Virus record (IMG/VR): IMGVR_UViG_2913177423_000001
Span: 1 to 64,000 of that record
Source of the DNA: a virus
Taxonomy: Duplodnaviria > Heunggongvirae > Uroviricota > Caudoviricetes
Length of the DNA stretch: 64,000 nt
Strand: one strand, 5' to 3'
Position numbers and translations under genes: made by a program
Notes under the pieces: generated by a model
What the model was told of the DNA's origin: nothing
What the model saw: only the letters and a program-made list of their open reading frames with translations
Database searches by the model: none
Shown: positions 1 through 64,000 of the stretch, piece after piece
Numbering within the stretch: position 1 is the first letter of the stretch
Layout of the letters: each line of letters opens with the position of its first letter

Positions 1-4
1 CGAG

Positions 5-30
5 TTCTCTTAAACCAAGGTTTAAGATTA
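5..30. other. hix/gix/cix-like DNA-invertase crossover site
   Basis: 26-bp near-palindrome TTCTCTTAAACCAAGGTTTAAGATTA with AAACC-AA-GGTTT core typical of hix/gix sites; overlaps the stop codon of the adjacent invertase gene. Confidence 0.5.
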
Positions 31-609
31 AAAGGATGATGCCGGAAACTTTTTATAAAGCGTGGATACAGCAACATCATAGATAATTGCAATCTGCTTA
101 CGTGAGATGCCATTTTCCAGTAAACGGCGCATTTGCTGCCATGTTTCCTCTGGATATTTAGGCCGACGGCCTCCTATTCGGCCCTCTGCGCGAGCTGCAT
201 CAAGCCCGGCGCGAGTGCGCTCAATGATTAGTTCGCGCTCCATTTCAGCCAAGGCACCCATAACATGGAAGAAAAAACGCCCCATTGGTGTGCTGGTATC
301 GATGGAATCAGTGAGACTACGGAAATTAATGCCTCTGTCACGCAACTCTTCAACCAGCACAACCAGGTGGCGCATACTGCGCCCAAGCCTATCCAGCTTC
401 CAGACAACCAAAGTATCTCCTTCCGATAGTGTGCGTAGAACCTTTTTTAAACCAGGTCGATCGGCATTTTTCCCACTCGCCTTGTCCTCGAAAATTAGCT
501 CACATCCTGCGCATTCAAGCGCATTTCTCTGTAAGGCGGTGTTTTGGTCATTTGTTGATACGCGGATGTAACCAATAAGCATGTGCCTCCCCTTATATAT
601 GAACGGCAT
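28..609 (-). CDS. cin: serine recombinase, Hin/Gin/Cin-family DNA invertase
   Basis: 193-aa ORF; N-terminal GYIRVSTNDQ catalytic-serine motif, resolvase core VWKLDRLGRS, C-terminal HTH; close resemblance to P1 Cin and Mu Gin. Confidence 0.9.
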   Translation of the reverse strand: MPFIYKGRHMLIGYIRVSTNDQNTALQRNALECAGCELIFEDKASGKNADRPGLKKVLRTLSEGDTLVVWKLDRLGRSMRHLVVLVEELRDRGINFRSLTDSIDTSTPMGRFFFHVMGALAEMERELIIERTRAGLDAARAEGRIGGRRPKYPEETWQQMRRLLENGISRKQIAIIYDVAVSTLYKKFPASSF

Positions 610-672
610 TTTAGTTGGGAAATAACAAACTGGATAAGTTTAAGCGGCGTTAAACGTCATTTCTGGAGGGGT

Positions 673-999
673 ATGTTTGCAGATTATGAAAATCTGGCTG
701 TAGCAGTCATAACATCCCTGCTAAGTGGAACCGGTGTATTCCTTCTCGGGGTTAGGGACGGACGTATTTCTGCGTCACTGCTCAATCTCGCGAGTGAATT
801 GTTTACTGCGGTGACTGCCGGGCTTGCGGGGTTTTGGGTGGCGGATAGCTATGAATGGCCTGAAGGCATCATTTACTGCGTTGTTCTGATTGCCAGTAAC
901 AACGGTAGTGAAATTTTACAGGGCTTGAAGTCCAGAGCTAGCAACGTTTTGAATCTCTTAAGCGTAATAGCGAATGGGGGAAAAGGTGGAGAGAAATAA
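673..999 (+). CDS. small membrane protein, holin-like (position comparable to P1 lydA)
   Basis: ATG at 673 preceded by GGAGG; hydrophobic segments and charged C-terminus; the track start at 583 would overlap the invertase gene. Confidence 0.4.
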   Translation: MFADYENLAVAVITSLLSGTGVFLLGVRDGRISASLLNLASELFTAVTAGLAGFWVADSYEWPEGIIYCVVLIASNNGSEILQGLKSRASNVLNLLSVIANGGKGGEK

Positions 1000-1445
1000 T
1001 GGGTAACTTTGGGAATTATTTCATTTTTATCATGGCGTTTGTTGCCATCATTGACCGTTTCATTTTTCGTCGCAAGAGTGTTGAAATTTTGAGTATTGGT
1101 GACGCTGTAGTGAAAGAATCTGCTATCGCATTTCCTGTTTCGCTACGTGTTAAGCGAAGCTGGGTTAGCAATGCTCAAATCGAATATTGGCTGCAAGACC
1201 TGAAAAATCCATCTGTGGTTATTTCAGGGAAAACGCGACCAGTTGACGCTTCAAAACGCGGGGAGAGAGAAGAGTATTTGCTCATTGATACGAAATATCT
1301 TGAGCCAACGAAGTGGGATCTGAAAGTCACATTGACTAACGGTAACTGCCGACTGAATCCGCTTTATCGCATTTTCCCTATCAATGACTGCATAGAGCGC
1401 CAGTTTACGATCGAAAAACGTGAAGGAGACTGGAATGTCGAATAA
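999..1445 (+). CDS. hypothetical membrane-anchored protein (antiholin-like position)
   Basis: 148-aa ORF with N-terminal hydrophobic helix; start overlaps upstream stop. Confidence 0.4.
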   Translation: MGNFGNYFIFIMAFVAIIDRFIFRRKSVEILSIGDAVVKESAIAFPVSLRVKRSWVSNAQIEYWLQDLKNPSVVISGKTRPVDASKRGEREEYLLIDTKYLEPTKWDLKVTLTNGNCRLNPLYRIFPINDCIERQFTIEKREGDWNVE

Positions 1446-2052
1446 GGCTAATTATGTTCTTCTTAATTATGATGAGTTAAACGAAAAGGGACTGGCAAAA
1501 CTCGTCAAAGAAATCAGCAAAGGTGGTTACAAGATAGCGAGGGTGATCCCTGCCAGCAATGGCAGGAAGAAAGATGGGATCATGACACGCACGTTTACCC
1601 TTGTTGGTATTGATGAACAGACAATGGAAGTCCAGGTTAACGATACCGGAGATATATCTGGGATAAAACTGAACGGTAAAACAGTACCGTTCAAGCCAGT
1701 AAAAACAATGGCGGCTTTGGGGCAGTCTCTCGCGGCTTTATTTAATCGCGGAGCAACATCTTTCCAGAAATCATTAGCTCGAAAACTTGCTCGTGCAGCA
1801 AAAAATATTGATGAAGGAAATAAGAAGCGACAAGGGGTTAAATCCAACGCTCAGAAGTTAGCTGAAGCGAAAGAATCACGTGATGCGCTTCGTGAAGATA
1901 TCGCTAATGCTAACGACAAACTGGCTAAGATCCAAAGCAAGTCAGACAAGGCAATGCAAGATGCGGATAACGTTAAAGCGGCATTGTCTCAGGAACAAGC
2001 TAAGACGCGTGCGCTTAAAGAAGAAATCGCGCGTCTGGAGGATGAAGCATGA
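1435..2052 (+). CDS. hypothetical protein with C-terminal coiled coil
   Basis: ATG at 1435 with AAGGAG 6 nt upstream; Lys/Ala/Glu-rich C-terminus; stop overlaps next gene. Confidence 0.55.
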   Translation: MSNKANYVLLNYDELNEKGLAKLVKEISKGGYKIARVIPASNGRKKDGIMTRTFTLVGIDEQTMEVQVNDTGDISGIKLNGKTVPFKPVKTMAALGQSLAALFNRGATSFQKSLARKLARAAKNIDEGNKKRQGVKSNAQKLAEAKESRDALREDIANANDKLAKIQSKSDKAMQDADNVKAALSQEQAKTRALKEEIARLEDEA

Positions 2053-3998
2053 TTAAGAATCCCATACGGATCAATATTCAATCTACTTTCGCTGATACGA
2101 TTCCCGGTTATACACCGAGCCGCTGGTCTTCGGAGGATTTAAGTGAAGATGATCTGATTTTTGAAGCGGCTACATTAGAAGATATCGAGCTTGCCTATAT
2201 GGGCAATGAAATTCTTGTTGTGTCCGACGAAGCTATGTTTGAGGCCATTACTACGACCAGAATTAGGCTTGCACAAACAATGCGGGCTTTCGTGCGTGCG
2301 CTAAATCGTGGCTTGAATGGAACGAATATATCAGCAGGAACTGATGAAGCCGGGGCGGATGAAAATGGTCGGAATTGTATTGGCGGAGCAATTATCGGGC
2401 GTGTTCGTCGCGTAGCTAATATTCCTGTTTTAACAGCACAGATACCACTGACTGATGGGCAAAGCACAAGTATCATCTTCCACTCTCCAACCGCCGATGG
2501 CGCGAAAATCAAGAGTAATGATGAACTGGTTGCATTTCAGTTTTTACTTAATAAGCGTAACGTAACTCACGTTGTTGCCCCGATCGGCGGGAGAGATGTT
2601 TCTTTAAGCCAGGTTTGCCAGGCGCTTTCTAATTTGATTGAGCGTAACAGCGCAAAATTCAAGAAGGCAAAAGAGCGACAGGACAAAATGAAGGCGGATA
2701 TTGAGAGTTATCTCAATGAAGCTGATAAGCTGGCTGAAGAACGGTCAATGATGATTGAGCGGGTGGAAGTAGCGCAGCGTGGACTGACAGAAAAGCGCAA
2801 TGCCCTCGCGGAAATGCAGAAACAACTTGATGCACAGAAAGTCCTTAACGCAGAGTTGCAGGAAAAACGAGATAAGTTGCTGTCTTATAAAAAGAATAAA
2901 GCAAAAGAAAGAACTTTTAATGACCAACTTCGACACGTAAAACATAACCTTGCCACTGATGGTAAAACTACGCTGGATAACGGCGCTGTTGTAAATTATG
3001 TGACGTTAGATGGTGATAGCTTCGTTACGATCGCGGCACCAGAAGGTAATTTCAGTATTGATGTCGGTGACGTCAAAGGTGGCAGCCTGGCAGACGCGGC
3101 AACCAAACTACTTAAAGCCTATCGAGAACATAATGCTGATAAATACAAAGTAGATGTGTTGCCAGGACAGCCGGAGCCAACTGTTCAGTCACAGCCAGAA
3201 TTACAACAAGATTCTGATCCACAACCAGCATCTCCGCAAGATACTCAGCATGTAGGCAAATACCGCTATGCTCTTCAATCGCGCCCGGCGGGGGTTGGTG
3301 CGGTGCCGGATGGAAATACAGCCGTGCTTGACCGTCCCGACCAGGCTGACCCGTATTACGAGTATGCTCGTTACGGGATCATTACGTATGACCGTAAACT
3401 GACAGATGAAGAAGTCAGTCAGTATGAATTACGCTATCTACCTGATGACGATGAACTGAAAAATATGGCGGGGGAACTGGTTGCGTCCAGCATGGCAAAA
3501 CACATTGATGGCTATGTAGACCTGTTTGGCAGTGACTTGAAAACATTCAAGGCGCAAGTAAAAATTCTTTTCCGCAAAGAGTTTCCGAACGTGGCTTATC
3601 CGCTTGGTGATGGGGAGAACCTTTTCATTATGGACGTATATAACGCCCTTCAAAATCATTCAAACGAAGCAACGCCAGAGCCTGAATTAGCACCTGTAGT
3701 TGAGCCAGAATCACACCCACAAACAGAACCAGAGCAACAGCCAACGCCGGAAGATGCTGGAGAAGCGGCAACTGAAGCTGATCAGGAAGCAGATAAAGCG
3801 TTGGAGTACCTTAAATCCGTCCCGGTGCAGTTTACATCCCGCGATCTGACGGTAATCAGTGCCGAACTTGACCATGTGCAGGAAGCTGCAAACGCTCTTA
3901 TCAGTGCTGGTCGATACGACGAGAACGAATCAACGGTTGGCGCAGCAGTTGACTACCTGATCAACATTCTGGCTGAAATTCAGCAGGGAGGTGCTTAA
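2049..3998 (+). CDS. large acidic coiled-coil protein, possible DarA-like head-internal protein
   Basis: 649-aa ORF coupled to upstream gene; size and position after invertase and lysis-like genes recall the P1 darA operon; no motif-level confirmation. Confidence 0.5.
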   Translation: MIKNPIRINIQSTFADTIPGYTPSRWSSEDLSEDDLIFEAATLEDIELAYMGNEILVVSDEAMFEAITTTRIRLAQTMRAFVRALNRGLNGTNISAGTDEAGADENGRNCIGGAIIGRVRRVANIPVLTAQIPLTDGQSTSIIFHSPTADGAKIKSNDELVAFQFLLNKRNVTHVVAPIGGRDVSLSQVCQALSNLIERNSAKFKKAKERQDKMKADIESYLNEADKLAEERSMMIERVEVAQRGLTEKRNALAEMQKQLDAQKVLNAELQEKRDKLLSYKKNKAKERTFNDQLRHVKHNLATDGKTTLDNGAVVNYVTLDGDSFVTIAAPEGNFSIDVGDVKGGSLADAATKLLKAYREHNADKYKVDVLPGQPEPTVQSQPELQQDSDPQPASPQDTQHVGKYRYALQSRPAGVGAVPDGNTAVLDRPDQADPYYEYARYGIITYDRKLTDEEVSQYELRYLPDDDELKNMAGELVASSMAKHIDGYVDLFGSDLKTFKAQVKILFRKEFPNVAYPLGDGENLFIMDVYNALQNHSNEATPEPELAPVVEPESHPQTEPEQQPTPEDAGEAATEADQEADKALEYLKSVPVQFTSRDLTVISAELDHVQEAANALISAGRYDENESTVGAAVDYLINILAEIQQGGA

Positions 3999-4366
3999 TG
4001 ACTATCTCTGTTTTAGACCGTCTGAAATTGGGTAAAGAGCTATCAGATTTAATGCAGGCGCAGAAAACCGCGCCAGTATTACAACGCGTCGCAATTGGTA
4101 AGCAGATTGTTGATCTGATGCTTAAGCTGGGGCTGGGTGCTGCCGCTCAACCGATATCGGAACCGCAACCACAGTCTGATCCTGTTGCAGATGAAGTTCC
4201 TAAGATAGTGACTGACTTCTTGGGCGGTGTGTTCACAAAGTCGACACAAATGGAATTTATTGATGCGCTGCGTGGGATCTCAAACTATGTTGGCGAGTTC
4301 CTTACGTTGGAGCAGGCTAAAGAGCAGACCATCGGTTGGGTTAAAGCCAACGGATATGCCGGGTAA
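3998..4366 (+). CDS. hypothetical protein (122 aa)
   Basis: ATGA-coupled to the upstream gene; same operon. Confidence 0.55.
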   Translation: MTISVLDRLKLGKELSDLMQAQKTAPVLQRVAIGKQIVDLMLKLGLGAAAQPISEPQPQSDPVADEVPKIVTDFLGGVFTKSTQMEFIDALRGISNYVGEFLTLEQAKEQTIGWVKANGYAG

Positions 4367-4370
4367 TCAA

Positions 4371-4392
4371 AAGGGGCTGAAATGCCCCTTTC
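4371..4392 (+). terminator. putative intrinsic terminator or attenuator
   Basis: hairpin AAGGGGC-tgaaat-GCCCCTT just after stop of 3998..4366; weak U-tract. Confidence 0.4.
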
Positions 4393-4460
4393 ACTTATCT
4401 GTTCTCACATAAATCACACACTTTTTACACTTCCAGCTTTCTCTATAGGGGGAGTGTATT

Positions 4461-5846
4461 TTGAACAAGTCAGTTACTTCTGCGCTTTCCGAGGCCGCAG
4501 ACATTAACAGCGTCATTGCTCTGGTTTCTTCATTAGAGAGGAAGGAAACACGCCTGGGGCGAAGTAGCTACGTAGTCACCAGCAAAGGCGCAGAGGTAAA
4601 GACAGCTTTTAAGGTTGTTGATGCCAGTAGCCTAATCATTTCGAATAACCTTGACGGTACGATTAACACTGCATTCCCGGAAGAACTCCAGCCACGTGAT
4701 CGTACACGTCTATCTAGCAAACTTCAGGTTAACCGTATTGCCTCCAATTTACGCCCAGCACAATTAACGGATTCAGGAATGAGTAGCCACGGAGCGCCAA
4801 TAGTTGGGCCTGACAACGTTGTTGAATCTGGTAATGGAAGGAGTATGGGGATCTGGCGCGCCTATGAGCAAGGACAGGCAGATGAATATCGCCAGTACCT
4901 GATCGACCATGCGAAAGAGTTTGGTCTGAATCCTGACGAAATTTCGCAAATGTCTATGCCCGTACTGGTGCGTGAAAGACTCACTGATGTAGATCGTGCG
5001 CAGTTCGCTCGCGATTCCAACATAAGTGATCTGCAAGAGATGGCGGCGAGTGAGAAAGCGTATGCTGATGCGCAATTCCTCACTGAGAGCGTCATGGCGC
5101 TATTTAATCCTTCAGAAGATGGAAATCTACTGGCGCGGTCCAATGATGCTTTTATTCGTGCGTTTTTGCGCGAAATAGGCGATACCGCGACGGCGGGTTT
5201 GCTTACTGCCGATGGGCGCCCTACGAAACAGCTGATCGACCGCATCCAGAATGCGATTTTTGCCAAAGCCTACAAAGATGAGCGACTGGTCCGGTTGGTG
5301 GCGGAAGAGCCAGATCCGGAAATGCGTAACATCCTGACCGCACTCAATACGGCAGCCAGCGATTTTGCGCAAATGCAGTCGCTGTCTGGCGACGTTCACC
5401 ATGACGCCGTAACTGGTTTAGTGGACGGTATAGAGCAGGTTAACGGTCTGGATACACAGGCAATTGCGGCACTCCAGGAAGCAATCAATCTTGTTCGTGA
5501 AGCCAAAGACAACGGTCAGGCCGTTGAAGAAGTGATCGCCCAAAGGGGGTTATTCGGCGACAGCACGCCAGAAGCAGAGGCGTTGGCGCTATTCATCGTA
5601 GCAAATAATCGTAGCGCGAAGCGTATGGGGGCAGCATTCAAAAAAATGGCGCAAAAAATCAACGACGAGCTGATTCATAAACAACAGGCGCTTGGCGATA
5701 TGTTCGGTGGTGAAGAAGTCGATTTGCGCAGTATTTTGTCTGTTGTTTCTGATGAAATTGAGGCTGAGTTTGGTGAAGGGAAAGGTCTGAACTTTGCTAT
5801 GTTCGAAAATTCTACAGCCCTAAATAATTGCAGTACGGAAAACTAA
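4461..5846 (+). CDS. hypothetical protein (461 aa), possible virion-associated protein
   Basis: long ORF; TTG start at 4461 preceded by GGGGGAG; no recognisable catalytic motif. Confidence 0.55.
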   Translation: MNKSVTSALSEAADINSVIALVSSLERKETRLGRSSYVVTSKGAEVKTAFKVVDASSLIISNNLDGTINTAFPEELQPRDRTRLSSKLQVNRIASNLRPAQLTDSGMSSHGAPIVGPDNVVESGNGRSMGIWRAYEQGQADEYRQYLIDHAKEFGLNPDEISQMSMPVLVRERLTDVDRAQFARDSNISDLQEMAASEKAYADAQFLTESVMALFNPSEDGNLLARSNDAFIRAFLREIGDTATAGLLTADGRPTKQLIDRIQNAIFAKAYKDERLVRLVAEEPDPEMRNILTALNTAASDFAQMQSLSGDVHHDAVTGLVDGIEQVNGLDTQAIAALQEAINLVREAKDNGQAVEEVIAQRGLFGDSTPEAEALALFIVANNRSAKRMGAAFKKMAQKINDELIHKQQALGDMFGGEEVDLRSILSVVSDEIEAEFGEGKGLNFAMFENSTALNNCSTEN

Positions 5847-5910
5847 ACCAACCGCTGAAATCACATACTGATTATGCTGCCGCGAAACTGGAAACAATTC
5901 GCGGTGATTC

Positions 5911-7593
5911 ATGGCAACGAAAGACAAAAACAAAGGTTTTCTGTCGGCATTGAAGAAAGCCTTCAACGGTGGTGATGTTACGCCCGCCGATCCGGTCGTT
6001 TTTACGAGCGGGCATAGTGTCGTTGCTCGTTCCGGCCTGTCCGCTTTACGTCCAGGCATCCTGGGGGGCAACAGCGATGGCATGACGAGTGCAGCAGATT
6101 CAATTTCTTTATCCGCTGAACTGCCCGGCGAGCGCCTGCAAAAGTACAACATCCTGGAAACGATGGCTAAAAGCCCGACTATCTCGACGGCTTTAAACAT
6201 TCACATTGCACATGCGCTTGCGCCTTCAAAAAAAACCGGGCTGGCATTCACGCTTTCGCCAAAAGATGGTTCCGATGCCGAGGCGGTAAGTAGATGTGAA
6301 GAGTTAACCGCAGATTTAGGGGCGATGATTAATGACGGTCTGCCTTCATGGGCCATGATTATGGCGATCTTTGGGGTGTCTTATGTCCGACCTTATGCTG
6401 AACAGGGCAGAGGGATAACTGGCATTGAATCCAGTTATTACACTCTTCCACACTTCGTCCAGGAATTTTATCGCGGTAGCCAGCTGGTCGGTTTCAGTGG
6501 TGATTACATTCTGGATACGCATAGTTTGCGCAGGGTAATAACCGAACCGTGGAATCTTGTTTCCATGAAAAACCCGTATTGGACGCCGCAGCATAAGGTT
6601 ATTCCGGTTAGCTACGGTACAAAAGGGTATTCACTGTTAAGTGATCAGGCTGATAAGCCGTTAATGGAGACGCAGAATTACGGAACTTCATTCCTGGAAT
6701 ACAGTTATGAACCCTACCTGAATTTATGTGCTGCGCTCGCCGCGCTGAAATCAACTCGAAATAATGCAGCCAAAATTGACCGTCTGATTGCTCTTACGAC
6801 GAACACACTGGACCCAGTTAATGCGGCTAACTATACGCGTGGCGTCAGCCAGGCATTGAAGCGTCATAGTGACCTGGTGGCACAAAGATCGATTAATGCC
6901 AACGCTATTCCTACGGTGCTTAACCATCTGATACCAGTTATGGGCGATGGGAAGAACGGCATCACTATTGATACGCAGTCTATACCCGCAGATATCAGCG
7001 GAATTGAAGACGTTATGTTTCATCTTCGTCAGTTAGCGGCCAGTTTAGGCATTGACGCCACGATGCTCGGTTGGGCAGATCAAATGAGTGGCGGGCTTGG
7101 AGAGGGAGGATGGCAACAAACTGCTATCCAAGCTGCATTACGTGCGAACTGGATCAGACAGGCCGCCCAGCGAACTATTTATCGGCTTCATGACATTCAC
7201 CTCGCCTACAAATACGGGAAGGTTTACACCGAAACAAACCGCCCGTATGACGTGCAATTCAACTCAATGAACACGGCTATCCAGGAGGAAGAAAACCGAG
7301 AACTGGATGCGCGCGCCAACTTTGTAGCTGTCATCTCGCAAATTATGGACCAGGTCCAGAACAACCCGAAACTGGCTGGTAGCGACGCGTTTATGCGCTA
7401 TCTGTTCACCGAACAGCTGCACATCGACGATGACACTCTCAATACCATGATCAAAGAGTTTAAGGCGAATGAATCAGAGCAAAACAACGAGCATGGCATG
7501 TACGAATCCGCGCCGTTGTCGTCAGGCGACAATCCAGAAAACTGGACGCTAGAGCAGTTAATCAACTTTGCAAAATTTGTGATGAGCAATTAA
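5911..7593 (+). CDS. hypothetical 560-aa protein, portal-protein candidate by size and context only
   Basis: ATG at 5911; long ORF in same rightward operon; no diagnostic motif seen. Confidence 0.4.
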   Translation: MATKDKNKGFLSALKKAFNGGDVTPADPVVFTSGHSVVARSGLSALRPGILGGNSDGMTSAADSISLSAELPGERLQKYNILETMAKSPTISTALNIHIAHALAPSKKTGLAFTLSPKDGSDAEAVSRCEELTADLGAMINDGLPSWAMIMAIFGVSYVRPYAEQGRGITGIESSYYTLPHFVQEFYRGSQLVGFSGDYILDTHSLRRVITEPWNLVSMKNPYWTPQHKVIPVSYGTKGYSLLSDQADKPLMETQNYGTSFLEYSYEPYLNLCAALAALKSTRNNAAKIDRLIALTTNTLDPVNAANYTRGVSQALKRHSDLVAQRSINANAIPTVLNHLIPVMGDGKNGITIDTQSIPADISGIEDVMFHLRQLAASLGIDATMLGWADQMSGGLGEGGWQQTAIQAALRANWIRQAAQRTIYRLHDIHLAYKYGKVYTETNRPYDVQFNSMNTAIQEEENRELDARANFVAVISQIMDQVQNNPKLAGSDAFMRYLFTEQLHIDDDTLNTMIKEFKANESEQNNEHGMYESAPLSSGDNPENWTLEQLINFAKFVMSN

Positions 7594-7606
7594 CCGGAGG
7601 GAAATA

Positions 7607-8605
7607 ATGCAATCACTGAACACTGTTACGGATCGCTTCTCCCTGGTAGAGAAAATCCGCAAACACACACCGCAGAACAATCGAAATTACGTTATTCAGT
7701 CGGTGCGAGACACATTCAACTCCCCAGAAACAAAAGAGCGTATCGCACTTGGTGAGATGTATGGCTATTACGGACATGGTCGCCGGGCGATGCACTATAA
7801 CAAAACGAAAAGCCTGAACCTGCCGGAAGTCTCTGTTGTGATGGTTGATGGGAAACCTGTTGTATTGGAGAACGTGCCATCAAACAGGACTATCGACATT
7901 TCGATTGACGACAACGGCATTGTTACCCATACGCAGGAAATACTGGATACAGACACCGGGCGTATTGTACAGGGAATGATTAATTCTGGTGCGGGTGGTT
8001 GGTCGTGGGCTACATCTGGCCCAGATTCATCTGTATCTCTGGTAAAGTCTTTTCACGGCTTTGATTACGTAACTGTGCCTAACTATATCAGTCTGGACAA
8101 GAAAAGCCTGATGCTGGAATCAGCAGAAGAGCGCGACGCGGCTATTCATGCGGCACTTATCGAACAAGGTTTTACCGATAACGCGGCTACGGATCTTGTT
8201 CACCACTTTTCAGCAATGAAGAATCAGCAGGCTATTTTCGAGTCAGCACAGCGTGAAGCCCTTGAGTCAGAATTGATGCTCCTTGAAGTGGAAAATATGC
8301 AACTTCGCGACAAATTACGCAACCAGGCCGAAATGATGGAAAGCCAAGGCGAAGATGCGAAGAAATGCCGTAGGATTTTGCGTGATGCTATCCAGGAAAT
8401 GCCTGTTTTTATCAGCGCAGAACAGCGCCGGGCGCTCTGCCGTATGCAGTCTGAAGATGATGCTCGCATAGTGGCTGCGATGCTTGAATCTCTGGGGGCA
8501 AATGCGACTTATGGCTTGCCGATATCAGGCAAGAAAGAGCCGGAGTTATCGCCGAAGGAGAGCAAAAATACTACCCCATTACTCTTCGTTTCGCGACGGG
8601 CATAA
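7607..8605 (+). CDS. hypothetical 332-aa protein with C-terminal coiled coil
   Basis: ORF 13 bp downstream of preceding gene; last gene of the block before a terminator. Confidence 0.5.
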   Translation: MQSLNTVTDRFSLVEKIRKHTPQNNRNYVIQSVRDTFNSPETKERIALGEMYGYYGHGRRAMHYNKTKSLNLPEVSVVMVDGKPVVLENVPSNRTIDISIDDNGIVTHTQEILDTDTGRIVQGMINSGAGGWSWATSGPDSSVSLVKSFHGFDYVTVPNYISLDKKSLMLESAEERDAAIHAALIEQGFTDNAATDLVHHFSAMKNQQAIFESAQREALESELMLLEVENMQLRDKLRNQAEMMESQGEDAKKCRRILRDAIQEMPVFISAEQRRALCRMQSEDDARIVAAMLESLGANATYGLPISGKKEPELSPKESKNTTPLLFVSRRA

Positions 8606-8615
8606 CTGCCATATG

Positions 8616-8632
8616 AAATTAAATTTCTAACA
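8616..8632 (-). promoter_or_regulatory. C1-like operator motif copy
   Basis: AAATTAAATTTCTAACA, reverse complement of the recurrent TGTTAGAAAATTAATTT motif. Confidence 0.5.
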
Positions 8633-8720
8633 TAGTGTATTTATATACACTGTTGATCCTGTCCGATGTGATCGAGTAGGATCGCGGTCACTGCTCCGGT
8701 AGCGACTGCCAAAAAAAAGC

Positions 8721-8746
8721 AAAAGCCGCTGAGAAGCGGCTTTTTG
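8721..8746. terminator. bidirectional intrinsic terminator
   Basis: GCCGCT-gaga-AGCGGC hairpin flanked by A-run upstream and T-run downstream. Confidence 0.7.
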
Positions 8747-8748
8747 GT

Positions 8749-8776
8749 GTATAAATCTACGGACATAGATTTATAC
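8749..8776. promoter_or_regulatory. perfect 11-bp inverted repeat, candidate operator
   Basis: GTATAAATCTA-cggaca-TAGATTTATAC immediately upstream of gene 8806..9768. Confidence 0.4.
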
Positions 8777-8805
8777 GGTAGATAGATTTTTCACGGAACT
8801 ATCTG

Positions 8806-9768
8806 GTGAATATTTTAAATTCAGTTTCAGTAACTTTCAACACTTCTGAGTATAAAAACAACACTGAATACCACAAAAAAATCAAAGGTCATCAGTTGAG
8901 TTTTTTTGCTCGCCACTGTGGTTTTCTTTCCCCTTCACATAGCGCCATTATTGCCGAGTTCGCCAACCTGGCAGGGGCTACCGATGAATACATGATCCGT
9001 CGCTCATATGCCGATATGTCAGATATTACGGGACGCAGTATTTCAACTGTACGCCGGGCATTTGCTGAAGCGACGAAGTGTGGAATGCTTGTTAAACAAC
9101 ACCAGGTGGCGAATAACAATGCCCAGGTTTGTAACGTATATCGGTTTACAACACAATTTCTCCACTTCATTCATGTTGCAATGGAGATCGGGGGTAAGCA
9201 GGGCATTAAATTTGCCAACGCAACAAAACTGGTTAAGCAGTTGATTTCAAAGGTTCGTTATTTTTTTGAAACTGGGAACCCCCTGTTCAAATTGAACAAG
9301 TCCCCCCATGTTCAAAATGAACAGCCAATAGAAAATAAGAGTAAACCCATAACCAAAAGAAGAGAAAGATCATGCGCGGTTCAGCCGAAGGCTTCACCAG
9401 CAGATAGTTCTCAAGCGGGTAATGGCTTACTGGATAAAAAACCAGTGATTAGAGAAGAGCATGTCAACCACAGCCTGGCTGCGGCAAAAGCGAGAGCTGC
9501 AAAGCGTCGTTCAGACGAGGGCTATGCAAAACAACAGGCTCTGTATCGTACCGCTGAAAAGCTGGCAAAAAAATTTGCATGGATACGTAATGCAGCTGCC
9601 GCAGTGAATAAGCCCAAACCATCCAGTGCTCTGGATTTCTCTATGGATTATTCTGGCTATCAGGGATGTAAAACAGTTGCTGAAGCCTTTGAACTGATGA
9701 AACAGCGTGGCTATCAGTCTGAATTTGACCGTGAAGATTGGTCAGTTCCAGCGGGCTTCAGAGGATGA
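8806..9768 (+). CDS. winged-helix DNA-binding protein, possible regulator or replication initiator
   Basis: 320-aa ORF with GTG start; HTH-like segment DITGRSISTVRRAFAEATKCGMLVK; basic C-terminal region. Confidence 0.4.
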   Translation: MNILNSVSVTFNTSEYKNNTEYHKKIKGHQLSFFARHCGFLSPSHSAIIAEFANLAGATDEYMIRRSYADMSDITGRSISTVRRAFAEATKCGMLVKQHQVANNNAQVCNVYRFTTQFLHFIHVAMEIGGKQGIKFANATKLVKQLISKVRYFFETGNPLFKLNKSPHVQNEQPIENKSKPITKRRERSCAVQPKASPADSSQAGNGLLDKKPVIREEHVNHSLAAAKARAAKRRSDEGYAKQQALYRTAEKLAKKFAWIRNAAAAVNKPKPSSALDFSMDYSGYQGCKTVAEAFELMKQRGYQSEFDREDWSVPAGFRG

Positions 9769-9824
9769 CTCGCGAGTGCCTACAAAATATCCCAATGACC
9801 GGAAAATGTTCGCTCGGAAATTTG

Positions 9825-9841
9825 TGTTAGAAAATTAATTT
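9825..9841 (+). promoter_or_regulatory. C1-like operator motif copy
   Basis: TGTTAGAAAATTAATTT, exact match to the inferred consensus. Confidence 0.5.
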
Positions 9842-10183
9842 GCTGTTGCTAAATCGCAATGTATGATCTGCATCATCGACTGAAATCATCCATTGCTGAA
9901 ATTTTTAGTTGATCTTCCTAATGTTCAGGCTTATATTCACGTCGTCGTAGCAAATTCTGCGACCAGGTTTGACAGCCTGAATGTTAGTGCGGACAACCGC
10001 AGATTTCCGATATTGCGGTATTTTTGTGTCCGTAAACCGCGTTACGCCCGAATTATGGTGGGGCGTGATGGGGAGGCTTCGGCCTGCTGGTTTCACTAAC
10101 GCCAGTCTGTCAACCCTGTCACGTCCTGCCACCTGTTTGACAGCGGGTAGCAGGTTGTTAAACCTGTTAGTGAGGCCGTAACT

Positions 10184-10408
10184 ATGGTTAATGCCAATCC
10201 TTGCTCACGTCCAGAATTCATCTGGCGTTTCCACTCCCTGCAAAAACACTGCGATCACTTCGCAATTGCCGCAACCGAAAAAGAAGCCCGTTCTCTGATC
10301 CCTGATCAGTATGGTGTTCTTACTGGTCGTTTCTCTACTTCCCAACAACCAAACACTAATCCCTGGTATCGCAATATTACCAATCCCGGCATTGCGGAGG
10401 CACACTGA
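10184..10408 (+). CDS. hypothetical 74-aa protein, paralog of 46953..47168
   Basis: ATG with GTGAGG upstream; shares EFIWRF and AATE-EAR motifs with ORF 46953. Confidence 0.5.
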   Translation: MVNANPCSRPEFIWRFHSLQKHCDHFAIAATEKEARSLIPDQYGVLTGRFSTSQQPNTNPWYRNITNPGIAEAH

Positions 10409-11115
10409 TGGATATCTGCATTCTTGAAAAGCCATCAATGACCAGCATTGAGATCGCGGAGCTGGTGGGAAGTCGTCCAGATAACGTAAAAATATCAATA
10501 GAGCGCCTGGCTAAATCTGGAGTTATTCAACTTCCTGCATTGCAGGTTTTCGAAAAAATCAATAACTTAGGACTACGCCGTAGTGTCGAGGCTTACGTCT
10601 TCGAAGGCGAGCAAGGCAAACGAGACAGCATTATTGTCGTTGCGCAGCTCTCTCCCGAATTCACCGCCCGGCTGGTGGACCGCTGGCGCGAACTGGAAGA
10701 ACAAGCACGCCAGCCGTTGACCGAAATAGAGATGATCGCCGCAATGGCTGCAAATGCAGTTCAGCAACAAAAGCGGCTTCATGTTGTTGAGTCAAAGGTT
10801 AGCCAGGTGGTAGAAACCGTCGAGCAAATCAAGAAGGGCAACATGCCAGATGGTTACATTGGCTACCGCCAGCTGGCGGCGAAATGTGGCCTGACCGAAG
10901 CCAAATGTCGCAACCTGGTTAACGCTTACCGGATTCCCACCGATACGCATGAGTTTTTAACGCCAGAGGGGATATTGTCGCGTCGTTCTATTGTGGCCTT
11001 ATTTCCCTTTATGAACGCTTTTACCCTGATGATGTCGGAGGCCGAGCGCCGCGGGAAACGCTGGTATCACCCAAGAATGGGCCAATTCCAGGTGATCGGT
11101 TGGGGAGGTGAGTGA
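10408..11115 (+). CDS. Rha-family phage regulatory protein
   Basis: N-terminal MTSIEIAELVGSRPDNV motif typical of Rha proteins; ATGA coupling; paralog of 47168..48094. Confidence 0.6.
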   Translation: MDICILEKPSMTSIEIAELVGSRPDNVKISIERLAKSGVIQLPALQVFEKINNLGLRRSVEAYVFEGEQGKRDSIIVVAQLSPEFTARLVDRWRELEEQARQPLTEIEMIAAMAANAVQQQKRLHVVESKVSQVVETVEQIKKGNMPDGYIGYRQLAAKCGLTEAKCRNLVNAYRIPTDTHEFLTPEGILSRRSIVALFPFMNAFTLMMSEAERRGKRWYHPRMGQFQVIGWGGE

Positions 11116-11312
11116 TGGACATCATGCAGGCGGTAAAAAATATCAGGGAAGGACGGGCTGAAGTGTGCCGCCGCAAAGCATGGAATATTGGTGTATGGGC
11201 ATGGCCTGATAATTGCTCTACAACCGGATGGTTTTGTATTAACGGACACCAGATCCGGGAAGTTGATTTATCGACGGCTGATATAGTCGGTAATGATTGG
11301 ATCGCGACTTGA
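11112..11312 (+). CDS. hypothetical 66-aa protein, homologous to the C-terminus of 47168..48094
   Basis: shares VCRR, GVW-WP and DWI motifs with the C-terminal part of the fused paralog. Confidence 0.45.
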   Translation: MMDIMQAVKNIREGRAEVCRRKAWNIGVWAWPDNCSTTGWFCINGHQIREVDLSTADIVGNDWIAT

Positions 11313-11320
11313 AGCGTGAT

Positions 11321-11346
11321 GCCCCGGCCTGGCCGGGGCTTTTTTC
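11321..11346. terminator. bidirectional intrinsic terminator
   Basis: GCCCCGGCC-tg-GCCGGGGC hairpin followed by TTTTTT; lies between convergent genes. Confidence 0.7.
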
Positions 11347-11830
11347 ATGCCTCATTGGTTGAGGTTGCTGCATCTCCGACTGGTAACAGAGCTGTATTGC
11401 GTGGCTCGCCAGCAGGCCAGCGATAGCCCGACACTCTTGATGTCGGGAATGCACGAATATTCACCGCATCCCCCTGGTTCCCACCCAGGACAAGCAGATC
11501 GCCATTGGCGCGGCGTCCGACGATGAAGCCTACATGCCCACCGCCTACGCGGGTAAATACAACGATACATCCGTATGCTGGTGTATCCAGTTTCTCGCCC
11601 CAATCCAGATAGGATTTTGCCGACTCAAATCTTGTTGAGCGGATACCCACACGCTCTAACATTGCGCCAACAAATGCTGCGCACCACGGAGTTTCATCGT
11701 CTTTAATTCCGCCGCGTTTAATATCCCTCCAGAACTGGACGATTTCTGGATTGTGTTTAGCCCCTTTGATTTCAGTCAGGCCAATATGTTTACGGGCTTC
11801 CATCAGCCAACGAGGATCGGAACTTACCAT
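11345..11830 (-). CDS. CHAP/TIGR02594-like peptidoglycan hydrolase, endolysin candidate
   Basis: ATG with GAGGGG upstream; Cys motif TPWCAAFV and His motif GGHVGFIVG typical of CHAP-type hydrolases. Confidence 0.5.
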   Translation of the reverse strand: MVSSDPRWLMEARKHIGLTEIKGAKHNPEIVQFWRDIKRGGIKDDETPWCAAFVGAMLERVGIRSTRFESAKSYLDWGEKLDTPAYGCIVVFTRVGGGHVGFIVGRRANGDLLVLGGNQGDAVNIRAFPTSRVSGYRWPAGEPRNTALLPVGDAATSTNEA

Positions 11831-12021
11831 AACTACCCCTCTGATTAACAAACGAACATAAACTATGGGGAGTATGTGATTTTCATGGCAGCAATTTTCT
11901 TATCCCGGTACGCCCATAAGCCTTCCTTGTCCGTGGCATGTTGAGTGTTAACCGTATACTGAATGTTTGAGCTTTCTCATTAATTAACTATATGATTTAA
12001 ATCATAAATGTTGTTACGTTT

Positions 12022-12053
12022 CTTATTGTAGGATAGAACTGTCCCACAATAAG
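12022..12053. promoter_or_regulatory. imperfect 12-bp inverted repeat, candidate operator
   Basis: CTTATTGTAGGA-N8-TCCCACAATAAG just upstream of gene 12065..12436. Confidence 0.35.
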
Positions 12054-12064
12054 AGATTGCAAAC

Positions 12065-12436
12065 ATGAGACTGACAAGAAGAAAAAAAGAGATACTCAGC
12101 TACTTTGAACCGGATAACCGTGAGTGGGTGACAATGGAGATTGGATCGCCTCCGTTTGATGTGTCCGGGGTGGCTTACTTGCTGCATAGTACGGATGCAA
12201 TCGACAAACAGTATTATCTCGAATCAACAAGGCGAACACTTGAGGCTATGGTGCGTGATGGCCTGCTTGAACGGGTAAAATCGTATGAGAGGCGACAGAA
12301 CAGGACTCAGAGCGGTTGTGGCGATGGTGTTCGTTGTATGGTTGTTCGTTATGGCCTTCCAGGTCAGTGTGCTGTTATGCGAGATGATGCCGGGGGTGAA
12401 CACGCAATAGACGGTGAGTTCGTTCGTATCGCCTGA
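12065..12436 (+). CDS. hypothetical 123-aa protein upstream of darB-like gene (Ulx position)
   Basis: ATG at 12065; stop abuts the giant ORF; function inferred only from position. Confidence 0.45.
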   Translation: MRLTRRKKEILSYFEPDNREWVTMEIGSPPFDVSGVAYLLHSTDAIDKQYYLESTRRTLEAMVRDGLLERVKSYERRQNRTQSGCGDGVRCMVVRYGLPGQCAVMRDDAGGEHAIDGEFVRIA

Positions 12437-15400
12437 CCTTTTCCGCTCTTATTCTTCCAAATTAACACACTCCATACCCTTTCAAACCGTACCGCTACAG
12501 GCGGATTTAACGGTTTTGAGGGGGCTTCCTTTGGACAAAATAATTGATTCAATTAGCCAGGCCACCAGCATTGGGGCGCTGATTGAAATTGTTAGTCGGT
12601 TGCATAAACCGCGATCTGTTGCGACCTTTGGCGTTAAGAAAGTCGATGGTGTCAGCATTCAAAAAACACGGCGGGCAGCAAACAACGCCGCAGTAGAGCT
12701 TCTTAATTCCCTTCCGCCCGGATTCGATGGGGCGAAATTAACTGAAGAACAGCGTCAGATTCTCGCCGGGTATACAGGTGAAGGCGGCCTTACTGACGGC
12801 GAGGGCAGCCAATACGAATACTACACACCACAGTTTATGGCTGAAGGTATATGGGATCTGTTTGCTGACTACGGTATTGATGGGGGTCATGTACTGGAAC
12901 CATCAGCTGGCACGGGTATTTTCCAGGAGACAAAACGGCAGGGAATGATAATGACCAGCGCCGAGCTGTCTCCGATCTCCGGTCGAATCAACCAGCTGTT
13001 GCACCCGGAAGACGATGTGAACATTGGGGCGTTCGAGGCTCTGGCGGCGAAAGACGCAATGTATGACCACGCTGTTGGTAACGTACCGTTTGGCGAAGGC
13101 CGTTCCGGCGTTGCAGGGCTTGATCCGGCATATGCAAACGAGAAGAACGTTGGCAATTACTTTGTGCTGCGCACGATCGACAAGGTTAAACCTGGTGGGC
13201 TTATCGTATTGGTGGTGCCGAATGGCATGACTGATGGTACGAAATACAAAAAATTGCGCGATAAAGTCAGCCGTAAAGCGGAATTTTTGGGCGCGCATCG
13301 TATGCCTTCCGGTACGTTCAGTGAATCAGGTACAGATACCGTGGTGGACGTATGGGTATTGCGTAAACATCCAGAAGCCTTCCTGGAGATGATCCCCGAT
13401 ACGGACGATTCGACGCTCAAATCGGCAAACGTCCTTTGGGATACCTTTCTCAAAGGGAAATGGTTCACTACGGAAGGAAAACGCTTTGTTTACGGCGATA
13501 TGGAGCGTACCAGCTTCCGCAATACCCTGGTGGTGAAAAAGGACGGTCGTGTATCCAATGAGTCGATGAAAACCGCGCTATCTCGTCGCTTTGATAGTCG
13601 CATCAATTGGGATTTGCTCGGCGTAACTACTCAGGCATGGCAGGGCGCGAAAGTGGGCGATAAACGCCTTGTAGGCGGCATCTGGCATGAGTTTGATGGC
13701 CTGAAATGGGTCAAGGACACGACAACCAAATCCTCCGCGCTTGATGTAAGCCGATATGGTGTTTCGACGTTTGGCGATCTGCAGATCGCGTTTCAGTCAA
13801 CAAATGGCATTCTGGCGTTGTCATGGGACCAGATATCGGCGATCGCGTCCGACTATCCATCGGTTATCAGTGATGAAGTAGCTGCAATGATTCGCTTTGC
13901 AGGCAAGCAGCGAGAAAAAGACAGAGAGCGCGTTATGCGCGGCGCACTGATAGGGCAGTTGATCAACAAGGCGCTTGATTTGCGTAACCTGGGGGTGAAT
14001 GTTGATGACAAACTGGCAGATGCATCCCGCCTGGCGGCAGCAGAAGTTGCGAAGTATGGACCACCGCACGCGATTAAGCTGAATGGGATTGTTGAAGCTG
14101 GCGCTAAAAACTGGATGACGTTCACTGGGAACGTGAAACAGGATGGCTCTACTTCGGACCTTCTTGCCGGACGACTTGATGTAACTAATGGCGCATCAGG
14201 TATCGACTTTGCTCGCCCGGAACAGGTTGTTACACACCTTTTCAGCGATGTGGCCCTTAATCCGATAACACTGGACGATTTCCGTGAGGCGTTTACTGGC
14301 GAACTGCCAGAAGACGACGATGCCGCTCTGGAATACCTGGCTAAATTTGAAGATATCGCTATTGATGGGTATGGCTGCCTGCTACCAATGGACCGCGCCA
14401 CCAGCGGCGACATTGCAACCAAAACAGCATTGCTGGTGGGCTGGCGTGATGCAGCAACAGGTGAGCAGAAAGCGAACTTTGAGCGCCAGTTGGCGAAAAT
14501 CGAAGAGAAACGCATTTTCACGCCACTAAATAAAGTCACCGTTAATCTGAATGCCCGCTGGCTGGACCGCCGCTTGATAAAAGAGTTCCTGGCAGAACAG
14601 GGCTATGACGAGTTTAAGTACACAGAACCTGATCTGAAGGTCGTCGATGGCATTCTGGTATCCCCGGACGATTACGAAGGTAAGGACGGGGTATTTACTG
14701 GCTATCAGCTACGAACCGTAAACGGCAAAAACGGGAATGAGTTCAAGAAGGCCAACAATAAAGACGGCTTCCTGAACCAGTTAGAAAACTACCTGAACGG
14801 CGTCAAACCGCGAGGGCAGAACGCTAACGAGTACCTGGATAAGATTGCTCAACTTGAAGTTAGCTTTAACGACTGGTTACGCACTCACCCGCAGGCTGAT
14901 CAGATAGCCCGCGACTATAACGACGCATTCAATGGCTTCATCCCGTTTACACATTCTGACGCACCGCTTGGCCTGGAAGGGATTAGTGGGAAGCGCATTC
15001 CTCTGACTTATCAGAATGAGGAAGTTCGTCGCTTGTCAGAAGATGGGCGCGGCATCATGGGATTTGGCACCGGGCTTGGTAAAACCACGACTGCGCTTGC
15101 ACTTGAGGCGTATAACTTCGAAACAGGCCGAACTAAACGCACCTGTATTGTTGTCCCGAAAGCGGTTTATCAGAACTGGTATCACGAGGCTCAGAGCTTC
15201 TACAGTCCAGAAGCCTTCTCAAATATGATGTTTATCGGGCTTGATGAAGTTCGTGATGACGGCGGCAATATTCTTACCGCGCCAGTGCTTGATGAAAATG
15301 GTGAACCACGTCTGGACAGAAACGGTCAGCCTCTTACCCGCAATGTGGTGAAAGAGTCCTCCAGTGCCGTTATCGTTCAGCGCATGAACATGATCCCGTC

Positions 15401-18400
15401 GTCAAATTGGCGAACGGTCATCATGACAAAAGAACAATTCGCGTCTATCCCGCTACGAGAAAAAACCATCGAGGAGAACTCACAGCAAGCTGTCTTTAAT
15501 GCTGTTGAAATGGGGCGTCTTGACCTGGCGTCTGGCAAGCACCGTGACGCGCAGAAGAAGAACAAGATTAAGGACCAGGCCGCAAATACCGGGACCACGA
15601 AGAAGCAGAATATCCCGTACTTTGAGGATATGAACTTCGATAGCGTGATTGCCGACGAAGGGCATAACTACCGCAACTCATTTAATGCCGGGCGTGAAGC
15701 GGGGCAGATGGCATATTTGCCTAACCCGGCAGTATCCAAAATGGCCCGCGACATGGCTGTAAAAGCTGCGTACATGATGAAACGCAACAACGGGCGCGGA
15801 GTAGTTATGCTGACGGCAACACCGCTGGTGAACAGTCCGATTGATGCTTTCAACATGCTGTCTACTGTTATTCCGCAGGAAGAGTGGATGCGCATGGGCA
15901 TTATTACGCCGGATGATTTCGTTCGTGTGTTTGGCAAAACTGCCACCGTTCAGGTCCAGAAAATTTCCGGGGAAGTGGAAGAGAAGCAGGGGCTGGTGGG
16001 CTTCCAGAACCTTGATGGTCTGCGTGGTATTTTCCACCGTTGGACCACTCTGAAGACTGCTGCGGATGTTGGAGCGACGGTCAAAATCCCCGACATCATC
16101 GAGAATACCTTGCAGATCCCGATGACAGGGGAGCAGGAGGCTGCTTATGAAGAGCTTCGCAAGCGTGCACAAGAATTAAGTCGTAAAGATGCGCTGACAG
16201 TCGATGAAAGCGGGCATATCACAAGCGAAAAGCCGGATGACTTCATCTTCTCCATCATCCGCGACATGGATAAGGTTGCTATAGATCCGGATCTGTATGC
16301 CAGTGCGATTACATTCCAGTTCCCCGTTGAGCTTGCAGACAAGGTAAAAGCTATTGCTGATGGCCTGCCAAAAGTAGCTGGCGGTAAAGTGGCAGATGAT
16401 GCAGACGAGGCCGAGGAAGACGGCGCTGGCGGGCTGGTTAGTACGCGTACCAGCAAGGTAGTGAAGACCACCTTTAGTGAACATCCGGCGCATGTTGAAA
16501 TACGTGCCAGCATTGAACTGGAGGCTGAAATACTGAAGGCCATTGCTGCCGCCGGGATTGATATGCAGCAGGTATCACACCCCATCCCGCCGAAGTATGC
16601 CGCGCTGATCGAAAACCTTCGTGAAGGCCTGAAGAACGGTAAACAAATCGTCTTCATTGATGAAAAAGCCCAGCACCAGAAGCTGCGCCGTATTATCGCC
16701 AGTGCACTGCAAATGCCGGAGCAGGAGATAGGCATTATCAATGCGACGACCGTTAGCCAGGCTGGCGGCATCAAGCTGAAGAAGGTGAATAAGCCGACCG
16801 AACCTACTCCGAATAAAAACGGTGAATACAAAGAAGGGGCATGGGAAACCTACTACAGCAAACTTGCCCAATATGAGGATTATCTCTCAGCTAAAAATGA
16901 TGCTGGCCTTGAGGGTATGGAAGGCATTGCCGCCGACTATAACGAAGGTCGCACGCGCATCATTATCTGTAACAAGAAGGCTGAAGTAGGTATTAACCTG
17001 CATATCGGGACAACCGATATCCACCACCTGACACTACCCTGGACACCAGCCAGTATCGACCAACGAAATGGGCGCGGTGCGCGCGTAGGTTCACCGCAAG
17101 AGAAGGTCAATGTTCACTACTATTGTGGCAAAGGCACATTCGACGACTTCCGTCTGGATACGCTGAAACGTAAGAAAGACTGGATCAAGATGGTGATGAC
17201 CTCCGACATGTCAGAGATCGCCAATGGTGATGCGGATGATGCTGATGAACGCGCCATTATGCTGGCGGCAAACCCGGAAGAACGCCGCGCAATCATGGCT
17301 CGCCAGGCGCAAGAGCGTGAAGAACGTCTGAAACTGAAAGCACAGCGCGAGGCCAACAATGCTCTCGATATCTACCTGAAAGCGGCAAACGCCGCCGGAA
17401 AAGATATCGGCATGATGGAGACAGAACTGAAAAGCGCGATGGAACAGATAGAGTATTACCAGCGAAATCTTGACGACCTGATAAAAGCGGGTACGAACAG
17501 GAATGGGCAAAAATACGCGCTTGAGCAGTTGAGTAGCTACAGAAAACGTGCGCGGGTGCTGCGGTTTGCGATCACCAGGGCAAAAGACGCGGATACCATA
17601 ATGAAACGCTCTCGTGGTGATGTGGAGCGCGCTATTAAGTCTGGTGTGCTGGATATCAGTATCGATGTTATTCAGAACCCACAGGAATATATGCGCACTG
17701 ACAAGAATATCCTGTTGCATAAAGGTAGTTATTACCGTGCAGTCATTGATGATCGCGAAACAACAGCGATTGTCCGGGTGGAAAAAATTGACGGTGAAAA
17801 AGCACAATACCTCTGCCGTATCGCCTGGCTGGATAGAGCAAGTCGTTACGCTCGATCACCGGGGTCTATCGTTACATTGCCGTTTGACTCTGTGATTGAA
17901 GCGGTAACTTTTGAAGAGGGGGTAGCTGAATCGCGCGCAACGGCTGCGCGTGGTGTTCAGTGCCACCAGCTATCAACAATACTTACTCGCGATCAGTTCT
18001 ATGATGCTATTCGCAATGGGGTAATGAATGTTATTGCTGGTAAACCTGGTAATGCATGGGGCGGTGGGTCAGCTATTAAATACTGGGCATATCGCACAGA
18101 TGATGGTCAGATCGCGCTGTCATCGGCCTATGATGGCGTGATAGGCCAAAAAATCGGGCGAGCATCGGATATAGCACCTGAGCGATGGATATATCCTGAT
18201 GGCAACGACGAGGCGCTGAAGCGTGAAGTGGCAAAAATACAAGCCAGTGATAACCCGCTGAATATCGTGGACGGCGAGGGATTCCTCCAGGCATTGTATG
18301 GGTATGATTACATCCAGGGAATGCAGGCATGGGGCGCACAGGCAACGATGGATGATGTTGCCCAGGAGTTCGAAAACTGGATGGCTGGGCGTGGTCTGTC

Positions 18401-19367
18401 AGGTCGCTCGCTTAATAAAGTCACTTCTGAAGATATTCTTAGCTTGTTCCGCAAACCGTCCGGAGAAGGTCTGGAATCATTCTGGAGGACCGTGCTGGCA
18501 TACCGTTTATTCAAGGGCAGGATGAAAGCCTTTAGCAATATCGATGATATTGAACGGATGTTTAATCAGGTCAAGATCGCGAAAATTAAGACGAAGATCG
18601 AAAAGACACGTTCTGCGCTGGTGGCCTGGCGCGATGCATTGTTTGAGCAATATAAATCACTCAGTGATGCAGATGGATGGGCGGCACTGGAACAGTTGGC
18701 GAATAATGGGGTAGATGGAGCGAAACTCGCCATAGTCCAGGCTGATAACCCCCTGGAATCACCGGCAGCACAGTGGATTAAGGTGGGTGCTGTCATCAAT
18801 GCCTTTGATGAAAAACACATCAGTAAGGACGATTTTGCTGATGCTGTTTCCCTTAATCGCCTGGTAGAAATGGCTGTCCGCCGCGCTCGTGAGTTGAAAG
18901 ACGGTGACTATGTGAATGAGTTGCCAGATGCGCTCAAATCGGCAACGTGGCAAGACTATGTATCGCTGAAAAACGGCGGGGCCACTGAATCAGAGATCGC
19001 GGAAAGGCTTGAGCAGGCTGAAAGCAAAAGAGAAGAGCAGGCGGCAGAGGCTGAAGCCAGGGCTGATGAAGCGGCGAATGATGACTATATCATTGTGGTT
19101 AATGATAAGCCGATTCGCGCTAAGGCACGTGTTCGCGGGCGCTGGTGGAGTGTCAGCGAGGACGTTGGCGCGGTTTATCTCATTGCCGATCAGCCAGGTT
19201 CCTCGACAATACGGAACGCCAAAGACGCCATTAAGAAGATTGGCGGGCGTTTCTGGAATTTTGAAGCAAACCCGGTTGCTGATGTGAACTTTGACCGTCC
19301 GGCATGGATGGTATCTACGCGTTACTCGGTAGATGAACTGCGTAAAATAATAACCAACGCGGCCTAA
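12414..19367 (+). CDS. darB: DarB-like giant methyltransferase-helicase, putative anti-restriction protein
   Basis: 2317-aa ORF; SAM-MTase motifs LEPSAGTGIF and NVPFGE, helicase motifs GFGTGLGKTT, DEGH and QRNGRGARVGS; true start probably TTG near 12531 after GAGGGG. Confidence 0.8.
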   Translation: MSSFVSPDLFRSYSSKLTHSIPFQTVPLQADLTVLRGLPLDKIIDSISQATSIGALIEIVSRLHKPRSVATFGVKKVDGVSIQKTRRAANNAAVELLNSLPPGFDGAKLTEEQRQILAGYTGEGGLTDGEGSQYEYYTPQFMAEGIWDLFADYGIDGGHVLEPSAGTGIFQETKRQGMIMTSAELSPISGRINQLLHPEDDVNIGAFEALAAKDAMYDHAVGNVPFGEGRSGVAGLDPAYANEKNVGNYFVLRTIDKVKPGGLIVLVVPNGMTDGTKYKKLRDKVSRKAEFLGAHRMPSGTFSESGTDTVVDVWVLRKHPEAFLEMIPDTDDSTLKSANVLWDTFLKGKWFTTEGKRFVYGDMERTSFRNTLVVKKDGRVSNESMKTALSRRFDSRINWDLLGVTTQAWQGAKVGDKRLVGGIWHEFDGLKWVKDTTTKSSALDVSRYGVSTFGDLQIAFQSTNGILALSWDQISAIASDYPSVISDEVAAMIRFAGKQREKDRERVMRGALIGQLINKALDLRNLGVNVDDKLADASRLAAAEVAKYGPPHAIKLNGIVEAGAKNWMTFTGNVKQDGSTSDLLAGRLDVTNGASGIDFARPEQVVTHLFSDVALNPITLDDFREAFTGELPEDDDAALEYLAKFEDIAIDGYGCLLPMDRATSGDIATKTALLVGWRDAATGEQKANFERQLAKIEEKRIFTPLNKVTVNLNARWLDRRLIKEFLAEQGYDEFKYTEPDLKVVDGILVSPDDYEGKDGVFTGYQLRTVNGKNGNEFKKANNKDGFLNQLENYLNGVKPRGQNANEYLDKIAQLEVSFNDWLRTHPQADQIARDYNDAFNGFIPFTHSDAPLGLEGISGKRIPLTYQNEEVRRLSEDGRGIMGFGTGLGKTTTALALEAYNFETGRTKRTCIVVPKAVYQNWYHEAQSFYSPEAFSNMMFIGLDEVRDDGGNILTAPVLDENGEPRLDRNGQPLTRNVVKESSSAVIVQRMNMIPSSNWRTVIMTKEQFASIPLREKTIEENSQQAVFNAVEMGRLDLASGKHRDAQKKNKIKDQAANTGTTKKQNIPYFEDMNFDSVIADEGHNYRNSFNAGREAGQMAYLPNPAVSKMARDMAVKAAYMMKRNNGRGVVMLTATPLVNSPIDAFNMLSTVIPQEEWMRMGIITPDDFVRVFGKTATVQVQKISGEVEEKQGLVGFQNLDGLRGIFHRWTTLKTAADVGATVKIPDIIENTLQIPMTGEQEAAYEELRKRAQELSRKDALTVDESGHITSEKPDDFIFSIIRDMDKVAIDPDLYASAITFQFPVELADKVKAIADGLPKVAGGKVADDADEAEEDGAGGLVSTRTSKVVKTTFSEHPAHVEIRASIELEAEILKAIAAAGIDMQQVSHPIPPKYAALIENLREGLKNGKQIVFIDEKAQHQKLRRIIASALQMPEQEIGIINATTVSQAGGIKLKKVNKPTEPTPNKNGEYKEGAWETYYSKLAQYEDYLSAKNDAGLEGMEGIAADYNEGRTRIIICNKKAEVGINLHIGTTDIHHLTLPWTPASIDQRNGRGARVGSPQEKVNVHYYCGKGTFDDFRLDTLKRKKDWIKMVMTSDMSEIANGDADDADERAIMLAANPEERRAIMARQAQEREERLKLKAQREANNALDIYLKAANAAGKDIGMMETELKSAMEQIEYYQRNLDDLIKAGTNRNGQKYALEQLSSYRKRARVLRFAITRAKDADTIMKRSRGDVERAIKSGVLDISIDVIQNPQEYMRTDKNILLHKGSYYRAVIDDRETTAIVRVEKIDGEKAQYLCRIAWLDRASRYARSPGSIVTLPFDSVIEAVTFEEGVAESRATAARGVQCHQLSTILTRDQFYDAIRNGVMNVIAGKPGNAWGGGSAIKYWAYRTDDGQIALSSAYDGVIGQKIGRASDIAPERWIYPDGNDEALKREVAKIQASDNPLNIVDGEGFLQALYGYDYIQGMQAWGAQATMDDVAQEFENWMAGRGLSGRSLNKVTSEDILSLFRKPSGEGLESFWRTVLAYRLFKGRMKAFSNIDDIERMFNQVKIAKIKTKIEKTRSALVAWRDALFEQYKSLSDADGWAALEQLANNGVDGAKLAIVQADNPLESPAAQWIKVGAVINAFDEKHISKDDFADAVSLNRLVEMAVRRARELKDGDYVNELPDALKSATWQDYVSLKNGGATESEIAERLEQAESKREEQAAEAEARADEAANDDYIIVVNDKPIRAKARVRGRWWSVSEDVGAVYLIADQPGSSTIRNAKDAIKKIGGRFWNFEANPVADVNFDRPAWMVSTRYSVDELRKIITNAA

Positions 19368-19403
19368 CTAATAAGGAGCGGCCCCGGTTGGGGCCGAATT
19401 AAA

Positions 19404-19838
19404 ATGACGACATTAATCGATACCGTTAAACCGACAGAATCTTACCTTGAAGAAATTTTGCCGCAGGCGCTCAATGGCAGGAGTGAAGACGAGTTCCTGA
19501 CAGTATATCTTGCTGGGATGGTTGAAAGGCTAAAGAAAGATCCACAGCTTTATCACCTTTATGGTCCGTGGTGGCCTGCGCTTAAAACGATATTGCTGGA
19601 GCGCGGCGACACATCATTTGGACAGGTTGTAGATAGCGATGTGGCAGAGATCTACAGAATGAGTCGCCCGGCGCTTACGGTTTTAGCCGGGCATCTGTAT
19701 TCGAGCGAGCGCCTGGAAAATGACGCGGTATACAATCCAGTTCATGCTCTGGAAGTTGCACCTTATGCTGATGATACAGAGCCATACGTATACACTAGTT
19801 ACGACGAGTCTATAGAGAAATATCGAATTATGGGGTAG
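19404..19838 (+). CDS. hypothetical protein (144 aa)
   Basis: ORF following a GC hairpin after darB-like gene. Confidence 0.5.
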   Translation: MTTLIDTVKPTESYLEEILPQALNGRSEDEFLTVYLAGMVERLKKDPQLYHLYGPWWPALKTILLERGDTSFGQVVDSDVAEIYRMSRPALTVLAGHLYSSERLENDAVYNPVHALEVAPYADDTEPYVYTSYDESIEKYRIMG

Positions 19839-19840
19839 TC

Positions 19841-20101
19841 ATGCGAAAGAACCGTCGGTTTACGCTCGAAGACCTAAAGGAATATTCCATATCGAAGGGG
19901 TATGTCCTTGAGTTCCACCGTTACAAGAAGGTTTTTACGCTGCGAAAAGCAGAAAAACCAGCGAGCTGGAGCTGGGTATACTTCCCTCATACAGAAGACA
20001 AACTGGTAGAGCTTGTTGACGATTTGACCTATGAAGGTTGGCTAATCGCAATCGACAAGACAATCACAGAAATATCCGAACCGGATAAAATAAATCTTTA
20101 A
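19841..20101 (+). CDS. hypothetical protein (86 aa)
   Basis: tightly spaced after the preceding ORF. Confidence 0.45.
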   Translation: MRKNRRFTLEDLKEYSISKGYVLEFHRYKKVFTLRKAEKPASWSWVYFPHTEDKLVELVDDLTYEGWLIAIDKTITEISEPDKINL

Positions 20102-20240
20102 AAATAACAGGTTGGGTAAATGCCATGCGATTTACCCGCCTTGTTGATTAAGGTCACTCTTTACTCTAAAAGCAAATCCGACCTGTTGCATATAGCCCAG
20201 CCTTGAGTAGTATCTCTCTTGTTTTACAAATCTAACGTAG

Positions 20241-20732
20241 TTGTTATTATTTCGCTTATTTACTATCAATGGGTGTGTTAGAAAAATAGCGCGAAAAAGA
20301 AGGCGTCGCAGTGAATATTCTGAAACATCCCCACATGCCGCAGCTCTCAGAGAACTGGAGAAAAACCCAGATCTAATCAAAAGGAACCATGAGCATTACG
20401 AGCAGGTTCGCGTCCTGGACTGGTTGTATCGCAATATGCGCTATGTGTATGAGCATACTCACGCCACTCCAAACGGCGGTCTGCGAGGCATAAGGACGGC
20501 AATAAAGATGGTGGCAGAAGGCCAAAAGAAGGGATATCCCGATCTTTCTATAGACCTTGCTTGCGGGGGATACCACGGAATGCGCATTGAGATGAAACAT
20601 GGGAGAAATCGCCTGACTCCCGAACAACTCGTCTGGATGACTCGCCTCACTGAAGCAGGTTACTACTGCTTTGAGGCGCGCAGTGCCGCTGAAGCCATAA
20701 AAGCTATCACGGAATATGTTTGTCTTGATTAA
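20241..20732 (+). CDS. VRR-NUC domain nuclease-like protein, start uncertain
   Basis: C-terminal KGYPDLSIDL, GYHGMRIEMKHG and LTPEQLVWMTRLTEAGY resemble VRR-NUC; first in-frame ATG is at 20436; track start is TTG. Confidence 0.5.
   Translation: MLLFRLFTINGCVRKIARKRRRRSEYSETSPHAAALRELEKNPDLIKRNHEHYEQVRVLDWLYRNMRYVYEHTHATPNGGLRGIRTAIKMVAEGQKKGYPDLSIDLACGGYHGMRIEMKHGRNRLTPEQLVWMTRLTEAGYYCFEARSAAEAIKAITEYVCLD
20276..20292 (+). promoter_or_regulatory. weak C1-like operator motif copy
   Basis: TGTTAGAAAAATAGCGC matches the left 11 positions of the motif. Confidence 0.3.
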
Positions 20733-20746
20733 ACGGAGAAATCGTT

Positions 20747-20947
20747 TTGCGTTTACTTAACGTGGCTGAACTTATCCCTGCTGGTGCTAACGTTGTTGCT
20801 CGCCGTCGGTCCTGGCAGCAACCATTGTGTGTTGAGTTGTCGAAACACAGCAATGGAACAATAGAGGCTCGCAATATTGTTACTGGTGATAAGGTTCACA
20901 TTACCCCGGAAAGTACAGGCGCTGATGATTGGGAGTTTGTACATTGA
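20747..20947 (+). CDS. hypothetical protein (66 aa)
   Basis: TTG start with GGAG upstream. Confidence 0.35.
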   Translation: MRLLNVAELIPAGANVVARRRSWQQPLCVELSKHSNGTIEARNIVTGDKVHITPESTGADDWEFVH

Positions 20948-21243
20948 GCAAAAAACATTATGTGAACCTGACGTTTGCTGATGACGCCGGGAGAACGCGG
21001 AGCATAACGCTCAACACTGCCCGCAAGGTGGTAACCGCGCCGTTAATCCGTGAAGCCCTCAGGGAGCTGGATATGGGTGAGAACTCGGCCCTGTTGTCGG
21101 TTAGCTGGCTAGGGAAAATGTCAGAGAAAGAATACGTAGACGGACTTACTCCAATAACAGCTATGAGACTGCTTTCATTGTTGCAATGGGCTATCGTGCC
21201 TTTATGCATCGTGTATTTTATCTACCAGGCAATGACACAATAA
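20929..21243 (+). CDS. hypothetical protein with C-terminal transmembrane helix
   Basis: hydrophobic C-terminus LLSLLQWAIVPLCIVYFIY; start uncertain. Confidence 0.4.
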   Translation: MGVCTLSKKHYVNLTFADDAGRTRSITLNTARKVVTAPLIREALRELDMGENSALLSVSWLGKMSEKEYVDGLTPITAMRLLSLLQWAIVPLCIVYFIYQAMTQ

Positions 21244-21250
21244 CCGCTCA

Positions 21251-21277
21251 AAAACCCGCCGACTAGCGGGTTTTTTG
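21251..21277 (+). terminator. intrinsic terminator
   Basis: CCCGCC-gacta-GCGGG hairpin followed by TTTTTTG. Confidence 0.7.
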
Positions 21278-21318
21278 TTTATCACATCTTTCGCTCTTGT
21301 TCTCATGCTAATAAAATG

Positions 21319-21335
21319 TGTTAGAAAACTAATTT
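21319..21335 (+). promoter_or_regulatory. C1-like operator motif copy
   Basis: TGTTAGAAAACTAATTT, one mismatch to consensus; directly upstream of gene 21346. Confidence 0.5.
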
Positions 21336-21345
21336 TGCAAAAGTA

Positions 21346-22566
21346 ATGGGAACTGCAATGAGTCAACAAACTGATACTTCTAATCTGGAAATCATCTCAG
21401 CCGCGATTGAAACGCTGCGGACACAGATCGCCCTTATTCAAAAGCGGAATCCGGGGGATGACCTGTCTAGGCGACTACATGAGAGCGTCATTGCCACTAC
21501 TGATAACCTGGTCGCGGAGATCAACCAGCTACTTGAGGAAGGGACGGTTGATTACAACAAGCTGGTGGATCAGTTTGAGGAATATCAGCAAGCTGTTAAT
21601 GATGGCCTGATTCGTTTTTCACAAGTCACAGGCGTATCAGCGACAGTTGAAAGCCTGGGCGATGCAGTTAATCAATTTGCCGCTAATATGCGTAGTGAGA
21701 TCGGCAATCTGGAAGCGCGTCTTGAACAGGCAAATACACTGCGCAAATCTGCTGAAGCCGATTTGAGCCGTTACAAAAAAGACTATCCGCCCAGCCTGTC
21801 AAAACGTCTGGATGTTGCGGAGAAGGATAACCGCGCACTGAAAAGAGAGCGCCGGGAGCTGAAAGAGCGTTTAACAGAGCTGAATCAGCAATGTATTAAG
21901 TATCAAGGTGAAGGCGTCACTCTGCGTAAGAAGTTAGCAGCTGCGCAGAACATTATTGAAACTCTGAAACGAGAGTGCTCACAGCTTGGGCATGATCTGA
22001 ATCGCGCTTGTGGCATGGGGCAAAGACCAGAGACATTTCCGCTTATGTATGATGGGAGGGAAGCTATTGCCTATATCCATGAGTTTCCGCATGGCCTGGT
22101 CGCGGAGACTGGGCAGCGAGGAGAAGCATTACTGACGGCTAATTACCATCAGCAAATCAGAACTAGCCGCCTGCTGACTATGGATGTGATCCCATCTGTA
22201 TGGGGAACGCCGCTTTACTATCGCCTCCCCGGCTTCGAAAAGGACTGGAACAACGACATAGACGAATGTCTGGCAGATAAAATAATGGCGTACCTGGAGA
22301 CTGATTTCCCACGCCTGCATCGCCGGATTATGGACTCTAAGGACGCGCCGATCGATGAATTGAAAATGCGCCCAGAGACGCTGGAGGCAATCAAGCAGAC
22401 GGAGTTTGACACTGTATTCAGTGTGGCCTGCATTCCAAGCTGTTTCCATGAAAGTATCCCGTTCATGCAAGGCGATCGTCGTCAGGAAATCATTGATGCT
22501 TGTCGCGTATGGGCGAACGAATGGGACAAGAAGAATGGGGGAGTAGAAGATCTTTACGGGAAATAA
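21346..22566 (+). CDS. hypothetical coiled-coil protein (406 aa)
   Basis: long ORF with heptad-rich N-terminal half; no catalytic motif recognised. Confidence 0.55.
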   Translation: MGTAMSQQTDTSNLEIISAAIETLRTQIALIQKRNPGDDLSRRLHESVIATTDNLVAEINQLLEEGTVDYNKLVDQFEEYQQAVNDGLIRFSQVTGVSATVESLGDAVNQFAANMRSEIGNLEARLEQANTLRKSAEADLSRYKKDYPPSLSKRLDVAEKDNRALKRERRELKERLTELNQQCIKYQGEGVTLRKKLAAAQNIIETLKRECSQLGHDLNRACGMGQRPETFPLMYDGREAIAYIHEFPHGLVAETGQRGEALLTANYHQQIRTSRLLTMDVIPSVWGTPLYYRLPGFEKDWNNDIDECLADKIMAYLETDFPRLHRRIMDSKDAPIDELKMRPETLEAIKQTEFDTVFSVACIPSCFHESIPFMQGDRRQEIIDACRVWANEWDKKNGGVEDLYGK

Positions 22567-22568
22567 TG

Positions 22569-22585
22569 TGTTAGAAATTTAATTT
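22569..22585 (+). promoter_or_regulatory. C1-like operator motif copy
   Basis: TGTTAGAAATTTAATTT, one mismatch. Confidence 0.5.
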
Positions 22586-22600
22586 CAACATACGAACATG

Positions 22601-22629
22601 TTGATTGTAGGTGTAACATAACATAGAAT
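22601..22629 (+). promoter_or_regulatory. sigma70-like promoter
   Basis: TTGATT, 17-nt spacer, TAGAAT; downstream of operator copy and heading a non-coding region. Confidence 0.4.
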
Positions 22630-22724
22630 TTTCCTTGCTGGTGGAGCGTTGCCACATTTCGCTTGCTGGGCTTGATAGTCACTTATTGGTTGTTGTTCGC
22701 CCACCAGCAAATAACAAATTAAAG

Positions 22725-22741
22725 TGTTAGAAAATTACAGG
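22725..22741 (+). promoter_or_regulatory. C1-like operator motif copy
   Basis: TGTTAGAAAATTACAGG matches first 14 positions. Confidence 0.4.
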
Positions 22742-23326
22742 TATACAGGGACTCGCTTTGGCACCGAGCAAGCCAAAGTTCGGCAGGTTTAGTGCGTAAA
22801 GTGGTTTCAGAGAGAGCACTTTACGGAGTAAACGACAAGACATGTTGAGCCACGGAAGGTCTTTTTAAGATGTTCATTGATGATGGTCCGGAAGAGAGTA
22901 ACGGGACTCACCGCATCGAATCATCATCAATGCACATCCTCAACATTAAGGAGGCGCAGGGTTGGTTTTGTGCTCGCTTTTTTACTGACTCTGAGTCTCC
23001 TTAATGTTGCGGTAATGCACCTATGCGGATGCGGCCTTGCATTGTGTCTTGAAAGAATGGGGTAAGGCCGGGGATATCCCCAGGGGGAGGCACCCCCGCC
23101 GCAACGAACAGCCATAGACGGCAGTCGAGTGATGAAAACGTGAAAAGACTTTAAACCTCGTTACGGCTGGCGTGGCAAACGCGACAACCGGGATAGGACG
23201 GTGACGGGCGGAGAGAGTGCCGCATCAAGAAAGAAGCCGACTTGTGATTACTTTCTGCGGGCCTTTGAAAGTGAATCCAGCTCAGGCAGTCGGCTTCTTT
23301 CTTGTGTGAGATGTAGTAGCGTGTTT

Positions 23327-23352
23327 GCCCATCTTCGGGTGGGCTTTTTTAG
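23327..23352 (+). terminator. intrinsic terminator
   Basis: GCCCA-tcttcggg-TGGGC hairpin followed by TTTTTT. Confidence 0.6.
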
Positions 23353-23533
23353 GGTTTTCGTCATTGTTAGCGACTTTGCGGCTGTTTATAAACTGACCAT
23401 TAAAGTAAATGCAAACGATGATCTGATGATGGTAGCGGCCTAATAAGCCTGACGCCACGGGGTATGAGTCGTCCCCCGTCAAAAAATCGACCACAGAGTG
23501 TCCCCGTCTGTGTATTAGGGAACGGGGAGGCAT

Positions 23534-23610
23534 AACAGGCAAGGGCGCTGGTGTGATTAACCAGATGAATGAGAAGGGTCAGGTCTTTCTGGTCAGCGCC
23601 CTTACCTGTT
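23534..23610 (+). repeat. structured hairpin element of the tRNA island (copy 1)
   Basis: 17-bp arms AACAGGCAAGGGCGCTG and CAGCGCCCTTACCTGTT around a 43-nt loop; shares the ACAGG-AAGGGC motif with the other copies. Confidence 0.45.
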
Positions 23611-23811
23611 ACGTCCCTCCCGCGTAACAGCCATTGCTTGATGGTATAGGGGAAAGTTTGTTGGTTACGGGTATATCCCGTCATGCTGAAGGCGCTAATC
23701 ACGCTGGAAGCCAGGGTTATGCATCCCCTGTTACCGAATTGCAGCCAGGGCGCGTTGCGCCGAAAAGCATACGGAGGTGGAAGCCCTCGCCGGAGACGTA
23801 CCCGGCACAAT

Positions 23812-23888
23812 GGTGGTGTAGCTCAGTAGGATAGAGCAGCAGCCTTCTAAGCTGTCGGTCGGTGGTTCGAATCCACTCACCATCGCCA
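23812..23888 (+). tRNA. tRNA-Arg (anticodon UCU)
   Basis: cloverleaf readable by eye: acceptor GGTGGTG/CACCATC, D-arm GCTC-AGTAGGATA-GAGC, anticodon loop CTTCTAA, T-loop TTCGAAT, encoded CCA. Confidence 0.8.
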
Positions 23889-23892
23889 AATT

Positions 23893-23968
23893 GCCGATTT
23901 AGCTCAGTTGGTAGAGCAGTCGCTTTGTAAGCGAATGGTCAGCGGTTCGATCCCGTTAATCGGCACCA
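23893..23968 (+). tRNA. tRNA-Thr (anticodon UGU)
   Basis: acceptor GCCGATT/AATCGGC, D-arm GCTC-AGTTGGTA-GAGC, anticodon loop TTTGTAA, T-loop TTCGATC, encoded CCA. Confidence 0.8.
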
Positions 23969-23970
23969 AC

Positions 23971-24036
23971 ACAACAGGTAAGGGCATTCTCCCTTATGGG
24001 GCTTGGCTTAAATGCATCGAGTGCTCTTACCGTTGT
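23971..24036 (+). repeat. structured hairpin element of the tRNA island (copy 2)
   Basis: arms ACAACAGGTAAGGGCA and TGCTCTTACCGTTGT directly after tRNA-Thr. Confidence 0.45.
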
Positions 24037-24182
24037 GATGAAGTGCAGCTCTTTGAAGCAACCAGAAGATAAGCATCTGGCTTCACAACATAAACCGCAG
24101 GAACGACCAATAAACGGTAGTCCGTATGGCGAACACCCCGTTGAGGAAGAGGCCTGGCCGGAACCGTAACCGGCACTACAAC

Positions 24183-24260
24183 GTTGAGAGCATTGGCGTA
24201 ACGGGGTCATATCCCAATCTATGAATAAATGTTGCGTTGCAGCGTGACAACCAGTGTTTT
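24183..24260 (+). repeat. degenerate copy of tRNA-island element with T-arm-like minihelix
   Basis: GGGGTCATATCCCAATCTA and TTGTGGTGAATGC shared with the copy at 24854. Confidence 0.35.
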
Positions 24261-24386
24261 CAACATTGTGGTGAATGCACAGGCTGATGTGCCGCAACTA
24301 CAGTAGTGCGCGCTTTGCGGGGCTTGCTACAACCCTGTGTCGGAGTTCAGCGCCGACCATCACAATTTATTTAGAAACTGTCATCC

Positions 24387-24800
24387 ATGAGCGCGAGAAC
24401 AGTAATTATGCAGAAAGAGCAGTTTGTTATTTCTCTAGTGGTTAGCACCAGTTATCAGGTCGATAAAGTTTCGAAAGAAAGCGTACCTGAAATTGATGTT
24501 GTCGATGTGTTCGGCAATGAACTCAAAATACCACTTCGTGAATTTAATGAAATAGCAGCTCCGTTGGGCAAAATTGAAGGCCTGGAAGAATACCACAAGC
24601 GGATGATTATCGAGCGCGCCCAACTATGCCAGCGCATAAATAAGCTGGTTAGATTTATCGGAACAGATAACTTTCTCGCCATCGGCTTGGACAGTCAGTT
24701 GGAATTACAAAATCAGCTCGAAAGCATGATTGAGTATCGAAAAGCTCTTGATTCGCGGTTGATTAAATTAACCGAATATGACCCATCAGTAAGCGGTTAA
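24387..24800 (+). CDS. hypothetical protein (137 aa)
   Basis: ATG at 24387; AT-rich ORF embedded in the tRNA island. Confidence 0.45.
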   Translation: MSARTVIMQKEQFVISLVVSTSYQVDKVSKESVPEIDVVDVFGNELKIPLREFNEIAAPLGKIEGLEEYHKRMIIERAQLCQRINKLVRFIGTDNFLAIGLDSQLELQNQLESMIEYRKALDSRLIKLTEYDPSVSG

Positions 24801-24853
24801 TTATAAATTTGGGGCGGATGGTTAGTCCGCCGTTAACTCCATGAAACGGAGTA

Positions 24854-24932
24854 CGCAACAGGTAAGAGCATTCTCCTGTAACGGGTTCATATCCCAATCT
24901 ACAGGTCCACCAAGAATGCTCTTTCCGTTGCG
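24854..24932 (+). repeat. structured hairpin element of the tRNA island (copy 3)
   Basis: 20-bp arms CGCAACAGGTAAGAGCATTCT and AGAATGCTCTTTCCGTTGCG; loop carries GGGTTCATATCCC. Confidence 0.45.
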
Positions 24933-24979
24933 GTGAATGCGGCTAAGCGCACGCGGAACAGTTAAAACAATCTTCCTTA

Positions 24980-25303
24980 ATGTTTAAGTCAAACATCCCG
25001 GCGTTAATTGTTAACTGGTTAACGTCACCTGGAGGCACCAGGCACCGCAATCTAATAAAGTTTCAAGCAATGGAGTTTTTGTTGTCAGACTACAGATATA
25101 GATGGTTGTGGAAGAATATCCTGTCCATATTCAAGTTTTTTCTTCCGCTATTTGTCTGCTTTGTCATGCTTCCTGAGCTGAAATACGCAATTTCAGACAC
25201 CTTAAGCACTATCGTTACTTTTGTGTTTTATCTTTACTTTGATTACTTATTGAGCACTAAAATCTATGAATTATCCGATGAAATGCAAGGTGGCTGTAAG
25301 TGA
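24980..25303 (+). CDS. small hydrophobic protein (107 aa)
   Basis: ATG at 24980; predicted TM helices; AT-rich. Confidence 0.35.
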   Translation: MFKSNIPALIVNWLTSPGGTRHRNLIKFQAMEFLLSDYRYRWLWKNILSIFKFFLPLFVCFVMLPELKYAISDTLSTIVTFVFYLYFDYLLSTKIYELSDEMQGGCK

Positions 25304-25440
25304 TGAATTTTTGGGCGTTTGCCGATAAGAACCCTGGTTGGACATTTTTATTTCTGCTGGTGGTTGCATATGGGGTCGAGCAAGCGGCAAAAGCCTTACG
25401 CGGTTCTGGCAAAAAGCGTAAGCGGAATTGACAGTAATCT

Positions 25441-25516
25441 GGCCCCTTAGCTCAGTGGTTAGAGCTGGCGACTCATAATCGCACGGCCATCGGTTCAAAT
25501 CCGGTAGGGGCCACCA
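25441..25516 (+). tRNA. tRNA with CAU anticodon, probably tRNA-Ile2 (lysidine) rather than Met
   Basis: acceptor GGCCCCT/AGGGGCC, D-arm GCTC-AGTGGTTA-GAGC, anticodon loop CTCATAA, T-loop TTCAAAT, CCA; 5-prime half resembles enterobacterial ileX as recalled. Confidence 0.75.
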
Positions 25517-25702
25517 TATTTGGTTGTAACACGGCGTCTGGCACATGCGTCGTTAGCGGTCTGGTGACGTTAAAGGGATTCCCTCCCTCGCTTAGGCAAA
25601 CAAATCAGGTAGCCGGAATGTGCAAGCCACCGTTTAGTTCTTTCTCGGATAAAGGGGCTCACCACCCTGGCGACGCGGTGTGACAGCCGGAAGAGCACGG
25701 CG

Positions 25703-25750
25703 CACAACAGGAAAAGGCGTTTAATTAGCGTGAGCGCCGTTTCCGTTGTG
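25703..25750 (+). repeat. structured hairpin element of the tRNA island (copy 4)
   Basis: arms CACAACAGGAAAAGGCG and CGCCGTTTCCGTTGTG. Confidence 0.4.
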
Positions 25751-25972
25751 GTAATTGCGGCTATGCGCTCGTGACGAAGCCATTTTCATTCATTGCGGTT
25801 CTGATAAGTGTCGTCGCCGGGCGTGGCTGACCTGGCAGGTGGAGGCACCACCGCCACAACTCCTTTCAATTCATCATATAGCCGCTCAGGCTGTAACCCT
25901 TAATTAATACGAAGTTTCGACATCTCTATCGGTTTAACCGAGGGATGGTCGCGCGTGTAAAAAGGAGACGTT

Positions 25973-26548
25973 ATGTTAACGGCGAACGATAACGCGTATG
26001 CAGAAGCAGATCTCATATTGAGTGACTTCATCGGTCAGCGGGAACGCTGGACACAAAAGCGAGAGGAACTTTATGCCTCGTTAGTTCGCAAAGGTGTCAA
26101 CATTGAAACCGCTCAAAGCGGCGATATGACGGTAGTCAGTGTTGGATTACATGGTGTGAGCGTGTCCGCAGCCAATCATGAGCCATACGTAGCGTTATCC
26201 GAGTCGATGGCAAGGCTAATTAAGTTTCTGAAGCAAACAGAAGCCAATAATGTTTTCATCGCCAAAAAGAACATCAATTTTTCTGCCGCCGTGTTCTGGA
26301 TGATGAAGGGGCTTGACGCCCGCCGGGCATCATGGCCTAAAGGGAGCTATATGTCGATGTTCCGTGGCAGTATTGGCAGTAAAGAAAAGCTCGTCGAATT
26401 CCTGCCGGAAGAAGCATTCGATATTGTGGAAGGGTGCGATGTGATGGTTATGCCTCGCCTGGTAATGATGAATGGAGATTTACAGGCACAGACAGACTGG
26501 TTCGCCACTGGCGTGGATATTATCGCGACTGACTGGGAGGCATTCTGA
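25973..26548 (+). CDS. protein with C-terminal DUF2829-like (Tad2-like) domain
   Basis: ATG with AAGGAG upstream; C-terminal AAVFWMMKGLDARRASWPKG and DWFATGVDIIATDW fit the DUF2829 pattern. Confidence 0.45.
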   Translation: MLTANDNAYAEADLILSDFIGQRERWTQKREELYASLVRKGVNIETAQSGDMTVVSVGLHGVSVSAANHEPYVALSESMARLIKFLKQTEANNVFIAKKNINFSAAVFWMMKGLDARRASWPKGSYMSMFRGSIGSKEKLVEFLPEEAFDIVEGCDVMVMPRLVMMNGDLQAQTDWFATGVDIIATDWEAF

Positions 26549-26940
26549 TGTACGAGACTACAAAATTAAGCATTCATGAAGCCACCAATATGGAGTGGAA
26601 TATCGTCACCTGTAAGATTGTATCGTGTAATGCTGCGCGTACTGATGCAGGCCATAAGAGCACGATAACAGGCTACATGGTAATGGCTTATAGGGGATTG
26701 AGAGTTCGCTTTATCTGGAAAGCTCGGCAATTGACACCATTCAGAGAGCCGTCAATGCCATTAGAGGTAGAACAGGATTATTTAAGCCTGCCGGAAATAG
26801 ACGGTGCAACGCTGGTGGATTCTGATGGTCGTAAGGCTGATTTTGAAGTCAGCTTAAAGGTGGCGCAGGCCGTAATTAATAACTCACGTGGTAAGTGGAT
26901 CGCTAAGGTAAAACACGTCGTTCGCTTATCTCGCTGGTAA
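26548..26940 (+). CDS. hypothetical protein (130 aa)
   Basis: ATGA-coupled to the upstream gene. Confidence 0.5.
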   Translation: MYETTKLSIHEATNMEWNIVTCKIVSCNAARTDAGHKSTITGYMVMAYRGLRVRFIWKARQLTPFREPSMPLEVEQDYLSLPEIDGATLVDSDGRKADFEVSLKVAQAVINNSRGKWIAKVKHVVRLSRW

Positions 26941-26970
26941 TGTTAGATAAATGGAATTAATTTTCTAATA
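26941..26970. promoter_or_regulatory. overlapping inverted pair of C1-like operator motifs
   Basis: TGTTAGATAAATGGAAT on plus strand overlapping GAATTAATTTTCTAATA on minus strand; upstream of gene 27049 and the terminase genes. Confidence 0.5.
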
Positions 26971-27048
26971 TAGCTAACTTTTTGCCAGTCTATACAGAAA
27001 TAACATTCTCATTATCATCCCCTCGGTCATTTCCTGCCTGGGGGATTA

Positions 27049-27441
27049 ATGGAGCATATCAGCAGCGCAGAAATTGCGGATATCATGATTAGGGCTGACT
27101 GCTATCTGACAGTCACCGAAATCACCACTCTCGCTAAAGAAAAATATCCTCACCTTCATGTTTCACGCGTAAGTGTAACCAACATCATTCGGCATTTTGT
27201 GCGGTCAAGCCGAGCTATTTGTGAGCTTGATGATCGTGTTTACCCACGGAAATACTGGTTGCATGGCCTGAACGGATATCAGTTCAAGGTGCGCGGGCGT
27301 ACCCCTGAATACGGCAGTTTGCTGGTTAAAAACTGTAGCAGGAAGTCTGCCGAACTGGCGCGACAAGAGCAGCGCGAGCTGGTGGACATGGCTAATAAGC
27401 TGTGGAATGCCGCAGTTAAAAAGCGTGGTGTTGCTTTATGA
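27049..27441 (+). CDS. hypothetical protein, late-promoter-activator (Lpa) candidate by position only
   Basis: 130-aa ORF directly upstream of small terminase gene and downstream of an operator pair. Confidence 0.35.
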   Translation: MEHISSAEIADIMIRADCYLTVTEITTLAKEKYPHLHVSRVSVTNIIRHFVRSSRAICELDDRVYPRKYWLHGLNGYQFKVRGRTPEYGSLLVKNCSRKSAELARQEQRELVDMANKLWNAAVKKRGVAL

Positions 27442-28802
27442 GCCTGGTTAATTGGGAAGAGCACCGCGCCAAATTTATAGCGTTGCGTGAAGAAAAAGGG
27501 ATCACCGTAAAGGAATACTGCGAGCAACACGACCTTAGCTTCAATACCGCCAGAAAGCATCTCAATATGAAAAAAAATGAGGTGCGGTCGCAGGTGAAGA
27601 CTACAAAAAAAAGCACCAAATCACCTGAAAAAAAACGGGCAGGAAGAGCAAAAAAAAGGCCAGAAGAGGGTACAGAAACAACAAAATTTACAGAAACTGA
27701 CAATTCACAGAGCGGAAGTTCTTTCCGGAGCATGCCGAGAAAGAAAACTTCGGATCATAAAAATAACGACAATAATAACAATGAGATAAAAGAATCTGTC
27801 AGGAGATCATTGCGCGAAAAAATGGCGAAAATGATCCCCGCCGAAGATAAATGCGCCTCAAAAACCGAGGGATCTTCAGCAATGATCCCTGGCGGTGCTG
27901 TGCAGCGTGCCACGTTGCCCACTACGAGTGTGGCTCGCGACATGATGAAGAACGGCGCAGAAGAGCACCTGCGGTTAGCAATTCAAATGGCGCAAGAACG
28001 CGCACTTCAGTACCAAAGCATTGTTGATCAGGAGGCCGAACGCCTACAGGCGGAGATAGACGCCCTGGGTGATGAACAGCCAGAAGGAATGCACCCTGGG
28101 CAGCGACTTCTCGGTCTAATCAGTGACGCGGCCTACTACATGAACGATTTTATCAGTAGGTTGGCAGCGATATATCAGTCCGAACAAAAGCTGCGACAGG
28201 GTGATGAAAAACTTCGTCAGGGTGCTCGCCAGCAAGCATTCAGAGAGGCCGAGGCCAGAGAAAAACTCGAATTAGCACGCCTACAGGCCGAACAGCGCGG
28301 CAAAGAGATTGAATATCGAATTGGCGCTGACGCACGCGCAGCCAGAGTTATCGCCGCCGCTATACGTATGCGTGAGCGCGAGGAACTGGACGATATCGGT
28401 GTTGCTGAATACATCGAGCGTCAGGGTGTCAGTGTCCCGGCTATCCTCGCGGCGCGCGCGGCAAAAGCTATCGATCTTCTCGAACCGCCAGTTTCTGACA
28501 TCAATGATGTTGATGATGAACAGCTGGACAAAGAGGCAAGGGAGTATGCATTGCTTCAGGCAAACCATTCTCAATGGCTGGCAGAGCGCCGGGCAGATGT
28601 GGCTACCATTGTTGAAGACCTGGGGTGCGGAGATTACGACAGCAATGGCGAGCGTAAGGCTGGGGAATTCGAGGCCAACGACGAAGAGTTAGATATTGAC
28701 CCTTCGGCAACGGCTGAAATTTACGGTGATTATGATGCATCAGACGTAGGGTATGACGCCGGAGATGATGATATCGCGATAGAACCTCCGGAGGACGATT
28801 AA
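27438..28802 (+). CDS. terminase small subunit, PacA-like
   Basis: 454-aa ORF ATGA-coupled to the large terminase; N-terminal HTH-like region, basic low-complexity stretch and acidic C-terminus. Confidence 0.6.
   Translation: MSLVNWEEHRAKFIALREEKGITVKEYCEQHDLSFNTARKHLNMKKNEVRSQVKTTKKSTKSPEKKRAGRAKKRPEEGTETTKFTETDNSQSGSSFRSMPRKKTSDHKNNDNNNNEIKESVRRSLREKMAKMIPAEDKCASKTEGSSAMIPGGAVQRATLPTTSVARDMMKNGAEEHLRLAIQMAQERALQYQSIVDQEAERLQAEIDALGDEQPEGMHPGQRLLGLISDAAYYMNDFISRLAAIYQSEQKLRQGDEKLRQGARQQAFREAEAREKLELARLQAEQRGKEIEYRIGADARAARVIAAAIRMREREELDDIGVAEYIERQGVSVPAILAARAAKAIDLLEPPVSDINDVDDEQLDKEAREYALLQANHSQWLAERRADVATIVEDLGCGDYDSNGERKAGEFEANDEELDIDPSATAEIYGDYDASDVGYDAGDDDIAIEPPEDD
27753..27887. other. 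candidate pac site (GATC cluster inside small terminase gene)
   Basis: five GATC sites within 135 bp (27753, 27805, 27833, 27871, 27884), analogous to the methylation-sensitive hexamer repeats of the P1 pac site. Confidence 0.35.
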
Positions 28803-30310
28803 TGGCTGGCGGGCGCAAGATTAAATGCGTCACCAGCGATCCACGCTGGCGCGATTGGGTAATCAAATACCGCTACAACTTTACCAAGGCTGTTATTGAT
28901 ATTTTTGGATTGTTTCCCTCACCTCAGCAGCAGGAGATTATCCAGTCCGTACAGCAAAAAGGGAGCAGAACCACTGTTACCTCTGGTCACGGTACAGGGA
29001 AATCGTCGTTAACGGCTATGTTGTTGCTGATTTATTTGATTCTGTTCCCCGATGCCCGTGTCATCATTGTTGCTAACAAGATAGGCCAGGTTAAAACAGG
29101 CGTATTCAAATACGTTAAACAGTATTGGGCGAATGCAGTTAAGCGTCACGGGTGGTTACAGACCTATTTTGTCCTGTCTGACACCATGTTTTATGAACGT
29201 TCCCGCAAAGGGATCTGGGAAGTTCTCTGCAAAGGTTATCGACTCGGTAACGAAGAAGCACTGGCGGGGGAGCACGCGGCACATTTGCTTCTAATTCTGG
29301 ATGAAGCATCAGGTATATCTGATAAAGCGATCGGCGTAATGACTGGCGCTCTGACTGAAGAAGATAACCGAATGTTGATGCTATCCCAGCCAACAAGGCC
29401 AAGTGGTTATTTCTACGATTCGCACCATTCTCAAGCTAAAACCCCAGACAACCCGAAAGGGATCTGGACAGCAATTGTTCTTAACTCAGAAGAATCACCG
29501 TTCGTCACACCACAATTCATCAGGCAGAAACTCCTGGAATATGGCGGTCGCGATTCTATTGAGTACATGGTTAAGGTGCTTGGTCAGTTCCCTCGGGAGA
29601 TTAACGGCTATTTGCTTGGTCGTGATGAATGCGATCGCGCAGCGCGGCGCAAGGTGTTGTTGGAGAAAAACTGGGGATGGGTGGCAACAGCTGACGTTGG
29701 TAACGGGCGAGACAAGTCAGTTCTTAATATCTGTAAAGTGTCTGGTCACCGGGAAAAGCGGCGTGTTGTTAACTTTAAGATAATGGAAATGCCAGGGACT
29801 ATGGACCCGCTGGCTTTTGCTGACTTTATATACAACGAATGCACGCCGGATAAATACCCGAATATTACAATCGCGGTTGACGCTGATGGTTTTGGTTCAG
29901 ATACCTGTGCGCAGTTGGTGCGCCGTGGTGCTAATCCGGTACGTATTCGGTGGGGGAAACCCATGTTTTCGAACAAAGACAAGGAGCGTTTTGTTAACCA
30001 GCGTGCCTACGCAAATATTATGGCTCGTGATGCCATAAAGTCAGGCCGTATGCGTATAGACAGTGACCCTAAAACGGCAGAGCAAGCGTCAAAAATCCCT
30101 TTTTTACTGAATGAAGAAGGGAAGATGGCGATGATGCGCAAAGAGCACATGCGGCAAAAGCTAAACATCAAATCGCCTGACCGATGGGATACCTACTGCT
30201 TCACTATGCTGGTGGACTATGTGCCTGCAAATGAAGATATCGGTGCGGAAATGGCTACCTTCCGCGACCAGGTTCTTGCAGACATAGAAATGCCGGATCT
30301 GGATATATAA
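28802..30310 (+). CDS. pacB: terminase large subunit, PacB-like
   Basis: Walker A TSGHGTGKSS, Walker B LLLILDEAS, 502 aa with C-terminal nuclease-size domain. Confidence 0.85.
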   Translation: MAGGRKIKCVTSDPRWRDWVIKYRYNFTKAVIDIFGLFPSPQQQEIIQSVQQKGSRTTVTSGHGTGKSSLTAMLLLIYLILFPDARVIIVANKIGQVKTGVFKYVKQYWANAVKRHGWLQTYFVLSDTMFYERSRKGIWEVLCKGYRLGNEEALAGEHAAHLLLILDEASGISDKAIGVMTGALTEEDNRMLMLSQPTRPSGYFYDSHHSQAKTPDNPKGIWTAIVLNSEESPFVTPQFIRQKLLEYGGRDSIEYMVKVLGQFPREINGYLLGRDECDRAARRKVLLEKNWGWVATADVGNGRDKSVLNICKVSGHREKRRVVNFKIMEMPGTMDPLAFADFIYNECTPDKYPNITIAVDADGFGSDTCAQLVRRGANPVRIRWGKPMFSNKDKERFVNQRAYANIMARDAIKSGRMRIDSDPKTAEQASKIPFLLNEEGKMAMMRKEHMRQKLNIKSPDRWDTYCFTMLVDYVPANEDIGAEMATFRDQVLADIEMPDLDI

Positions 30311-30335
30311 AGCCCCGGCGATGCGGGGCTTGTGA

Positions 30336-31373
30336 TTACCAGAGTTTGGCGGCGCGCTGTGTTTGGGAGAAAGTGAACCCGTAACGTTCTTCTATGGTTT
30401 TACCGTATCTTTTACGGGCATCTGTCAGTTTTATGCCCGTAAGGTCATCTCCGGACATCATCATTACGTCTATTAACTCCAGATCCATTTTATTCAGTCT
30501 CGCCATTGCTTCGCGCGCAGTTTGTATTTTACGCTCAATGATATGGCGAATAGCCGGATCGGCTTCTTCAAGCATTTTGGTCGATTTGTTCTTTAAGCTC
30601 TCACTGCGGATATCGATGTTCCGCAAGATGTATGACTTCGCAACATAGCTTGGTTGGTGCTTCTCCAGATCGCGAACGCGATAAAGACTAAAATCACCAA
30701 TCAGGCCACAAGGTATCGACTCGACCCCAGAATAAATAGTAATGCTGCGACGTTCGCCGACATTATTAACAACGGGTACTGTGGTATCCGGAAGTTTTGC
30801 GAAAACTAAGGCGCCATGTGCGCCGACCCTGAATCGTGACAGAGTATTGCTGTCTTCGATGTTTGTTGTCAGCACGACATCTGTATATCCCTCTTTGCGC
30901 GCCCGGTAAATTTCACCTTCAGGTTCCGCCGCAAAAAAGCGGCGCTCTTCTTCAAGCGCCCCAACAATTTGTGAAAAAATCTTGTTTTTCAGGCTCTTCT
31001 TAATAATTGCGTCATACTTTTTGAGCAAATTTTCGCGTGTAAATGAGCGAGTAGTAGTCGCGCTTTGCACAACAATATGCGTGCTTTGATTCGTGTCCTC
31101 TATGATGATTGGGATCGGAGAATATACAGACTCAACAATGTTAGACGCTTTGCCGTCGGCATTACGGCACAAGTCAACAAAGGCTTTCCATTCTGCGAGG
31201 CACTTTTCAGCTTCTTCTAGTACATTCTGGTCATGCGTTAGTGCAACGTGGCGGAATTCCTCGCCAGCATAACTGGTATCATGGAAAACAGAGTTTGCGA
31301 CCACCAGCTCTTTCCACCGTTCAGCGGTTTGCAGGAACCGTTTGTACTCTTTCTCGATCGACTTCTTACTCAT
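30336..31373 (-). CDS. hypothetical 345-aa protein; C1-like immunity repressor candidate by position
   Basis: convergent with large terminase and preceded by operator-like motifs, as for P1 c1; no sequence-level confirmation. Confidence 0.35.
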   Translation of the reverse strand: MSKKSIEKEYKRFLQTAERWKELVVANSVFHDTSYAGEEFRHVALTHDQNVLEEAEKCLAEWKAFVDLCRNADGKASNIVESVYSPIPIIIEDTNQSTHIVVQSATTTRSFTRENLLKKYDAIIKKSLKNKIFSQIVGALEEERRFFAAEPEGEIYRARKEGYTDVVLTTNIEDSNTLSRFRVGAHGALVFAKLPDTTVPVVNNVGERRSITIYSGVESIPCGLIGDFSLYRVRDLEKHQPSYVAKSYILRNIDIRSESLKNKSTKMLEEADPAIRHIIERKIQTAREAMARLNKMDLELIDVMMMSGDDLTGIKLTDARKRYGKTIEERYGFTFSQTQRAAKLW

Positions 31374-31384
31374 TATTCCTACTC

Positions 31385-31401
31385 GATTTAGTTTTCTAAC
31401 A
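31385..31401 (-). promoter_or_regulatory. C1-like operator motif copy
   Basis: GATTTAGTTTTCTAACA on plus strand, 12 bp upstream of the start of gene 30336..31373. Confidence 0.45.
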
Positions 31402-31562
31402 TAAAATTACTATGACAAATCTATGTCGAATAACAGGGTGAGTAAAGGATCAAGATGCGTTTTTTTATCATCAAATTTAGAAAATTCTGCTTAAAAACTG
31501 CCAGGCATAACTTAAAGCCCACGCCAGCAATGCATTGCCCATCTACGCGGGAAGGAAAAAAA

Positions 31563-31579
31563 TTCCTAATTTTCTAACT
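31563..31579 (-). promoter_or_regulatory. C1-like operator motif copy
   Basis: TAATTTTCTAAC core within the intergenic region between the repressor candidate and cre-like gene. Confidence 0.4.
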
Positions 31580-31758
31580 TTAGATAATTGGCATTATTTA
31601 AAGTTAGTATATAATAATGATCAAACGATCAGTATTGACAGACTCAAAAAGTCATGGTTCGAATCAAGGGCTTAAATTTTAAATTCTCACGGATAACTAG
31701 CCTGTCATTTTTTGTTTTTTCGCGTAGCGACACCAATTTATAGAGGTGAAATGATTAC

Positions 31759-32787
31759 ATGAGTAAACTTATTATCTCCGGTAATCCTGGCATGTTTCTT
31801 CGTGATATTGGTGCTGAGTACCAGGAAGCCGCCAAAAATTTCATGCAGTTCCTTAATGACCAGGGCGCTTACTCACCTAATACACTGCGCGATCTGCGCC
31901 TGGTCTTTCACTCCTGGGCGCGTTGGTGCCACGCTCGTGGTCTTGCGTGGTTTCCGATCTCCCCGGAAGCTGCCCGCGAATACCTGCTTCAACTGCATGA
32001 TGCGGATCTGGCTTCAACCACCATTGAAAAGCATTACGCCATGCTCAATATGCTGTTGTCACAATGCGGACTGCCGCAACTCTCTGATGACAAAAGCGTA
32101 TCCCTGGCGATGCGGCGCATCCGGCGCGAAGCTGCAACCGAAAAAGGCGAACGCACAGGCCAGGCTATACCGTTGCGGTGGAATGATCTGAAATGGCTCG
32201 ACGTGTTGCTGTCCCGTTCCGAGCGGCTGGTGGACCTGCGCAACCGGGCGTTTCTCTTCGTGGCATACAATACCCTGTTGCGTATGGCTGAAATGTCCCG
32301 CGTGCGTGTTCGCGATCTGGAACAGACTGGTGACACTGTAACGCTTCACGTATCCCACACCAAAACCATCACGACCGCCGCCGGACTTGATAAGGTGCTC
32401 TCCCTCCGGACAACTGCGGTTCTCAATGACTGGCTGGACGAGTCCGGACTACGTGATCACCCGGATGCGATACTTTTCCCGCCAGTACACCGGAGCAACA
32501 AAGCGCGGATCACCACCACGCCACTAACCGCGCCCGCGATGGAGAAGATTTTCAGTGACGCCTGGGCGCTGCTGGGTAAGAGTGATGCCACCCCAAATAA
32601 AGGCCGTTACCGGACGTGGACAGGCCACAGTGCGCGTGTTGGTGCCGCCATAGATATGGCTGAAAAACAGGTGTCTTTGGTTGAAATTATGCAGGAAGGT
32701 ACATGGAAGAAGCCCGAAACACTGATGCGTTATCTTCGTCGTGGCGGTGTGACAGCAGGTGCCAATAGCCGCCTCATGGATTCATGA
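31759..32787 (+). CDS. cre: Cre-like tyrosine site-specific recombinase
   Basis: 342 aa; near-colinear with P1 Cre including SWARWC, AMLNMLLSQCGLP, SLAMRRIRRE, AYNTLLRMAEMSRVRVRD and WTGHSARVGAA motifs. Confidence 0.9.
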   Translation: MSKLIISGNPGMFLRDIGAEYQEAAKNFMQFLNDQGAYSPNTLRDLRLVFHSWARWCHARGLAWFPISPEAAREYLLQLHDADLASTTIEKHYAMLNMLLSQCGLPQLSDDKSVSLAMRRIRREAATEKGERTGQAIPLRWNDLKWLDVLLSRSERLVDLRNRAFLFVAYNTLLRMAEMSRVRVRDLEQTGDTVTLHVSHTKTITTAAGLDKVLSLRTTAVLNDWLDESGLRDHPDAILFPPVHRSNKARITTTPLTAPAMEKIFSDAWALLGKSDATPNKGRYRTWTGHSARVGAAIDMAEKQVSLVEIMQEGTWKKPETLMRYLRRGGVTAGANSRLMDS

Positions 32788-32803
32788 GATTAAATTTCTA
32801 ACA
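32787..32803 (-). promoter_or_regulatory. C1-like operator motif copy
   Basis: AGATTAAATTTCTAACA overlapping the cre stop codon. Confidence 0.5.
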
Positions 32804-32861
32804 CACCTTTTTAGATTGTTATCTTTGCTGTAAAGTACCCTCTCCTATTTCGGAGGGTGCT

Positions 32862-33206
32862 TTGCAGAGTCAAATCACGGAATCAAGACGCTTTAAGGTT
32901 GATGGTTACACCGTAACCTTCGCCGCTGGTGTTAAGAACAGTCATGCTGTCGTTGTATTTGGCATCATGACCGGACTTGAGGCCGTCCCTGTGTTTACCC
33001 TCGAAAAAAACTGGCGAAATCTGGAGGAAGCGGAAAGCTACGTCCGGAGAGTAACCATCGCTGCCGCCGAAAAACTCCTGTCCCACTATCAGGAAAATTA
33101 TCGCACTATGGTCGAGAAGATTAATCTCGCTTTCACTCGCCCCACTACAGGCTTTATCGCCCCGGAGACTAATGCAGGTCGCTATCCTGCAAGGGGGCGT
33201 CGGTGA
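32862..33206 (+). CDS. hypothetical protein (114 aa), cra-like position
   Basis: TTG start with GGAGGG upstream; downstream of cre as cra is in P1. Confidence 0.45.
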   Translation: MQSQITESRRFKVDGYTVTFAAGVKNSHAVVVFGIMTGLEAVPVFTLEKNWRNLEEAESYVRRVTIAAAEKLLSHYQENYRTMVEKINLAFTRPTTGFIAPETNAGRYPARGRR

Positions 33207-33679
33207 AAAATTATTACCCATCTCTGAATTGTTACCCGTCTTCGTATCCGGAATTGTCCGGGAAGCTGTTAGCTCTATTGGCTAAATCACCAACTGAATG
33301 GTTTAGGCCAGTCGTTATCAATCCGCACTTCCTGGATTACGGATCTGTTCGCACTCGTAACGAACTCAAAAACCTGCTGGCGCATGGATTCATTCGACAT
33401 CGCGCCGGGAAAGGCTATCAGTTAGCGATTGCGCCAGAAGAGGCCGTGCGGCTATTCGCATATCGTGACAGCCAGACAAAAGCGCGGGTAATAGCTCAAA
33501 TACTTCATAACGGCAGCACCTATGCCCGCCAGTTTGGCGGCGACACGTCGCAGTTCTTGCGGGCTGTGCGATCGCTGGAAGAACAAGGAGTTATTGAAAG
33601 TTCCTGTCTTCCTGTTCCTACCGTTCCACATATCAAACGTCGGGTTTACACCTTCACGCAGAGAGCAAAAAAACAATGA
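33203..33679 (+). CDS. hypothetical protein (158 aa)
   Basis: GTG start with AAGGGGG upstream; coupled to flanking genes. Confidence 0.45.
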   Translation: MKNYYPSLNCYPSSYPELSGKLLALLAKSPTEWFRPVVINPHFLDYGSVRTRNELKNLLAHGFIRHRAGKGYQLAIAPEEAVRLFAYRDSQTKARVIAQILHNGSTYARQFGGDTSQFLRAVRSLEEQGVIESSCLPVPTVPHIKRRVYTFTQRAKKQ

Positions 33680-34170
33680 TTTACGTAAAAGTGAAACGCC
33701 TACATCCGGCAGCGAAACTTCCAGCTTATGCCACTGCCGGATCGGCGGCGATGGATTTTGAGGCTGTTGAAATAACACCGTGCGTCGATAGCAATGGTGC
33801 AATTTCCTCAAGCTGGTGGGTGCATACCGGGCTGGCTATGGAGATCCCGCCCGGCTGGTGTCTGAAACTCTATCCGCGTTCCGGATTGGGCTGCAAAAAA
33901 CATACTCGCCTGGCTAACTGTGTAGGAATTATCGACTCCGATTATCGCGGTGAAATCATGGCAAAACTGATTACTGATCCCGGCGGTGAAGGCGTTTGCC
34001 TCAAGCCAGGAATGGCGGTCATGCAAGGCATTTTTGAGCGTGTTGAACAAGTCTCTCTTGTCGAAGTTGAGGAACTCAACGAAACGGAACGTGGTGCTGG
34101 TGGCTTTGGTAGCACATCAGAAGGCCGCTTTGAAATTAAGCGTTCACCGCTTCAGTACGAAAAGTTATAA
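33676..34170 (+). CDS. dut: dUTP diphosphatase (dUTPase)
   Basis: trimeric dUTPase motifs RSGLG, GIIDSDYRGE and GGFGSTSEG. Confidence 0.85.
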   Translation: MIYVKVKRLHPAAKLPAYATAGSAAMDFEAVEITPCVDSNGAISSSWWVHTGLAMEIPPGWCLKLYPRSGLGCKKHTRLANCVGIIDSDYRGEIMAKLITDPGGEGVCLKPGMAVMQGIFERVEQVSLVEVEELNETERGAGGFGSTSEGRFEIKRSPLQYEKL

Positions 34171-34184
34171 GCAGAGGGACAACT

Positions 34185-34871
34185 ATGAAGGAAAAGCTTT
34201 TGAAGACGCTCCCTGAGTACAAATACCACGGAACCATTCGCGCATCGAAAATCAAAAAGATCAAGCCTATTGGCGGATTAATTCCTCTCTGGGGTGATAT
34301 TGAGGTCACCGAACCAAAAGGGGTAACGATTCGTGTTGATTTAATGTTTTTACAAAAATACCGACCACAAATTGGCGGGTATTTGGTCGTTCATGAGGAC
34401 GGATATTTGTCCTATTTATCAGAAAAAACATTTAAAGAGGGCTTTAGTCGAATTGATGACATCTCAGAAAATGAAACAACAGTCATCATTGCCGATGACA
34501 AAGGCATGATGATTAATCTTGCCGGGATCGTATCTATTTATGCTGATGACATCACTAACCAACAAGAAGAAATCGACCTTGAGGCAGCCGACTTTTCTGA
34601 CGCGCTGATGTGGCTGAAGGATGGCAAGAAAGTTGCTCGACGCGGGTGGAACGGCGAAAACCAATTCTGCTGGCTGGTTCCTGACAAACAGGGCGCTTCA
34701 AGACTAACCCCTATAAAACATGCCGCAAGCGGAGAGCTTGAAATCAATTTCGGCTCGCCCCTTGCTCCTTATGGAGAGCATTTCACTTTGAAAAATGCAC
34801 AAGGTGTCTTTCTTCCGTGGCTACCTTCTGTCGGCGACCTGCTGGCATGTGACTGGTTTGTAGTGGAGTGA
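34185..34871 (+). CDS. protein with C-terminal DUF2829 (Tad2-like) domain
   Basis: C-terminal ALMWLKDGKKVARRGWNGENQF and WLPSVGDLLACDWFVV are a strong DUF2829 signature; unique 130-aa N-terminal domain. Confidence 0.6.
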   Translation: MKEKLLKTLPEYKYHGTIRASKIKKIKPIGGLIPLWGDIEVTEPKGVTIRVDLMFLQKYRPQIGGYLVVHEDGYLSYLSEKTFKEGFSRIDDISENETTVIIADDKGMMINLAGIVSIYADDITNQQEEIDLEAADFSDALMWLKDGKKVARRGWNGENQFCWLVPDKQGASRLTPIKHAASGELEINFGSPLAPYGEHFTLKNAQGVFLPWLPSVGDLLACDWFVVE

Positions 34872-34877
34872 TTTGAC

Positions 34878-35651
34878 ATGGAAAGCACCAAAACAACTCA
34901 ATACCGCTTGCGTAATGGCCTGCTGGTGGCTGTTAACGCCGACATGTCACTGCCGTTTGACACGATAGAACGCACTATCATGACGTATCTCGGCTTTAAT
35001 GAAGAGCTGAATGAAGAGCATGGCGTAGCTATATGGAGTGATGCAGACAGCGGCGTTCGTCGTTACATCACTGCCAGAGGCAAAGACTACTCTCTGGAAG
35101 AACTGTTTACCCTTGCGCAGTCTTTCGAATGTGTAGCATTGGACCTGTTTAATGATCCTGCTATAGCGCAACGACTTATCCGCGAGCTTGGGCTGTCGGT
35201 TACCCCAATTATCTTTAAAAATGGCAGCCTGACTGGCACATGGCGCGTAGAGCGCATCTCAAACTACCTTCCATATAACCGCCAGTTAAACGGGGTAATT
35301 TCCGGCGTCAATCAGCCTGTAGCGTGTGAAAACGCAAACCTGGTTGTCGCTGTTTTGGCAACTGCATGTCGCGTTATTGGTTTGACTAAACAGGCATTTA
35401 TCCATTTTCCCAATGGTGCAGAAGGTGGCGTAGAAATTATCGCGTGTGATTTCGAATTTACCTGGATGCTTCGTGAATATCTGGACCGAACAGTGTTCCG
35501 CGCCGAAGAACTGGATCTGTATATCACGTCAACGATTCCTGATGATGTGCGAGCTGAAGCAATCGCTACAGCCAGAGCGAAATGCCGTGCGTCGATTGCA
35601 GAACAAGCCAAAGAAGAAGTTACAGTTAAGGAAGTGGCAGATGGTAACTAA
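34878..35651 (+). CDS. hypothetical protein (257 aa)
   Basis: ATG at 34878; stop overlaps start of next gene. Confidence 0.5.
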   Translation: MESTKTTQYRLRNGLLVAVNADMSLPFDTIERTIMTYLGFNEELNEEHGVAIWSDADSGVRRYITARGKDYSLEELFTLAQSFECVALDLFNDPAIAQRLIRELGLSVTPIIFKNGSLTGTWRVERISNYLPYNRQLNGVISGVNQPVACENANLVVAVLATACRVIGLTKQAFIHFPNGAEGGVEIIACDFEFTWMLREYLDRTVFRAEELDLYITSTIPDDVRAEAIATARAKCRASIAEQAKEEVTVKEVADGN

Positions 35652-36735
35652 GAGCAATATTTATAAAGATCCGCGCTGGCTGTCGCTGGTGGAGAAATAT
35701 AAAGACAATTGGGTACTGGCAGCAAAAGAATTGTTTGATATTGATTTAAGCCACCAGCAACAACAAATTGTTGAAGCTATACAGCCCAATAATGCAAAAG
35801 CTACTGTCACCACTCCGCATGGGATCGGACGACCGCAAGTGCTTGCTGTTATTAGTACCCTTTATACGATTATGTATCCTGATTCCCGGACAGTAATTGT
35901 TTATCCAAAATCAAATGCTTGCAAAAGAGGAATTGTTGCATATGTGTGGCAATGTTGGGAGGCATTGCTGAAAAAACAACCTTTTATCATTGAGTATTTT
36001 AAGGTCGGTGATAGCGGTCTGATGTTCAATGAATTTTGGGGAATGTGCTTTTGTAACTACCGCCTTAACTATGAAGATAGCATTGCAGGTCACTACGCCG
36101 ACCATCTTTTATTCATTATTGTGGATTCCGCACATATCAGCGATCGGGCATACAGTATTGTGTGGGCAAGCATGACTAGTGGTGATTCACGCATATTGCT
36201 CACTTCAATTCCGTCACCAGAGGAAATAGGCTTTTTTTATGATTCACATCATGGACGTGCTTTAGCTGAAGATAATCCGAGTGGTGTCTATAAAGCCATT
36301 AAGCTGAGTGCTGAGGATTCACCATTTATTACCCAAGAATATCTTGATCATTTTGCCGAAAGGTATGGCGGGCGAAATAGTGATGACTATCGTCGTATGA
36401 TTCTTGGTGAGTTCCCTGGTATTAGGGAGGCTGTTCTTGAATCAGATATGCCGAAGACAATGCGCTTTTCGATGCCTGATGGTAGTGAATGGACAATGCC
36501 ATTACGAGTGATAGCCCGGCATCATGCGCAGCACCACGCCAAAAAACATAGCGTCACGACATTAGAATGGTTGAAATCGCACACTATTCCACTCTTCACT
36601 GCAGATCACAATGCTATCGTTGAGTGGGCCAAAACAATTCCGTGGGAGCATGTCGCTGAATACGCTCACATGCTAAAACCGCCGAAAGACAGACACGAAA
36701 TTAGCTGGCTGACAGCCGAAAAAATCATTGAATGA
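35641..36735 (+). CDS. terminase large-subunit ATPase-domain paralog with degenerate Walker motifs
   Basis: ATG at 35641 overlapping upstream stop; aligns to PacB-like N-terminus (DPRW, QQQ-I, GFFYDSHH, DNP-G, SPF-T) but Walker A is PHGIGRPQ and Walker B IIVDSAH; no nuclease domain. Confidence 0.6.
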   Translation: MVTKSNIYKDPRWLSLVEKYKDNWVLAAKELFDIDLSHQQQQIVEAIQPNNAKATVTTPHGIGRPQVLAVISTLYTIMYPDSRTVIVYPKSNACKRGIVAYVWQCWEALLKKQPFIIEYFKVGDSGLMFNEFWGMCFCNYRLNYEDSIAGHYADHLLFIIVDSAHISDRAYSIVWASMTSGDSRILLTSIPSPEEIGFFYDSHHGRALAEDNPSGVYKAIKLSAEDSPFITQEYLDHFAERYGGRNSDDYRRMILGEFPGIREAVLESDMPKTMRFSMPDGSEWTMPLRVIARHHAQHHAKKHSVTTLEWLKSHTIPLFTADHNAIVEWAKTIPWEHVAEYAHMLKPPKDRHEISWLTAEKIIE

Positions 36736-36743
36736 TATCAACA

Positions 36744-36775
36744 AAAAGCCCGCCTGGTCTGGCGGGCTTCTTTTC
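36744..36775. terminator. bidirectional intrinsic terminator
   Basis: GCCCGCC-tggtct-GGCGGGC hairpin with A-run before and T-run after, between convergent genes. Confidence 0.7.
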
Positions 36776-37163
36776 ATAACACAGGGCAATCGTCAAATTC
36801 CCCACTCCGGGCATCATTGATGATGTGGGTGATCACGCCAAACACAGCATTGCTGCCTGTATATCCATCGTCATCCTTCGGCAACGCTTCCTTCTTGCCG
36901 GATCTTAAATCCTCCAGGTGCTGATGCGGATGCTTCCGGTATCTCTTTACGCGATATTCCCCCTCTATAGCACATACAAGCAGCGAACCATCAACTGGAG
37001 TGAGTGAGGAATCGACCACAAGCAACGCTCCTTGCAATATGCCTTCGCGGTAATGGCTGTCAGCCGCCCGCATGAAGTAGGTGGCTGATGGATGCCTGAT
37101 TAGGTGCTGATCAAGAGATATGCGGCGTTCAGCGTAATCCGCCGCAGGAGAAGGGAAGCCCAT
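36774..37163 (-). CDS. humD: UmuD-prime-like protein (HumD-like)
   Basis: 129 aa; S24 peptidase core LLVVDSSLTPVDGSLLVCAIEGEYRVKRY lacking the UmuD N-terminal arm, as in P1 HumD. Confidence 0.8.
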   Translation of the reverse strand: MGFPSPAADYAERRISLDQHLIRHPSATYFMRAADSHYREGILQGALLVVDSSLTPVDGSLLVCAIEGEYRVKRYRKHPHQHLEDLRSGKKEALPKDDDGYTGSNAVFGVITHIINDARSGEFDDCPVL

Positions 37164-37181
37164 AGCGTTTTCACCTCTAAA

Positions 37182-37201
37182 TACTGTTTATATATACAGT
37201 A
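37182..37201. promoter_or_regulatory. LexA (SOS) box
   Basis: TACTGTTTATATATACAGTA, perfect CTGT-N8-ACAG, about 20 bp upstream of humD start. Confidence 0.8.
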
Positions 37202-37261
37202 TACATTAAAGAGGCTTGAAGTGTGCAATAGAGCGATGCTTTGCGCTCGCCTGGTGGCGCG

Positions 37262-37513
37262 TTATTTTTTGGCTATATCATCTTTCTGATATACCGGATC
37301 GTTCCCTTTTGGCAGCTGGAGGCTTAACTGCCGGTAGTGCCGTAGCCGTTCCATGAAATAGGTGCGCAGGTTCTCCGGCTGCTCACGGGCTACCTGTTCC
37401 GCTATGACGGGTATGTTCAATCGCTCTTTGTAGGCTACGCCGCTGGCAGCAAGATCTACGTTTACCTTGTCTCGCTCTTCCTGATTTTTAGCCGCAATAT
37501 TCCAGTCTGACAT
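37262..37513 (-). CDS. hot: DNA polymerase III theta-subunit homolog (Hot-like)
   Basis: 83 aa; [36 protein letters not shown] closely matches HolE. Confidence 0.8.
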
Positions 37514-37534
37514 AAAATAGCCCTAATTTATTGA

Positions 37535-37948
37535 TTAGTGTTCATCCCAGGGAGACATATCCGGAAGGGTATCAACAATACGGAATTTACCGGGATAACG
37601 GTATCTACAGCCCGCCTGAGTCCATACAGTAACGACAAATCCCCCGCCCTGTTCATCTTCAGGTAGCAGGCGATCTGCTTGCTCGGAAACCATGTGGACC
37701 ACAAAAGGAGCATCACTACCGTCTTCGAATAGCACCTCAAGGGCGTCCCGGCCTTCCAGGCTACCTCTGCTGATGATGACATATTCTGCACCGCGCATTT
37801 CTTTCAACAAATGCTTTGCGGAGTCAGGCACAAGCAACCTGGCTGCGCCAGCGTTCCACGAGAGATACACATATCCAGCTCGTGCATTTTCTGACTTCCA
37901 GTAGTCAGTTTCCTTTAACGCCTGACCTTCGTTCTTAATGAAAAACAT
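37535..37948 (-). CDS. hypothetical protein (137 aa)
   Basis: ATG at 37948 preceded by AAGGGAG; track start lies further upstream. Confidence 0.5.
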   Translation of the reverse strand: MFFIKNEGQALKETDYWKSENARAGYVYLSWNAGAARLLVPDSAKHLLKEMRGAEYVIISRGSLEGRDALEVLFEDGSDAPFVVHMVSEQADRLLPEDEQGGGFVVTVWTQAGCRYRYPGKFRIVDTLPDMSPWDEH

Positions 37949-38030
37949 AAAAACTCCCTTTTCAAATTTTCGAGTAAACAACTTAGCGCGGAATCAGTAT
38001 TCGCCCCAAGATGTAAAAAGTCCACCAGCG

Positions 38031-38297
38031 TTATGGTTCGCATTTCCATATGGTGTTCTGAACGCCAGTACCGGGCGCGAGATGGGGGTTAGCGTTCGCG
38101 CTATGCTGATATACGGCTTTAGACTTTCCATATTGCTGACAGGCTTTATCTGCGGTTTTTTGCAGGCTATCCAGCCCATACCAGCCATCTGACTGAATGC
38201 TTACCTTTTCACCGTCGTTGTATTGCACCATCGCACACCCGGACATAGCCAACATCGCACCGACAATAACGCTTTTCCATAAAACTCTATGCAACAT
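38031..38297 (-). CDS. small lipoprotein
   Basis: signal peptide with lipobox LAMSGC; ATG at 38297 after GAGGGGA. Confidence 0.5.
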   Translation of the reverse strand: MLHRVLWKSVIVGAMLAMSGCAMVQYNDGEKVSIQSDGWYGLDSLQKTADKACQQYGKSKAVYQHSANANPHLAPGTGVQNTIWKCEP

Positions 38298-38366
38298 ATA
38301 CAAAAATCCCCTCTGTGAATTAAGGGGATTTTAACATGGTGATCGGATATCAGCTTTATCCGGAAT

Positions 38367-39119
38367 TTAATCAGCCTCCAGTGGCAATAACGCCTTAGCC
38401 ATTTCATGAATCAGCATGGCATCAATGACGCCTAGCGTATGGCCCGGCTTAATCTTTAATGCGGCCTCAAGATAGCCTCTTTCCAGAGTGGTTTTTACGC
38501 TTTTCCTGGGCGCTTGTTGGGGACTATCCGGAAGATCCGGATGGTTGCCAGCCTCATAAGCTACCCGCAACCAGTGCATGAATGTTTCCGCAGACACACA
38601 ACCACAGTCCACATCGATTTTCCCGCGTTGCTGTTCCAGCCATTGCTCAAAATCTAACTTGCAAGCCTTACTTTCAAGTTCATCACCATTGAACTCGACT
38701 TTCTGCGACGCTATGAGAGCGGCTTCGTACTGTTCGCGAGAGACAACTGACTGGTATTCATCGCTATCAAGGTCACGAATTGGAAGCTCAATCTCACGAC
38801 AAAAATTCCGCCCATAGAACTGGTCTTTTTTGTGGTCTGAGCCAAAAGCAAAAGTCGCGCATGGCGCCATTAAATTGACACTGAGTATGTGACAATAACT
38901 CATGCCATCAGGCCATCCGCCGCACTTAGGCAACTCCTTCACTAATAAGTCGATCAGCTTCATTGTTTTACCATCTTTGCAAGTCGCCAAAGCCATTTGA
39001 GCAAGCGCCAATACTTCATCTGCCGTATATCCAGCACCGTGACCATACATTTCTATTCGGGAAATAATCTCTGATATACGCTCTTTATTGATTCTGATCA
39101 TAGTTCTATTTCCTTGCAT
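38367..39119 (-). CDS. hypothetical protein (250 aa)
   Basis: long ORF in leftward operon; Cys-rich; no motif recognised. Confidence 0.5.
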   Translation of the reverse strand: MQGNRTMIRINKERISEIISRIEMYGHGAGYTADEVLALAQMALATCKDGKTMKLIDLLVKELPKCGGWPDGMSYCHILSVNLMAPCATFAFGSDHKKDQFYGRNFCREIELPIRDLDSDEYQSVVSREQYEAALIASQKVEFNGDELESKACKLDFEQWLEQQRGKIDVDCGCVSAETFMHWLRVAYEAGNHPDLPDSPQQAPRKSVKTTLERGYLEAALKIKPGHTLGVIDAMLIHEMAKALLPLEAD

Positions 39120-39322
39120 GGTTCGCCTTTACGGCACACAGTAGCGCGATCATTTCTCACATTAACCACTGTCACCGTCCCATCATCACATTGAGTAACA
39201 ATGAAAGGGTATTCGCTCTCTTTTATGCAATGTTGCTGTTCTCCAGCCGTTACAACAAAGGGGATTAATAAAGTCAAAAGCACTGCTAATTTACTAAATG
39301 TAGCCATAGCGATCGTTACCAT
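39098..39322 (-). CDS. small secreted Cys-containing protein
   Basis: N-terminal signal-like hydrophobic segment then four Cys. Confidence 0.4.
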   Translation of the reverse strand: MVTIAMATFSKLAVLLTLLIPFVVTAGEQQHCIKESEYPFIVTQCDDGTVTVVNVRNDRATVCRKGEPCKEIEL

Positions 39323-39522
39323 AACTTTCCTCCTGACTCAAAGTCAGCTATAAGCCAGGCTGCAAAAAGCGGAAACCCGCTCCAAAAACCACACGCCTCC
39401 GTACCCCATGTCACACCACCAGCCAACAAAACAAATAAACCGCAAAAGCATACAAACAAAAAAGTAATCCAAATTTCTTTCTGTTTTTCATTATGGTTGA
39501 CTCCAGTTATCTTCAATAACAA
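39316..39522 (-). CDS. small membrane protein (68 aa)
   Basis: two hydrophobic helices. Confidence 0.35.
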   Translation of the reverse strand: MLLKITGVNHNEKQKEIWITFLFVCFCGLFVLLAGGVTWGTEACGFWSGFPLFAAWLIADFESGGKLW

Positions 39523-39784
39523 TACTTAACCTCTGAAGCCATTCAGCTAATTTCAACATGGCTTCTCTTTCGCTTAAACCACGCGGAAAATCATCAAGCG
39601 AAATTGCTGGCTTGATGATCCCCGAATTATCCATTTCAACGGTCAGATTTTGCTCCAGCACGGTATTCCTTACGCGGCTATTGTGCCGAAGCAAATATAC
39701 TGAACGTGATTTATTGGTTTTGTGGTCGAACGTATATTCGGTAAGTATCATCTGGCTTCCGCCATGATTATTACCGCGCCACAT
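39491..39784 (-). CDS. hypothetical protein (97 aa)
   Basis: ORF in leftward operon. Confidence 0.4.
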   Translation of the reverse strand: MWRGNNHGGSQMILTEYTFDHKTNKSRSVYLLRHNSRVRNTVLEQNLTVEMDNSGIIKPAISLDDFPRGLSEREAMLKLAEWLQRLSIVIEDNWSQP

Positions 39785-39796
39785 AATTACTCCGTG

Positions 39797-40213
39797 TTAA
39801 TAAGAGAAATAGACCGTTGCAACACTGTTATATTGGTCGAACGAAATAGCATTTACTTCATAGCTGGTGGGCAGCTTCTTACCAAGAATGTAGCCTGGCC
39901 ATGAGTTCCACGGAATTTCTGCACGGTCGTCGTCTTGCCACATTACGCAACCAAGAGAGCCAACCATTTCACCATATCGCTTGCCACAAGTAACAAAGCC
40001 GATATTCGGCTTTTCTTGTGTTACTGATACCGTGGTGGTATTGGCAGATGCATTGATTGCAGTACGCCGCGCTTGCTCGCTAGCGATAGAAGCATTTACT
40101 GCCGCCGTGGTCGCTGCTGTTGCCGCCGCTCCAGCGGCAATAACTGACGCGTGGGATAAATGACTGGCTGATAACATAGCCAGAAAAATAATAGCTCTTT
40201 GAAATTTAGCCAT
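39797..40213 (-). CDS. secreted protein with signal peptide (138 aa)
   Basis: N-terminal signal sequence MAKFQRAIIFLAMLSASHLSHA followed by Ala/Thr-rich region. Confidence 0.45.
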   Translation of the reverse strand: MAKFQRAIIFLAMLSASHLSHASVIAAGAAATAATTAAVNASIASEQARRTAINASANTTTVSVTQEKPNIGFVTCGKRYGEMVGSLGCVMWQDDDRAEIPWNSWPGYILGKKLPTSYEVNAISFDQYNSVATVYFSY

Positions 40214-40487
40214 TGATATTCACCTTTATTGCGTACACCTTTACCGGATTCTCTCCAAAGTGCGGATGTGTAATTGTCTTTATTTCATACCCTTCATACG
40301 GGACGTCTATTCTGCGACTGGAGTCGTCGCGCTTCGGATATCCCCTTGTGATAATCAGGCGGTCATACTCCCGGAACATAATTCGCTTATTCCAGTAGTC
40401 ATTACACAGGCGATACTCTTCCGTTTTCTCTCCGCGAATGATGGCATCGAAGTATTCACCTTTAACGGCAAGTTGCAGGTTAGCCAC
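40206..40487 (-). CDS. ASCH/PUA-like small protein
   Basis: GTG at 40487 preceded by AAGGAG; GEYFDAIIRGEKTEEYRL pattern resembles ASCH domain proteins. Confidence 0.4.
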   Translation of the reverse strand: MANLQLAVKGEYFDAIIRGEKTEEYRLCNDYWNKRIMFREYDRLIITRGYPKRDDSSRRIDVPYEGYEIKTITHPHFGENPVKVYAIKVNING

Positions 40488-40989
40488 GGTTAACTCCTTG
40501 CTGTGTGGCGTCGAGTAATAAATCCCACAACCGCTGAGAGCAATTTCCGCATGTACAGCGTTGACCCACAACGTTTATCGCGTTGCTGATTTCCGGCGTT
40601 ACCTGTTTAGGAACCATAACCCAACCATCCGGAGTTACCGGAGAGTTGCGCATTGCGACCTTTAATGCCTCATAGAAGCAACTTTTCAGATTGTTGAACT
40701 GACGCCCATTTAGAGGGCCGTGTTCAGTCAGCATGTTGTGTAATTTCCATGCCGCGTCGTTTACTTCGTTGGATGACAGGGGAGGCAGCTTGTAAGCCTG
40801 GCTTACAGGCTCGTCACCATTAAGCATGGCAGCGCGGAGTTTCTGTATCTCCCGTGCCATTATTGCGTCCTGACGAGGAGTGAACATATCACCTGCAATA
40901 ATTCTGTTTAGTTCCTCGTCAGTGAACTCATAATCATCAGGAACATTGTTAACCTCAGCATAAAGAGGCTTTTTGGTAGAAATGGTCAT
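40480..40989 (-). CDS. hypothetical protein (169 aa)
   Basis: ORF in leftward operon. Confidence 0.5.
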   Translation of the reverse strand: MTISTKKPLYAEVNNVPDDYEFTDEELNRIIAGDMFTPRQDAIMAREIQKLRAAMLNGDEPVSQAYKLPPLSSNEVNDAAWKLHNMLTEHGPLNGRQFNNLKSCFYEALKVAMRNSPVTPDGWVMVPKQVTPEISNAINVVGQRCTCGNCSQRLWDLLLDATQQGVNRG

Positions 40990-41612
40990 CGTAAAACACC
41001 CTCCACACTTACCAGTCCGTTCCGCAAAAGATAATCCATCGCCCTATCTGGTAATTTGCAATCAGGTTTTGCTTTTTTCAGTTGGCTGACCAATTGTTTA
41101 ACCAGCATTGTTAATTCGATAACCTGGTAGCGCGGCAATGGTGAATTATCGGATTTGTCCTGACTGTCTGCGCTGCATGAATGCCCTTCCAGCCAAGCCA
41201 ATGCTTGTCGCATGAAATACGCAATATGTTTGCCGTGGTAATCGTCTTCATCGATGTGAAAAGCGATACTGCGGATGTATTCAATTGCGTTTTCAATGGC
41301 CTCCGGCGTTATCGGCGCTGACATATTTTGATTTTGGAATGCCAAGACGCGGCTGGCATCCTCAACACCTTTAACTGCATCTGCGCAGTAGTTATAGCGA
41401 TTGCATTCCACTAACTTCTGCTTGAGATTTTCAATTGCTTGCGCGATTTTATCCGGCACTGGCGGTTCTGCCCGGCCTTTCCAGCCTTCCCACATGGCAG
41501 CCATCATCACGAACCAGGTGTTTCCACAGCCATCTTTTTTGTTATCAAAGAACCAGTCAGCGAACTCTAGGCTCATGCCATTTTGTTCTGCTATTTCATA
41601 TCGATTATCCAT
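40986..41612 (-). CDS. hypothetical protein (208 aa)
   Basis: ATGA-coupled ORF. Confidence 0.5.
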   Translation of the reverse strand: MDNRYEIAEQNGMSLEFADWFFDNKKDGCGNTWFVMMAAMWEGWKGRAEPPVPDKIAQAIENLKQKLVECNRYNYCADAVKGVEDASRVLAFQNQNMSAPITPEAIENAIEYIRSIAFHIDEDDYHGKHIAYFMRQALAWLEGHSCSADSQDKSDNSPLPRYQVIELTMLVKQLVSQLKKAKPDCKLPDRAMDYLLRNGLVSVEGVLR

Positions 41613-41627
41613 TGTTCATCTCCTTGT

Positions 41628-41909
41628 TTAGCATGGCGGCGCGGCGTATAGCTTACGGGTCTGAACGCCTTCCCCAAGGCGTTTCTCTCCCTCGGCAAAC
41701 CATTCGAAAGCACATTCCCCGCAATCTTCCCATTCCCCCCATTCATCATTTTCTGCATCCCACTGGCGATACTGATATGCCACAGGCTCTGCTCCCAGCG
41801 ATGCCAGCGCAATTTCATAAGCACGGCGCTCAATATTGTCTCTAACGTCCAGGCTACCGATTCGCTCTTTGATTTCTTTAATCAGTTCTTTGTCTGTAAA
41901 AGTGTTCAT
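41628..41909 (-). CDS. hypothetical acidic Trp-rich protein (93 aa)
   Basis: ORF in leftward operon. Confidence 0.45.
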   Translation of the reverse strand: MNTFTDKELIKEIKERIGSLDVRDNIERRAYEIALASLGAEPVAYQYRQWDAENDEWGEWEDCGECAFEWFAEGEKRLGEGVQTRKLYAAPPC

Positions 41910-41912
41910 AGG

Positions 41913-42101
41913 TTATCCTCTAAGTGCCACAACGCGCACTTCCGGGTCAAAGGATGATGAATTTTCATCTGTAATATCAGCGACATGGACTACGAAATCG
42001 TTATAGTCACCCTCTGATTGGTCATAGCCCTGCCAGACCACGACAGCCTCAGGAGGCATTTTTCTGAGCTTGCTGATTAACTGCCTCACTGTCAGTGACA
42101 T
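41913..42101 (-). CDS. hypothetical small protein (62 aa)
   Basis: internal ATG at 42101 removes overlap with the upstream gene. Confidence 0.35.
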   Translation of the reverse strand: MSLTVRQLISKLRKMPPEAVVVWQGYDQSEGDYNDFVVHVADITDENSSSFDPEVRVVALRG

Positions 42102-42102
42102 A

Positions 42103-42657
42103 TCACTCTCCTTTGATGCGAATGCCAGCGGCGCGGATAGATTTCCATTGTTCCCACATTCGGTTGAAGTCTGTGCCTGATAAGGTTGCGTTACGGTATC
42201 CAGTTTCGGTACGCAATCCTTCAAGCGTCGATTTGGAGATACAAATTGAATGCATTACCCATGATTCAAACAAATCACGCTCCCGAGCTTCGCAACTTTG
42301 CTTACTCATATATTCGATACGATCAGCCATCGCAGCGCACTCTTCAAAGTTGCTAAATGCCTTTCGCTCCCATTCAGCGCATTGTTTTCTAAGCTCTGCA
42401 ATCAGCTTGTCTTTGCCTTCCAGCTCAACGCGCAGCTTCCCTACCGTTAGCGCAATATCCTCATTCTCCTGATCGCGGTGTTTGATGTATTGCTGGTTTC
42501 TTTCCCGTTCATCCAGAAGCGCTAGCACAATGTGTGGCGTTATCAAGGACTCAAATTCGGTAACAGCTTGCTCACCTCGCTTGTAATTCTTAATCCCACC
42601 TAAATTTTTCGCGTTCTGTGCCGCCTCACGCAGTGCCTGGTAATTAATTTCGCTCAC
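42103..42657 (-). CDS. coiled-coil protein, member of a three-gene paralog family
   Basis: shares the L-VELE-K-IAEL coiled-coil motif with 42654..43361 and 43681..44382. Confidence 0.5.
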   Translation of the reverse strand: MSEINYQALREAAQNAKNLGGIKNYKRGEQAVTEFESLITPHIVLALLDERERNQQYIKHRDQENEDIALTVGKLRVELEGKDKLIAELRKQCAEWERKAFSNFEECAAMADRIEYMSKQSCEARERDLFESWVMHSICISKSTLEGLRTETGYRNATLSGTDFNRMWEQWKSIRAAGIRIKGE

Positions 42658-43361
42658 TGGCTGCCTCCTTTGCGAAGCTCTGCGGCAAAGTCAGTGGCAT
42701 GTTCACCGAGTAGTTTCCAGTTATCGCGTATATCAGATGCAAGCGACTGTTCGGATTTTGAGTTACATTTCTGTGCAAACATCTCCACCCCCTGCGCCCG
42801 CACTTCAGCCAGGAAAGCGCCAGTAGCAGGAGTGTCAATGCAAACACTGTCACGAAGGATGAAGAACGCATTAAGCATTCCTCTTTCTGGTACATCGTCC
42901 TGGCATTCCTCATATGCAGCCAATGCATCCATCATTTTCTGACCGAATTGCGGAGGTTGTGCAGATTTCAGTGCTATATTCTCCGCCGCCAGCGTCGCGC
43001 GATTGCTCTCCAGTTCTGCAATGCGCTGTTTTGCGGCATCAAGTTCAATCGACAATTTTTCCAACTGCTCTTTATGCTTTTTGTATGCCTGATATGCGTG
43101 CCAGGACTGTCCTTTGCGCACACTTTCAGTAATATCAGAAATCTGTTCTGGTGTTAGCGTGGTCAGTGGCTGCGCCGGGAAAATCAGCACTTTCCCGGCA
43201 TCCCAATCAAAACCCGCCTGAATTGACTGAACCTCAACTGATGGTGTTGAACCAATGCTACCTGGTGAATGGATAACAATCGCCATGTCCATATCACGAT
43301 GCTGGCAGTGTTTGTTGGACAAGATACGATTCACCAACTCAGAAAATTTGGAAAATTTCAT
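42654..43361 (-). CDS. coiled-coil protein, member of a three-gene paralog family
   Basis: [20 protein letters not shown] and C-terminal [15 protein letters not shown] match the paralogs; start likely ATG at 43361. Confidence 0.5.
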
Positions 43362-43684
43362 GCTGATTCCCTTTGCTCTTCTTGGATAATGTTGTTGCAA
43401 TCTTTCACGCACTCGTCACAGATGAAAACGTTGTCCCCGGCAATTAACTTTTTGACGGTGTGCTGGGATTTATTGCAGAAGCTGCAATAAAGCGTTGGAC
43501 TGGCTGATACGGATGGTGCTCCGGATGTCAGCCGCGCGATGTCGTCCTTGCGGCGCAACATCACACGGCAGCACTCAGCAAGTTTCTCCGGGGAGATTCC
43601 TTCCTCCGTGGCGAGTGCCTCCAGTCGTTCAAGCACGTGGAAGGCTTTTTCCTGGGTAAATGCAGAATGTGATATGGCCATCAT
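43358..43684 (-). CDS. ClpX-type zinc-binding-domain protein
   Basis: C-terminal [39 protein letters not shown] is near-identical in pattern to the ClpX N-terminal C4 zinc finger. Confidence 0.65.
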
Positions 43685-44382
43685 CTCTCCCCTTCAAAGT
43701 TCGGGCGCAGGCAGGATTGTCCTTTACGAAGCAGGGCTGCGAACCTGTCAGCCGCATCCGCGCAAGCAGAAGCAACGGAATCAAAAAATGGATCATCTCC
43801 GGTATCGCGCATCGTCAAAGCGAATGCCTCCAATCCCTGAGCCTGTATTTCTACAAGATAAGCCTCAGATATAGTGCTTTTCGCTTCACCTAACTCGTTA
43901 TGAGCTATGTTCGCTACACATGCGATGTCTATATCTGGATGATTAATTGGGAGATGGCTAAGAATTGCCTCAAGTGCTGCTTTTTTGTTTTGGCATTCCG
44001 CCACCAGCGCCCCGCTATTGCTTTCCAGCTCTGCAATACACTTTTTAGCGGCCTCCAGCTCAACACGCAGCTTCTCAAGCGTTAGGGCCATCTCCACTTT
44101 CTCGTCCAGCAGTTCAATCACATCAGGATCGCTACCATCAACTACTGATATGCGCGAATTTTTGTAATGCTCGTCAGCATAAGTTCGTCCAGTTTTGAAG
44201 CGTCCGTCAGCCTCCATGCCGGAACAGGCATAAACAACATGTGATCCAGATATGCGTTCCATTGACATTTCCTCGCCACAAACAGAGCATTTAGGCGCTG
44301 GTTTCGGTGAATAACGTTCACGTAACGGATAGTAAAGCTCGATCTCCGCCAGTTGCTCTGGCGTTAAACCTTCAGACTTCAT
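43681..44382 (-). CDS. coiled-coil protein with N-terminal Cys cluster, member of a three-gene paralog family
   Basis: [20 protein letters not shown] and [16 protein letters not shown] shared with paralogs. Confidence 0.5.
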
Positions 44383-44689
44383 GCACTCTCCTTTCGAAAT
44401 AAACGTACTGATTAATCATGCCCAGGGGCATTTCGAGTTTTTCCGCGATCTCACGGCGGGGAACGCCACACTGATGAAGCTGCCGCGCCAGCTCTATATC
44501 GCTCTGCCGATATTTGGCTGACTGGTGAAAGTCACCTTTCAGAATCATTCTGATCCCCAGTTCCCGCGCTTTAGTCCTGACAGCATCTCCGGTACGCCCG
44601 ATCAGCCTCCCGATACTCTCGACTGTCATAGTTCCGGCGCACTGGCGGAGTATCATGATTTCTGCCCTTCTCCATCCCCGCCATCTCAC
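44372..44689 (-). CDS. small HTH DNA-binding protein
   Basis: C-terminal HTH-like segment RREIAEKLEMPLGMINQY. Confidence 0.4.
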   Translation of the reverse strand: MRWRGWRRAEIMILRQCAGTMTVESIGRLIGRTGDAVRTKARELGIRMILKGDFHQSAKYRQSDIELARQLHQCGVPRREIAEKLEMPLGMINQYVYFERRVHEV

Positions 44690-45309
44690 GCTGACATCCT
44701 CTGAGACATAAACTCCACAAAACGAACTGCATCTTCAGAAACAACGCCGCATGACTTCAGATAATTCATTGCGTCATTAGGTAGCGGATTAGTTGGTTCG
44801 GCATTTGCCAGGGGTTGAGATAAACGCGTGATTAATTTGACCATTCTCCGCTGCCGGAGGTTGTATCCTTCAGCTAAAGACAGGTAACTGGAAAGGGTAT
44901 TGCTTAAGCGGGCGCGAAGCTGATCCGTGCCGTGACATTCAATAGCAACATCACGTAACGCATCGACCAGTTCACGGTAAATATGCGCAGCCATTCTGCA
45001 ATCTGAGTCAGACGGCGCTTCATAAATTACCGTCAGCTCCAGTTTTTCAGCCAGGGCGTGTTCTGCTCGTGCTCCTGCGGACGCTTCCCAGCCATTAAGC
45101 AGATAGATAGCATCAGCAGAACGCACCATTGCCAGGCAAATATCCATGTATTCGCTCTGACAAAGGCCACCAGGTAATACCGCCGGATTAAGAACGATAT
45201 GCCCTTCAGCCATCAGCTCGCTCGCTTTCGCATTAAACGCCGCGCGGTTGTAATCTGGATAACCAGTCATCGGACCCGCGATGTAAATTTTCAAAACACG
45301 TTTCACCAT
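44686..45309 (-). CDS. DUF4406 / nucleoside 2-deoxyribosyltransferase-like protein
   Basis: N-terminal KIYIAGPMTGYPDYN motif; ATG at 45309 after GGGGAA. Confidence 0.5.
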   Translation of the reverse strand: MVKRVLKIYIAGPMTGYPDYNRAAFNAKASELMAEGHIVLNPAVLPGGLCQSEYMDICLAMVRSADAIYLLNGWEASAGARAEHALAEKLELTVIYEAPSDSDCRMAAHIYRELVDALRDVAIECHGTDQLRARLSNTLSSYLSLAEGYNLRQRRMVKLITRLSQPLANAEPTNPLPNDAMNYLKSCGVVSEDAVRFVEFMSQRMSA

Positions 45310-45504
45310 CAAAATTTCCCCAGCATCGTGACGCAAAACATAAGCACTGCAAAAAGCTCAATACCAAGCTCAAGTAGCGCCAACGCGCCGAAAAACAGCA
45401 CATAAAACAGGCCGATCTCATTCACAGGTGGCTGGTGGATCGCACTTAAGGCTATAAGCATCATGTCCTCCAAACAGTAAACAGCGACTGATATTAATGT
45501 TTTG

Positions 45505-45534
45505 TGTTAGAAAATCAATTTTGAATATCTAACA
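45505..45534. promoter_or_regulatory. inverted pair of C1-like operator motifs
   Basis: TGTTAGAAAATCAATTT on plus strand overlapping TGTTAGATATTCAAAAT on minus strand, in the divergent region upstream of the ref-like gene. Confidence 0.5.
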
Positions 45535-45582
45535 AATATGATCAATCATAAAAAAATCGCTGATAAGTAAGAGGCAGCCAAC

Positions 45583-46161
45583 ATGCAGAGACAGAGTTAT
45601 TGGGAGAAACAGAGACAAAAAGCCATGCAAAAACTGGCTGATCCGGAATGGCGGGAAGAGCAAAGGGCAAAACGTCTTCAGCAGGCTCAACGCCAGCAGC
45701 AACGCGCAAGGGAAAAAGCCGCATCGCCTGAATATCGTCAAAAGAAACTTGAAAAAGTGAGGCAAAGTGAACAGCGCAGAAGAGAGAGGGCGGCGTCAGC
45801 CCTCCCCAAAAAAACGCGCCCGTCACGCGGATTAAAAGGGAGATCACTCACAGCAGAAGAGCGCCGGATACAGGAGGCTATAGGCAAACTCCCCTGTATT
45901 GCCTGCCATCTTCACGGGAAGCATAGCCCTGTCGTATCTCTCCACCACATATTTGGCAGAACGGCTAAAGATGCCCATAAATACGTTCTCCCTTTGTGTA
46001 AATGGCACCACCAGCACGCAGCGCCAGCAGAGATCCGCGAACAATATCCCTGGTTGGTTCCTGTTCATGCTGATGGAAAAATAGGCGGGAAAGCAGATTT
46101 TATACGGCACAATGCCGAAGAGATGACGCTCTATCAGACGGTGCAAGAAATGGTGAATTAA
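45583..46161 (+). CDS. ref: Ref-like HNH endonuclease
   Basis: 192 aa; highly charged disordered N-terminus followed by HNH-like Cys/His cluster CIACHLHGKH and CKWHHQ, as in P1 Ref. Confidence 0.7.
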   Translation: MQRQSYWEKQRQKAMQKLADPEWREEQRAKRLQQAQRQQQRAREKAASPEYRQKKLEKVRQSEQRRRERAASALPKKTRPSRGLKGRSLTAEERRIQEAIGKLPCIACHLHGKHSPVVSLHHIFGRTAKDAHKYVLPLCKWHHQHAAPAEIREQYPWLVPVHADGKIGGKADFIRHNAEEMTLYQTVQEMVN

Positions 46162-46171
46162 TTTTCTAACA
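46155..46171 (-). promoter_or_regulatory. C1-like operator motif copy
   Basis: GAATTAATTTTCTAACA, 16 of 17 to consensus, overlapping the ref-like stop. Confidence 0.5.
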
Positions 46172-46952
46172 TTTTATGTTGAGTTTGAAATTTACTGATT
46201 GTACATTTTGATTAGATTGGTTCACCGCTCGACGCAACGAGACAAATCCTCAAGGATTTCGTATGATTGCCAATGTCATAGTTATGGCAGCGCAATACAG
46301 GTGGCTAAAAGCCCCCGTTGACTCACGGTGTTCCAACCTGTATTGCGCCGCCACCAGACCGTGGAACAGTCTGTGACGGCTTCGAAAGCAAGGAGTCACT
46401 ATGAACAATTACAAACTTTTCCCATCACTCACCGTCTACTCACGCAATAACCTGCGTTCTTTGCTCCCATCAAAACTGGAGGGAGTATCAAAATGACCGT
46501 TCGCTACCTGAATTATCAAATCCAGAACATCACTGGCGGTTGCTATGACTGGTTTGTCACTCTTGGTAAAGAAGTGATCACCGGGAAGCTGGATGAAGTG
46601 AAAGCTAAAGCAATGGCCTACGCCTGCAAGCAAGCCCAAAAGAAGAAAAGAAAAGCATAAGAAAACACACTGTTGCGCCCTGGCATTATCGTGGGGTATA
46701 TTTCTACGGCACCTTAGAAAAACGGGTGCCGGGATTGGTCTCCCGGTAATGTCAAAGGCGACACATAGACGCCGCAAGCGTCTTTTTTGTTGTCGGCGCA
46801 CTCGCACACCTATCAATGGTGGGCTGTGTGGTGGCTTCCTCGGAAGCGCCGGTTCCCTTTGACGCCGGTAAGACCAACTCCACACAGTCCACCGCCAGTA
46901 AGATTGGTCTCTTCGGCGGTGGTATCGTTCACTGTCAAAGGAGGCTGCCAAT

Positions 46953-47168
46953 ATGGCTACTACCCCTACCCCAACTCATTCTGAATTTATCTGGCGTTTC
47001 TATTCCTGCCAAAAACACCTGTATATCTGCGTAATGGCTGCTACCGAAGCAGAAGCTCGCTCATACCTTCCTGATACTCCCTGCATTTTTGCTGCCCGCT
47101 TCACTCTTGATGCGATGGAGATCCTCAATTACTGGAATCTGCCGATGAACTGCGTGGAGGTGCACTGA
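46953..47168 (+). CDS. hypothetical 71-aa protein, paralog of 10184..10408
   Basis: ATG with AAAGGAGG upstream; shares EFIWRF and AATEAEAR motifs. Confidence 0.5.
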   Translation: MATTPTPTHSEFIWRFYSCQKHLYICVMAATEAEARSYLPDTPCIFAARFTLDAMEILNYWNLPMNCVEVH

Positions 47169-48094
47169 TGAATCTGTCCATCTCTCAAAAAGCGACAATG
47201 ACCAGCATTGAGATCGCGGAGCTGGTAGGTAAGCGTCCTGATAACGTTAAACGCACCATTGAACACCTAGCGGAACGGGGCGTAATATCTTTTCCTCAAA
47301 TTGAGGAAAAGCCCACCGCAGGGCGCCCGGCGAGCTATTACGTCTTCGAAGGCGAGCAAGGCAAGCGCGACAGCATTATTGTCGTCGCACAGCTTTCTCC
47401 TGAATTTACCGCCCGGCTGGTGGACCGCTGGCGCGAACTGGAGAATGCCAGGGGACCGTTAAAAACAAAGGCCGAAATTCTGGCTGAAATGGCGCAAATG
47501 CATCTTGAGCATGAACGCAGGATCAACGCCGTAAATGCCCAGGTAGCCGAAGTTTCGGCACAAGTGTCCAGGGTCGCTGAAACCGTCGAGCAAATAAAGA
47601 AAGGCAATATGCCGGAAGGTTACATTGGCTACCGCCAGCTGGCGGCGAAATGTGGCTTGACTGAAGCCAAATGTCGCAACCTGGTCAACGCTTACCGTAT
47701 CCCCACCGATACGCATGAGTTTTTAACGCCCGATGGTTTGCTTGCCCGACGCTCCATTGTGGCCCTGGCCCCCTTCCGGAAAGCCTTTAAGCAGGTTATG
47801 TCGGAGGCCGAACCACGTAATAAACGCTGGTATCATCCAAAAATGGGCCTCTTTCAGGCAATCCACCATCCTTTACCGAAAATCCCAAAAGATAATCTGT
47901 CACTGCATACAGCCAGAGAGAAGATCAGAAGTGGATATGCAACGGTATGCCGTCGTGCCTCATGGTCTGAAGGTGTATGGGTATGGCCCGAAGGCGGATC
48001 AAGGAAGCACTGGCGCACTATCCGAGATGGTAAAATTCATGCTATTGATTTAGCGCCAGAGGATATGGTTGCTATGGACTGGATTGTTAGTTAA
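47168..48094 (+). CDS. Rha-family phage regulatory protein fused to a C-terminal small domain
   Basis: N-terminal MTSIEIAELVGKRPDNV; colinear with 10408..11115 plus 11112..11312 combined. Confidence 0.6.
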   Translation: MNLSISQKATMTSIEIAELVGKRPDNVKRTIEHLAERGVISFPQIEEKPTAGRPASYYVFEGEQGKRDSIIVVAQLSPEFTARLVDRWRELENARGPLKTKAEILAEMAQMHLEHERRINAVNAQVAEVSAQVSRVAETVEQIKKGNMPEGYIGYRQLAAKCGLTEAKCRNLVNAYRIPTDTHEFLTPDGLLARRSIVALAPFRKAFKQVMSEAEPRNKRWYHPKMGLFQAIHHPLPKIPKDNLSLHTAREKIRSGYATVCRRASWSEGVWVWPEGGSRKHWRTIRDGKIHAIDLAPEDMVAMDWIVS

Positions 48095-48102
48095 TTACTG
48101 TT

Positions 48103-48124
48103 GCCCCGGCCTGTCCGGGGCTTT
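48103..48124 (+). terminator. putative terminator hairpin (paralogous to 11321-11346)
   Basis: GCCCCGGCC-tgt-CCGGGGC followed by a short TTT. Confidence 0.4.
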
Positions 48125-48153
48125 AACTGCTAAATAATCGGATTCTCCGCACG

Positions 48154-48465
48154 ATGAAGAAAATAGATTTCACTTACTCTGCCGCCACAGTCCAGCGACG
48201 TTTCAGTCTCATAAGGGAAGTGGAACTATCAAAAACCGGGTATCAGGTTCTGTTGGATGAAGAGTTATCACTGATGGTAATAGCAGAAAAATTGGCTATG
48301 CCGAATGATCGGCACAAAGTCATTGCAAGCCTTGACCTGGTAACAAACAGATACTGGGAAGCAGAGGGACCACATGGAGATGGTGTAATACGCGAAATGA
48401 TTGAACAAGCGACGCCCCTACGCTATCGGATACGAAATGAAGTCACCATAATTGAAAGGTCTTAA
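48154..48465 (+). CDS. hypothetical protein (103 aa)
   Basis: ATG at 48154. Confidence 0.45.
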   Translation: MKKIDFTYSAATVQRRFSLIREVELSKTGYQVLLDEELSLMVIAEKLAMPNDRHKVIASLDLVTNRYWEAEGPHGDGVIREMIEQATPLRYRIRNEVTIIERS

Positions 48466-48596
48466 CGATAGTCTGCCACGAATAGTAACTTCCACTGCCT
48501 TAAGTTATTTAATTGCATTACAAAGTGTAAATTAGTAATATTAGAGTCTCACACAGCACTATAACTATATGTTTTTTATGTAAAAGGACGATAATT

Positions 48597-48947
48597 TTGG
48601 CTACTAAAGTTAAACTAGAAAATCCGCAAACTGGCGAGTCAATAACAGGTTTTTATGGCTTTTCCTGGACTACATTCTTGTTTGGCGCTTTTCCAGCTTT
48701 GTTCAGGAAAGACTTTATAACTTTTGTTGGGGTATTCGTTGTGATGCTGATACTGGCATGCCTCACATTCGGAATTGGCCCTTGGATAGCCTCGTTTATC
48801 TGGGCGTTCATGTACAATAAATATTTCACCGTAAATAAGATAAAACAAGGATTCGTATTTGCTAGTTCTCACACAGAAAATGAGTTAGCCGCCAGCAAAC
48901 TTGGATTAGCCTTAAATCAAAACAACTGCAAAACTATTACCGCGTGA
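48597..48947 (+). CDS. small membrane protein (116 aa)
   Basis: TTG start, two or three hydrophobic helices, AT-rich. Confidence 0.4.
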   Translation: MATKVKLENPQTGESITGFYGFSWTTFLFGAFPALFRKDFITFVGVFVVMLILACLTFGIGPWIASFIWAFMYNKYFTVNKIKQGFVFASSHTENELAASKLGLALNQNNCKTITA

Positions 48948-48951
48948 AACC

Positions 48952-48983
48952 AAAAAAGCAGGCTTATTTTAAGCCTGCTTTTT
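48952..48983. terminator. bidirectional intrinsic terminator
   Basis: AAGCAGGCTT-atttt-AAGCCTGCTT with flanking A and T runs between convergent genes. Confidence 0.7.
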
Positions 48984-48989
48984 CGATTA

Positions 48990-49865
48990 CTAGTCCTGCT
49001 GACAATTAAGGAACATAAACGCACGTTTGTCCGTTAAATCAGTAACATAATATTCACGAATACCATTCGGTTTTATGCGGCGAGCATACACAAACTTATG
49101 AACTGGCTGGTCGCTGCCATAACTAACCTCAGTGCGAAATTCATCGACCGTGCTACCATCCTTTTCTGTCTCTTTGCGTATCAGTTTATTGTTCAGATCT
49201 GGCTGAGTCTCATCCATTCCGCTAAATGCATCTTGCCCGGTACTATTACCCCGGTTGCCACGTGGTAAATCCCACGAAAAATAAGTCCCATAGTCTGTAA
49301 TTACCTGATCCCACGCCCCGGTTTCATCCATATAATGACTACGCTTCCCTTGGTATGTTACGTCAACCTTACAGGAAAACGTTGGCGCGCTATTACTTGC
49401 AGCTGAGGCCGTTGAAGATTGTGTAACACTGCCATTGTTGGCATTTCCATAGTTCCAGCCATCATGCAACGCTTTAACCCACAGATTAGTCAGGGATAGC
49501 GTAACATCATTCCCCAACGCCTGGCTGATTCGAAGCCTCTGTATCCGGCGTAACCCATACTCATAGGCTTCATCGTCATTAATCACTCGCCCACGTTGAG
49601 CGGCTACCACCCCAGATTGCCACGCACGATTAATTTCACGAATAAGATACACTTGTGGATCAACGCCGTATCTGTTGTATTCATAGTAAAGGCTCATTGC
49701 GCCGTGTTGGCTCTGGTATTCATTAGCCCATGATATAACCGCGTTTCTTCCATAATCCGCGAGCGCAGAATGACTTGACAGAAGAAGAGCAACGCCAACA
49801 GTCTTCAGTAATTTGAATCGGCACAACTTTTTAATAATACGATTGGGAAATGTTTTTTTGCTCAC
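48990..49865 (-). CDS. secreted protein with signal peptide (291 aa)
   Basis: N-terminal signal sequence ending ALA-DY; Asn/Gly/Ser-rich mature region. Confidence 0.5.
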   Translation of the reverse strand: MSKKTFPNRIIKKLCRFKLLKTVGVALLLSSHSALADYGRNAVISWANEYQSQHGAMSLYYEYNRYGVDPQVYLIREINRAWQSGVVAAQRGRVINDDEAYEYGLRRIQRLRISQALGNDVTLSLTNLWVKALHDGWNYGNANNGSVTQSSTASAASNSAPTFSCKVDVTYQGKRSHYMDETGAWDQVITDYGTYFSWDLPRGNRGNSTGQDAFSGMDETQPDLNNKLIRKETEKDGSTVDEFRTEVSYGSDQPVHKFVYARRIKPNGIREYYVTDLTDKRAFMFLNCQQD

Positions 49866-50095
49866 TTTTCAACCTTTTGCCACAAATCCAGACCAACTAC
49901 CTAATAATAATAACTAACCACTCTGTTTTTTTGATAAGCACCAAATCGTTTACAAAAAAAATAGCAAATGACTATTGACACTATTCTGGAAATCACAAAC
50001 TGCACATAATCCATCGCGCTAACGGCTCCCGTTGAAGGTTCTTTTGACGATTAACTTTCAGCCGAAGCGCGGTAGGGAGTCATAACGCCAAAGCA

Positions 50096-50119
50096 GGCCG
50101 CCATGTGCGGCCTTTTTTT
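50096..50119 (+). terminator. intrinsic terminator-like hairpin upstream of gene 50147
   Basis: GGCCGC-catgt-GCGGCC followed by TTTTTTT. Confidence 0.5.
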
Positions 50120-50146
50120 GTATCCGTCATCCGTGGAGGAAGGACA

Positions 50147-50800
50147 ATGGAAAAGATCGCAATATTCAGCCTGACCACCAGCAAACCGCAAATGCTCACT
50201 GCAATACTGAAAGACGGCGCTCTCGTGATTAACGAAGTAAAACCCCTTCCCGCGTCAGCATTGGAACAAAAGCAAAAAATTCCTCCAGCTATAGCAGCCC
50301 TGCGGAAAAGCAAATTTAAGGTGCTGGTTGACGAAATTACGCCAACGATCTCCGCTGGCACCGGAGCAAGCCAGGTAACACTCAAGACACGTCATGCCGA
50401 CGGCAGAGCTGCGATCATCGTAGGGATGGAAAGATACAGAGAGCTAAAACTCCAGAAGCTATTATCCCTGCCGCAAAATAACAAAGGAGCTTTCGAAATC
50501 CCCGACTCCATCGTTGACACCGAATACAACGGTAACGGAGAAGAAGTCTACCGAGTGAACTGGCAGGATATCAGGCCGGAACATATTCTGATGATCCTGT
50601 GTTGCTACGCGACCGTATACCACAACGTTGCCAGCGCGGATTACGTGGAACAGATGACAGGCACAGTCGAGAAAGAGCACAAAACAGGCATCCTCGCTTC
50701 GTTCCTGTCCATTATTGGGCATGAAAAGGTTAAAGCAGGCACCTCCCAGCCAAAGTCACTGGCTGGGAAAGAAGTTGATGAAGATACCGTGATACTTTGA
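50147..50800 (+). CDS. hypothetical protein (217 aa)
   Basis: ATG at 50147 preceded by GGAGGAAGG. Confidence 0.5.
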   Translation: MEKIAIFSLTTSKPQMLTAILKDGALVINEVKPLPASALEQKQKIPPAIAALRKSKFKVLVDEITPTISAGTGASQVTLKTRHADGRAAIIVGMERYRELKLQKLLSLPQNNKGAFEIPDSIVDTEYNGNGEEVYRVNWQDIRPEHILMILCCYATVYHNVASADYVEQMTGTVEKEHKTGILASFLSIIGHEKVKAGTSQPKSLAGKEVDEDTVIL

Positions 50801-51129
50801 TCACATCAGTAGCTTTGTTAACTCCCTCAATACCAGGTAGAAGAGTAACAAAAATACTGACGCCAGTATTTGCGTGGTCAATGAAGCGTTCATAAACAGA
50901 TCAATTAGCATTATTAATTCGAAAATAACATCCATGTCATTCGCTCAGTTTAATTTTTAATCTACTGCCAGTAAGTAATGAAGCTGGCCCCGCATAAAGA
51001 TTAATGAAAGTCACTTGTCACCAGTGAGGGGATTTATGAATCACATCTCCCTGAGCTGGTGGCCTGTCTGTTTCTCGCATTTCACACCCTGCATACAGTT
51101 TCCCCAGGTTATGACTGAGGATTTTTGTT

Positions 51130-51459
51130 ATGGGCTATAGCAGACTCGACGATCGATACATTGAAGACGATATTCTGCGCGCACTGTTCCACCAGGAGAT
51201 GATTAAACGGGTATCGGAATATCACCCGGATAACTTCCAGTACACGATAAAAATTGATGAAGTCTATCGTTCAGACCTGGCTGCCTACCGGGCGTATGGG
51301 AACGCAGATTTACGCTGGGTATTCAGAGTGCTGGTGGGGCATGAATCAGAAATGGAAGAAATGCCCGCCGGGACCACGTTAACTCTCCCTGATGTGGCAT
51401 GGCTGAGAAACAAGATCCGTGATTATGCTGGCGCTGAACCGGAGATAAAAAATGCCTGA
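51130..51459 (+). CDS. hypothetical protein (109 aa)
   Basis: ATG at 51130; overlaps start of next gene. Confidence 0.45.
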   Translation: MGYSRLDDRYIEDDILRALFHQEMIKRVSEYHPDNFQYTIKIDEVYRSDLAAYRAYGNADLRWVFRVLVGHESEMEEMPAGTTLTLPDVAWLRNKIRDYAGAEPEIKNA

Positions 51460-52648
51460 TTTCCTGAAAAACCAGGACGGGCGCTATATCACTGACGGCC
51501 TGTCCTCTAAGGACTTCACGCGTATATTCGACCTTATCAGGAAAGAACAAACCCGTAAGCGCCGACAAGCTCACCGAACGCTTACACCTGGCAGACTGAG
51601 GAACAAATCCGCCGAAGATATTCTCAAGTTAGGGAAGAAGAAAGGCGGCACGTTCTTTACGCGAGACGATCTGAAAGGTTTCGAAAAGCTACGGAGTAAA
51701 ACGCGCGAAAAATATGACAGCAAGACGGCTGGCATTACATACGCCCAGCTGGTGGCGTCCAGCCAGGCTATCGATATTAAGCGTGCAAATAACGCCGTAG
51801 ACGACGGTTCCGGTATCAAAAGAGCTACGCCCGTATCTCTTCGCCACAACGTGATTAATATCCGCGTAGAAGCATCAGATATATCCGTCCACCAGCATCA
51901 TATCGTCCGGATACGCTTTGAAGAATGGGATCAGATGGTCGATGACATCGCAGAAGACGATAAATCAGCCCTGAAAGTCACTAAATCACTGTGTGCTGGG
52001 CGGGTATCTTTCGATTGTGACTGTGGTCGTCATCAATACTGGTATCGTTACATCGCCACTGCGGGTAACTTTGCCCTGGCACCGCCAAAAGAATACGCCT
52101 ATCCAAAAGTTCGCAACCCGAAGCTGCAAGGCGTCGCCTGTAAACACGTGATCCACTCAATGACGCGGTTACAGTCCGCCAGTTGGCAAATGAGTATTGC
52201 TCGTGCGCTACAAAAGGCTGCAACGCAAATTGCATTTGGTGACGATCGCCGCCGTACAACCAAACACTTCTCAAAAGAAGACGAGAAGGAGTTTAATCGC
52301 AATCGTAGCAGTAAAACGAACGTTGAAGCCGCCAAACGCGAATGGAGGCTCTATCAGAAACGCCAGGCCGCTTTAAGCACAAAACTGGCAAAGGACAACG
52401 GCAAGATTGACATGCTACGTGACCAGCTGACCAGGGCCAGAAAGTTGTCAGACGCACAGAAAAAACGAGCGGCAGCAAAAGAAGCGGCCTTGCAACGCGA
52501 GAAACAGAAAAACAAGGAGCTTCAGCAACGCCTTGCCGATCAGTTCGCACTGAAGAAGCAGGCGTTCATTGATGCGCTTGTCATGGCAGGAACGTCACCT
52601 GAGCAAGCTGAAAAAATGTTTATGGAGTATGTGAAGAAAGGTTCTTAA
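51452..52648 (+). CDS. SWIM zinc-finger protein with basic coiled-coil C-terminus
   Basis: CxC-Xn-CxH pattern FDCDCGRHQ ... VACKHVIH; Lys/Arg/Gln-rich C-terminal third. Confidence 0.5.
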   Translation: MPDFLKNQDGRYITDGLSSKDFTRIFDLIRKEQTRKRRQAHRTLTPGRLRNKSAEDILKLGKKKGGTFFTRDDLKGFEKLRSKTREKYDSKTAGITYAQLVASSQAIDIKRANNAVDDGSGIKRATPVSLRHNVINIRVEASDISVHQHHIVRIRFEEWDQMVDDIAEDDKSALKVTKSLCAGRVSFDCDCGRHQYWYRYIATAGNFALAPPKEYAYPKVRNPKLQGVACKHVIHSMTRLQSASWQMSIARALQKAATQIAFGDDRRRTTKHFSKEDEKEFNRNRSSKTNVEAAKREWRLYQKRQAALSTKLAKDNGKIDMLRDQLTRARKLSDAQKKRAAAKEAALQREKQKNKELQQRLADQFALKKQAFIDALVMAGTSPEQAEKMFMEYVKKGS

Positions 52649-52656
52649 TTTACAAC

Positions 52657-52680
52657 AAAGGCGGTTATCCCGCCTTTTAT
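52657..52680. terminator. bidirectional intrinsic terminator
   Basis: AAAGGCGG-ttatc-CCGCCTTT between convergent genes. Confidence 0.7.
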
Positions 52681-52681
52681 A

Positions 52682-53419
52682 TTACTTGTCCTTTGATGTC
52701 GATTGAGACTCATATATTGCCTCTACGTCATCTATTAGTTTATTAATACCCCACAATCCAGTGTCTTTATAAAAATCGCTTTCTTCAATTGCTTTTAATA
52801 AATCGGCAAAATCTTCTTGGGTGGAAATTCTTTTCTTTTTTGCTTTATATACATCGACAATTACTTTTATGCCGTGATACAGAGCCACTCTGGCACTCTC
52901 AATCTCTCTCTTCTTCTCTTCAATTGCAGACAATAATTTATATTGATCTTCTGTTTGCTTTTCTAGACTTAAAAGCTTGTTCTCTTTTTGCTTCAGGTTG
53001 ATCTGCAATTCTTTTATTCTTGCTCTCTCTTCTAAATCAAACTCATAGTCAATGTATCTGATTCTTGCATAGTTCCTCCCTGTTGCTTTTGATATACACA
53101 TTGTTATATAAGGCATTACCACTGACGCAGTGGTTCCATATATAAATGGCATAACAAAATGAGCCACAAACGGAGATACAACGATGGGACCAATATAAGG
53201 AAAGTGATATTTCTCGCCAACCCATACTATAGACAATGTTGTATATATATCGTACTTTGATTTAAATAAAATAATAATATCCTGCCAGTTAACGACAAAA
53301 AAAGAAACCACAACATATGCAAACAACTTATTAAATAACTTGTCTCTTATGGCTTCTTCGATTGTGTTCTTGACTGTGACATTTTCATCTTTATTTTCTA
53401 GTGATGAATCTTTGCTCAT
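52682..53419 (-). CDS. membrane protein with cytoplasmic coiled coil; abortive-infection or exclusion candidate
   Basis: markedly AT-rich ORF; two hydrophobic segments then heptad-rich C-terminus; single-gene unit with its own terminator. Confidence 0.4.
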   Translation of the reverse strand: MSKDSSLENKDENVTVKNTIEEAIRDKLFNKLFAYVVVSFFVVNWQDIIILFKSKYDIYTTLSIVWVGEKYHFPYIGPIVVSPFVAHFVMPFIYGTTASVVMPYITMCISKATGRNYARIRYIDYEFDLEERARIKELQINLKQKENKLLSLEKQTEDQYKLLSAIEEKKREIESARVALYHGIKVIVDVYKAKKKRISTQEDFADLLKAIEESDFYKDTGLWGINKLIDDVEAIYESQSTSKDK

Positions 53420-53480
53420 ATAAACAATCAAACCTTCTTATCTTTATTTTTGGTAAAGGCGGTCATCCAGACCGCCAAAC

Positions 53481-53840
53481 TCAAACACCAACCAGGCTTT
53501 CAAGAGGAATACCAAACTGGGAATGTAAACGACGAATCATAGGTAACGTCAAATTTCGTGTCCCATTAAGCACTTCGTAAACACGGTTTGACTTACCAAT
53601 TGCCGGTTCCAGATCCTTCACTGTCAGCCCTTGCTGTTCCATACGAAACTTAATGGCTTCAATAGGTGATGGTGGCTCTATTGGGTAATGCTTTTTCTCG
53701 TACTCTTCAATGAGCAGGCACATTACTTCAAAGAAATCGCCTTCCGGTGTGTTCATTTCCGGTTCGTTATCGAACATCGGTTCGACCGCACGCAGTGCGG
53801 CCTCATAATCTTGTTCTGTACGGATAGGTTTAATGTTCAT
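53481..53840 (-). CDS. higA: HigA-family antitoxin (HTH)
   Basis: 119 aa; C-terminal HTH LTVKDLEPAIGKSNRVYEVLNG; located 3 bp downstream of the toxin gene. Confidence 0.75.
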   Translation of the reverse strand: MNIKPIRTEQDYEAALRAVEPMFDNEPEMNTPEGDFFEVMCLLIEEYEKKHYPIEPPSPIEAIKFRMEQQGLTVKDLEPAIGKSNRVYEVLNGTRNLTLPMIRRLHSQFGIPLESLVGV

Positions 53841-53843
53841 GAT

Positions 53844-54146
53844 TTACTCCAGTTCTATTGTATCCGCTTCAATGGCATCGTATTCCTTATGTGTTCCAAT
53901 AAACTTAACGAACATCCATCCTCGCTGATAAGCAATTGCGACAATTAACCTGTAATCATTTCCCTTAATATTGAACACCACGCGCCTGTTTTTAAGGATG
54001 CTGGCTGTCCGGTACTGTTCTTTGATCTCAGCCGGATTTTTCCAGTCAGCCTTTGTTGCTTCATCAACCCATGCCTTTAATGGCTGTTCTGCATCGGGAT
54101 TCTTCGCCCAGAAATCCCTTAGTGTTTTTACCGAAATTATTTTCAT
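53844..54146 (-). CDS. higB: HigB-family (RelE/ParE superfamily) toxin
   Basis: ATG at 54146 after AAGGA; about 100 aa, toxin-first gene order typical of higBA. Confidence 0.7.
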   Translation of the reverse strand: MKIISVKTLRDFWAKNPDAEQPLKAWVDEATKADWKNPAEIKEQYRTASILKNRRVVFNIKGNDYRLIVAIAYQRGWMFVKFIGTHKEYDAIEADTIELE

Positions 54147-54176
54147 CACAGATTCCTTCTCTCTGAAAGCAGAGTA

Positions 54177-54222
54177 GTCCCAATATGGGACAATGTAAAG
54201 CACTTTAGTCCCATGCTGGGAT
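54177..54222. promoter_or_regulatory. tandem palindromes, candidate HigA operators
   Basis: GTCCCAATATGGGAC and GTCCCATGCTGGGAT directly upstream of higB. Confidence 0.45.
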
Positions 54223-54291
54223 ATGAATTGAAATCACAATCTCCAGACAATGCACCTTCGATACCTGATACATCGACCTTTGAGGATGCTT

Positions 54292-55083
54292 ATGGGCCGT
54301 TTTGACGAATGGTTTGCTGACGATGCAAACCTGGTAAGTAAGGAGTCAGAACATGACAGCACGCAGAGAGAAACGCCAGCGCCGATTGAAGAGGATGCAG
54401 GAGGCGCGCCGGAACATGGCAATACCGGATCGGATTCATTCAGCATTCTGGAAGAGCAATCCACCGCCGAAGCTGATCGCCATGATAATTTCCCTGGTAG
54501 CGGCGGTAGTTTTACTCCGGACACTGGAGAACCTGATATAGCCATTCTGCCATCTTCCCTGGCAGGCAGAGAACCAACTCCACAGCTAAAAACACGCTAT
54601 AACGGGCATAAAGCCTTTAACGACCAGATCCGTGCTGACTGGATGTTAATTATTGAATCCAGCCCAGACGCGTTCCAGGCGCTCTTATACCGACCTGATG
54701 TCGGCACATATGGCGTGGTCAGCGACGAAACTGGAGAAGAGTCATTCACTGAACTGGATAACAACCAGCGCGAACTGACTTACCAGGAACCTGAAATCGT
54801 TTATGTGCTGGATAACCCTGATGGGCGTGACTCTTTCCATGCTCTTGACTCAGACGGTGAGCAGGACGGTCTGACTGATGACGTCCTTATTCTGCGAATC
54901 GCCGCAAATAACGTACCCGTCGGCTCAATTCTTGAGTGGAATGAAGAGATGGCAAATGGTGTAGCTCGCCGCTGGTGGTATGTACACCGTATTTTCAGTT
55001 ACGGCACACAGCATGTCGGCTCGCTTTACTACTGCATACCCGCAAGAAACTTTGATACGACTCAGAATGGGGTGATCGAGTAA
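54292..55083 (+). CDS. hypothetical acidic protein
   Basis: ATG at 54292 after GAGGA; Asp/Glu-rich; first gene of a rightward structural-like block. Confidence 0.45.
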   Translation: MGRFDEWFADDANLVSKESEHDSTQRETPAPIEEDAGGAPEHGNTGSDSFSILEEQSTAEADRHDNFPGSGGSFTPDTGEPDIAILPSSLAGREPTPQLKTRYNGHKAFNDQIRADWMLIIESSPDAFQALLYRPDVGTYGVVSDETGEESFTELDNNQRELTYQEPEIVYVLDNPDGRDSFHALDSDGEQDGLTDDVLILRIAANNVPVGSILEWNEEMANGVARRWWYVHRIFSYGTQHVGSLYYCIPARNFDTTQNGVIE

Positions 55084-55847
55084 TGTCAAACAATACCCTC
55101 CTGGCGCGGATCGGCGAATGGCAGACAACACGCACAGGGAAATTCCAGACTACTGGCCTTGAGAGCGTGGATAACGCGTTCGCTTCGCTCATTAGCAACA
55201 TTTTTTCAGATATCTTGCTGGTGGAACCTACGCGAGAAGAAAAGCGTTTTGCATCGTTTCTGAATCGCCCACCAGCCGAACGTGTTTACGTGGCTCGTTT
55301 CGATAATGCTATTGAGTTTCTTAAAGCCGTGCGCCGCGCAAATGCCGGGCAAGGAAGAAAACCGGAAAACCAGAACATTAATCGCGATGCCTTGCCGTTG
55401 ATCAACATCTCCCGGTCTATGGATATCAGCTATATCAATGATGATCAGCAGATAGACCGCAGGCAAACTGCCAGTTTTTGCAACCCGGATACTGGAATGC
55501 CTTTAGCGACTCTGGAATACACCCAGGCTATCCTGACTTATGACGTTACGTTAATGGCTACTGATAAAGCAACCATGAGTCTGATGTGTAATTCGCTGGG
55601 CGCGCGGCTCCGCCTGATGACCGGAACACAATTTGAGGCAAACACTAACCTGGTGCGTGTTCCTGTTCCTCTGATTTGCTCCATTCAGGATGCTAAAGAC
55701 GTTGGATTTACGGATGTTTCGGCACCCGTGGGAGAAGAGAGGATTTATGCTACTCAGGCACCTGTAAGCGTCATTGCGGATGTAATCACAGCCTGGGAAT
55801 TGGACGCGAAACGCGTTGTTACTGAAACCTCGCTGGCTATGGGGTAA
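55083..55847 (+). CDS. hypothetical protein, possible tail/baseplate component
   Basis: ATGA-coupled within the same block as the spike-like gene. Confidence 0.4.
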   Translation: MSNNTLLARIGEWQTTRTGKFQTTGLESVDNAFASLISNIFSDILLVEPTREEKRFASFLNRPPAERVYVARFDNAIEFLKAVRRANAGQGRKPENQNINRDALPLINISRSMDISYINDDQQIDRRQTASFCNPDTGMPLATLEYTQAILTYDVTLMATDKATMSLMCNSLGARLRLMTGTQFEANTNLVRVPVPLICSIQDAKDVGFTDVSAPVGEERIYATQAPVSVIADVITAWELDAKRVVTETSLAMG

Positions 55848-55850
55848 TCA

Positions 55851-56831
55851 ATGTCCCAGGAGTTACAACAATACTTCCTCCAGTCAGTCACAATTAACGA
55901 TAACAAAGTGCCACGAGACTGGATTTTTACCGCAGTGTACGTGGAAAAGAGCAGCCTTAAAGCGCCGTTATTGAAGCTGGAAATTCATGACATGACAGGC
56001 ACCATAATTGATGACTGGAAAGCTAAATACGGTGCATCGCTGGTGGCTGAAATGGGCGATCCAAACGGTAATGCTGGCACTTTTAAAACAACTTTTTTTG
56101 TTACGTCAGCAATGCTGGCTGGGGATGTAGTTACCGTTATTGCGGTCAGTGAAGACGTGCATCGGTTTAAGATCCCCTCCCCTCGCACCAATCTACACAC
56201 GAACAAAACGCCGGACACCATATTCAAGGCGTATAGCGGCAATCTTAAAATTTCCAGCAGTGTCCTAAAGCGTGCGGTTACATATCACCTGAACGCAGGC
56301 GACAAGCCGTCAAAAATGCTCTCAGAGATAGCACGCGACAAAGGTGCATTGTGTTGGGTCTGCCGGGGAGAATTTAACTTTTACACCCTGGCTGATCTGA
56401 TGAAGCAAACTCCATCCTTCACCTACGAAGGTAATAATCCACAAGCGAAATACACCTTGTCAAAAATGCGCATGATTCAACAGGAACATGCGACAACAGC
56501 AAAGAATCAGTACCGTTTTGTGGGCTATTCCATGACTGATGGTTATATCGAATATGGCGATAGTTCCCTGCCTGTACGTTACATATCCGATTCCGATATG
56601 GAAACTCTTCGCAATATGCAGCTGTCTCTCGTCCCCAAAATGGATATAGAAGTTGCAGGCAATCCGGATATAAAGCCAGGAATGCTGATAGAGATTCTTG
56701 TATACCGTTATGATCAAGAAAACCGTATCGATGAATCAATGCCACGTAAGCTCATAGTGAAAAACGTCGCTCACTTTGAAGATCGTATAGGCTACACAAC
56801 CAGAATGATATTAGGAGTGCCAAATAAGTGA
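55851..56831 (+). CDS. putative baseplate hub protein (gpD/Mu gp44-like position)
   Basis: 326-aa ORF immediately upstream of and overlapping the gpV-like spike gene. Confidence 0.35.
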   Translation: MSQELQQYFLQSVTINDNKVPRDWIFTAVYVEKSSLKAPLLKLEIHDMTGTIIDDWKAKYGASLVAEMGDPNGNAGTFKTTFFVTSAMLAGDVVTVIAVSEDVHRFKIPSPRTNLHTNKTPDTIFKAYSGNLKISSSVLKRAVTYHLNAGDKPSKMLSEIARDKGALCWVCRGEFNFYTLADLMKQTPSFTYEGNNPQAKYTLSKMRMIQQEHATTAKNQYRFVGYSMTDGYIEYGDSSLPVRYISDSDMETLRNMQLSLVPKMDIEVAGNPDIKPGMLIEILVYRYDQENRIDESMPRKLIVKNVAHFEDRIGYTTRMILGVPNK

Positions 56832-57481
56832 AGCGTAGAGCGCAGATAGTAGGAACCGAACACCCGGCAGGACTCATGCGCGCTCAGGTTCGAATTTTAC
56901 CTGACTGGAATGGAGTTCCCGACGATGATCTCCCCTGGGCAGAATACCAGTTACCCATAGGTAACGCGTTTGTACCTACAGTAAAAGGCGACCTGGTATG
57001 GGTAGAGTTTCCTTATCTGGATGTTAATGGTCGAATTGATACCAGACGCCCAATGATAGTTGGCGCGGCTCAGGATGCGCCTGGTGGAGTACCAAACGTC
57101 GCGCCGGAGGCGTCAGGCAATGGTAGCGGCTGGACGCCACCTGAAGTAGACGGAGCGCCTCCCCGCCCGCAATTTTCGGCGACAAAAGATTTCGTTATTC
57201 ACCGCAACAATGTGCTCGAAGTGCGAACGGTTGGCGGTGGATATGAAATAGCGAATACGGCAGCAGGCTCAAGGATAGGAATGAATGAATCAGGGCAGAT
57301 ATACATCATTGGCCCGGCTGATGTAGTAGTGAATGCGGGAGGGAGTGTTAACGTCAAATCAGCCGATAACATCAGCGTTAATGGCAAAAACATTTCTGTG
57401 ACAGCCGACGAAAATATTGATTTCAAGGCAGGAGGCACCTTCCAGGCTATCGCAAGCAACTTTGATTTCAAGAAGGGATAG
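56828..57481 (+). CDS. baseplate spike protein, gpV-like
   Basis: N-terminal OB-fold pattern QVRILPDWNGVPDDDLPWAEYQLPIGNAFVPTVKGDLVWVEFPYLDVNGR typical of phage baseplate assembly protein V. Confidence 0.5.
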   Translation: MKRRAQIVGTEHPAGLMRAQVRILPDWNGVPDDDLPWAEYQLPIGNAFVPTVKGDLVWVEFPYLDVNGRIDTRRPMIVGAAQDAPGGVPNVAPEASGNGSGWTPPEVDGAPPRPQFSATKDFVIHRNNVLEVRTVGGGYEIANTAAGSRIGMNESGQIYIIGPADVVVNAGGSVNVKSADNISVNGKNISVTADENIDFKAGGTFQAIASNFDFKKG

Positions 57482-57490
57482 AAAACACAT

Positions 57491-57536
57491 CCAATTGTGT
57501 TAGATAATTGAATAGAATTTTCTAACACAATTGGTG
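57491..57536. promoter_or_regulatory. large palindrome containing an inverted pair of C1-like operator motifs
   Basis: CCAATTGTGTTAGATAATTGAATAGAATTTTCTAACACAATTGG directly upstream of rdgC-like gene. Confidence 0.55.
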
Positions 57537-57540
57537 AAAC

Positions 57541-58446
57541 ATGAGATCTGTCGCTTTCAAAAACATCTTCATCTATCGTCTTTCACGTGAAGTTAACTGG
57601 AGTGCCGCAGAAGTATCCGATGCTCTTAGCAAATTCGTGTTTACTCCTTGCGGTTCTCAGGACACAGCTAAAGTCGGTTGGACACCTGTTCTTGGTGACA
57701 ACCTCACCCATGAATACCAGGGTTTTCTGCTAATACAGCATAAGCGAGAAGAAAAAATTCTCCCTTCGCAGGTGCTCAAGGAAGAGTTGCAGAAAAAAGT
57801 CCTGAAACTCGAAGAAGAGCAAGCACGCAAGCTGAAGAAAACGGAAAGAGACAGTCTTAAAGATGAAGTCCTGCATTCCCTTTTGCCTCGCGCGTTCACG
57901 AGAAAATCACTCGCCAAAATCCTGATCGACCGCAGCAACCATCTGGTATTCGTTGAGGCAAGCAGCGCCAAAAAGGCAGAGGATCAGCTGGCTTTATTGC
58001 GAAAATCGCTCGGCAGCCTGCCCGTCATTCCATTCACACCACGCGAACCGCTGGAAATCACAATGACCGAGTGGTTTAAAAACGGCTTCCCTGCCGGATT
58101 CACAGCAGGTGAAGATGCCACATTAAAGGCTCTGTTTGATGATGGTGGTGCCGTTCGCTGCAACAAAGTTGATCTACAGTCCGACGAGATTATGTCTCAC
58201 ATTGAGGCGGGGAAAGTAGCTACGACCGTTGCAATTAACTGGATGGACCGCGCGTCGTTCAGAGTAAACGATGATATGAGTATCAAAGCCCTGACATTCT
58301 GTGATGATCTCTATGACCAGAATGACGATATCGACCGGGAGGATGTAGCACAACGATTTGATGCTGATTTCGTGCTCTTTACGGGCGAATTATCTGCACT
58401 GTTTAACGCGCTGGTGGAGGCCATTGGCGGTGAAGCAGAACGATAA
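57541..58446 (+). CDS. rdgC: RdgC-like recombination-associated protein
   Basis: 301 aa; colinear with bacterial RdgC including [33 protein letters not shown] and [20 protein letters not shown]. Confidence 0.8.
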
Positions 58447-59110
58447 TAACCGACCGCTTGTTGTGAGTGTGTGTGATTTTACGGGGGGAATGGTTGCCCC
58501 CTGGCTGGAATACGGTGTCGATGCCGCTATCGTCGATCCACAGCACTTATCGACCAGTGACGAGCTGATGCAATCAGGTGCCGTTCTGACGCGTATTAGT
58601 GCGATCATCGATAGCGATGAAGTATACGCTTTTCTCCGTAAGAATTTGCAGCGCATCGTGTTTCTGGCCGGGTTCCCACCGTGTACTGACCTGGCTGTTT
58701 CCGGCGCGCGCTGGTTTTCGGACAAGGCTAATAAAGATCCGGTCTTCCAGTTCAAAGCAATGCAGGTTGTCTGGCAGTGTTATGACATTGCAAAGATGAT
58801 CGGTTGTCCGTACATGATTGAAAATCCGGTCAGCAAAATATCGACATTCTGGCGTAAGCCAGATCACATCTTTCACCCTTACTTCTTCACTGCATATTGT
58901 CAGGAAGATAACTACACCAAAAAAACATGCCTCTGGAGCGGCCAGGGCTTTGTCATGCCTGATGCCCTAATGGACGAATCATTAGGCAAGCCAGATAACA
59001 GAATCCATGCCGCGCCACCAGGGCCTGACAGGGCTAATTTTAGAAGTGCTACTCCACATGGATTCGCAAAGGCAGTTTTCGAAGCGAATAAGGGGGTGCT
59101 CTATGAGTAA
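58430..59110 (+). CDS. short C5-cytosine methyltransferase-like protein
   Basis: GTG at 58430 after GGAGG; motif I-like CDFTGGM, catalytic PPC motif [15 protein letters not shown]-like MIENP; lacks a normal target-recognition domain. Confidence 0.5.
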
Positions 59111-60008
59111 ATCTATAGCAAGCATAGCCATAGAAAAACGGGATACGATGGCTGAAATTAGCTATATGCGCACCATTCGGACTCCGGATGAATATGAGCG
59201 TCCGATCTTCAAATGGGTAGGTGGTAAATTCTCAGAATTGCCTACAGTGCTTGAGCATCTACCACACGGCAAGCGGTTAATAGAACCGTTCGTTGGTGGC
59301 GGTTCCGTATTTACGAATGCAGGATTTCGCCACAACCTGCTTAATGATATTAACGGTGACCTGATTAACTTCTATCAGACATTGCAGCGGGAAGGACATT
59401 CGCTCGTCACGCTGTCATATAGTTTTTTCAAAAATTACAACAACGCTGACGCTTACCTCGAAGTGCGTGAGGCATTTAACAGAGGAAAGTATGACCAGCT
59501 ACATCATGCTGCCGCCTTTTTGTACCTTAATCGGCACTGTTTTAATGGCGTAACACGGTACAACCAAAATGGCGATTTCAACGTGGGGTATGGCAAATAC
59601 AAAGCGCCCTACTTCCCACATGCAGAGATGGAGGCGTTTTTGGCTGATGACGTACTCAAAAACACATCCTTTGTATCAGGTGACTTTGCTGGCGTCATCG
59701 AGGCGGCTGGTGAAGACGATGTGATTTTTTGCGATCCGCCGTATGAACCGCTGCCGGATACAGAGGGATTTACCAGCTATTCAGGAAATAGCTTCCGTTT
59801 CGATGAACAAAAAAGGCTTGTATCACTGTTGGTGGCTGCCCACCAGCGCGGCGCGAAGGTAGTGATAACAAACAGTGGCGCGCCCAAAATTCGCGAATTG
59901 TACGAAAGAAACGGTTTTAAGCTGTACCACATGCCAGCCAGACGGTCCGTGTCATGCAAAGCATCCACGCGAATAGTCGCTAACGATATCATTGCAACGC
60001 TCAAATAG
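59103..60008 (+). CDS. dam: Dam-family N6-adenine DNA methyltransferase
   Basis: ATG at 59103 overlapping upstream stop; FKWVGGK, FVGGGSV and DPPY motifs. Confidence 0.85.
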   Translation: MSKSIASIAIEKRDTMAEISYMRTIRTPDEYERPIFKWVGGKFSELPTVLEHLPHGKRLIEPFVGGGSVFTNAGFRHNLLNDINGDLINFYQTLQREGHSLVTLSYSFFKNYNNADAYLEVREAFNRGKYDQLHHAAAFLYLNRHCFNGVTRYNQNGDFNVGYGKYKAPYFPHAEMEAFLADDVLKNTSFVSGDFAGVIEAAGEDDVIFCDPPYEPLPDTEGFTSYSGNSFRFDEQKRLVSLLVAAHQRGAKVVITNSGAPKIRELYERNGFKLYHMPARRSVSCKASTRIVANDIIATLK

Positions 60009-60031
60009 AAAAAGCCCCAGGCGGGGCTTTT
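60009..60031. terminator. bidirectional intrinsic terminator
   Basis: GCCCC-agg-CGGGGC flanked by A-run and T-run between convergent operons. Confidence 0.7.
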
Positions 60032-60069
60032 GATGCCGATACAGTGTCAATTTGATATCAATATGGTTG

Positions 60070-60135
60070 TATATTAACACCATTACGGCACCACTTTGAC
60101 ACCATTATTGCACCGGTACATGATAGACACCAATG
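60070..60135. repeat. iteron-like ACACCA/GCACCA repeats downstream of ParA/RHH cassette
   Basis: AACACCATT, GGCACCACT, GACACCATT, GCACCGG, GACACCAAT within 65 bp. Confidence 0.45.
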
Positions 60136-60151
60136 AGGCATCAAATCGGTA

Positions 60152-60436
60152 TCATTTTGCATCCTCTGACTCAGCAAGCATGAGGATGGCATGTCGAATC
60201 AGGTTCAATTTGCTGCGGTTAAGCTTTTTGCTTAACGCATCGAGCACCCCGTACTCATATTCATTAAAGCTCACGCGTATGGATTTAAAGTCACGCGGCG
60301 CATCTTTATCTGGAGTTTGAGTTGCAGCCTCAACGCCCGGCACCAAATCGGCTTTAATGGCGAACTCTTCAATGCGGCGCTCTAGTTCAGGGTCTTTTAC
60401 AGCTTGTGCATTCACTGGCTCACGGCGCTTAATCAC
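60152..60436 (-). CDS. ribbon-helix-helix partition protein, ParG-like
   Basis: 94 aa; flexible N-terminus then RHH-like KSIRVSFNEYEYGVLDA; coupled downstream of ParA-like gene. Confidence 0.55.
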   Translation of the reverse strand: MIKRREPVNAQAVKDPELERRIEEFAIKADLVPGVEAATQTPDKDAPRDFKSIRVSFNEYEYGVLDALSKKLNRSKLNLIRHAILMLAESEDAK

Positions 60437-61065
60437 GATAACAACTCCTTAATCAACATCTGGATCTCGCCCTTTGCTTTCCCGTTGTCCATTTCAACAA
60501 CACCCTTCCCTTCTGCCATGCAGTCACGATAAATCTTACGGTCACGGACGACAGTTTTCAGGAGTTCAAGTTGCGGGTATTCAGCAAGATATTCCCTTGC
60601 CTCATTGGCTTCGTTAACGACCGGGTTGGATGGTGCCATAGTCAGCATGGCATACGCCTTAAGTTTAGGGTTGAAATCCATCGCCTCAGCTATAACCTCA
60701 ACAAGGTGCGGTAGAGTATCCAGATCCGGCTGGGAAGGACGGAACGGCACCAGAAGCACATCTGCCGCTGTCATGCCTGTACGCATCTCACGACTGTCGC
60801 GACCAGCAGTATCGACGACAACGTACTCGTAACGTTTATCCAGATCGAGCAGCGTCTCACGAATATTATCGAACTTCTGCACGCAGTGAATGACAGGGGC
60901 AACCTCACCTGCATTACGGTCTGACGCCCATCGAGCTGCCGTTCCCTGTTTATCAGCATCAATCAAGACGACATCTTTGTTTTTTCGGGCCAGCTCGGCA
61001 CAAATATTGACGCTGGTGGTTGACTTGCCACAGCCTCCCTTTTGACTTGCTACCAGGATAATCAT
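60433..61065 (-). CDS. small ParA-family partition ATPase
   Basis: deviant Walker A KGGCGKST at N-terminus; 210 aa. Confidence 0.8.
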   Translation of the reverse strand: MIILVASQKGGCGKSTTSVNICAELARKNKDVVLIDADKQGTAARWASDRNAGEVAPVIHCVQKFDNIRETLLDLDKRYEYVVVDTAGRDSREMRTGMTAADVLLVPFRPSQPDLDTLPHLVEVIAEAMDFNPKLKAYAMLTMAPSNPVVNEANEAREYLAEYPQLELLKTVVRDRKIYRDCMAEGKGVVEMDNGKAKGEIQMLIKELLS

Positions 61066-61142
61066 GTCCGCACCTCGGCTTTATTACGGCTCTATTTTCA
61101 CACTAAAACAGTACCGATTTAACACATCAACGGTACAGCAAT

Positions 61143-61305
61143 AGCACCATTCTTAATGCCAGGAGTATAACATCAAATCCGATGGATACTGGTACACGTT
61201 TTGCGCCTGAATAGCACTAAATTAGCACCAAATATGCACCAGTACATTAACAACACCAATTCGGCGTTGTTTTGGTGCCACTTCAACACCATTTTGACAC
61301 CAAAA
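61143..61305. repeat. iteron-like GCACCA/ACACCA repeat array upstream of ParA-like gene, candidate centromere
   Basis: at least seven copies of (A/G)(G/A)CACCA(A/T)T in direct and inverted orientation. Confidence 0.5.
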
Positions 61306-61310
61306 CTGAA

Positions 61311-61336
61311 CAAAAAAGGCTGCAATTTGCAGCCTT
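61311..61336 (-). terminator. intrinsic terminator of parMR operon
   Basis: GGCTGCAA-t-TTGCAGCC palindrome followed on the minus strand by TTTTTT. Confidence 0.6.
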
Positions 61337-61354
61337 AAGATAGTGTATGAACCG

Positions 61355-61699
61355 TCAATCAGGTAGAGAGTCAGCCAGATTGCGCGCCGACGCGCTTTTG
61401 GCAACAACTTGCTCCTTCACTGGCTCAATGGAGGCAGGTCGCTCTTCAACCGCAGCAGGTAGTTCCAGGAAGGACGCCAGCATTTTTCGGATCAGATCCG
61501 GGTTATTGTCTTCGGTTAGCAGGGAAGCCAGTAATCCTGGAAGCCTGCTATCGACTTCTCCCAGCGCAAGCCCTGCCAACAATGCAGTTCTTGCCATATC
61601 GCTATGTTTTTTTATCTTCTCGCTCGCCGCCTTTTCATTGGCATAAGCCTCTGGGCGAAGATAAATCATCACTTTCTTACGTTCCTGAGACATGGACAT
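61355..61699 (-). CDS. parR: ParR/StbB-like centromere-binding protein
   Basis: 114-aa ORF immediately downstream of parM-like gene. Confidence 0.55.
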   Translation of the reverse strand: MSMSQERKKVMIYLRPEAYANEKAASEKIKKHSDMARTALLAGLALGEVDSRLPGLLASLLTEDNNPDLIRKMLASFLELPAAVEERPASIEPVKEQVVAKSASARNLADSLPD

Positions 61700-61705
61700 A
61701 CCTCG

Positions 61706-62662
61706 TTAACCGATTGCTTTCAGGCCATGAACAAGAGCAAGTTGCGGGTCATCCGCCACGAAGAAACGGTCATCGCGAATATTAACTTGCTCGCGAATTG
61801 CATCAGCCACCAGTGGTGCGCCGCCACCGATCACCATGACATGCGTATATCCTTTAAAGTCGCCAATCACATCAAGAACGCGGGTACGCAGACGGTCAAT
61901 ACTTGCAGCAATGGCCTTTTTCACATCACCAATAGCTGATGGGTCATTGATATTGTCGTTCAGATAATCTTCATCGTGGCGGTTAATAATGAGCTGATCG
62001 ACATTGTAATTTGACGTTTCGGTATTGGCTCTGGCAAGTGCTTGCCTTACTTCCCTGGTAACCAGAGAGACGCCAAGATTCGAATCGCCAAAAACACGGG
62101 AAACTGCCGTCATTTGCCCGGCGACCATTGAAACATCAAGGGTAGTTCCACCCAAATCGACGATAAGAACAGAGTGGGCAGGGTTCAGATTGTCGCACAG
62201 GCCAATTCCTGCCGGAATAGACTCCGGGCGTACCGTAACTTTCTTAATCGTGAACACATTGCCTTTATTCAGCGTGACGGGGCGCATAAGGCTGGCTTTT
62301 TTGCGCTCGATGTTATCGAGATTGTATTGCGCGTCGTCGTCGTAAAACTCCGCCAGAGGCAGCGTGACCACGATTTCTACTTCCTGCGGCTCAATGCCAC
62401 TGGTCAGCAAAGCATGGTGAACAGCCAGGACGTTAAGCGGGCTGTATTGCCATTCCACGTTATTCGTCGGCAGAACATCTGGCGAGATCAAATCATACGA
62501 ATACTTTTCGTCGTCAATGACATAGTTAAACGGCTTGCCAGCACCAAATGTTGCGGACCAGCCGCGCTTAAAGCTGTTAGGACTGATGTGCGTGCGAGTT
62601 TCCCCGTCGTGTTCCCACAGCATTTTGATATTTGTTGAACCATCGTCGATAAAAATGCGCAT
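61706..62662 (-). CDS. parM: ParM/StbA actin-like partition ATPase
   Basis: MRIFIDDGSTNIKMLW phosphate-1 motif, DLGGTTLDVS, VMVIGGGA; ATG at 62662. Confidence 0.9.
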   Translation of the reverse strand: MRIFIDDGSTNIKMLWEHDGETRTHISPNSFKRGWSATFGAGKPFNYVIDDEKYSYDLISPDVLPTNNVEWQYSPLNVLAVHHALLTSGIEPQEVEIVVTLPLAEFYDDDAQYNLDNIERKKASLMRPVTLNKGNVFTIKKVTVRPESIPAGIGLCDNLNPAHSVLIVDLGGTTLDVSMVAGQMTAVSRVFGDSNLGVSLVTREVRQALARANTETSNYNVDQLIINRHDEDYLNDNINDPSAIGDVKKAIAASIDRLRTRVLDVIGDFKGYTHVMVIGGGAPLVADAIREQVNIRDDRFFVADDPQLALVHGLKAIG

Positions 62663-62687
62663 CTTCTTGCTCCACTTCTGAGACACA

Positions 62688-62850
62688 TTTGAGAATCAAA
62701 TCATGATTTTAAAAGAGAAGGAATCGAAAATCCACACAATTCGAGATGAAAGAGAGTCGTTATTGAGATTATTTTGAGAATATCTTTAACCACTTTCTGG
62801 GTTTGATGCAAAGGTGAGAACAATTCGAGAATAAAACGAGAATTTTAAAT
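62688..62850. repeat. parC-like centromere repeats upstream of parM
   Basis: five or more copies of TTYGAGAAT (TTTGAGAATC, ATTCGAGATG, TTTTGAGAAT, ATTCGAGAAT, ACGAGAATT). Confidence 0.5.
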
Positions 62851-62927
62851 ATTTCGTGATTTCACTCTCTCTTTGAGTGACGAAATAACAAAGTGATGAC
62901 AATAGGCGAATAACCAGGAGATGAAGA

Positions 62928-63212
62928 ATGAGCGCAATAGCCACCAGCGACACACTTTGTTCCGGTCACGGAGGATTCCCGCCGCGGCTGGTTGCTGAAA
63001 CCGTTCCCTGGTTCACCGTCAACGGTAAGCCAGTTGTTGTGGATGGTGCCATGTTCCCCAGCCATACAGACGGTAACAGCACACATCCGGGATCGGCTGT
63101 ATCGACGCGGGCATGGTATTCAATAGGTGGAAAGGGAGTCGTCTGCGTAGGCGATCCGCTTTCTTGTGGTTCTGTTATCGCCAACGGCGAGGATATTTTT
63201 CAGGTCGCATAA
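62928..63212 (+). CDS. PAAR-like spike-tip protein
   Basis: 94 aa, Gly/Cys/His-rich with GDPLSCGS motif resembling PAAR-repeat proteins. Confidence 0.4.
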   Translation: MSAIATSDTLCSGHGGFPPRLVAETVPWFTVNGKPVVVDGAMFPSHTDGNSTHPGSAVSTRAWYSIGGKGVVCVGDPLSCGSVIANGEDIFQVA

Positions 63213-64000
63213 TGCTTGATTCAATAGGTGAAGTTAAAGCCTTCCAAATTCTGTCCGGCGCTGGTGCCTCCACACCGGAATCAATATCCATAAGCCGGGC
63301 GGCTTCTTCAAAAGCTTCGTCACTCGCAAGCGACATACAGGAAATGGTTCATCCTGATAAAACCTATCCTGATTCAGTGTCTGCCTGGACGACTCAATTG
63401 CTTGGATTTTCCGAACAACTCAATGAGGCAAGCAAGGCATCATCAGCCCTGGCTGACTCTCTTTCCCCATACACGACGCCATCAGAGCTGTTACAGATGA
63501 AGATTGGCTGGGAGTGCCACGCAAAAGGTAATGAACTGATCCCCACGCCAGCGTTCGCCCTGGTTGAGGGGATGGGGAATGTTTCCATACCGCAATCACT
63601 AACGGACGCATTGGCGGCGCTGAAACTTGACGATCTGAATACCGCCATGAACGCCATAAACGCAAAAATTGAAGCTGCCGGGAGTGCTGGGGGTGATAGT
63701 GATGGTGGACAGGCTGGTGGTGGGGCAGCTCAGGCTCCGGACATTACTCAGGATGAAATTGATGATTTACGGGAAGCTGTAACAGTAGCTGAAGTTTCAC
63801 TCTCCGGGATTAATTCAGCAAGTGAGAGTGTCGTAGCCCTTGCTGACCGCATTAAAACGTCAACAACTCAGGCCGCCAAGGGGCTAGAGAACGCTGTAGC
63901 CATCACCTTAACAGGTTCTCTACTGGGCGATGCAGTAATGAGTCCGGCAATCAGTTTAATCATGCCACAAGGCGTTATCGATGCGCTCCAAAAGAGCACC
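63212..64000 (+). CDS. hypothetical protein, partial (runs off the window end)
   Basis: ATG overlapping upstream stop; open frame to position 64000 with no stop; not in the ORF track because incomplete. Confidence 0.5.
   Translation, partial: MLDSIGEVKAFQILSGAGASTPESISISRAASSKASSLASDIQEMVHPDKTYPDSVSAWTTQLLGFSEQLNEASKASSALADSLSPYTTPSELLQMKIGWECHAKGNELIPTPAFALVEGMGNVSIPQSLTDALAALKLDDLNTAMNAINAKIEAAGSAGGDSDGGQAGGGAAQAPDITQDEIDDLREAVTVAEVSLSGINSASESVVALADRIKTSTTQAAKGLENAVAITLTGSLLGDAVMSPAISLIMPQGVIDALQKST

What the first reader, a model, noticed from the sequence alone, without database searches (positions are those of the whole stretch)
46493..46660. Unlisted 55-codon ORF with a strong ribosome-binding site
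An ATG at 46493 preceded by GGAGGGAG opens a 55-codon frame (MTVRYLNYQIQNITGGCYDWFVTLGKEV...) ending in a Lys-rich tail, in the region between the ref-like gene and Rha module B; it is below the size cutoff of the ORF track.
Basis: seen in the sequence. Interest (0 to 1): 0.2.

Follow-up and report, generated by a model that had tools for sequence, protein, structure and literature searches.

The report
Small gene under antisense-RNA control
The 55-codon frame is a real, conserved small protein gene of D6/P1-like phage-plasmids, already annotated elsewhere as "hypothetical", and it appears to be the last gene of a small operon switched by a C4-type antisense RNA; what the protein does is unknown.

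Summary
The ORF is at 46493..46660 (+) as described: GGAGGGAG lies 7 nt before the ATG and the tail is Lys-rich. An ORF this size is common by chance, so the case rests on relatives. The frame is kept at 48-58 aa in E. coli, Salmonella, Shigella and Enterobacter phage-plasmids. dN/dS is 0.02-0.15 in this frame and about 1 or more in four of the five other frames. It equals phage D6 orf85, several RefSeq "hypothetical proteins" and phrog_7786, so it is not a new gene.

The context adds more. A conserved promoter-like site and a C4-like RNA (46280..46358) lie just upstream. That RNA scores below Rfam's cut-off here, but 11 of its 18 outer-stem pairs show compensatory changes. Its loop co-varies across lineages with the ribosome-binding site of the next ORF.

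In more distant relatives that next ORF is a 61-aa Icd-like gene. Here it is a 31-codon remnant whose stop overlaps the orf55 start (ATGA). The arrangement ref - C4-like RNA - icd - orf55 resembles the P1 immI operon (c4-icd-ant), with this 6.3-kDa basic protein where the antirepressor would be.

No family or fold match gives a function. This is an ordinary gene in a modestly new regulatory setting.

The parts
46156..46176 (+). Operator-like motif AATTAATTTTCTAACATTTTA overlapping the ref stop codon; candidate C1-repressor operator (inferred)
   Evidence: The core TTCTAACA, with shared AATTA(A/G)(A/T)TT flanks in most copies, occurs 11 times in the window against 2.2 expected and at most 7 in 200 shuffles. 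Other copies lie upstream of ref (45512, - strand) and upstream of C4 module A (9832, - strand). It resembles the P1 C1 operator, read from P1 Oc1a. Binding was not tested.
46239..46267 (+). Promoter-like site GAGACA-17-TATGAT just upstream of the C4-like RNA
   Evidence: Found by the consensus scan. The same (A/G)AGACA-17-TAT(G/C)AT is kept at the same place in 7 of 8 divergent lineages.
46280..46358 (+). C4-like antisense RNA no. 1: long outer stem, two inner hairpins, b' loop UUGACUCA at 46318-46325, single-stranded a' GUUCCAAC at 46330-46337
   Evidence: Rfam C4 RF01695 scores 39.7 bits (cut-off 45, E 3.6e-5); the counterpart in L049 scores 48.1 bits, above the cut-off. MFE folds have the C4 shape. 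11 of 18 outer-stem pairs carry compensatory changes; 92.9% of cells are paired against 34-54% with slid partners. My model R1 finds it in loci outside the training set: L055 57 bits, L054 49 bits, L057 23.6 bits.
46362..46367 (+). a2 target UGGAAC, complementary to a'
   Evidence: Read from the sequence. In L057, a' GUUCCGGC matches a2 GCCGGAAC, a change on both sides.
46392..46399 (+). Shine-Dalgarno and b2 target GGAGUCAC of the leader ORF; GAGUCA pairs with b' UGACUC
   Evidence: b'/b2 co-vary across lineages: GTGACTC/GAGTCAC (L012), GGCTCC/GGAGCC (L055), GTAAGCTCC/GGAGCTTAC (L054), GTTGACTCC/GGAGTCAAC (L057).
46401..46496 (+). 31-codon leader ORF, a remnant of an Icd-like gene, whose stop TGA overlaps the orf55 ATG (ATGA)
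   Evidence: The alignment shows an internal gap of about 150 columns relative to the 61-aa Icd-like ORF of L012, L013 and L002. Those 61-aa ORFs match NF033153 at E 1e-12 to 3e-15; the remnant matches nothing. 13 of 14 distinct truncated versions end in ATGA. Codon variants are 3 synonymous to 12 non-synonymous, so the peptide is not constrained.
46478..46485 (+). GGAGGGAG, Shine-Dalgarno sequence of orf55
   Evidence: Read from the sequence. It lies inside the leader ORF. Most relatives have GGGGGTG instead.
46493..46660 (+). orf55: 55-aa, 6.3-kDa basic protein (pI 9.7), member of phrog_7786
   Evidence: phrog_7786, E 5.6e-41, full length; dN/dS 0.02-0.15; AlphaFold2 pLDDT 84: four beta strands and a C-terminal helix; pI and charge.
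46673..46702 (+). Possible promoter TTGCGC-18-TATATT of the next module, starting 13 nt after the orf55 stop (my reading, not called by the scan)
   Evidence: Read from the sequence. It would start transcription near 46709, where the isrK-like RNA model begins. No terminator lies between the orf55 stop and this element.
46709..46788 (+). Neighbour: isrK-like / a1-b1 element with an intrinsic terminator (46767-46783)
   Evidence: Rfam isrK 61 bits (cut-off 50) and a weak c4-a1b1 hit; terminator found. It belongs to the next module and is the first terminator downstream of orf55.
46812..46899 (+). Neighbour: canonical C4 antisense RNA no. 2, controlling icd (46953..47168) and Rha/Ant (47168..48094)
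   Evidence: Rfam C4 73.7 bits; NF033153 and PF09669 hits. Its a/b sequences differ from those of C4 no. 1 and co-vary with their own targets among relatives.

Best explanation
orf55 is a genuine protein-coding gene under purifying selection. It is the last gene of a short operon that copies the logic of the P1 immI operon (c4-icd-ant). A conserved promoter drives a C4-type antisense RNA. That RNA's b' loop and a' segment are complementary to the ribosome-binding region of the next ORF on the same transcript. In older lineages that ORF is a full Icd-like gene followed by orf55. In the window's lineage it has shrunk to a 31-codon leader with an unconstrained peptide, and its stop codon sits on the orf55 start (ATGA). 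By analogy with P1, while the C4-like RNA is abundant (established lysogen) it would block leader translation and so shut off orf55, through lost translational coupling and probably Rho-dependent polarity. Soon after infection, or when the balance is disturbed, the leader would be translated and orf55 made. Shown here: the gene is real, the RNA fold is conserved, loop and RBS co-vary, and the gene order is conserved. Inferred: the repression mechanism, its timing and the coupling. The protein's job is a guess. It is a small, very basic beta-sheet-plus-helix protein, and I think it most likely binds a nucleic acid or a regulatory protein in the lysis-lysogeny or host-takeover circuit, in the slot where P1 has its antirepressor.
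For: Coding: dN/dS is 0.02-0.15 in this frame and about 1 or more in four of the other five. The remaining antisense frame is low only because it shares wobble positions, and it is not open. The third-position bias has p 2e-6. Against L013, BLAST alignment covers only the C4-like region and exactly the ORF. Family: phrog_7786 full length; 120 plasmids; 35 IMG/VR contigs; remote homologues at 38-57% identity. Synteny: ref - C4-like RNA - Icd-like (61 aa) - orf55 - mat in L012, L013, L002, L055 and L057; in L054, a short contig that begins at the RNA, the order from the RNA to mat holds with one extra 226-aa ORF. In L049 a C4 above the Rfam cut-off directly precedes the gene. pTB423 (L015) matches the window at 95.8% up to the orf55 stop and is unrelated beyond it, so the gene belongs to the upstream unit. 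RNA: covariation in 11 of 18 outer-stem pairs; detection in untrained loci; b'/b2 and a'/a2 change together in five lineages; conserved promoter. Coupling: ATGA is kept in 13 of 14 leader variants, across two length variants (29 and 31 codons), while the leader peptide evolves neutrally. Precedents: P1 c4-icd-ant (PMC8198154); Gifsy-1 orf45-anrP, with an AUGA overlap, a non-conserved leader peptide and an experimentally required coupling (PMC4825925).
Confidence: 0.6

Rival explanations
1. A real gene, but expressed on its own. The C4-like RNA and the icd remnant would be decaying relics in this lineage, and orf55 would be translated from its own Shine-Dalgarno sequence on any transcript crossing it, possibly constitutively in the lysogen as an accessory 'moron' gene.
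For: The icd gene is truncated and its peptide evolves neutrally. The b'/b2 match is only 6 nt in the window and duplex energies are unremarkable. There is a strong GGAGGGAG with 7-nt spacing. Distant homologues exist without any C4.
Against: The C4-like RNA, its promoter and both target boxes are nearly invariant across the truncated-icd lineage, while the leader peptide drifts. The leader's frame and ATGA overlap are kept in 13 of 14 variants, including two length variants. Most relatives have a much weaker GGGGGTG before the ATG, which would favour dependence on coupling.
Confidence: 0.25
2. Not a gene. The frame would be open by chance and conserved because the DNA serves as RNA or regulatory sequence, for example a leader of the downstream isrK/C4/icd/rha module.
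For: ORFs of this size are frequent by chance. The region is dense in regulatory RNAs.
Against: Substitutions concentrate at third codon positions (24 of 32 variable columns, p 2e-6) with dN/dS 0.02-0.15. Proteins at 38-60% identity keep the same length and motif IxNxTGGxYxW. The gene persists in elements that lack the downstream module altogether (L002, L012, L013, L015, L055, L057).
Confidence: 0.03
3. The real gene is the 171-codon ORF on the opposite strand (46436..46951), part of which D6 annotates as orf84.
For: It is the longest ORF over the region. D6 annotates a minus-strand orf84 here, and there is a weak hit to phrog_24777.
Against: In that frame (rc0), 0 of 6-12 differences are synonymous in the three closest comparisons and dN/dS is about 1-2 where computable. 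It runs antisense across two Rfam-supported RNA genes. It has no Pfam or NCBIfam match. Its phrog hit covers only residues 60-95, which lie over the conserved RNA region.
Confidence: 0.02

Closest known systems
P1/P7 immI operon: c4 antisense RNA - icd - ant1/2
   Same: A promoter is followed by a processed C4-type RNA whose a'/b' segments pair with a2/b2 over the RBS of a small first ORF (icd), and the next gene is coupled to that ORF. A C1-operator-like motif lies upstream. It is found in P1-type phage-plasmids (PMC8198154; anatomy here).
   Different: The payload is a 55-aa protein with no similarity to Ant, Rha or KilA. The RNA belongs to a divergent subfamily, below the Rfam cut-off here and not found by Rfam in L002, L055 or L057. 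No a1/b1 element precedes it in the window. The icd gene is reduced to a 31-codon remnant. The unit sits between ref and mat rather than at the P1 immI site.
Gifsy-1 isrK - orf45 - anrP (Salmonella)
   Same: A small upstream ORF has its stop overlapping the next start (AUGA). Its nucleotide sequence is conserved but its peptide is not, its translation is required for the downstream gene, and it is occasionally fused in frame to that gene (PMC4825925). Compare here.
   Different: In Gifsy-1 the sRNA activates translation by remodelling the mRNA, and the payload is an antirepressor. Here the RNA is C4-like and predicted to repress, and the payload is orf55. The isrK-like element in the window belongs to the next module downstream.
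Phage D6 orf85 / phrog_7786 / RefSeq WP_000218500, WP_021551801
   Same: The same protein family at 87-98% identity and 55 aa, at the same locus downstream of ref.
   Different: None of substance. These entries are all 'hypothetical protein', with no function or regulatory context recorded.
P1 Coi (69-aa C1 inactivator) and other small antirepressors
   Same: A very small phage protein in the immunity circuitry. This is only a functional analogy suggested by orf55 occupying the antirepressor slot.
   Different: No sequence similarity at all: BLASTP finds no alignment at E up to 100. Coi is in immC next to c1, not behind a C4 RNA.

Membership tests
phrog_7786 (orf55 / D6 orf85 family) | Full-length match to the family profile | tested here: met
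   E 5.6e-41, residues 1-55 on profile positions 1-55 of 55.
phrog_7786 (orf55 / D6 orf85 family) | Conserved core motif and length in divergent members | tested here: met
   V3, I10, N12, T14, G15, Y18, W20, G31, L33 and K37 are invariant in 13 sequences down to 38% identity, at 48-58 aa.
C4 antisense RNA (Rfam RF01695), for 46280..46358 | Score at or above the curated gathering threshold (45 bits) | tested here: not met
   39.7 bits in the window and 38-40 bits in L001, L004, L012, L013 and L015. The counterpart in L049 reaches 48.1 bits.
C4 antisense RNA (Rfam RF01695), for 46280..46358 | C4 secondary structure (outer stem, two hairpins, single-stranded a') supported by covariation | tested here: met
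   92.9% of cells paired and 12 pairs with changes on both sides, 0 of 500 shuffles as high, slid controls 34-54%.
C4 antisense RNA (Rfam RF01695), for 46280..46358 | a'/b' complementary to a2/b2 over the RBS of the downstream ORF on the same transcript | tested here: met
   In the window: UGACUC/GAGUCA and GUUCCA/UGGAAC. Paired changes occur in L012, L054, L055, L057 and L002. The energy test was inconclusive.
C4 antisense RNA (Rfam RF01695), for 46280..46358 | A processed RNA of about 77 nt that represses in trans | not testable with these tools
   Needs Northern blots or RNA-seq and reporter assays.
Icd-like protein (NCBIfam NF033153), for the leader ORF 46401..46496 | Match to the Icd-like domain profile | tested here: not met
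   No hit for the 31-aa ORF. The 61-aa ORFs at the same position in L013, L055 and L057 hit at E 1e-12 to 3e-15. The alignment shows an internal gap of about 150 columns.
Antirepressor families (Ant, Phage_pRha, KilA-N, Bro-N) and P1 Coi, for orf55 | Sequence similarity to any antirepressor family | tested here: not met
   Pfam gives only sub-threshold DUF3319 (E 0.009, 16 bits against a 25-bit cut-off). NCBIfam and PADLOC give no hits, and there is no alignment to Coi.
immI-type operon (c4-icd-payload) | Gene order promoter - C4 RNA - icd - payload, conserved across relatives | tested here: met
   In L054 the order is seen only from the RNA onward. In the window icd is a remnant.
immI-type operon (c4-icd-payload) | Payload expression depends on translation of the upstream ORF | not testable with these tools
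   The only indirect evidence is that ATGA is kept in 13 of 14 variants.

The most novel reading that the evidence does not exclude
orf55 could be a new minimal (about 6 kDa) immunity effector of P1/D6-like phage-plasmids, for instance an antirepressor or co-regulator acting on C1 or on operator DNA. It would be gated by a third, orthogonal C4-type antisense RNA circuit. A D6-like element would then run three independent C4 switches (module A at 10051, C4 no. 1 at 46280, C4 no. 2 at 46812), each with its own specificity and payload. The tandem arrangement would let module 1 transcription feed into module 2.
Probability: 0.15. Interest if true: 0.55.

Novelty: new variant of a known kind. Interest (0 to 1): 0.3.

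Why it matters
The gene on its own is one more conserved phage "hypothetical". Its context is more useful. It shows that the C4-RNA/icd front end of P1 immunity is a portable switch that has been attached to a payload other than an antirepressor of the known families. It also shows that D6-like phage-plasmids, common in E. coli and Salmonella isolates, carry a third C4-type RNA that current annotation and Rfam thresholds miss. This turns a nameless ORF into a testable candidate for a role in the lysis-lysogeny decision. It also gives a natural example of an Icd gene decaying into a pure coupling leader.

Tried and rejected
- **Sequence searches for function.** A profile search of PDB sequences found nothing (E 1.7). 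Pfam, NCBIfam and PADLOC gave no usable hit. There is no similarity to P1 Coi.
- **Genome scan.** The genome-contig scan confirmed no locus.
- **RNA duplex energies.** Energies of the C4-like loop against the leader were no better than shuffled targets in three of four lineages. I therefore rely on paired sequence changes, not energies.
- **Minus-strand 171-aa ORF.** Rejected on its substitution pattern.
- **In-frame leader-orf55 fusions** (P0004, P0005, P0008, L016). These differ from the common form by small indels in or next to the G-run and A-run before the ATG and may be assembly errors. L003, which has indels throughout, was excluded as probably low quality.
- **Possible second, operator-proximal promoter** (TTGAGT-17-TACATT, 46179-46207). 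This is only my reading; it falls below the scan's threshold and is not claimed.
- **Literature.** The D6 genome paper (PMC5800970) and the P1 genome paper (PMC523184) are not held, so I could not check whether the upstream C4-like RNA was noted there.

Full report
**1. The observation**

The frame is exactly as described. The ATG is at 46493 and the TAA at 46658-46660, giving 55 codons: MTVRYLNYQIQNITGGCYDWFVTLGKEVITGKLDEVKAKAMAYACKQAQKKKRKA. GGAGGGAG occupies 46478-46485, and its second GGAG ends 7 nt before the ATG. A 55-codon ORF means little by itself, since 65 ORFs of at least 30 aa overlap the surrounding 6 kb. The question was therefore settled with relatives.

**2. Where the window comes from**

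The 1.1 kb around the ORF matches Escherichia phage D6 at 82.7% and 122 plasmids of E. coli, Salmonella and Shigella at about 80-91%. These are D6-like, P1-related phage-plasmids.

The ORF's neighbours are:
- ref at 45583..46161 (PF16786);
- an isrK-like / a1-b1 element at 46709..46788;
- a canonical C4 antisense RNA at 46812..46899 (73.7 bits);
- an Icd-like gene at 46953..47168;
- a Rha-type antirepressor gene at 47168..48094.

A second canonical C4 module lies at 9931-10136.

**3. It is a real gene, and already annotated**

The ORF corresponds to D6 orf85 (YP_009914762) and to RefSeq "hypothetical proteins" WP_000218500, WP_021551801 and others. It also corresponds to SE14_05061 in the curated annotation of pYU39_89 (PMC6799933 Table S1). 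It matches phrog_7786 over its full length (E 5.6e-41).

- **Frame conservation.** In a 16-sequence alignment of the ref-icd interval, the frame stays open at 55-58 aa in every sequence except L003. L003 carries indels throughout the alignment, so it is probably a poor assembly.
- **Codon-position bias.** Over codons 1-46, variable columns fall 15/10/34 by codon position, or 6/2/24 without the most distant sequence (p 1e-4 and 2e-6).
- **dN/dS.** Nei-Gojobori dN/dS is 0.02-0.15 in this frame and about 1 or more in four of the other five. The one antisense frame with a low ratio shares wobble positions with orf55 and is not open.
- **Island of similarity.** Against the S. dysenteriae and E. fergusonii plasmids, BLAST aligns only the C4-like region and exactly the ORF.
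- **The minus-strand ORF.** The 171-codon minus-strand ORF, partly annotated in D6 as orf84, shows no coding constraint.

**4. Wider family**

Searches of large protein collections found only close relatives plus a handful at 38-60% identity (P0015, P0018, P0020, P0021, P0022, P0024). The invariant positions are V3, I10, N12, T14, G15, Y18, W20, G31, L33 and K37. All members are basic. The Lys/Arg tail varies in sequence and is absent in two members.

**5. What lies upstream**

Rfam reports a sub-threshold C4 hit at 46280..46358 (39.7 bits against a cut-off of 45). Several lines show that it is real:
- It folds into the C4 shape.
- In seven divergent versions, 11 of 18 outer-stem pairs show compensatory changes. 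92.9% of cells are paired, against 34-54% when the partners are slid.
- The counterpart in IMG/VR contig L049 passes the Rfam cut-off at 48.1 bits.
- A covariance model built from these sequences finds the RNA in loci outside the training set: L055/L056 at 57 bits, L054 at 49 bits and L057/L058 at 23.6 bits.
- A promoter-like (A/G)AGACA-17-TAT(G/C)AT sits directly upstream in 7 of 8 lineages.

The RNA is followed by sequences complementary to its single-stranded a' segment and its b' loop. The b2 box is the Shine-Dalgarno region of the next ORF. These pairs change together across lineages:
- b'/b2: TGACTC/GAGTCA in the window, GTGACTC/GAGTCAC in L012, GGCTCC/GGAGCC in L055, GTAAGCTCC/GGAGCTTAC in L054, GTTGACTCC/GGAGTCAAC in L057.
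- a'/a2: GTTCCA/TGGAAC in most lineages, GTTCCGGC/GCCGGAAC in L057.

A duplex-energy test was not discriminating, so the argument rests on the paired changes.

**6. The ORF between the RNA and orf55**

In L012, L013, L002/L047, L054, L055 and L057, this ORF is a 61-aa gene; those of L013, L055 and L057 were scanned and match the Icd-like model NF033153. It ends 45-60 nt before orf55, with a conserved hairpin between the two genes.

In the window and most D6-like plasmids, an internal stretch of about 150 nt is missing. What remains is a 29- or 31-codon ORF that no longer matches Icd. Its peptide evolves neutrally: 3 synonymous against 12 non-synonymous codon variants, compared with 19 against 13 for orf55 in the same loci. 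Even so, its stop overlaps the orf55 ATG as ATGA in 13 of 14 distinct versions, across two length variants. A few records show in-frame fusions of leader and orf55; these may be homopolymer assembly errors.

Gifsy-1 orf45-anrP shows the same pattern: an AUGA overlap, a non-conserved peptide, coupling shown experimentally to be required, and a fusion in S. dysenteriae (PMC4825925).

**7. Architecture and evolution**

Three layouts exist.

| Layout | Order | Found in |
|---|---|---|
| (i) | ref - C4-like RNA - icd - orf55 - (terminator) - mat | Shigella, E. fergusonii and Enterobacter plasmids, and contigs with proteins at about 50% identity |
| (ii) | the same with icd reduced to a leader, placed directly upstream of a full isrK/C4/icd/rha module | the window, D6 and most plasmids |
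| (iii) | C4 directly followed by the gene | L049, L050 |

Plasmid pTB423 (L015) is 95.8% identical to the window up to the orf55 stop and unrelated beyond it. orf55 therefore belongs with the upstream RNA, not with the downstream Rha module. It occupies the position that ant occupies in P1 immI (PMC8198154).

The most distant homologue (P0024) sits in a run of small early genes of another phage type with no C4 detected. The protein is therefore not tied to C4 everywhere.

**8. Likely mechanism**

By analogy with P1 (Citron and Schuster 1990, cited in PMC8198154; Biere et al. 1992, from my own knowledge), the C4-like RNA would pair with the leader's RBS and block its translation. That would prevent orf55 expression through loss of coupling and through polarity. 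Expression would occur transiently after infection, or whenever the RNA is titrated.

An operator-like motif, AATTAATTTTCTAACA, occurs 11 times in the window against 2.2 expected. Copies lie at the 3' end of ref (46156-46176), upstream of ref and upstream of module A. It resembles the P1 C1 operator and suggests an additional layer of C1 control; this is inferred only.

No terminator separates orf55 from the isrK-like element. Transcripts through orf55 should therefore end at the isrK terminator (46767-46783) or read into module 2.

**9. The protein**

It is 6.3 kDa with pI 9.7 and net charge about +6.5. AlphaFold2 with a shallow alignment gives pLDDT 84: four beta strands in two hairpins followed by a 22-residue helix.

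There is no Pfam, NCBIfam, PADLOC or PDB sequence match and no similarity to P1 Coi. My best guess is a small binding protein, for nucleic acid or a regulatory protein, acting in the immunity or host-takeover circuit. My confidence in that is low.

**10. Verdict**

The gene itself is already in the databases as a hypothetical protein. Three points are new relative to the annotation and to the one paper that curated this region; that paper lists two c4 genes, neither of them this upstream RNA (PMC6799933):
- the third, divergent C4-type RNA;
- the decayed icd leader with a preserved ATGA overlap;
- the placement of orf55 as the payload of an immI-like switch.

This is a modest refinement rather than a surprise.

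Noticed in passing
window 46812-46899, 46696-46788, 46925-46945; L001, L004 and L005 in the alignment: The canonical C4 no. 2 exists in at least three specificity types among relatives. The a boxes are GGTCTC, GGAACC or GAGACC and the b boxes GTCAAAGG or GCAAAAGG. Each type changes in step in a1/b1, in the RNA and in a2/b2, which looks like heteroimmunity of the P1/P7 kind.
   Followed up: partly
window 9931-10183, 46280-46400, 46709-46950: The window carries three C4-type circuits with different a/b sequences. Module A uses CUGUCAA / UCACUAAC, C4 no. 1 uses GUUCCA / UGACUC, and C4 no. 2 uses AGACCAA / CCUUUGAC. They are probably orthogonal.
   Followed up: partly
window 8625, 9832(-), 20283(-), 21326(-), 22576(-), 22732(-), 31394, 32796, 45512(-), 46164, 57520: The core TTCTAACA, in most copies within AATTA(A/G)(A/T)TTTCTAACA(C/T)A, occurs 11 times against 2.2 expected. 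It resembles the P1 C1 operator and may be the operator set of this element's C1 repressor.
   Followed up: partly
L004 2236-2355, L005 2232-2351 and many RefSeq plasmids; equivalent to window ~46816-46935: RefSeq annotates an 'ash family protein' CDS lying almost exactly on the C4 antisense RNA. This is probably a spurious protein call over an RNA gene.
   Followed up: no
window 46436-46951 (-); D6 orf84: A 171-codon minus-strand ORF, partly annotated in D6, runs antisense to orf55, the isrK-like element and C4 no. 2. It shows no coding constraint and is likely spurious.
   Followed up: yes
L013 1945-1990, L002 2960-2985, L054 ~575-600: In relatives with a full icd gene, a hairpin lies between the icd stop and the orf55 ribosome-binding site (GCTGGTGG...CCACCAGC, or GCTGGCGG...CCGCCAGC). 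It shows a compensatory change and has no T-run. Its role is unknown, and it is deleted in the window's lineage.
   Followed up: no
P0004, P0005, P0008 (83-85 aa); L016: Some records encode an in-frame fusion of the leader and orf55, caused by small indels in or next to the G-run and A-run before the ATG. This could be real variation or homopolymer sequencing error.
   Followed up: partly
L055 2600-2962; L054 775-1455: Distant relatives carry extra uncharacterised ORFs beside the orf55 homologue: a 120-aa ORF between icd and orf55 in L055, and a 226-aa ORF just after it in L054. Neither has a family match.
   Followed up: no
window 23812-23965, 25441-25513: Three tRNA genes are present, as expected for a P1/D6-type element.
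   Followed up: no

What the first reader, a model, noticed from the sequence alone, without database searches (positions are those of the whole stretch)
52682..53419. AT-rich single-gene moron encoding a membrane plus coiled-coil protein
This leftward ORF is visibly far more AT-rich than its neighbours, has its own bidirectional terminator (52657-52680), and encodes two hydrophobic segments followed by a long heptad-rich cytoplasmic tail. Composition, isolation and architecture are typical of horizontally acquired abortive-infection or superinfection-exclusion genes. It sits next to higBA, giving a small defence-like islet.
Basis: partly seen in the sequence, partly recalled or inferred. Interest (0 to 1): 0.6.

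Follow-up and report, generated by a model that had tools for sequence, protein, structure and literature searches.

The report
Variable membrane gene behind higBA
This is a real, AT-rich accessory gene of a D6/P1-like phage-plasmid; it encodes a two-pass membrane protein with a long cytoplasmic helix from an uncharacterised, fast-changing family, sits at the tail end of the higBA toxin-antitoxin operon, and is a plausible but untested phage-exclusion gene.

Summary
ORF 52682-53419(-) encodes 245 aa. At 33.3% GC it is the lowest-GC stretch of the 64-kb window (mean 47.7%). It ends at a hairpin terminator shared with the convergent tail gene and lies directly behind higB-higA.

The window is a D6/P1-like phage-plasmid of E. 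coli/Salmonella. Some near-identical relatives lack the gene, so it is moron-like. It is not an autonomous unit, though. The segment absent from those relatives includes only 35-37 nt upstream of the ATG, and no promoter stands out above chance. In a Klebsiella IncFIB plasmid and a divergent phage-plasmid, higB-higA-X moves as one 1.7-kb block.

X belongs to a family with no Pfam or PADLOC model (phrog_8191, function unknown; 73 clusters). The two-segment membrane domain is conserved. The cytoplasmic helix and C-terminal domain are swapped between alleles (37-97% identity) behind a 95-100% identical HigA. Family members are always AT-rich cargo of mobile elements. They often follow TA or Abi genes, but also occur alone in P2-like and lambdoid prophages.

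X stays intact where higA is frameshifted, so it is not an obligate TA partner. The best reading is a lysogen-expressed membrane exclusion or abortive-infection protein. This function is inferred, not shown.

The parts
52682..53419 (-). CDS of 'X', 245 aa including the stop codon. N-in/C-in two-segment membrane protein with a long cytoplasmic helix and a small helical C-terminal domain.
   Evidence: ORF list and sequence. phrog_8191 at E 4e-116 over the full length. dN/dS 0.24. AF2 model with mean pLDDT 77.5.
53261..53329 (-). Hydrophobic segment 1 (aa 31-53), carrying the family-invariant S39, N44 and W45.
   Evidence: Hydropathy. Invariant columns in alignments A3/A6.
53090..53173 (-). Hydrophobic segment 2 (aa 83-110), carrying the conserved P91 and P103. 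It continues without a break into the cytoplasmic helix.
   Evidence: Net charge of +3 just after the segment places the C-terminus in the cytoplasm by the positive-inside rule (inference).
52685..53089 (-). Variable cytoplasmic part: long helix (aa 111-194) plus C-terminal helical domain (aa 195-245). This is the part exchanged between alleles.
   Evidence: Nucleotide similarity to L004 and D6 stops about 270 nt into the gene and resumes in the tail gene. Per-segment identities. Alignment A2.
52657..52677 (.). Bidirectional intrinsic terminator hairpin (T-tail to about 52687), shared by X and the convergent tail gene.
53458..53476 (-). Intercistronic hairpin between higA and X (GGCGGTC-ATCCA-GACCGCC). 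It corresponds to the single terminator hairpin of X-less relatives. On the transcribed strand it is followed by UUUACC, not a U-tract.
   Evidence: Alignment A1. Fold. Not called as a terminator.
52657..52670 (.). Left copy of the 14-nt direct repeat AAAGGCGGT(T/C)ATCC that flanks the ~800-bp X segment.
   Evidence: Alignment with X-less EP91B and sequence.
53455..53468 (.). Right copy of the same direct repeat.
53481..53840 (-). higA antitoxin (119 aa, Xre-type HTH), immediately upstream of X.
   Evidence: HTH_3. PD-Lambda-2_B N-terminal match. RefSeq annotation of relatives. 95-100% identical in all D6-like loci examined.
53844..54146 (-). higB toxin (100 aa).
   Evidence: PF09907 at E 3e-34. 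Annotation.
54171..54221 (-). Putative higBA(-X) promoter: TTTACA-17-TACTCT with two TCCCA-N3-TGGGA palindromes (54221-54209 and 54191-54177), taken as likely HigA operators.
   Evidence: Read directly from the sequence. Inference only: the consensus scan did not call it.
51452..52648 (+). Convergent late tail gene (P1 gene 25 homologue), the left boundary of the islet.
   Evidence: phrog_1722 tail protein at 4e-196. D6 annotation.
54250..55083 (+). Tail gene (P1 gene 7 homologue), the right boundary of the islet.
   Evidence: phrog_1906. D6 annotation.

Best explanation
X is a horizontally exchanged cargo gene of a D6/P1-like phage-plasmid.

**Expression (inferred).** It has no promoter of its own. 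It is most likely transcribed in the plasmid-prophage state as the third cistron of the HigA-autoregulated higB-higA operon. Transcription would read through a weak intercistronic hairpin and stop at the terminator shared with the tail gene.

**Protein (predicted).** X inserts into the inner membrane through two conserved hydrophobic segments, N-in and C-in. An ~85-residue helix and a small helical domain project into the cytoplasm, and X probably oligomerises along that helix.

**Function (inferred).** The conserved membrane domain is the constant working part. The rapidly exchanged cytoplasmic part sets specificity. The most likely job is to exclude or abort infection by other phages at the membrane. 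X acts on its own, not as an obligate partner of HigBA; the TA operon mainly supplies constitutive low-level lysogenic expression and stabilises the locus.

**Confidence by part.** That X is a mobile, hypervariable membrane cargo gene attached to the higBA operon: about 0.85. That its function is phage exclusion or abortive infection: about 0.4.
For: **Presence/absence.** EP91B has the tail gene followed directly by higA. The junction is uninterrupted in 16 of 64 E. coli genomes and interrupted in 48.

**No autonomous promoter.** Only 35-37 nt of the X-specific segment lie 5' of the ATG. Promoter-like sites are at chance level, 5 found against 5.1 expected. The hairpin lacks a U-tract on the coding strand.

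**Three-gene block.** A Klebsiella IncFIB plasmid (L009) and a divergent phage-plasmid (L012) share only a 1731-nt segment at 95% identity. It runs from ~190 nt upstream of higB2 to the X stop codon.

**Deep HigBA-X linkage.**
- HigB(PF09907)-HigA-X recurs with an X only ~24% identical to the window's (L051).
- A HigA remnant lies upstream of X in L010.

**Hypervariability.** Across the window, the 15 D6-like loci and other D6-like relatives, HigA is 95-100% identical while X is 37-97%. The identity pattern is mosaic and the breakpoint lies inside the gene.

**Purifying selection.** dN/dS is 0.24.

**Independence from the TA pair.**
- In a widespread lineage higA is frameshifted while X is intact.
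- X follows RelBE, a PD-T7-4-like gene and two AbiTii genes.
- X stands alone in P2-like prophages, and lies in a cI-repressor operon in Yersinia.

**Composition.** X is 4-19 GC points below its surroundings in all 17 contexts measured.

**Structure.**
Against: - No experiment or homology links the family to defence. PADLOC, Pfam and NCBIfam give nothing beyond coiled-coil noise.
- No similarity to lambda SieB or RexB, nor to any PDB or BFVD structure.
- Co-transcription with higBA is inferred from sequence only.
- The Shine-Dalgarno-like AAGAAGG lies 13 nt from the ATG, which is long.
- The recurrent HigB(PF09907)-HigA-X arrangement over deep divergence could instead mean a real functional tie to HigBA.
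- About half of the contexts have no TA or defence neighbour.
- Oligomerisation and topology are predictions. The heptad test was not significant.
Confidence: 0.45

Rival explanations
1. X is a true third component of a tripartite HigB-HigA-X system. In this reading the membrane protein senses an event at the membrane, such as phage DNA entry or envelope stress, and controls release of the HigB RNase.
For: - HigB(PF09907)-HigA-X is found in three deeply diverged versions: the window, L009/L012, and L051.
- The three genes move as one block.
- Orphan HigA stays next to X when higB is replaced.
- A HigA remnant persists next to X in L010.
- Three-gene HigB-based defence systems exist, for example PD-lambda-2 (PMC9519451).
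Against: - X stays intact, with an identical sequence, in many contigs where higA is frameshifted.
- higBA exists without X.
- X also follows RelBE (toxin-last order), a PD-T7-4-like gene and AbiTii genes, and occurs alone with long upstream gaps.
- X varies from 37 to 97% identity behind a constant HigA.
Confidence: 0.2
2. X is a selfish or neutral hitchhiker, or a membrane protein with a non-defence role in the carrier element. Possible roles include modulating lysis timing, cell division or envelope properties, plasmid entry exclusion, or anti-defence.
For: - There is no homology to any defence protein.
- The architecture (membrane anchor plus cytoplasmic helix) is shared by many division and lysis regulators (own knowledge).
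- Several contexts are plain mobile-element junk regions, such as integrase-X-resolvase.
Against: - Purifying selection.
- The gene lies opposite in orientation to, and outside, the late and lysis operons.
- It is dispensable in 16 of 64 relatives, so it is not needed for the phage or plasmid life cycle.
- Mosaic hypervariability is more typical of conflict genes.
Confidence: 0.25
3. X is a membrane toxin kept in check by the adjacent HigA, as a repressor or antitoxin. This would make it a second killing module for post-segregational stabilisation, comparable to relF/hokD behind relBE.
For: - X is always directly downstream of HigA in D6-like elements, even when HigB is replaced.
- It is a small two-segment membrane protein.
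- The E. coli relBEF operon is a precedent for a membrane toxin as a third cistron (own knowledge).
Against: - The higA frameshift lineage keeps X intact and is widespread.
- Solo family members have no adjacent regulator.
- At 245 aa with a large structured cytoplasmic part, X is unlike Hok-type peptides.
Confidence: 0.08
4. X is a structural or housekeeping membrane protein of the phage, or not a real gene at all.
For: It lies between tail/baseplate operons.
Against: - Opposite strand to the late operons.
- Absent from near-identical phage-plasmids.
- Also found on non-phage plasmids and chromosomes.
- dN/dS of 0.24 and 73 homologous clusters.
Confidence: 0.02

Closest known systems
phrog_8191 / D6 orf73 (YP_009914750), the uncharacterised family to which X belongs
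   Same: Full-length HMM match at E 4e-116. D6 orf73 occupies the same position behind the same HigA.
   Different: D6 orf73 is only 38% identical to X. The family has no assigned function, no Pfam model and no literature.
Prophage membrane exclusion / abortive-infection proteins (lambda RexB, lambda/P22 SieB, HK97 gp15, T4 Imm)
   Same: Small inner-membrane proteins. They are expressed from the prophage, dispensable, AT-rich and moron-like. One family member sits in a cI-repressor operon, as rexAB does.
   Different: No sequence or profile similarity. X has a long cytoplasmic helix and a variable C-terminal domain that these proteins lack. No phenotype is known for X.
Three-gene TA-derived defence systems (PD-lambda-2: HigB-like + HigA-peptidase + P4-antitoxin-like; CmdTAC/TAC with a SecB chaperone)
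   Same: The operon begins with a HigB/HigA pair. higB and higA here match PD-Lambda-2_A and the first 119 positions of _B. A third gene follows.
   Different: HigA here has no peptidase domain. X is a membrane protein unrelated to PD-lambda-2C or SecB. X is not tied to one TA family.
relBEF operon of E. coli K-12 (relB-relE-hokD)
   Same: A type II TA operon with a membrane-protein gene as the third cistron (own knowledge).
   Different: HokD is a ~50-aa Hok-family peptide. X is 245 aa, unrelated, hypervariable and also found away from TA genes.
Two-TM effectors of CBASS/retron-type defence systems (2TM, SLATT)
   Same: Two N-terminal membrane segments followed by helical cytoplasmic regions. 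These effectors are proposed to permeabilise the membrane (own knowledge).
   Different: No consistent HMM match. One of 44 relatives hit a PADLOC '2TM effector' model at 4e-4 and the window protein did not. No cyclase or retron partner is present.

Membership tests
X family (phrog_8191 and its 73 representative clusters) | Full-length profile match. | tested here: met
   phrog_8191 at E 3.8e-116 over residues 1-245. The profile search finds 73 clusters at E<=1e-3 and 25 at <=1e-10.
X family (phrog_8191 and its 73 representative clusters) | Conserved membrane-domain signature: S39, N44-W45, S54, P91, P103. | tested here: met
   Invariant or >=90% conserved columns in the 44- and 68-sequence alignments.
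Moron (Hendrix/Juhala sense) | Present between two genes that are adjacent in closely related phages. | tested here: met
   EP91B has the tail gene followed directly by higA. 16 of 64 E. coli genomes have the uninterrupted junction.
Moron (Hendrix/Juhala sense) | Nucleotide composition different from the surrounding genome. | tested here: met
   33.3% against 47.7% GC, the lowest segment in the window. The same holds in 17 of 17 contexts.
Moron (Hendrix/Juhala sense) | Own promoter and terminator, forming an autonomous transcription unit. | tested here: not met
   A terminator is present but shared. No promoter stands out above chance, and only 35-37 nt of the X-specific DNA lie 5' of the ATG. 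Expression was not measured.
Tripartite type II TA / PD-lambda-2 | HigA fused to an ImmA/IrrE peptidase, plus a P4-antitoxin-like third protein. | tested here: not met
   HigA is 119 aa and matches only positions 1-119 of the 402-position PD-Lambda-2_B profile. X has no PADLOC hit. System description from PMC9519451.
Tripartite type II TA (generic) | The third gene strictly co-occurs with one cognate TA pair. | tested here: not met
   X is found with HigBA1, HigBA2, HigB3A3 plus orphan or frameshifted HigA1, and RelBE. It is also found with PD-T7-4-like and AbiTii genes, and alone.
Tripartite type II TA (generic) | The third protein is required for toxin control or the defence phenotype. | not testable with these tools
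   Needs genetics.
Known anti-phage defence systems (PADLOC-DB v2) | HMM match to a component model. | tested here: not met
   No hit at E<=1 for X. Relatives hit only SMC/coiled-coil models weakly.
SieB / RexB exclusion proteins | Sequence or profile similarity to lambda SieB or RexB. | tested here: not met
   hhalign probability below 1% for both. No PF14163 hit among 44 relatives.
Coiled-coil protein | Long helix with heptad periodicity. | tested here: inconclusive
   AF2 predicts helix 83-194 with pLDDT above 90 over 120-170. Relatives give weak coiled-coil Pfam hits. The single-register heptad test was not better than shuffles.
Abortive infection / superinfection exclusion (functional class) | Reduces plating or productive infection of a phage when expressed. 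| not testable with these tools
   Only context is available: TA, AbiTii and PD-T7-4 neighbours, prophage lysogenic operons, and hypervariability.

The most novel reading that the evidence does not exclude
X may define a new class of hypervariable, membrane-anchored phage sensor/effector proteins that use small autoregulated toxin operons, above all PF09907-type HigBA, as their expression and stabilisation platform. In the strongest version X is functionally wired to HigBA. An event at the inner membrane, such as phage DNA entry, would be sensed by X and converted into HigB activation, giving a membrane-coupled tripartite TA defence system.
Probability: 0.15. Interest if true: 0.75.

Novelty: new variant of a known kind. 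Interest (0 to 1): 0.45.

Why it matters
Type II TA modules on plasmids and prophages are usually read as two-gene addiction or defence units. Here an unannotated third gene rides on them repeatedly, and it evolves far faster than the TA pair itself.

If X is an exclusion or abortive-infection protein, it would add a new membrane-effector family to the defence repertoire of phage-plasmids. These elements are widespread in clinical E. coli, Salmonella and Klebsiella. It would also give a natural allelic series, with a constant membrane domain and swapped cytoplasmic domains, for mapping what sets phage specificity.

If X is wired to HigBA, it would be a new way of triggering a TA toxin.

If it is neither, the finding is still a useful annotation correction: the 'higBA' loci of D6-like elements and Klebsiella virulence-type plasmids are three-gene loci.

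Tried and rejected
**Family libraries.** Pfam, NCBIfam and PADLOC on X and on 44 relatives gave only a sub-threshold DUF6947 hit (17 bits against a cutoff of 27) and coiled-coil noise such as ZapB, LmuB and JetC.

**Structure and sequence searches.**
- A PDB sequence profile search gave only coiled-coil matches.
- Foldseek against BFVD gave nothing at E<1.
- The afdb50 library was unavailable.
- hhalign against lambda SieB and RexB was negative.

**Scans that failed.**
- The genome-contig scan with the close-family alignment found no relative.
- The 44-sequence alignment was too divergent for locus scanning.
- The word-indexed protein search with the wide alignment added only a Yersinia subgroup.

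**Literature.** There was no hit for the accessions or the PHROG id. The D6 genome paper is not held. The D6-like Salmonella paper treats higBA only as an addiction system.

**Ideas tested and dropped.**
- P2 orf30 is not a relative.
- 'X is an antitoxin-dependent toxin or obligate TA partner' was downgraded because higA is frameshifted in a widespread lineage with intact X.
- The TacAT-X link in L010 is incidental. A terminator and a HigA remnant lie between TacT and X.
- The heptad periodicity test was not significant.

**Left open.** The direction of the event (insertion or deletion between the 14-nt repeats) cannot be decided from the data.

Full report
**1. Observation**

Its GC content is 33.3%. 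The window mean is 47.7% (sd 3.2% for windows of the same length), and the global minimum of the 64-kb window falls inside the gene.

The hairpin at 52657-52677 folds well on both strands (-11.7 and -15.4 kcal/mol, z -3.1 and -4.5) and has U-tracts both ways. It lies 8 nt after the stop of the convergent tail gene, so it is a shared terminator and not a private one.

Two hydrophobic segments are present (aa ~31-53 and ~76-110). With a 68-sequence alignment, AlphaFold gives a model with mean pLDDT 77.5. In it the second segment continues as a single helix to residue 194 (pLDDT above 90 over 120-170), followed by a small helical domain. A simple heptad-register test was not better than shuffles, so I call it a long charged helix, coiled-coil-like.

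The neighbours are a bona fide higB (PF09907, 3e-34) and a higA (HTH_3).

**2. What the window is**

The region matches ~90-kb E. coli plasmids annotated with phage tail and baseplate genes. It is 90% identical to phage D6, a P1-like phage-plasmid.

The islet higB-higA-X points leftward. It lies between two rightward late operons, the homologues of P1 genes 26-25 and 7-24-6-5. D6 orf73 is the positional and sequence homologue of X at 38% identity.

**3. Presence/absence and the junction**

Plasmid pEP91B-2 has the tail gene followed directly by higA, with a single hairpin between them. Aligning it with the window shows an ~800-bp extra segment bounded by a 14-nt direct repeat, AAAGGCGGT(T/C)ATCC. 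The segment consists of 35-37 nt, the X ORF and a terminator hairpin.

Among E. coli complete genomes with this junction, 16 of 64 are uninterrupted and 48 are interrupted. Gain by insertion and loss by recombination between the repeats are both possible, and the direction cannot be decided.

**4. Expression**

- The 61-nt higA-X spacer holds the ancestral hairpin. On the coding strand it is followed by UUUACC, not a U-tract.
- Promoter-like matches in the 2-kb region are at the chance level, 5 found against 5.1 expected.
- Upstream of higB the sequence reads TTTACA-17-TACTCT, overlapped by two TCCCA-N3-TGGGA palindromes. This is a typical autoregulated TA promoter, but that is an inference.

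I therefore infer that X is the third cistron of the higBA operon. This was not measured.

**5. The family**

X matches phrog_8191 (function unknown) over its full length at 4e-116. It has no Pfam, NCBIfam or PADLOC family.

An exhaustive profile search of 1.8 billion representatives finds 73 clusters at E<=1e-3, mostly 210-270 aa. The conserved positions are S39, N44-W45, S54, P91 and P103, all in the membrane domain. The cytoplasmic part is barely alignable.

**6. Evolutionary pattern**

- Across the D6-like loci examined, HigA is 95-100% identical while X ranges over 97, 79, 70, 66, 49, 42, 38 and 37% identity.
- Nucleotide similarity between the window and L004 or D6 runs through higA and about the first 270 nt of X. 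It then vanishes and resumes at 95% in the tail gene.
- Identity is mosaic. The 85%-nucleotide allele is 41% identical in residues 1-22 but 94% in the C-terminal domain. The P0006 allele shows the reverse pattern.
- Against the 85% allele, dN/dS is 0.24, with dS of 0.5-0.8 in the divergent part. The flanking genes have dS of about 0.2 and dN/dS of 0.02-0.04.

X is therefore a functional gene that is shuffled by recombination much faster than its neighbours.

**7. Link to TA modules**

*Evidence for a link*
- A Klebsiella IncFIB plasmid and a divergent phage-plasmid share nothing but a 1731-nt block at 95% identity. The block runs from ~190 nt upstream of a second-type higB to the stop codon of X.
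- A third, deeply diverged version, HigB(PF09907)-HigA-X with X ~24% identical, occurs in another phage-plasmid lineage.
- That version's decayed form, a HigA N-domain remnant, lies upstream of X in a Citrobacter phage-plasmid.
- X also directly follows RelB-RelE on an E. coli IncFIB plasmid.
- It follows a PD-T7-4-like DUF4145 gene after an 11-nt gap.
- It follows two AbiTii genes.

*Evidence against an obligate partnership*
- In D6 and many relatives higB is replaced by a different TA pair while an orphan HigA stays next to X.
- In the widespread P0006 lineage that higA is frameshifted while X is intact and identical across contigs.
- higBA exists without X.
- Family members also stand alone in several settings:
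  - in P2-like prophages, between genes S and V on the opposite strand or after ogr;
  - in a cI-repressor operon of a Yersinia prophage;
  - between an integrase and a resolvase;
  - as solitary island genes.

In all 17 contexts measured, X is 4-19 GC points below its surroundings.

**8. Interpretation**

*Shown*
- X is a real, selected, AT-rich, hypervariable membrane-protein gene.
- It is mobile cargo of temperate phages and plasmids.
- In this window it is physically appended to the higBA operon.

*Inferred*
- Co-transcription with higBA.
- N-in/C-in topology.
- Oligomerisation along the helix.
- A phage-exclusion or abortive-infection function in which the conserved membrane domain is the working part and the swapped cytoplasmic part sets specificity.

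The functional inference rests on four observations: dispensability, placement in lysogen-expressed operons, neighbourhood with TA, Abi and PD-T7-4 genes, and the constant/variable architecture typical of conflict genes. I give it about 0.4.

The main rival is a true HigB-HigA-X tripartite system. The depth of the HigBA association supports it, and the frameshifted-higA lineage and the TA-free contexts weaken it. I give it about 0.2.

**9. Comparison with the known**

- **Autonomous moron:** not met, because X has no promoter of its own.
- **PD-lambda-2:** not a member. HigA lacks the peptidase domain, and X is unrelated to PD-lambda-2C.
- **SieB/RexB:** not a member.
- **Any PADLOC system:** not a member.

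X works most like the small prophage membrane exclusion proteins. Architecturally it recalls relBEF (a TA operon with a membrane protein as third cistron) and two-TM defence effectors, but these are analogies only.

**10. Verdict**

X is a good, cheap candidate for plaque assays. Interest is moderate at 0.45.

Noticed in passing
window 10051-10136 and 46812-46899 (+), with 9931-9983 and 46709-46788: There are two separate C4 antisense RNA genes (Rfam RF01695, 69 and 74 bits). The first is preceded by a c4-a1b1 target element and the second by an isrK-like sRNA. The element therefore seems to carry two immI-type immunity modules, whereas P1 has one (own knowledge).
   Followed up: no
window 23812-23888, 23893-23968, 25441-25516 (+): Three phage-borne tRNA genes are present: Arg-tct, Thr-tgt and Met-cat.
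   Followed up: no
window 53481-54146 (-): higB and higA score strongly against the PADLOC models PD-Lambda-2_A (1e-41) and PD-Lambda-2_B (7e-43). The _B match covers only the first 119 of 402 profile positions. The peptidase domain and the third PD-lambda-2 gene are absent. An automatic annotator could therefore over-call a partial PD-lambda-2 system here.
   Followed up: partly
window 54171-54221 (-): Two TCCCA-N3-TGGGA palindromes overlap a TTTACA-17-TACTCT promoter-like site upstream of higB. They are probably HigA operators.
   Followed up: no
L036 2058-2439; L048-L050 2058-2243: In the widespread lineage carrying the P0006 allele of X, the higA gene next to X is split by a frameshift into 54-61 aa and 86 aa ORFs. 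A different TA pair (PF05015 HigB-like plus HTH_3) sits upstream.
   Followed up: yes
L048 3323-3811 (+); L036 3332-3811: An extra 159-162 aa gene with a YjaZ (PF27200) match is inserted after X, on the same strand, before the tail gene. This makes a four- to five-gene cargo string at this hot spot. It has no PADLOC hit.
   Followed up: partly
L010 ~5840-5990: A remnant of a HigA2-like N-terminal domain lies between a TacT (GNAT) terminator and the X homologue of a Citrobacter phage-plasmid. It is 41% identical over 58 aa and has no HTH. It may be a decayed antitoxin or a small ORF starting at GTG.
   Followed up: partly
L019, L031, L052, L053 (downstream of X): In the subfamily with the SW-GFNWQN motif, X is repeatedly followed by a serine recombinase/resolvase gene. 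It is preceded by an integrase, AbiTii genes or a PD-T7-4-like gene. This suggests a small mobile cassette.
   Followed up: no
window 48990-49865 (-): A 291-aa ORF with a signal-peptide-like N-terminus (phrog_13054, function unknown) lies at the position of the D6 simB-like superimmunity gene. It is flanked by further low-GC stretches at 48450-48750 and 49800-50100. This is another variable accessory locus.
   Followed up: no
L009 / Klebsiella plasmids: Most of the 55 Klebsiella plasmid hits cover only residues 1-139 of X and have a second matching place in the record. The gene therefore seems to be disrupted in many large IncFIB-type Klebsiella plasmids.
   Followed up: no

Follow-up and report, generated by a model that had tools for sequence, protein, structure and literature searches.

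The window, that is the whole 64-kb stretch of DNA that was analysed, is a D6-like plasmid prophage of the P1 family. It is collinear with phage D6, to which it is 94% identical at the operon locus, and it is matched by 119 plasmids in PLSDB. At this locus a palindrome precedes three genes, which encode a protein of the RdgC family (HrdC), a short protein resembling C5-cytosine DNA methyltransferases and a Dam N6-adenine methyltransferase (Table 1). The genes are coupled translationally via overlapping stops and starts, and a hairpin terminator closes the unit. An operator-preceded unit of these three genes had been proposed in a preliminary description and is borne out by the palindrome, the motif sites, the open reading frames and the HMM matches. 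The possibility raised there that the rdgC gene is flanking host chromosome is ruled out, as the neighbours are phage genes (a baseplate gene 5 homologue upstream and a ParA-like gene downstream). The operon is already known, since all three genes are named in the GenBank record of D6, and it is ordinary except for its small and poorly characterised type of cytosine methylase.

Table 1. Features of the rdgC-dcm-dam operon and the presumed repressor gene
Feature	Position	Strand	Basis
Predicted sigma-70 promoter	57479..57508	+	-35 TAGAAA (57479-57484), 18-nt spacer, -10 GATAAT (57503-57508); consensus scan 9/12
Palindrome, bivalent (two inverted copies) putative D6-type C1 operator	57491..57534	.	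Inverted-repeat search, motif enrichment, P1 comparison
Left copy of putative operator, TTGTGTTAGATAATT	57495-57509	+	Motif scan
Right copy of putative operator, TTGTGTTAGAAAATT	57516-57530	-	Motif scan
hrdC/rdgC, 301-aa RdgC-family recombination-associated protein	57541..58446	+	PF04381, NF001462, phrog_724, P1/D6 identity
Short (226 aa) TRD-less C5-cytosine DNA methyltransferase-like protein, D6 orf64 homologue	58430..59110	+	ORF, motifs, fold
dam, 301-aa D12-class N6-adenine DNA methyltransferase	59103..60008	+	PF02086, TIGR00571, P1/D6 identity
GC-rich stem-loop AAAAGCCCCAGGCGGGGCTTTT, likely bidirectional intrinsic terminator	60010..60031	.	Terminator scan
c1 homologue, 345 aa, presumed repressor of operator motif	30336..31373	-	Maps to D6 orf1 'prophage repressor, similar to P1 gene C1'

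HrdC matches PF04381 (E 3e-103; 345.6 bits, cutoff 25) with residues 6-298 aligned to positions 3-298 of the 298-position model, as well as NCBIfam NF001462 (PRK00321; 383.5 bits, cutoff 330) and phrog_724. It shows 52% identity to HrdC of P1 and 94.7% identity to the protein encoded by D6 orf65. Although RdgC had been regarded as unusual in a phage, P1 carries hrdC in the same operon, a phrog exists for the family and homologues are found in 298 phage records. RdgC of E. coli is a ring-shaped dimer which binds DNA and interferes with RecA. HrdC would be a DNA-binding protein of this family and is presumed to modulate RecA.

Dam matches PF02086 (E 8e-56; 190 bits, cutoff 22) and TIGR00571 (247.7 bits, cutoff 114.85), and its translation holds the AdoMet motif FVGGGS (in EPFVGGGSVF) and the catalytic motif DPPY (in FCDPPYEP). 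It is 95.7% identical to the protein encoded by D6 orf63 and 68% identical to residues 478-753 of P1 Dmt, which the P1 record describes as GATC-methylating. From its identity to the Dam half of Dmt, the enzyme is probably an N6-adenine methyltransferase acting on GATC and an orthologue of the C-terminal half of the P1 protein. The ATG of dam overlaps the stop of the preceding gene in ATGAGTAA. The stem-loop starts 2 nt past the dam stop and was called by the scan on the minus strand, the T-run on the plus strand being just TTTT.

The gene between them starts with GTG, has GGAGG 8 nt upstream and shares 17 nt with the 3' end of rdgC. Its product had no match to any Pfam family even at E 10 (PF00145 included) or to any NCBIfam family. 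When PDB was searched with phmmer and with a 42-sequence profile, no C5-methylase was found; the only match was ornithine decarboxylase (E about 0.4), which was judged to be due to chance. The protein does match phrog_757 (E 2.7e-77), and it is assigned as a C5-methylase from its fold, its motifs and a single preprint. Its predicted structure has the fold of a C5-methylase catalytic domain, with catalytic Cys85 in FPPC (82-85), Glu131 in ENPV (131-134) and Lys164/165. Motif IV (F82-P83-P84-C85-T86), which follows strand 76-81 of the predicted structure, is invariant in 42 family members, and motif VI (E131-N132-P133-V134), which follows strand 128-131, is invariant in the family. The doubt expressed in the preliminary description as to whether the catalytic Cys would be retained in a proper alignment is therefore removed. 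In all there are sixty invariant columns across the 42 members, the family invariants being C15/D16/G19, DPQH, FPPCT, ENPV and R..N.RSATP.GF.

Other parts of the protein are further from the standard pattern. Motif I is degenerate in the D6-type clade (CDFTGG, C15-D16-x-T18-G19, rather than FxGxG), with one Gly kept, and it is in the correct place after strand 1. Motif VIII (QxRxR) and motif IX were not recognisable in the family alignment, and a conserved NYTKKTCLW takes the equivalent strand of motif VIII. As had been noted previously, there is no obvious target-recognition domain (TRD): only ~25 residues (172-198) lie between the NYTKKTCLW strand and the C-terminal helix, and residues 190-210 are poorly modelled (pLDDT about 70). 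Compared with canonical PF00145 enzymes (M.HhaI, M.HaeIII, DNMT3), the protein is without QxRxR, motif IX and a TRD; M.HhaI, with 327 aa, is ~100 residues longer. It would be a minimal, TRD-less C5-cytosine DNA methyltransferase belonging to a 'Dcm-like' family of phages.

Members of this short family are stand-alone proteins of ~215-250 aa, which make up at least 2596 clusters when grouped at 50% identity and are present in 1572 phage records. They also occur alone, without Dam, in the nin regions of lambdoid phages and in virulent Drexlerviridae. In one member an intein interrupts the sequence directly ahead of the catalytic Cys. A rare fusion of short Dcm to Dam (P0121) was seen in a single case, on a 2-kb contig where RdgC is absent upstream, and hints faintly at a functional link between the two activities.

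Dcm of phage K42 (KarlJaspers-like Drexlerviridae) is the trigger of retron Ec86/Eco1 (bioRxiv 10.1101/2023.08.16.553469). It has 236 aa, with C82, E128 and K175/176, and was modelled onto DNMT3A by the authors; it raises 5mC in msDNA as measured by LC-MS, and a catalytic mutant does not (bioRxiv 10.1101/2023.08.16.553469). The orthologue of K42 Dcm in JLBYU16 (Warwickvirus) aligns with the 226-aa protein (BLASTP E 2e-40), placing C85/E131/K164-165 on C82/E128/K175-176. K42 Dcm belongs to the same short family, but is only 36% identical to the protein of the window. As motif I the K42 type has FDGSG and the window protein CDFTGG, and the K42 type carries a 14-residue insertion ahead of the KK motif. 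Furthermore, K42 dcm is a stand-alone gene in a virulent siphovirus, away from Dam, whereas the window gene adjoins dam. The earlier suggestion that the short protein may be inactive appears not to hold, given the invariance of the catalytic motifs in 42 members, the intein at the catalytic Cys and a homologue reported to make 5mC.

It is unlikely that the short enzyme is something other than a plain site-defined 5mC DNA methylase. It might have relaxed or structure-dependent specificity (for ssDNA or hairpins, for instance), transfer a group other than methyl (such as carboxymethyl from Cx-SAM) or modify a different kind of nucleic acid. The small number of residues modelled, and poorly so, at the position of the TRD would be in keeping with such an enzyme, but DNMT3 enzymes also function with very small TRDs. 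Host Dcm (MG1655 dcm+) neither gives high msDNA methylation nor triggers the retron, unlike the phage K42 enzyme (bioRxiv 10.1101/2023.08.16.553469). For K42 Dcm, a CCWGG specificity was taken over from host Dcm by analogy rather than measured or mapped (bioRxiv 10.1101/2023.08.16.553469). Against an atypical activity, the LC-MS of the same study found 5mC, and hence a methyl group, on DNA, and mutation of CCTGG in the msDNA abolished defence (bioRxiv 10.1101/2023.08.16.553469). In addition, canonical C5 domains fill the same slot in P1 and in the D6-like plasmid pE2863-2, which argues for an equivalent role.

The palindrome upstream of these genes is the best short-range inverted repeat of the entire window. 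Its arms (57491-57509 and 57516-57534) are 19 nt each and 95% complementary, with one mismatch, around a 6-nt centre. It had been described as a 46-bp palindrome with two operator motifs; the palindrome and both motifs stand, but the measured length is 44 bp. The sequence TTGTGTTAGAWAATT is present in both arms with no mismatches, and with up to three mismatches it occurs at 19 sites in the window (4.3 expected). The 12-mer TGTTAGAAAATT, with at most one mismatch, has 15 sites where 0.54 are expected, a number reached in none of 100 shuffles. Sites of the TGTTAGAAAATT type are found upstream of the homologues of ref, lpa, c1, icd/ant (antirepressor), pmgR/S and hrdC. In P1, ref, lpa, c1, icd/antirepressor and pmgR/S are C1-controlled, and the D6-type sites are at the equivalent positions. 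At 13 other positions equivalent to P1 operators the 12-15-nt motif is present as single, non-palindromic copies. The motif resembles the P1 C1 operator consensus ATTGCTCTAATAAATTT, with about 9-11 of 15-16 positions matching listed P1 operators when compared by eye. Operators of the P1 type are dispersed asymmetric motifs of ~17 bp at the promoters of early and immunity genes, and the sites in the window fit this pattern. When viral and GTDB genome contigs were scanned with the palindrome core, only unrelated chance matches were obtained.

Operator-like sites are also located immediately upstream of the c1 homologue (31390 and 31568), a gene far from the operon.

Across six diverged relatives neither the operator core nor GATAAT changes, whereas the palindrome centre and outer arms vary. 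GATAAT is the predicted -10 hexamer and falls within the left operator copy. The predicted -35 is weak and, in the consensus scan, promoter-like matches in the region were no commoner than by chance; this promoter may drive the operon. A P1-type late promoter in the palindrome (TAGAAT, 57513-57518) was considered and rejected, as the AAnTGACTA -22 box is missing and the TAGAAT is not kept in D6.

Regulation of the operon can be pictured as follows. A weak sigma-70 promoter would have its -10 in the left operator copy, and the right copy would lie over the predicted start of transcription. While the element is a plasmid prophage, C1 would sit on both copies and the operon would be off. After induction or infection, one mRNA would be made, from which coupled translation via the overlapping stop and start codons would give the three proteins. 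Both methylases would mark replicating phage DNA, and both marks might be expected to blunt restriction. P1 requires Dam methylation at pac, and control of the P1 dam methylase by C1 through Op68 was reportedly published in 1989.

The palindrome could instead act mainly as an RNA or DNA hairpin, an attenuator or insulator by which read-through out of the late tail-gene operon upstream would be stopped or masked, but this is rather improbable. Its predicted RNA fold is strong (-22.7 kcal/mol, z -6.15; 0 of 200 shuffles fold as well), and the 3' arm overlaps the Shine-Dalgarno sequence of rdgC, ending in the GG of GGTGA. The outer arms, read by eye, differ among four lineages yet stay complementary (CCAAT/ATTGG, CCATT/AATGG, GCAAAAC/GTTTTGC), and these positions are not conserved in other operator copies. 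This co-variation beyond the operator core is left unexplained by the operator model alone. However, there is no T-run after the palindrome and therefore it is not a classical terminator. The best-conserved part is exactly the dispersed motif seen in single copies elsewhere, and P1 too has bivalent palindromic C1 operators. Moreover, a hairpin role could coexist with an operator role. In Obanab of P1 (formerly Op72ab), two inverted copies of the C1 operator likewise form a palindrome overlapping early-gene promoter hexamers. The Obanab copies overlap by 6 bp to give a 28-bp palindrome, whereas the window copies are 6 bp apart and the palindrome extends 4 nt past each.

With the palindrome read as a bivalent C1 operator, the RdgC-Dcm-Dam operon is very probably the D6-lineage counterpart of the C1-repressed early operon of P1, Odmt(Op68)-Pdmt-uhr-hrdC-dmt. 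The P1 record (NC_005856) annotates the C1 operator Odmt (formerly Op68), Pdmt, uhr, hrdC and dmt, so that in P1, too, the gene for an RdgC homologue precedes methylase functions of the C5 and Dam types. P1 has an extra first gene, uhr. Odmt is a single monovalent operator beside the -35, whereas the window has a bivalent palindrome over the -10 and +1. The operator sequences also differ (TGTGTTAGAAAATT in P1 against TGCTCTAATAAATT in the window), a difference which would fit differing immunity specificities of P1 and the D6-type phage. D6 itself (MF356679) has the same genes in the same order with the same overlapping stops and starts (orf65-orf64-orf63; amino-acid identity of the cytosine methylase 98.7%). 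Their products are annotated as RdgC family, putative DNA-cytosine methylase and DNA-adenine methylase, and no operator is annotated. The D6 palindrome has the same architecture, differing from that of the window in one compensated outer-arm base pair and in the 6-nt centre. Downstream of dam, D6 has glnS, which is absent from the window.

The clearest departure from P1 is in the cytosine methylase. P1 has, fused to Dam, a canonical PF00145 domain of 470 aa that clearly shows QRRRR, RRLTPVECERLQGFPD and GNS; in the window the C5 part is a stand-alone protein unrelated in sequence. BLASTP gave no detectable similarity between the 226-aa protein and the PF00145 domain of P1 Dmt (E 2.9). With hhalign, the short family against P1-type C5 domains gave a probability of 0.09%, with a low-diversity template and FPPC placed on GTPC. 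A homologue search with the N-domain of P1 Dmt returned near-identical P1-type proteins only and no diverse C5 set. The plasmid pE2863-2 has a P1-type fused Dmt (85% identity) in the same slot behind an identical operator, and this therefore represents a cassette swap, not a split.

It had been suggested that the fused Dmt of P1 appears here as separate genes, but only Dam is orthologous to it, and the 226-aa protein appears from its sequence to be a different stand-alone family in the slot of the Dmt C5 domain. That the two genes are Dmt split in two, with a Dcm-like half now deprived of its TRD and either inactive or in decay, is very hard to sustain: the order is that of P1 Dmt (C5-type part first, Dam second), the Dam part is clearly orthologous and split P1-type C5-only proteins are known (for example, P0271, 473 aa), but the 226-aa protein has no such similarity to Dmt, its family stands alone and is also found without Dam, the sixty invariant columns including the catalytic Cys and Glu mean that it is not decayed, and its homologue K42 Dcm is reported to be catalytically active.

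The operon itself adds nothing new, as it is the form taken in the D6 family by a P1 unit that has been known for decades. The comparison does correct the idea that D6 'split' P1 Dmt: the C5 module is exchangeable, either a canonical fused domain or a minimal stand-alone enzyme. It also connects a product labelled 'hypothetical protein' in about 100 phage-plasmids from E. coli, Salmonella and Shigella with the short Dcm family, the trigger of retron Ec86, and this could bear on the range of hosts that such phage-plasmids can enter or in which they can be induced. More tentatively, the short family, with no Pfam or NCBIfam model and no TRD, could possibly be a relaxed-specificity or structure-directed cytosine methylase; secondarily, the compensatory outer arms could mark an RNA hairpin insulating the early operon from late read-through. 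M.EcoGII is a non-specific adenine methylase. If relaxed specificity were true, the short family would be its C5 counterpart, which phages could interchange with canonical C5 domains in a Dam-linked slot. The D6-type C1 operator consensus can be used to annotate these clinically common phage-plasmids.

The three-gene unit studied here, encoding an RdgC-family protein (ORF1), a 226-aa C5-cytosine-methylase-like protein (ORF2) and a Dam methylase (ORF3), is what the D6 family has in place of the hrdC-dmt operon that C1 controls in P1. It is already known, being annotated in the GenBank record of Escherichia phage D6 with the same reading frames, starts and overlaps. Megablast matches 57400-60100 to D6 (94.3% identity, 95% query coverage) and to 119 PLSDB plasmids from E. 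coli, Salmonella and Shigella, nearly all non-mobilizable, and the window is collinear with D6 along its whole length in reverse orientation; this places the unit in a plasmid prophage of the P1 family that resembles D6, and outside the host chromosome. The flanking genes are also phage genes, with a homologue of P1 gene 5 (baseplate) upstream and orf61-like and ParA-like genes downstream, which contradicts assignment of the RdgC-like gene to flanking chromosome. The observation made in the preliminary description is confirmed and its interpretation partly supported.

Coordinates of the unit and of sequences related to its operator; gene assignments for the other operator-motif copies come from mapping onto the D6 annotation
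Feature	Position	Length	Remarks
ORF1, RdgC family	57541-58446	301 aa	
ORF2, short protein	58430-59110	226 aa	GTG start, GGAGG 8 nt upstream; 17-nt overlap with ORF1 stop
ORF3, Dam	59103-60008	301 aa	ATG within ATGAGTAA, overlapping ORF2 stop
GC-rich stem-loop	60010-60031		After last stop of unit
Palindrome arms	57491-57509 / 57516-57534	19 nt each	One mismatch; 6-nt centre
Operator-motif copy	45502		Upstream of ref homologue
Operator-motif inverted pair	26938/26959		Upstream of lpa homologue
Operator-motif copy	31390		Upstream of c1
Operator-motif copies	9822; 46160/46179		Before the two icd/antirepressor modules
Operator-motif copies	21316, 22566, 22722		Around pmgR/pmgS
Operator-motif copy	32792		After cre
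c1 homologue	30336-31373		

ORF1 belongs to the RdgC family over its full length (PF04381, E 3e-103; NF001462, above the equivalog cutoff; phrog_724) and shares 52% identity with P1 HrdC; ORF3 is a D12-class Dam (PF02086, TIGR00571) with motifs FVGGGS and DPPY. An RdgC homologue had been thought unusual in a phage, but it is no novelty: homologues occur in 298 of 50,697 phage records, including P1-like phages (for example, RCS47), ICP1 and many Vibrio and Pseudomonas phages, and the P1 record has hrdC in the homologous operon. RdgC in phages is thus uncommon but well established. In P1, uhr, hrdC and dmt were non-essential in a CRISPRi screen, and a review describes dmt as needed for packaging in dam- hosts.

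The palindrome at 57491-57534 is the strongest short-range inverted repeat within the 64-kb window. It was described as 46 bp with two operator motifs; its length is 44 bp, and each arm does contain TTGTGTTAGAWAATT. It resembles the consensus of P1 operators, ATTGCTCTAATAAATTT, and, as the 12-mer TGTTAGAAAATT with ≤ 1 mismatch, is found at 15 sites in the window against 0.54 expected, a count that no shuffle reached. In P1, ref, lpa and c1 are under C1 control. Most of the gene sets next to the motif are covered by the C1 operators annotated in the examined part of the P1 record (c4/icd/ant, pmgM, pmgR/S and dmt). The P1 dmt operon itself has a C1 operator (Odmt, formerly Op68) at its promoter, and the operator of the P1 ban promoter is both bivalent and palindromic. 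In the best promoter match for the window unit, the -10 hexamer GATAAT (57503-57508) falls within the left copy of the motif, and the right copy spans the predicted start. Six relatives all keep the operator cores and GATAAT unchanged and differ in palindrome centres and outer arms. We infer that C1 binds the palindrome and that the promoter is used.

Two more inverted operator pairs, with members about 5-6 nt apart, are found upstream of the lpa homologue (26938-26973) and between ref and the second icd/antirepressor module (46160-46193), suggesting that bivalent operators may serve several D6-type promoters. The window has two icd/antirepressor modules, as does D6. An operator-like match at 31568-31582 may be part of rox instead of an operator, because it overlaps the left arm of a 20-nt-arm inverted repeat (31569-31612) that maps onto this lox-like recombination site of D6.

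The 4 to 7 nt outside the operator core differ yet stay complementary in four lineages (CCAAT/ATTGG, CCATT/AATGG, GCAAAAC/GTTTTGC and TCAAT/ATTGGA), as seen by comparing 57487-57537 with homologous sites in four related loci (L001, L013, L014 and L016). These positions are not conserved at other operator copies in the window. The predicted RNA fold of the palindrome has an energy of -22.7 kcal/mol (z -6.15). The 3' arm overlaps the Shine-Dalgarno sequence of rdgC. Given the compensatory arms, the predicted fold and this overlap, the palindrome may, besides its presumed operator role, work as an RNA hairpin when transcription of the tail operon reads through. Another possible explanation is that intrastrand repair homogenises the arms.

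ORF2 has no match in Pfam, NCBIfam or PDB sequences and matches phrog_757 ("DNA methyltransferase", E 2.7e-77). Its family is very large and tightly conserved, with > 7900 90%-identity clusters in a search limited to 8000 candidates and 2596 50%-identity representatives (both at E ≤ 1e-3), nearly all members being 205-260 aa long. Homologues occur in 1572 of 50,697 phage records, including Dhillonvirus, Webervirus, Drexlerviridae and rV5-like phages, annotated variously as "DNA cytosine methyltransferase" or "hypothetical protein". The gene stands alone in the nin region of lambdoid prophages, after ninB, and likewise in a Warwickvirus; thus, its occurrence is not tied to Dam or RdgC. In an Agrobacterium prophage (L005, 1603-6708) the early operon encodes an RdgC-FtsK_gamma fusion and a class I SAM methyltransferase, with a short-Dcm family member about 3 kb beyond, so RdgC-like and short-Dcm genes co-occur, non-adjacent, in unrelated temperate phages.

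Invariant in a 42-member alignment are C15/D16/G19, D36-P-Q-H39, F82-P-P-C85-T, E131-N-P-V134 and R201..N203.R205-S-A-T-P209.G-F; the catalytic Cys (C85) is therefore present. In a confident AlphaFold2 model (pLDDT 87.5, pTM 0.86) the conserved motifs come after strands 1, 2, 4 and 5 of a sheet with Rossmann-like topology and on a helix at the C-terminus. No more than about 25 residues, modelled with lower confidence, occupy the expected position of a target-recognition domain (TRD), bearing out the reported lack of an obvious TRD. Fold comparison scored DNMT3B at 12.2, prophage methylase 3g7u and C5-carboxymethyltransferase 8yf3 at 11.8 each, DNMT3A at 10.7, DNMT1 at 10.1 and generic Rossmann folds at ≤ 9.8; Foldseek by itself gave a marginal result.

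A studied homologue is the product of the 711-bp "dcm" gene of the KarlJaspers-like phage K42, the trigger of retron Ec86. Its catalytic and substrate residues (C82, E128 and K175/K176) were taken from AlphaFold superposition on DNMT3A, and by LC-MS the wild-type protein, not a quadruple mutant, raised 5mC in msDNA; its CCWGG specificity is an analogy with host Dcm, supported solely by a mutated msDNA site (bioRxiv 10.1101/2023.08.16.553469). The Warwickvirus JLBYU16 orthologue, which read from an internal Met has exactly the length and numbering of K42 Dcm, is 36% identical to ORF2 (E 2e-40), and the alignment pairs these residues with C85, E131 and K164-165. By analogy with K42 Dcm, ORF2 is most likely an active C5-cytosine methylase. 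Natural variants also favour a working active site in the family: the metagenomic protein P0224 carries a Hint/LAGLIDADG intein whose insertion point is precisely the junction of FPP with the catalytic Cys, and P0121, seen on only one 2-kb contig, fuses the short methylase domain to a Dam domain. With invariant motifs, an intein at the Cys and a homologue reported to make 5mC, the suggested inactivity of ORF2 is unlikely. Hint and LAGLIDADG domains also occur in P0366, a P1-type PF00145 methylase from E. coli, so inteins are found in both kinds of phage C5-methylase.

In P1 Dmt, a canonical PF00145 domain (residues 8 to ~460; GTPCQAFS, ENVPG, QRRRR, RRLTPVECERLQGFPD and GNS) is fused to Dam. 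The two parts of Dmt were proposed to appear here as separate genes; this holds for the Dam part (ORF3 is 68% identical to Dmt residues 478-753) and not for the C5 part, to which ORF2 shows no similarity (BLASTP E 2.9; hhalign probability 0.09%). The D6 arrangement is therefore not a split P1 Dmt. In the D6-like plasmid pE2863-2 (NZ_AP018804, 3170-6419), whose replicon cluster differs (2221 versus 1704), an operator palindrome identical to that of D6 and an RdgC with 87% identity are followed by a fused Dmt of the P1 type, 762 aa long and sharing 85% identity with that of P1, which takes the place of the short Dcm and Dam. In this slot, the C5 module is an exchangeable cassette. In NCBI records, several P1 Dmt homologues (P0280, P0300 and P0306; C5 plus Dam) bear the name "multidrug DMT transporter permease", apparently because the symbol dmt was taken to mean the drug/metabolite transporter family.

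Between dam and orf61, D6 has glnS (glutaminyl-tRNA synthetase, 1.66 kb), which is absent from the window; here the likely terminator comes straight after the dam stop (60008), and the next gene is the orf61-like one (60152-60436, - strand), with no glnS in 60009-61272. The stretch 59998-61272, with the orf61-like and ParA-like genes, has no megablast-level match in D6. Nucleotide similarity to D6 is only patchy over about 10 kb (34189-44344), a variable accessory region with isaA/dUTPase-side genes on one side and ES18/N15-like small ORFs on the other. In a 98%-identical relative, PLSDB plasmid NZ_CP122510.1 (H4), the match to the operon breaks into two parts, the annotation beneath it includes an IS91-family transposase, and the operon is apparently interrupted by an IS.
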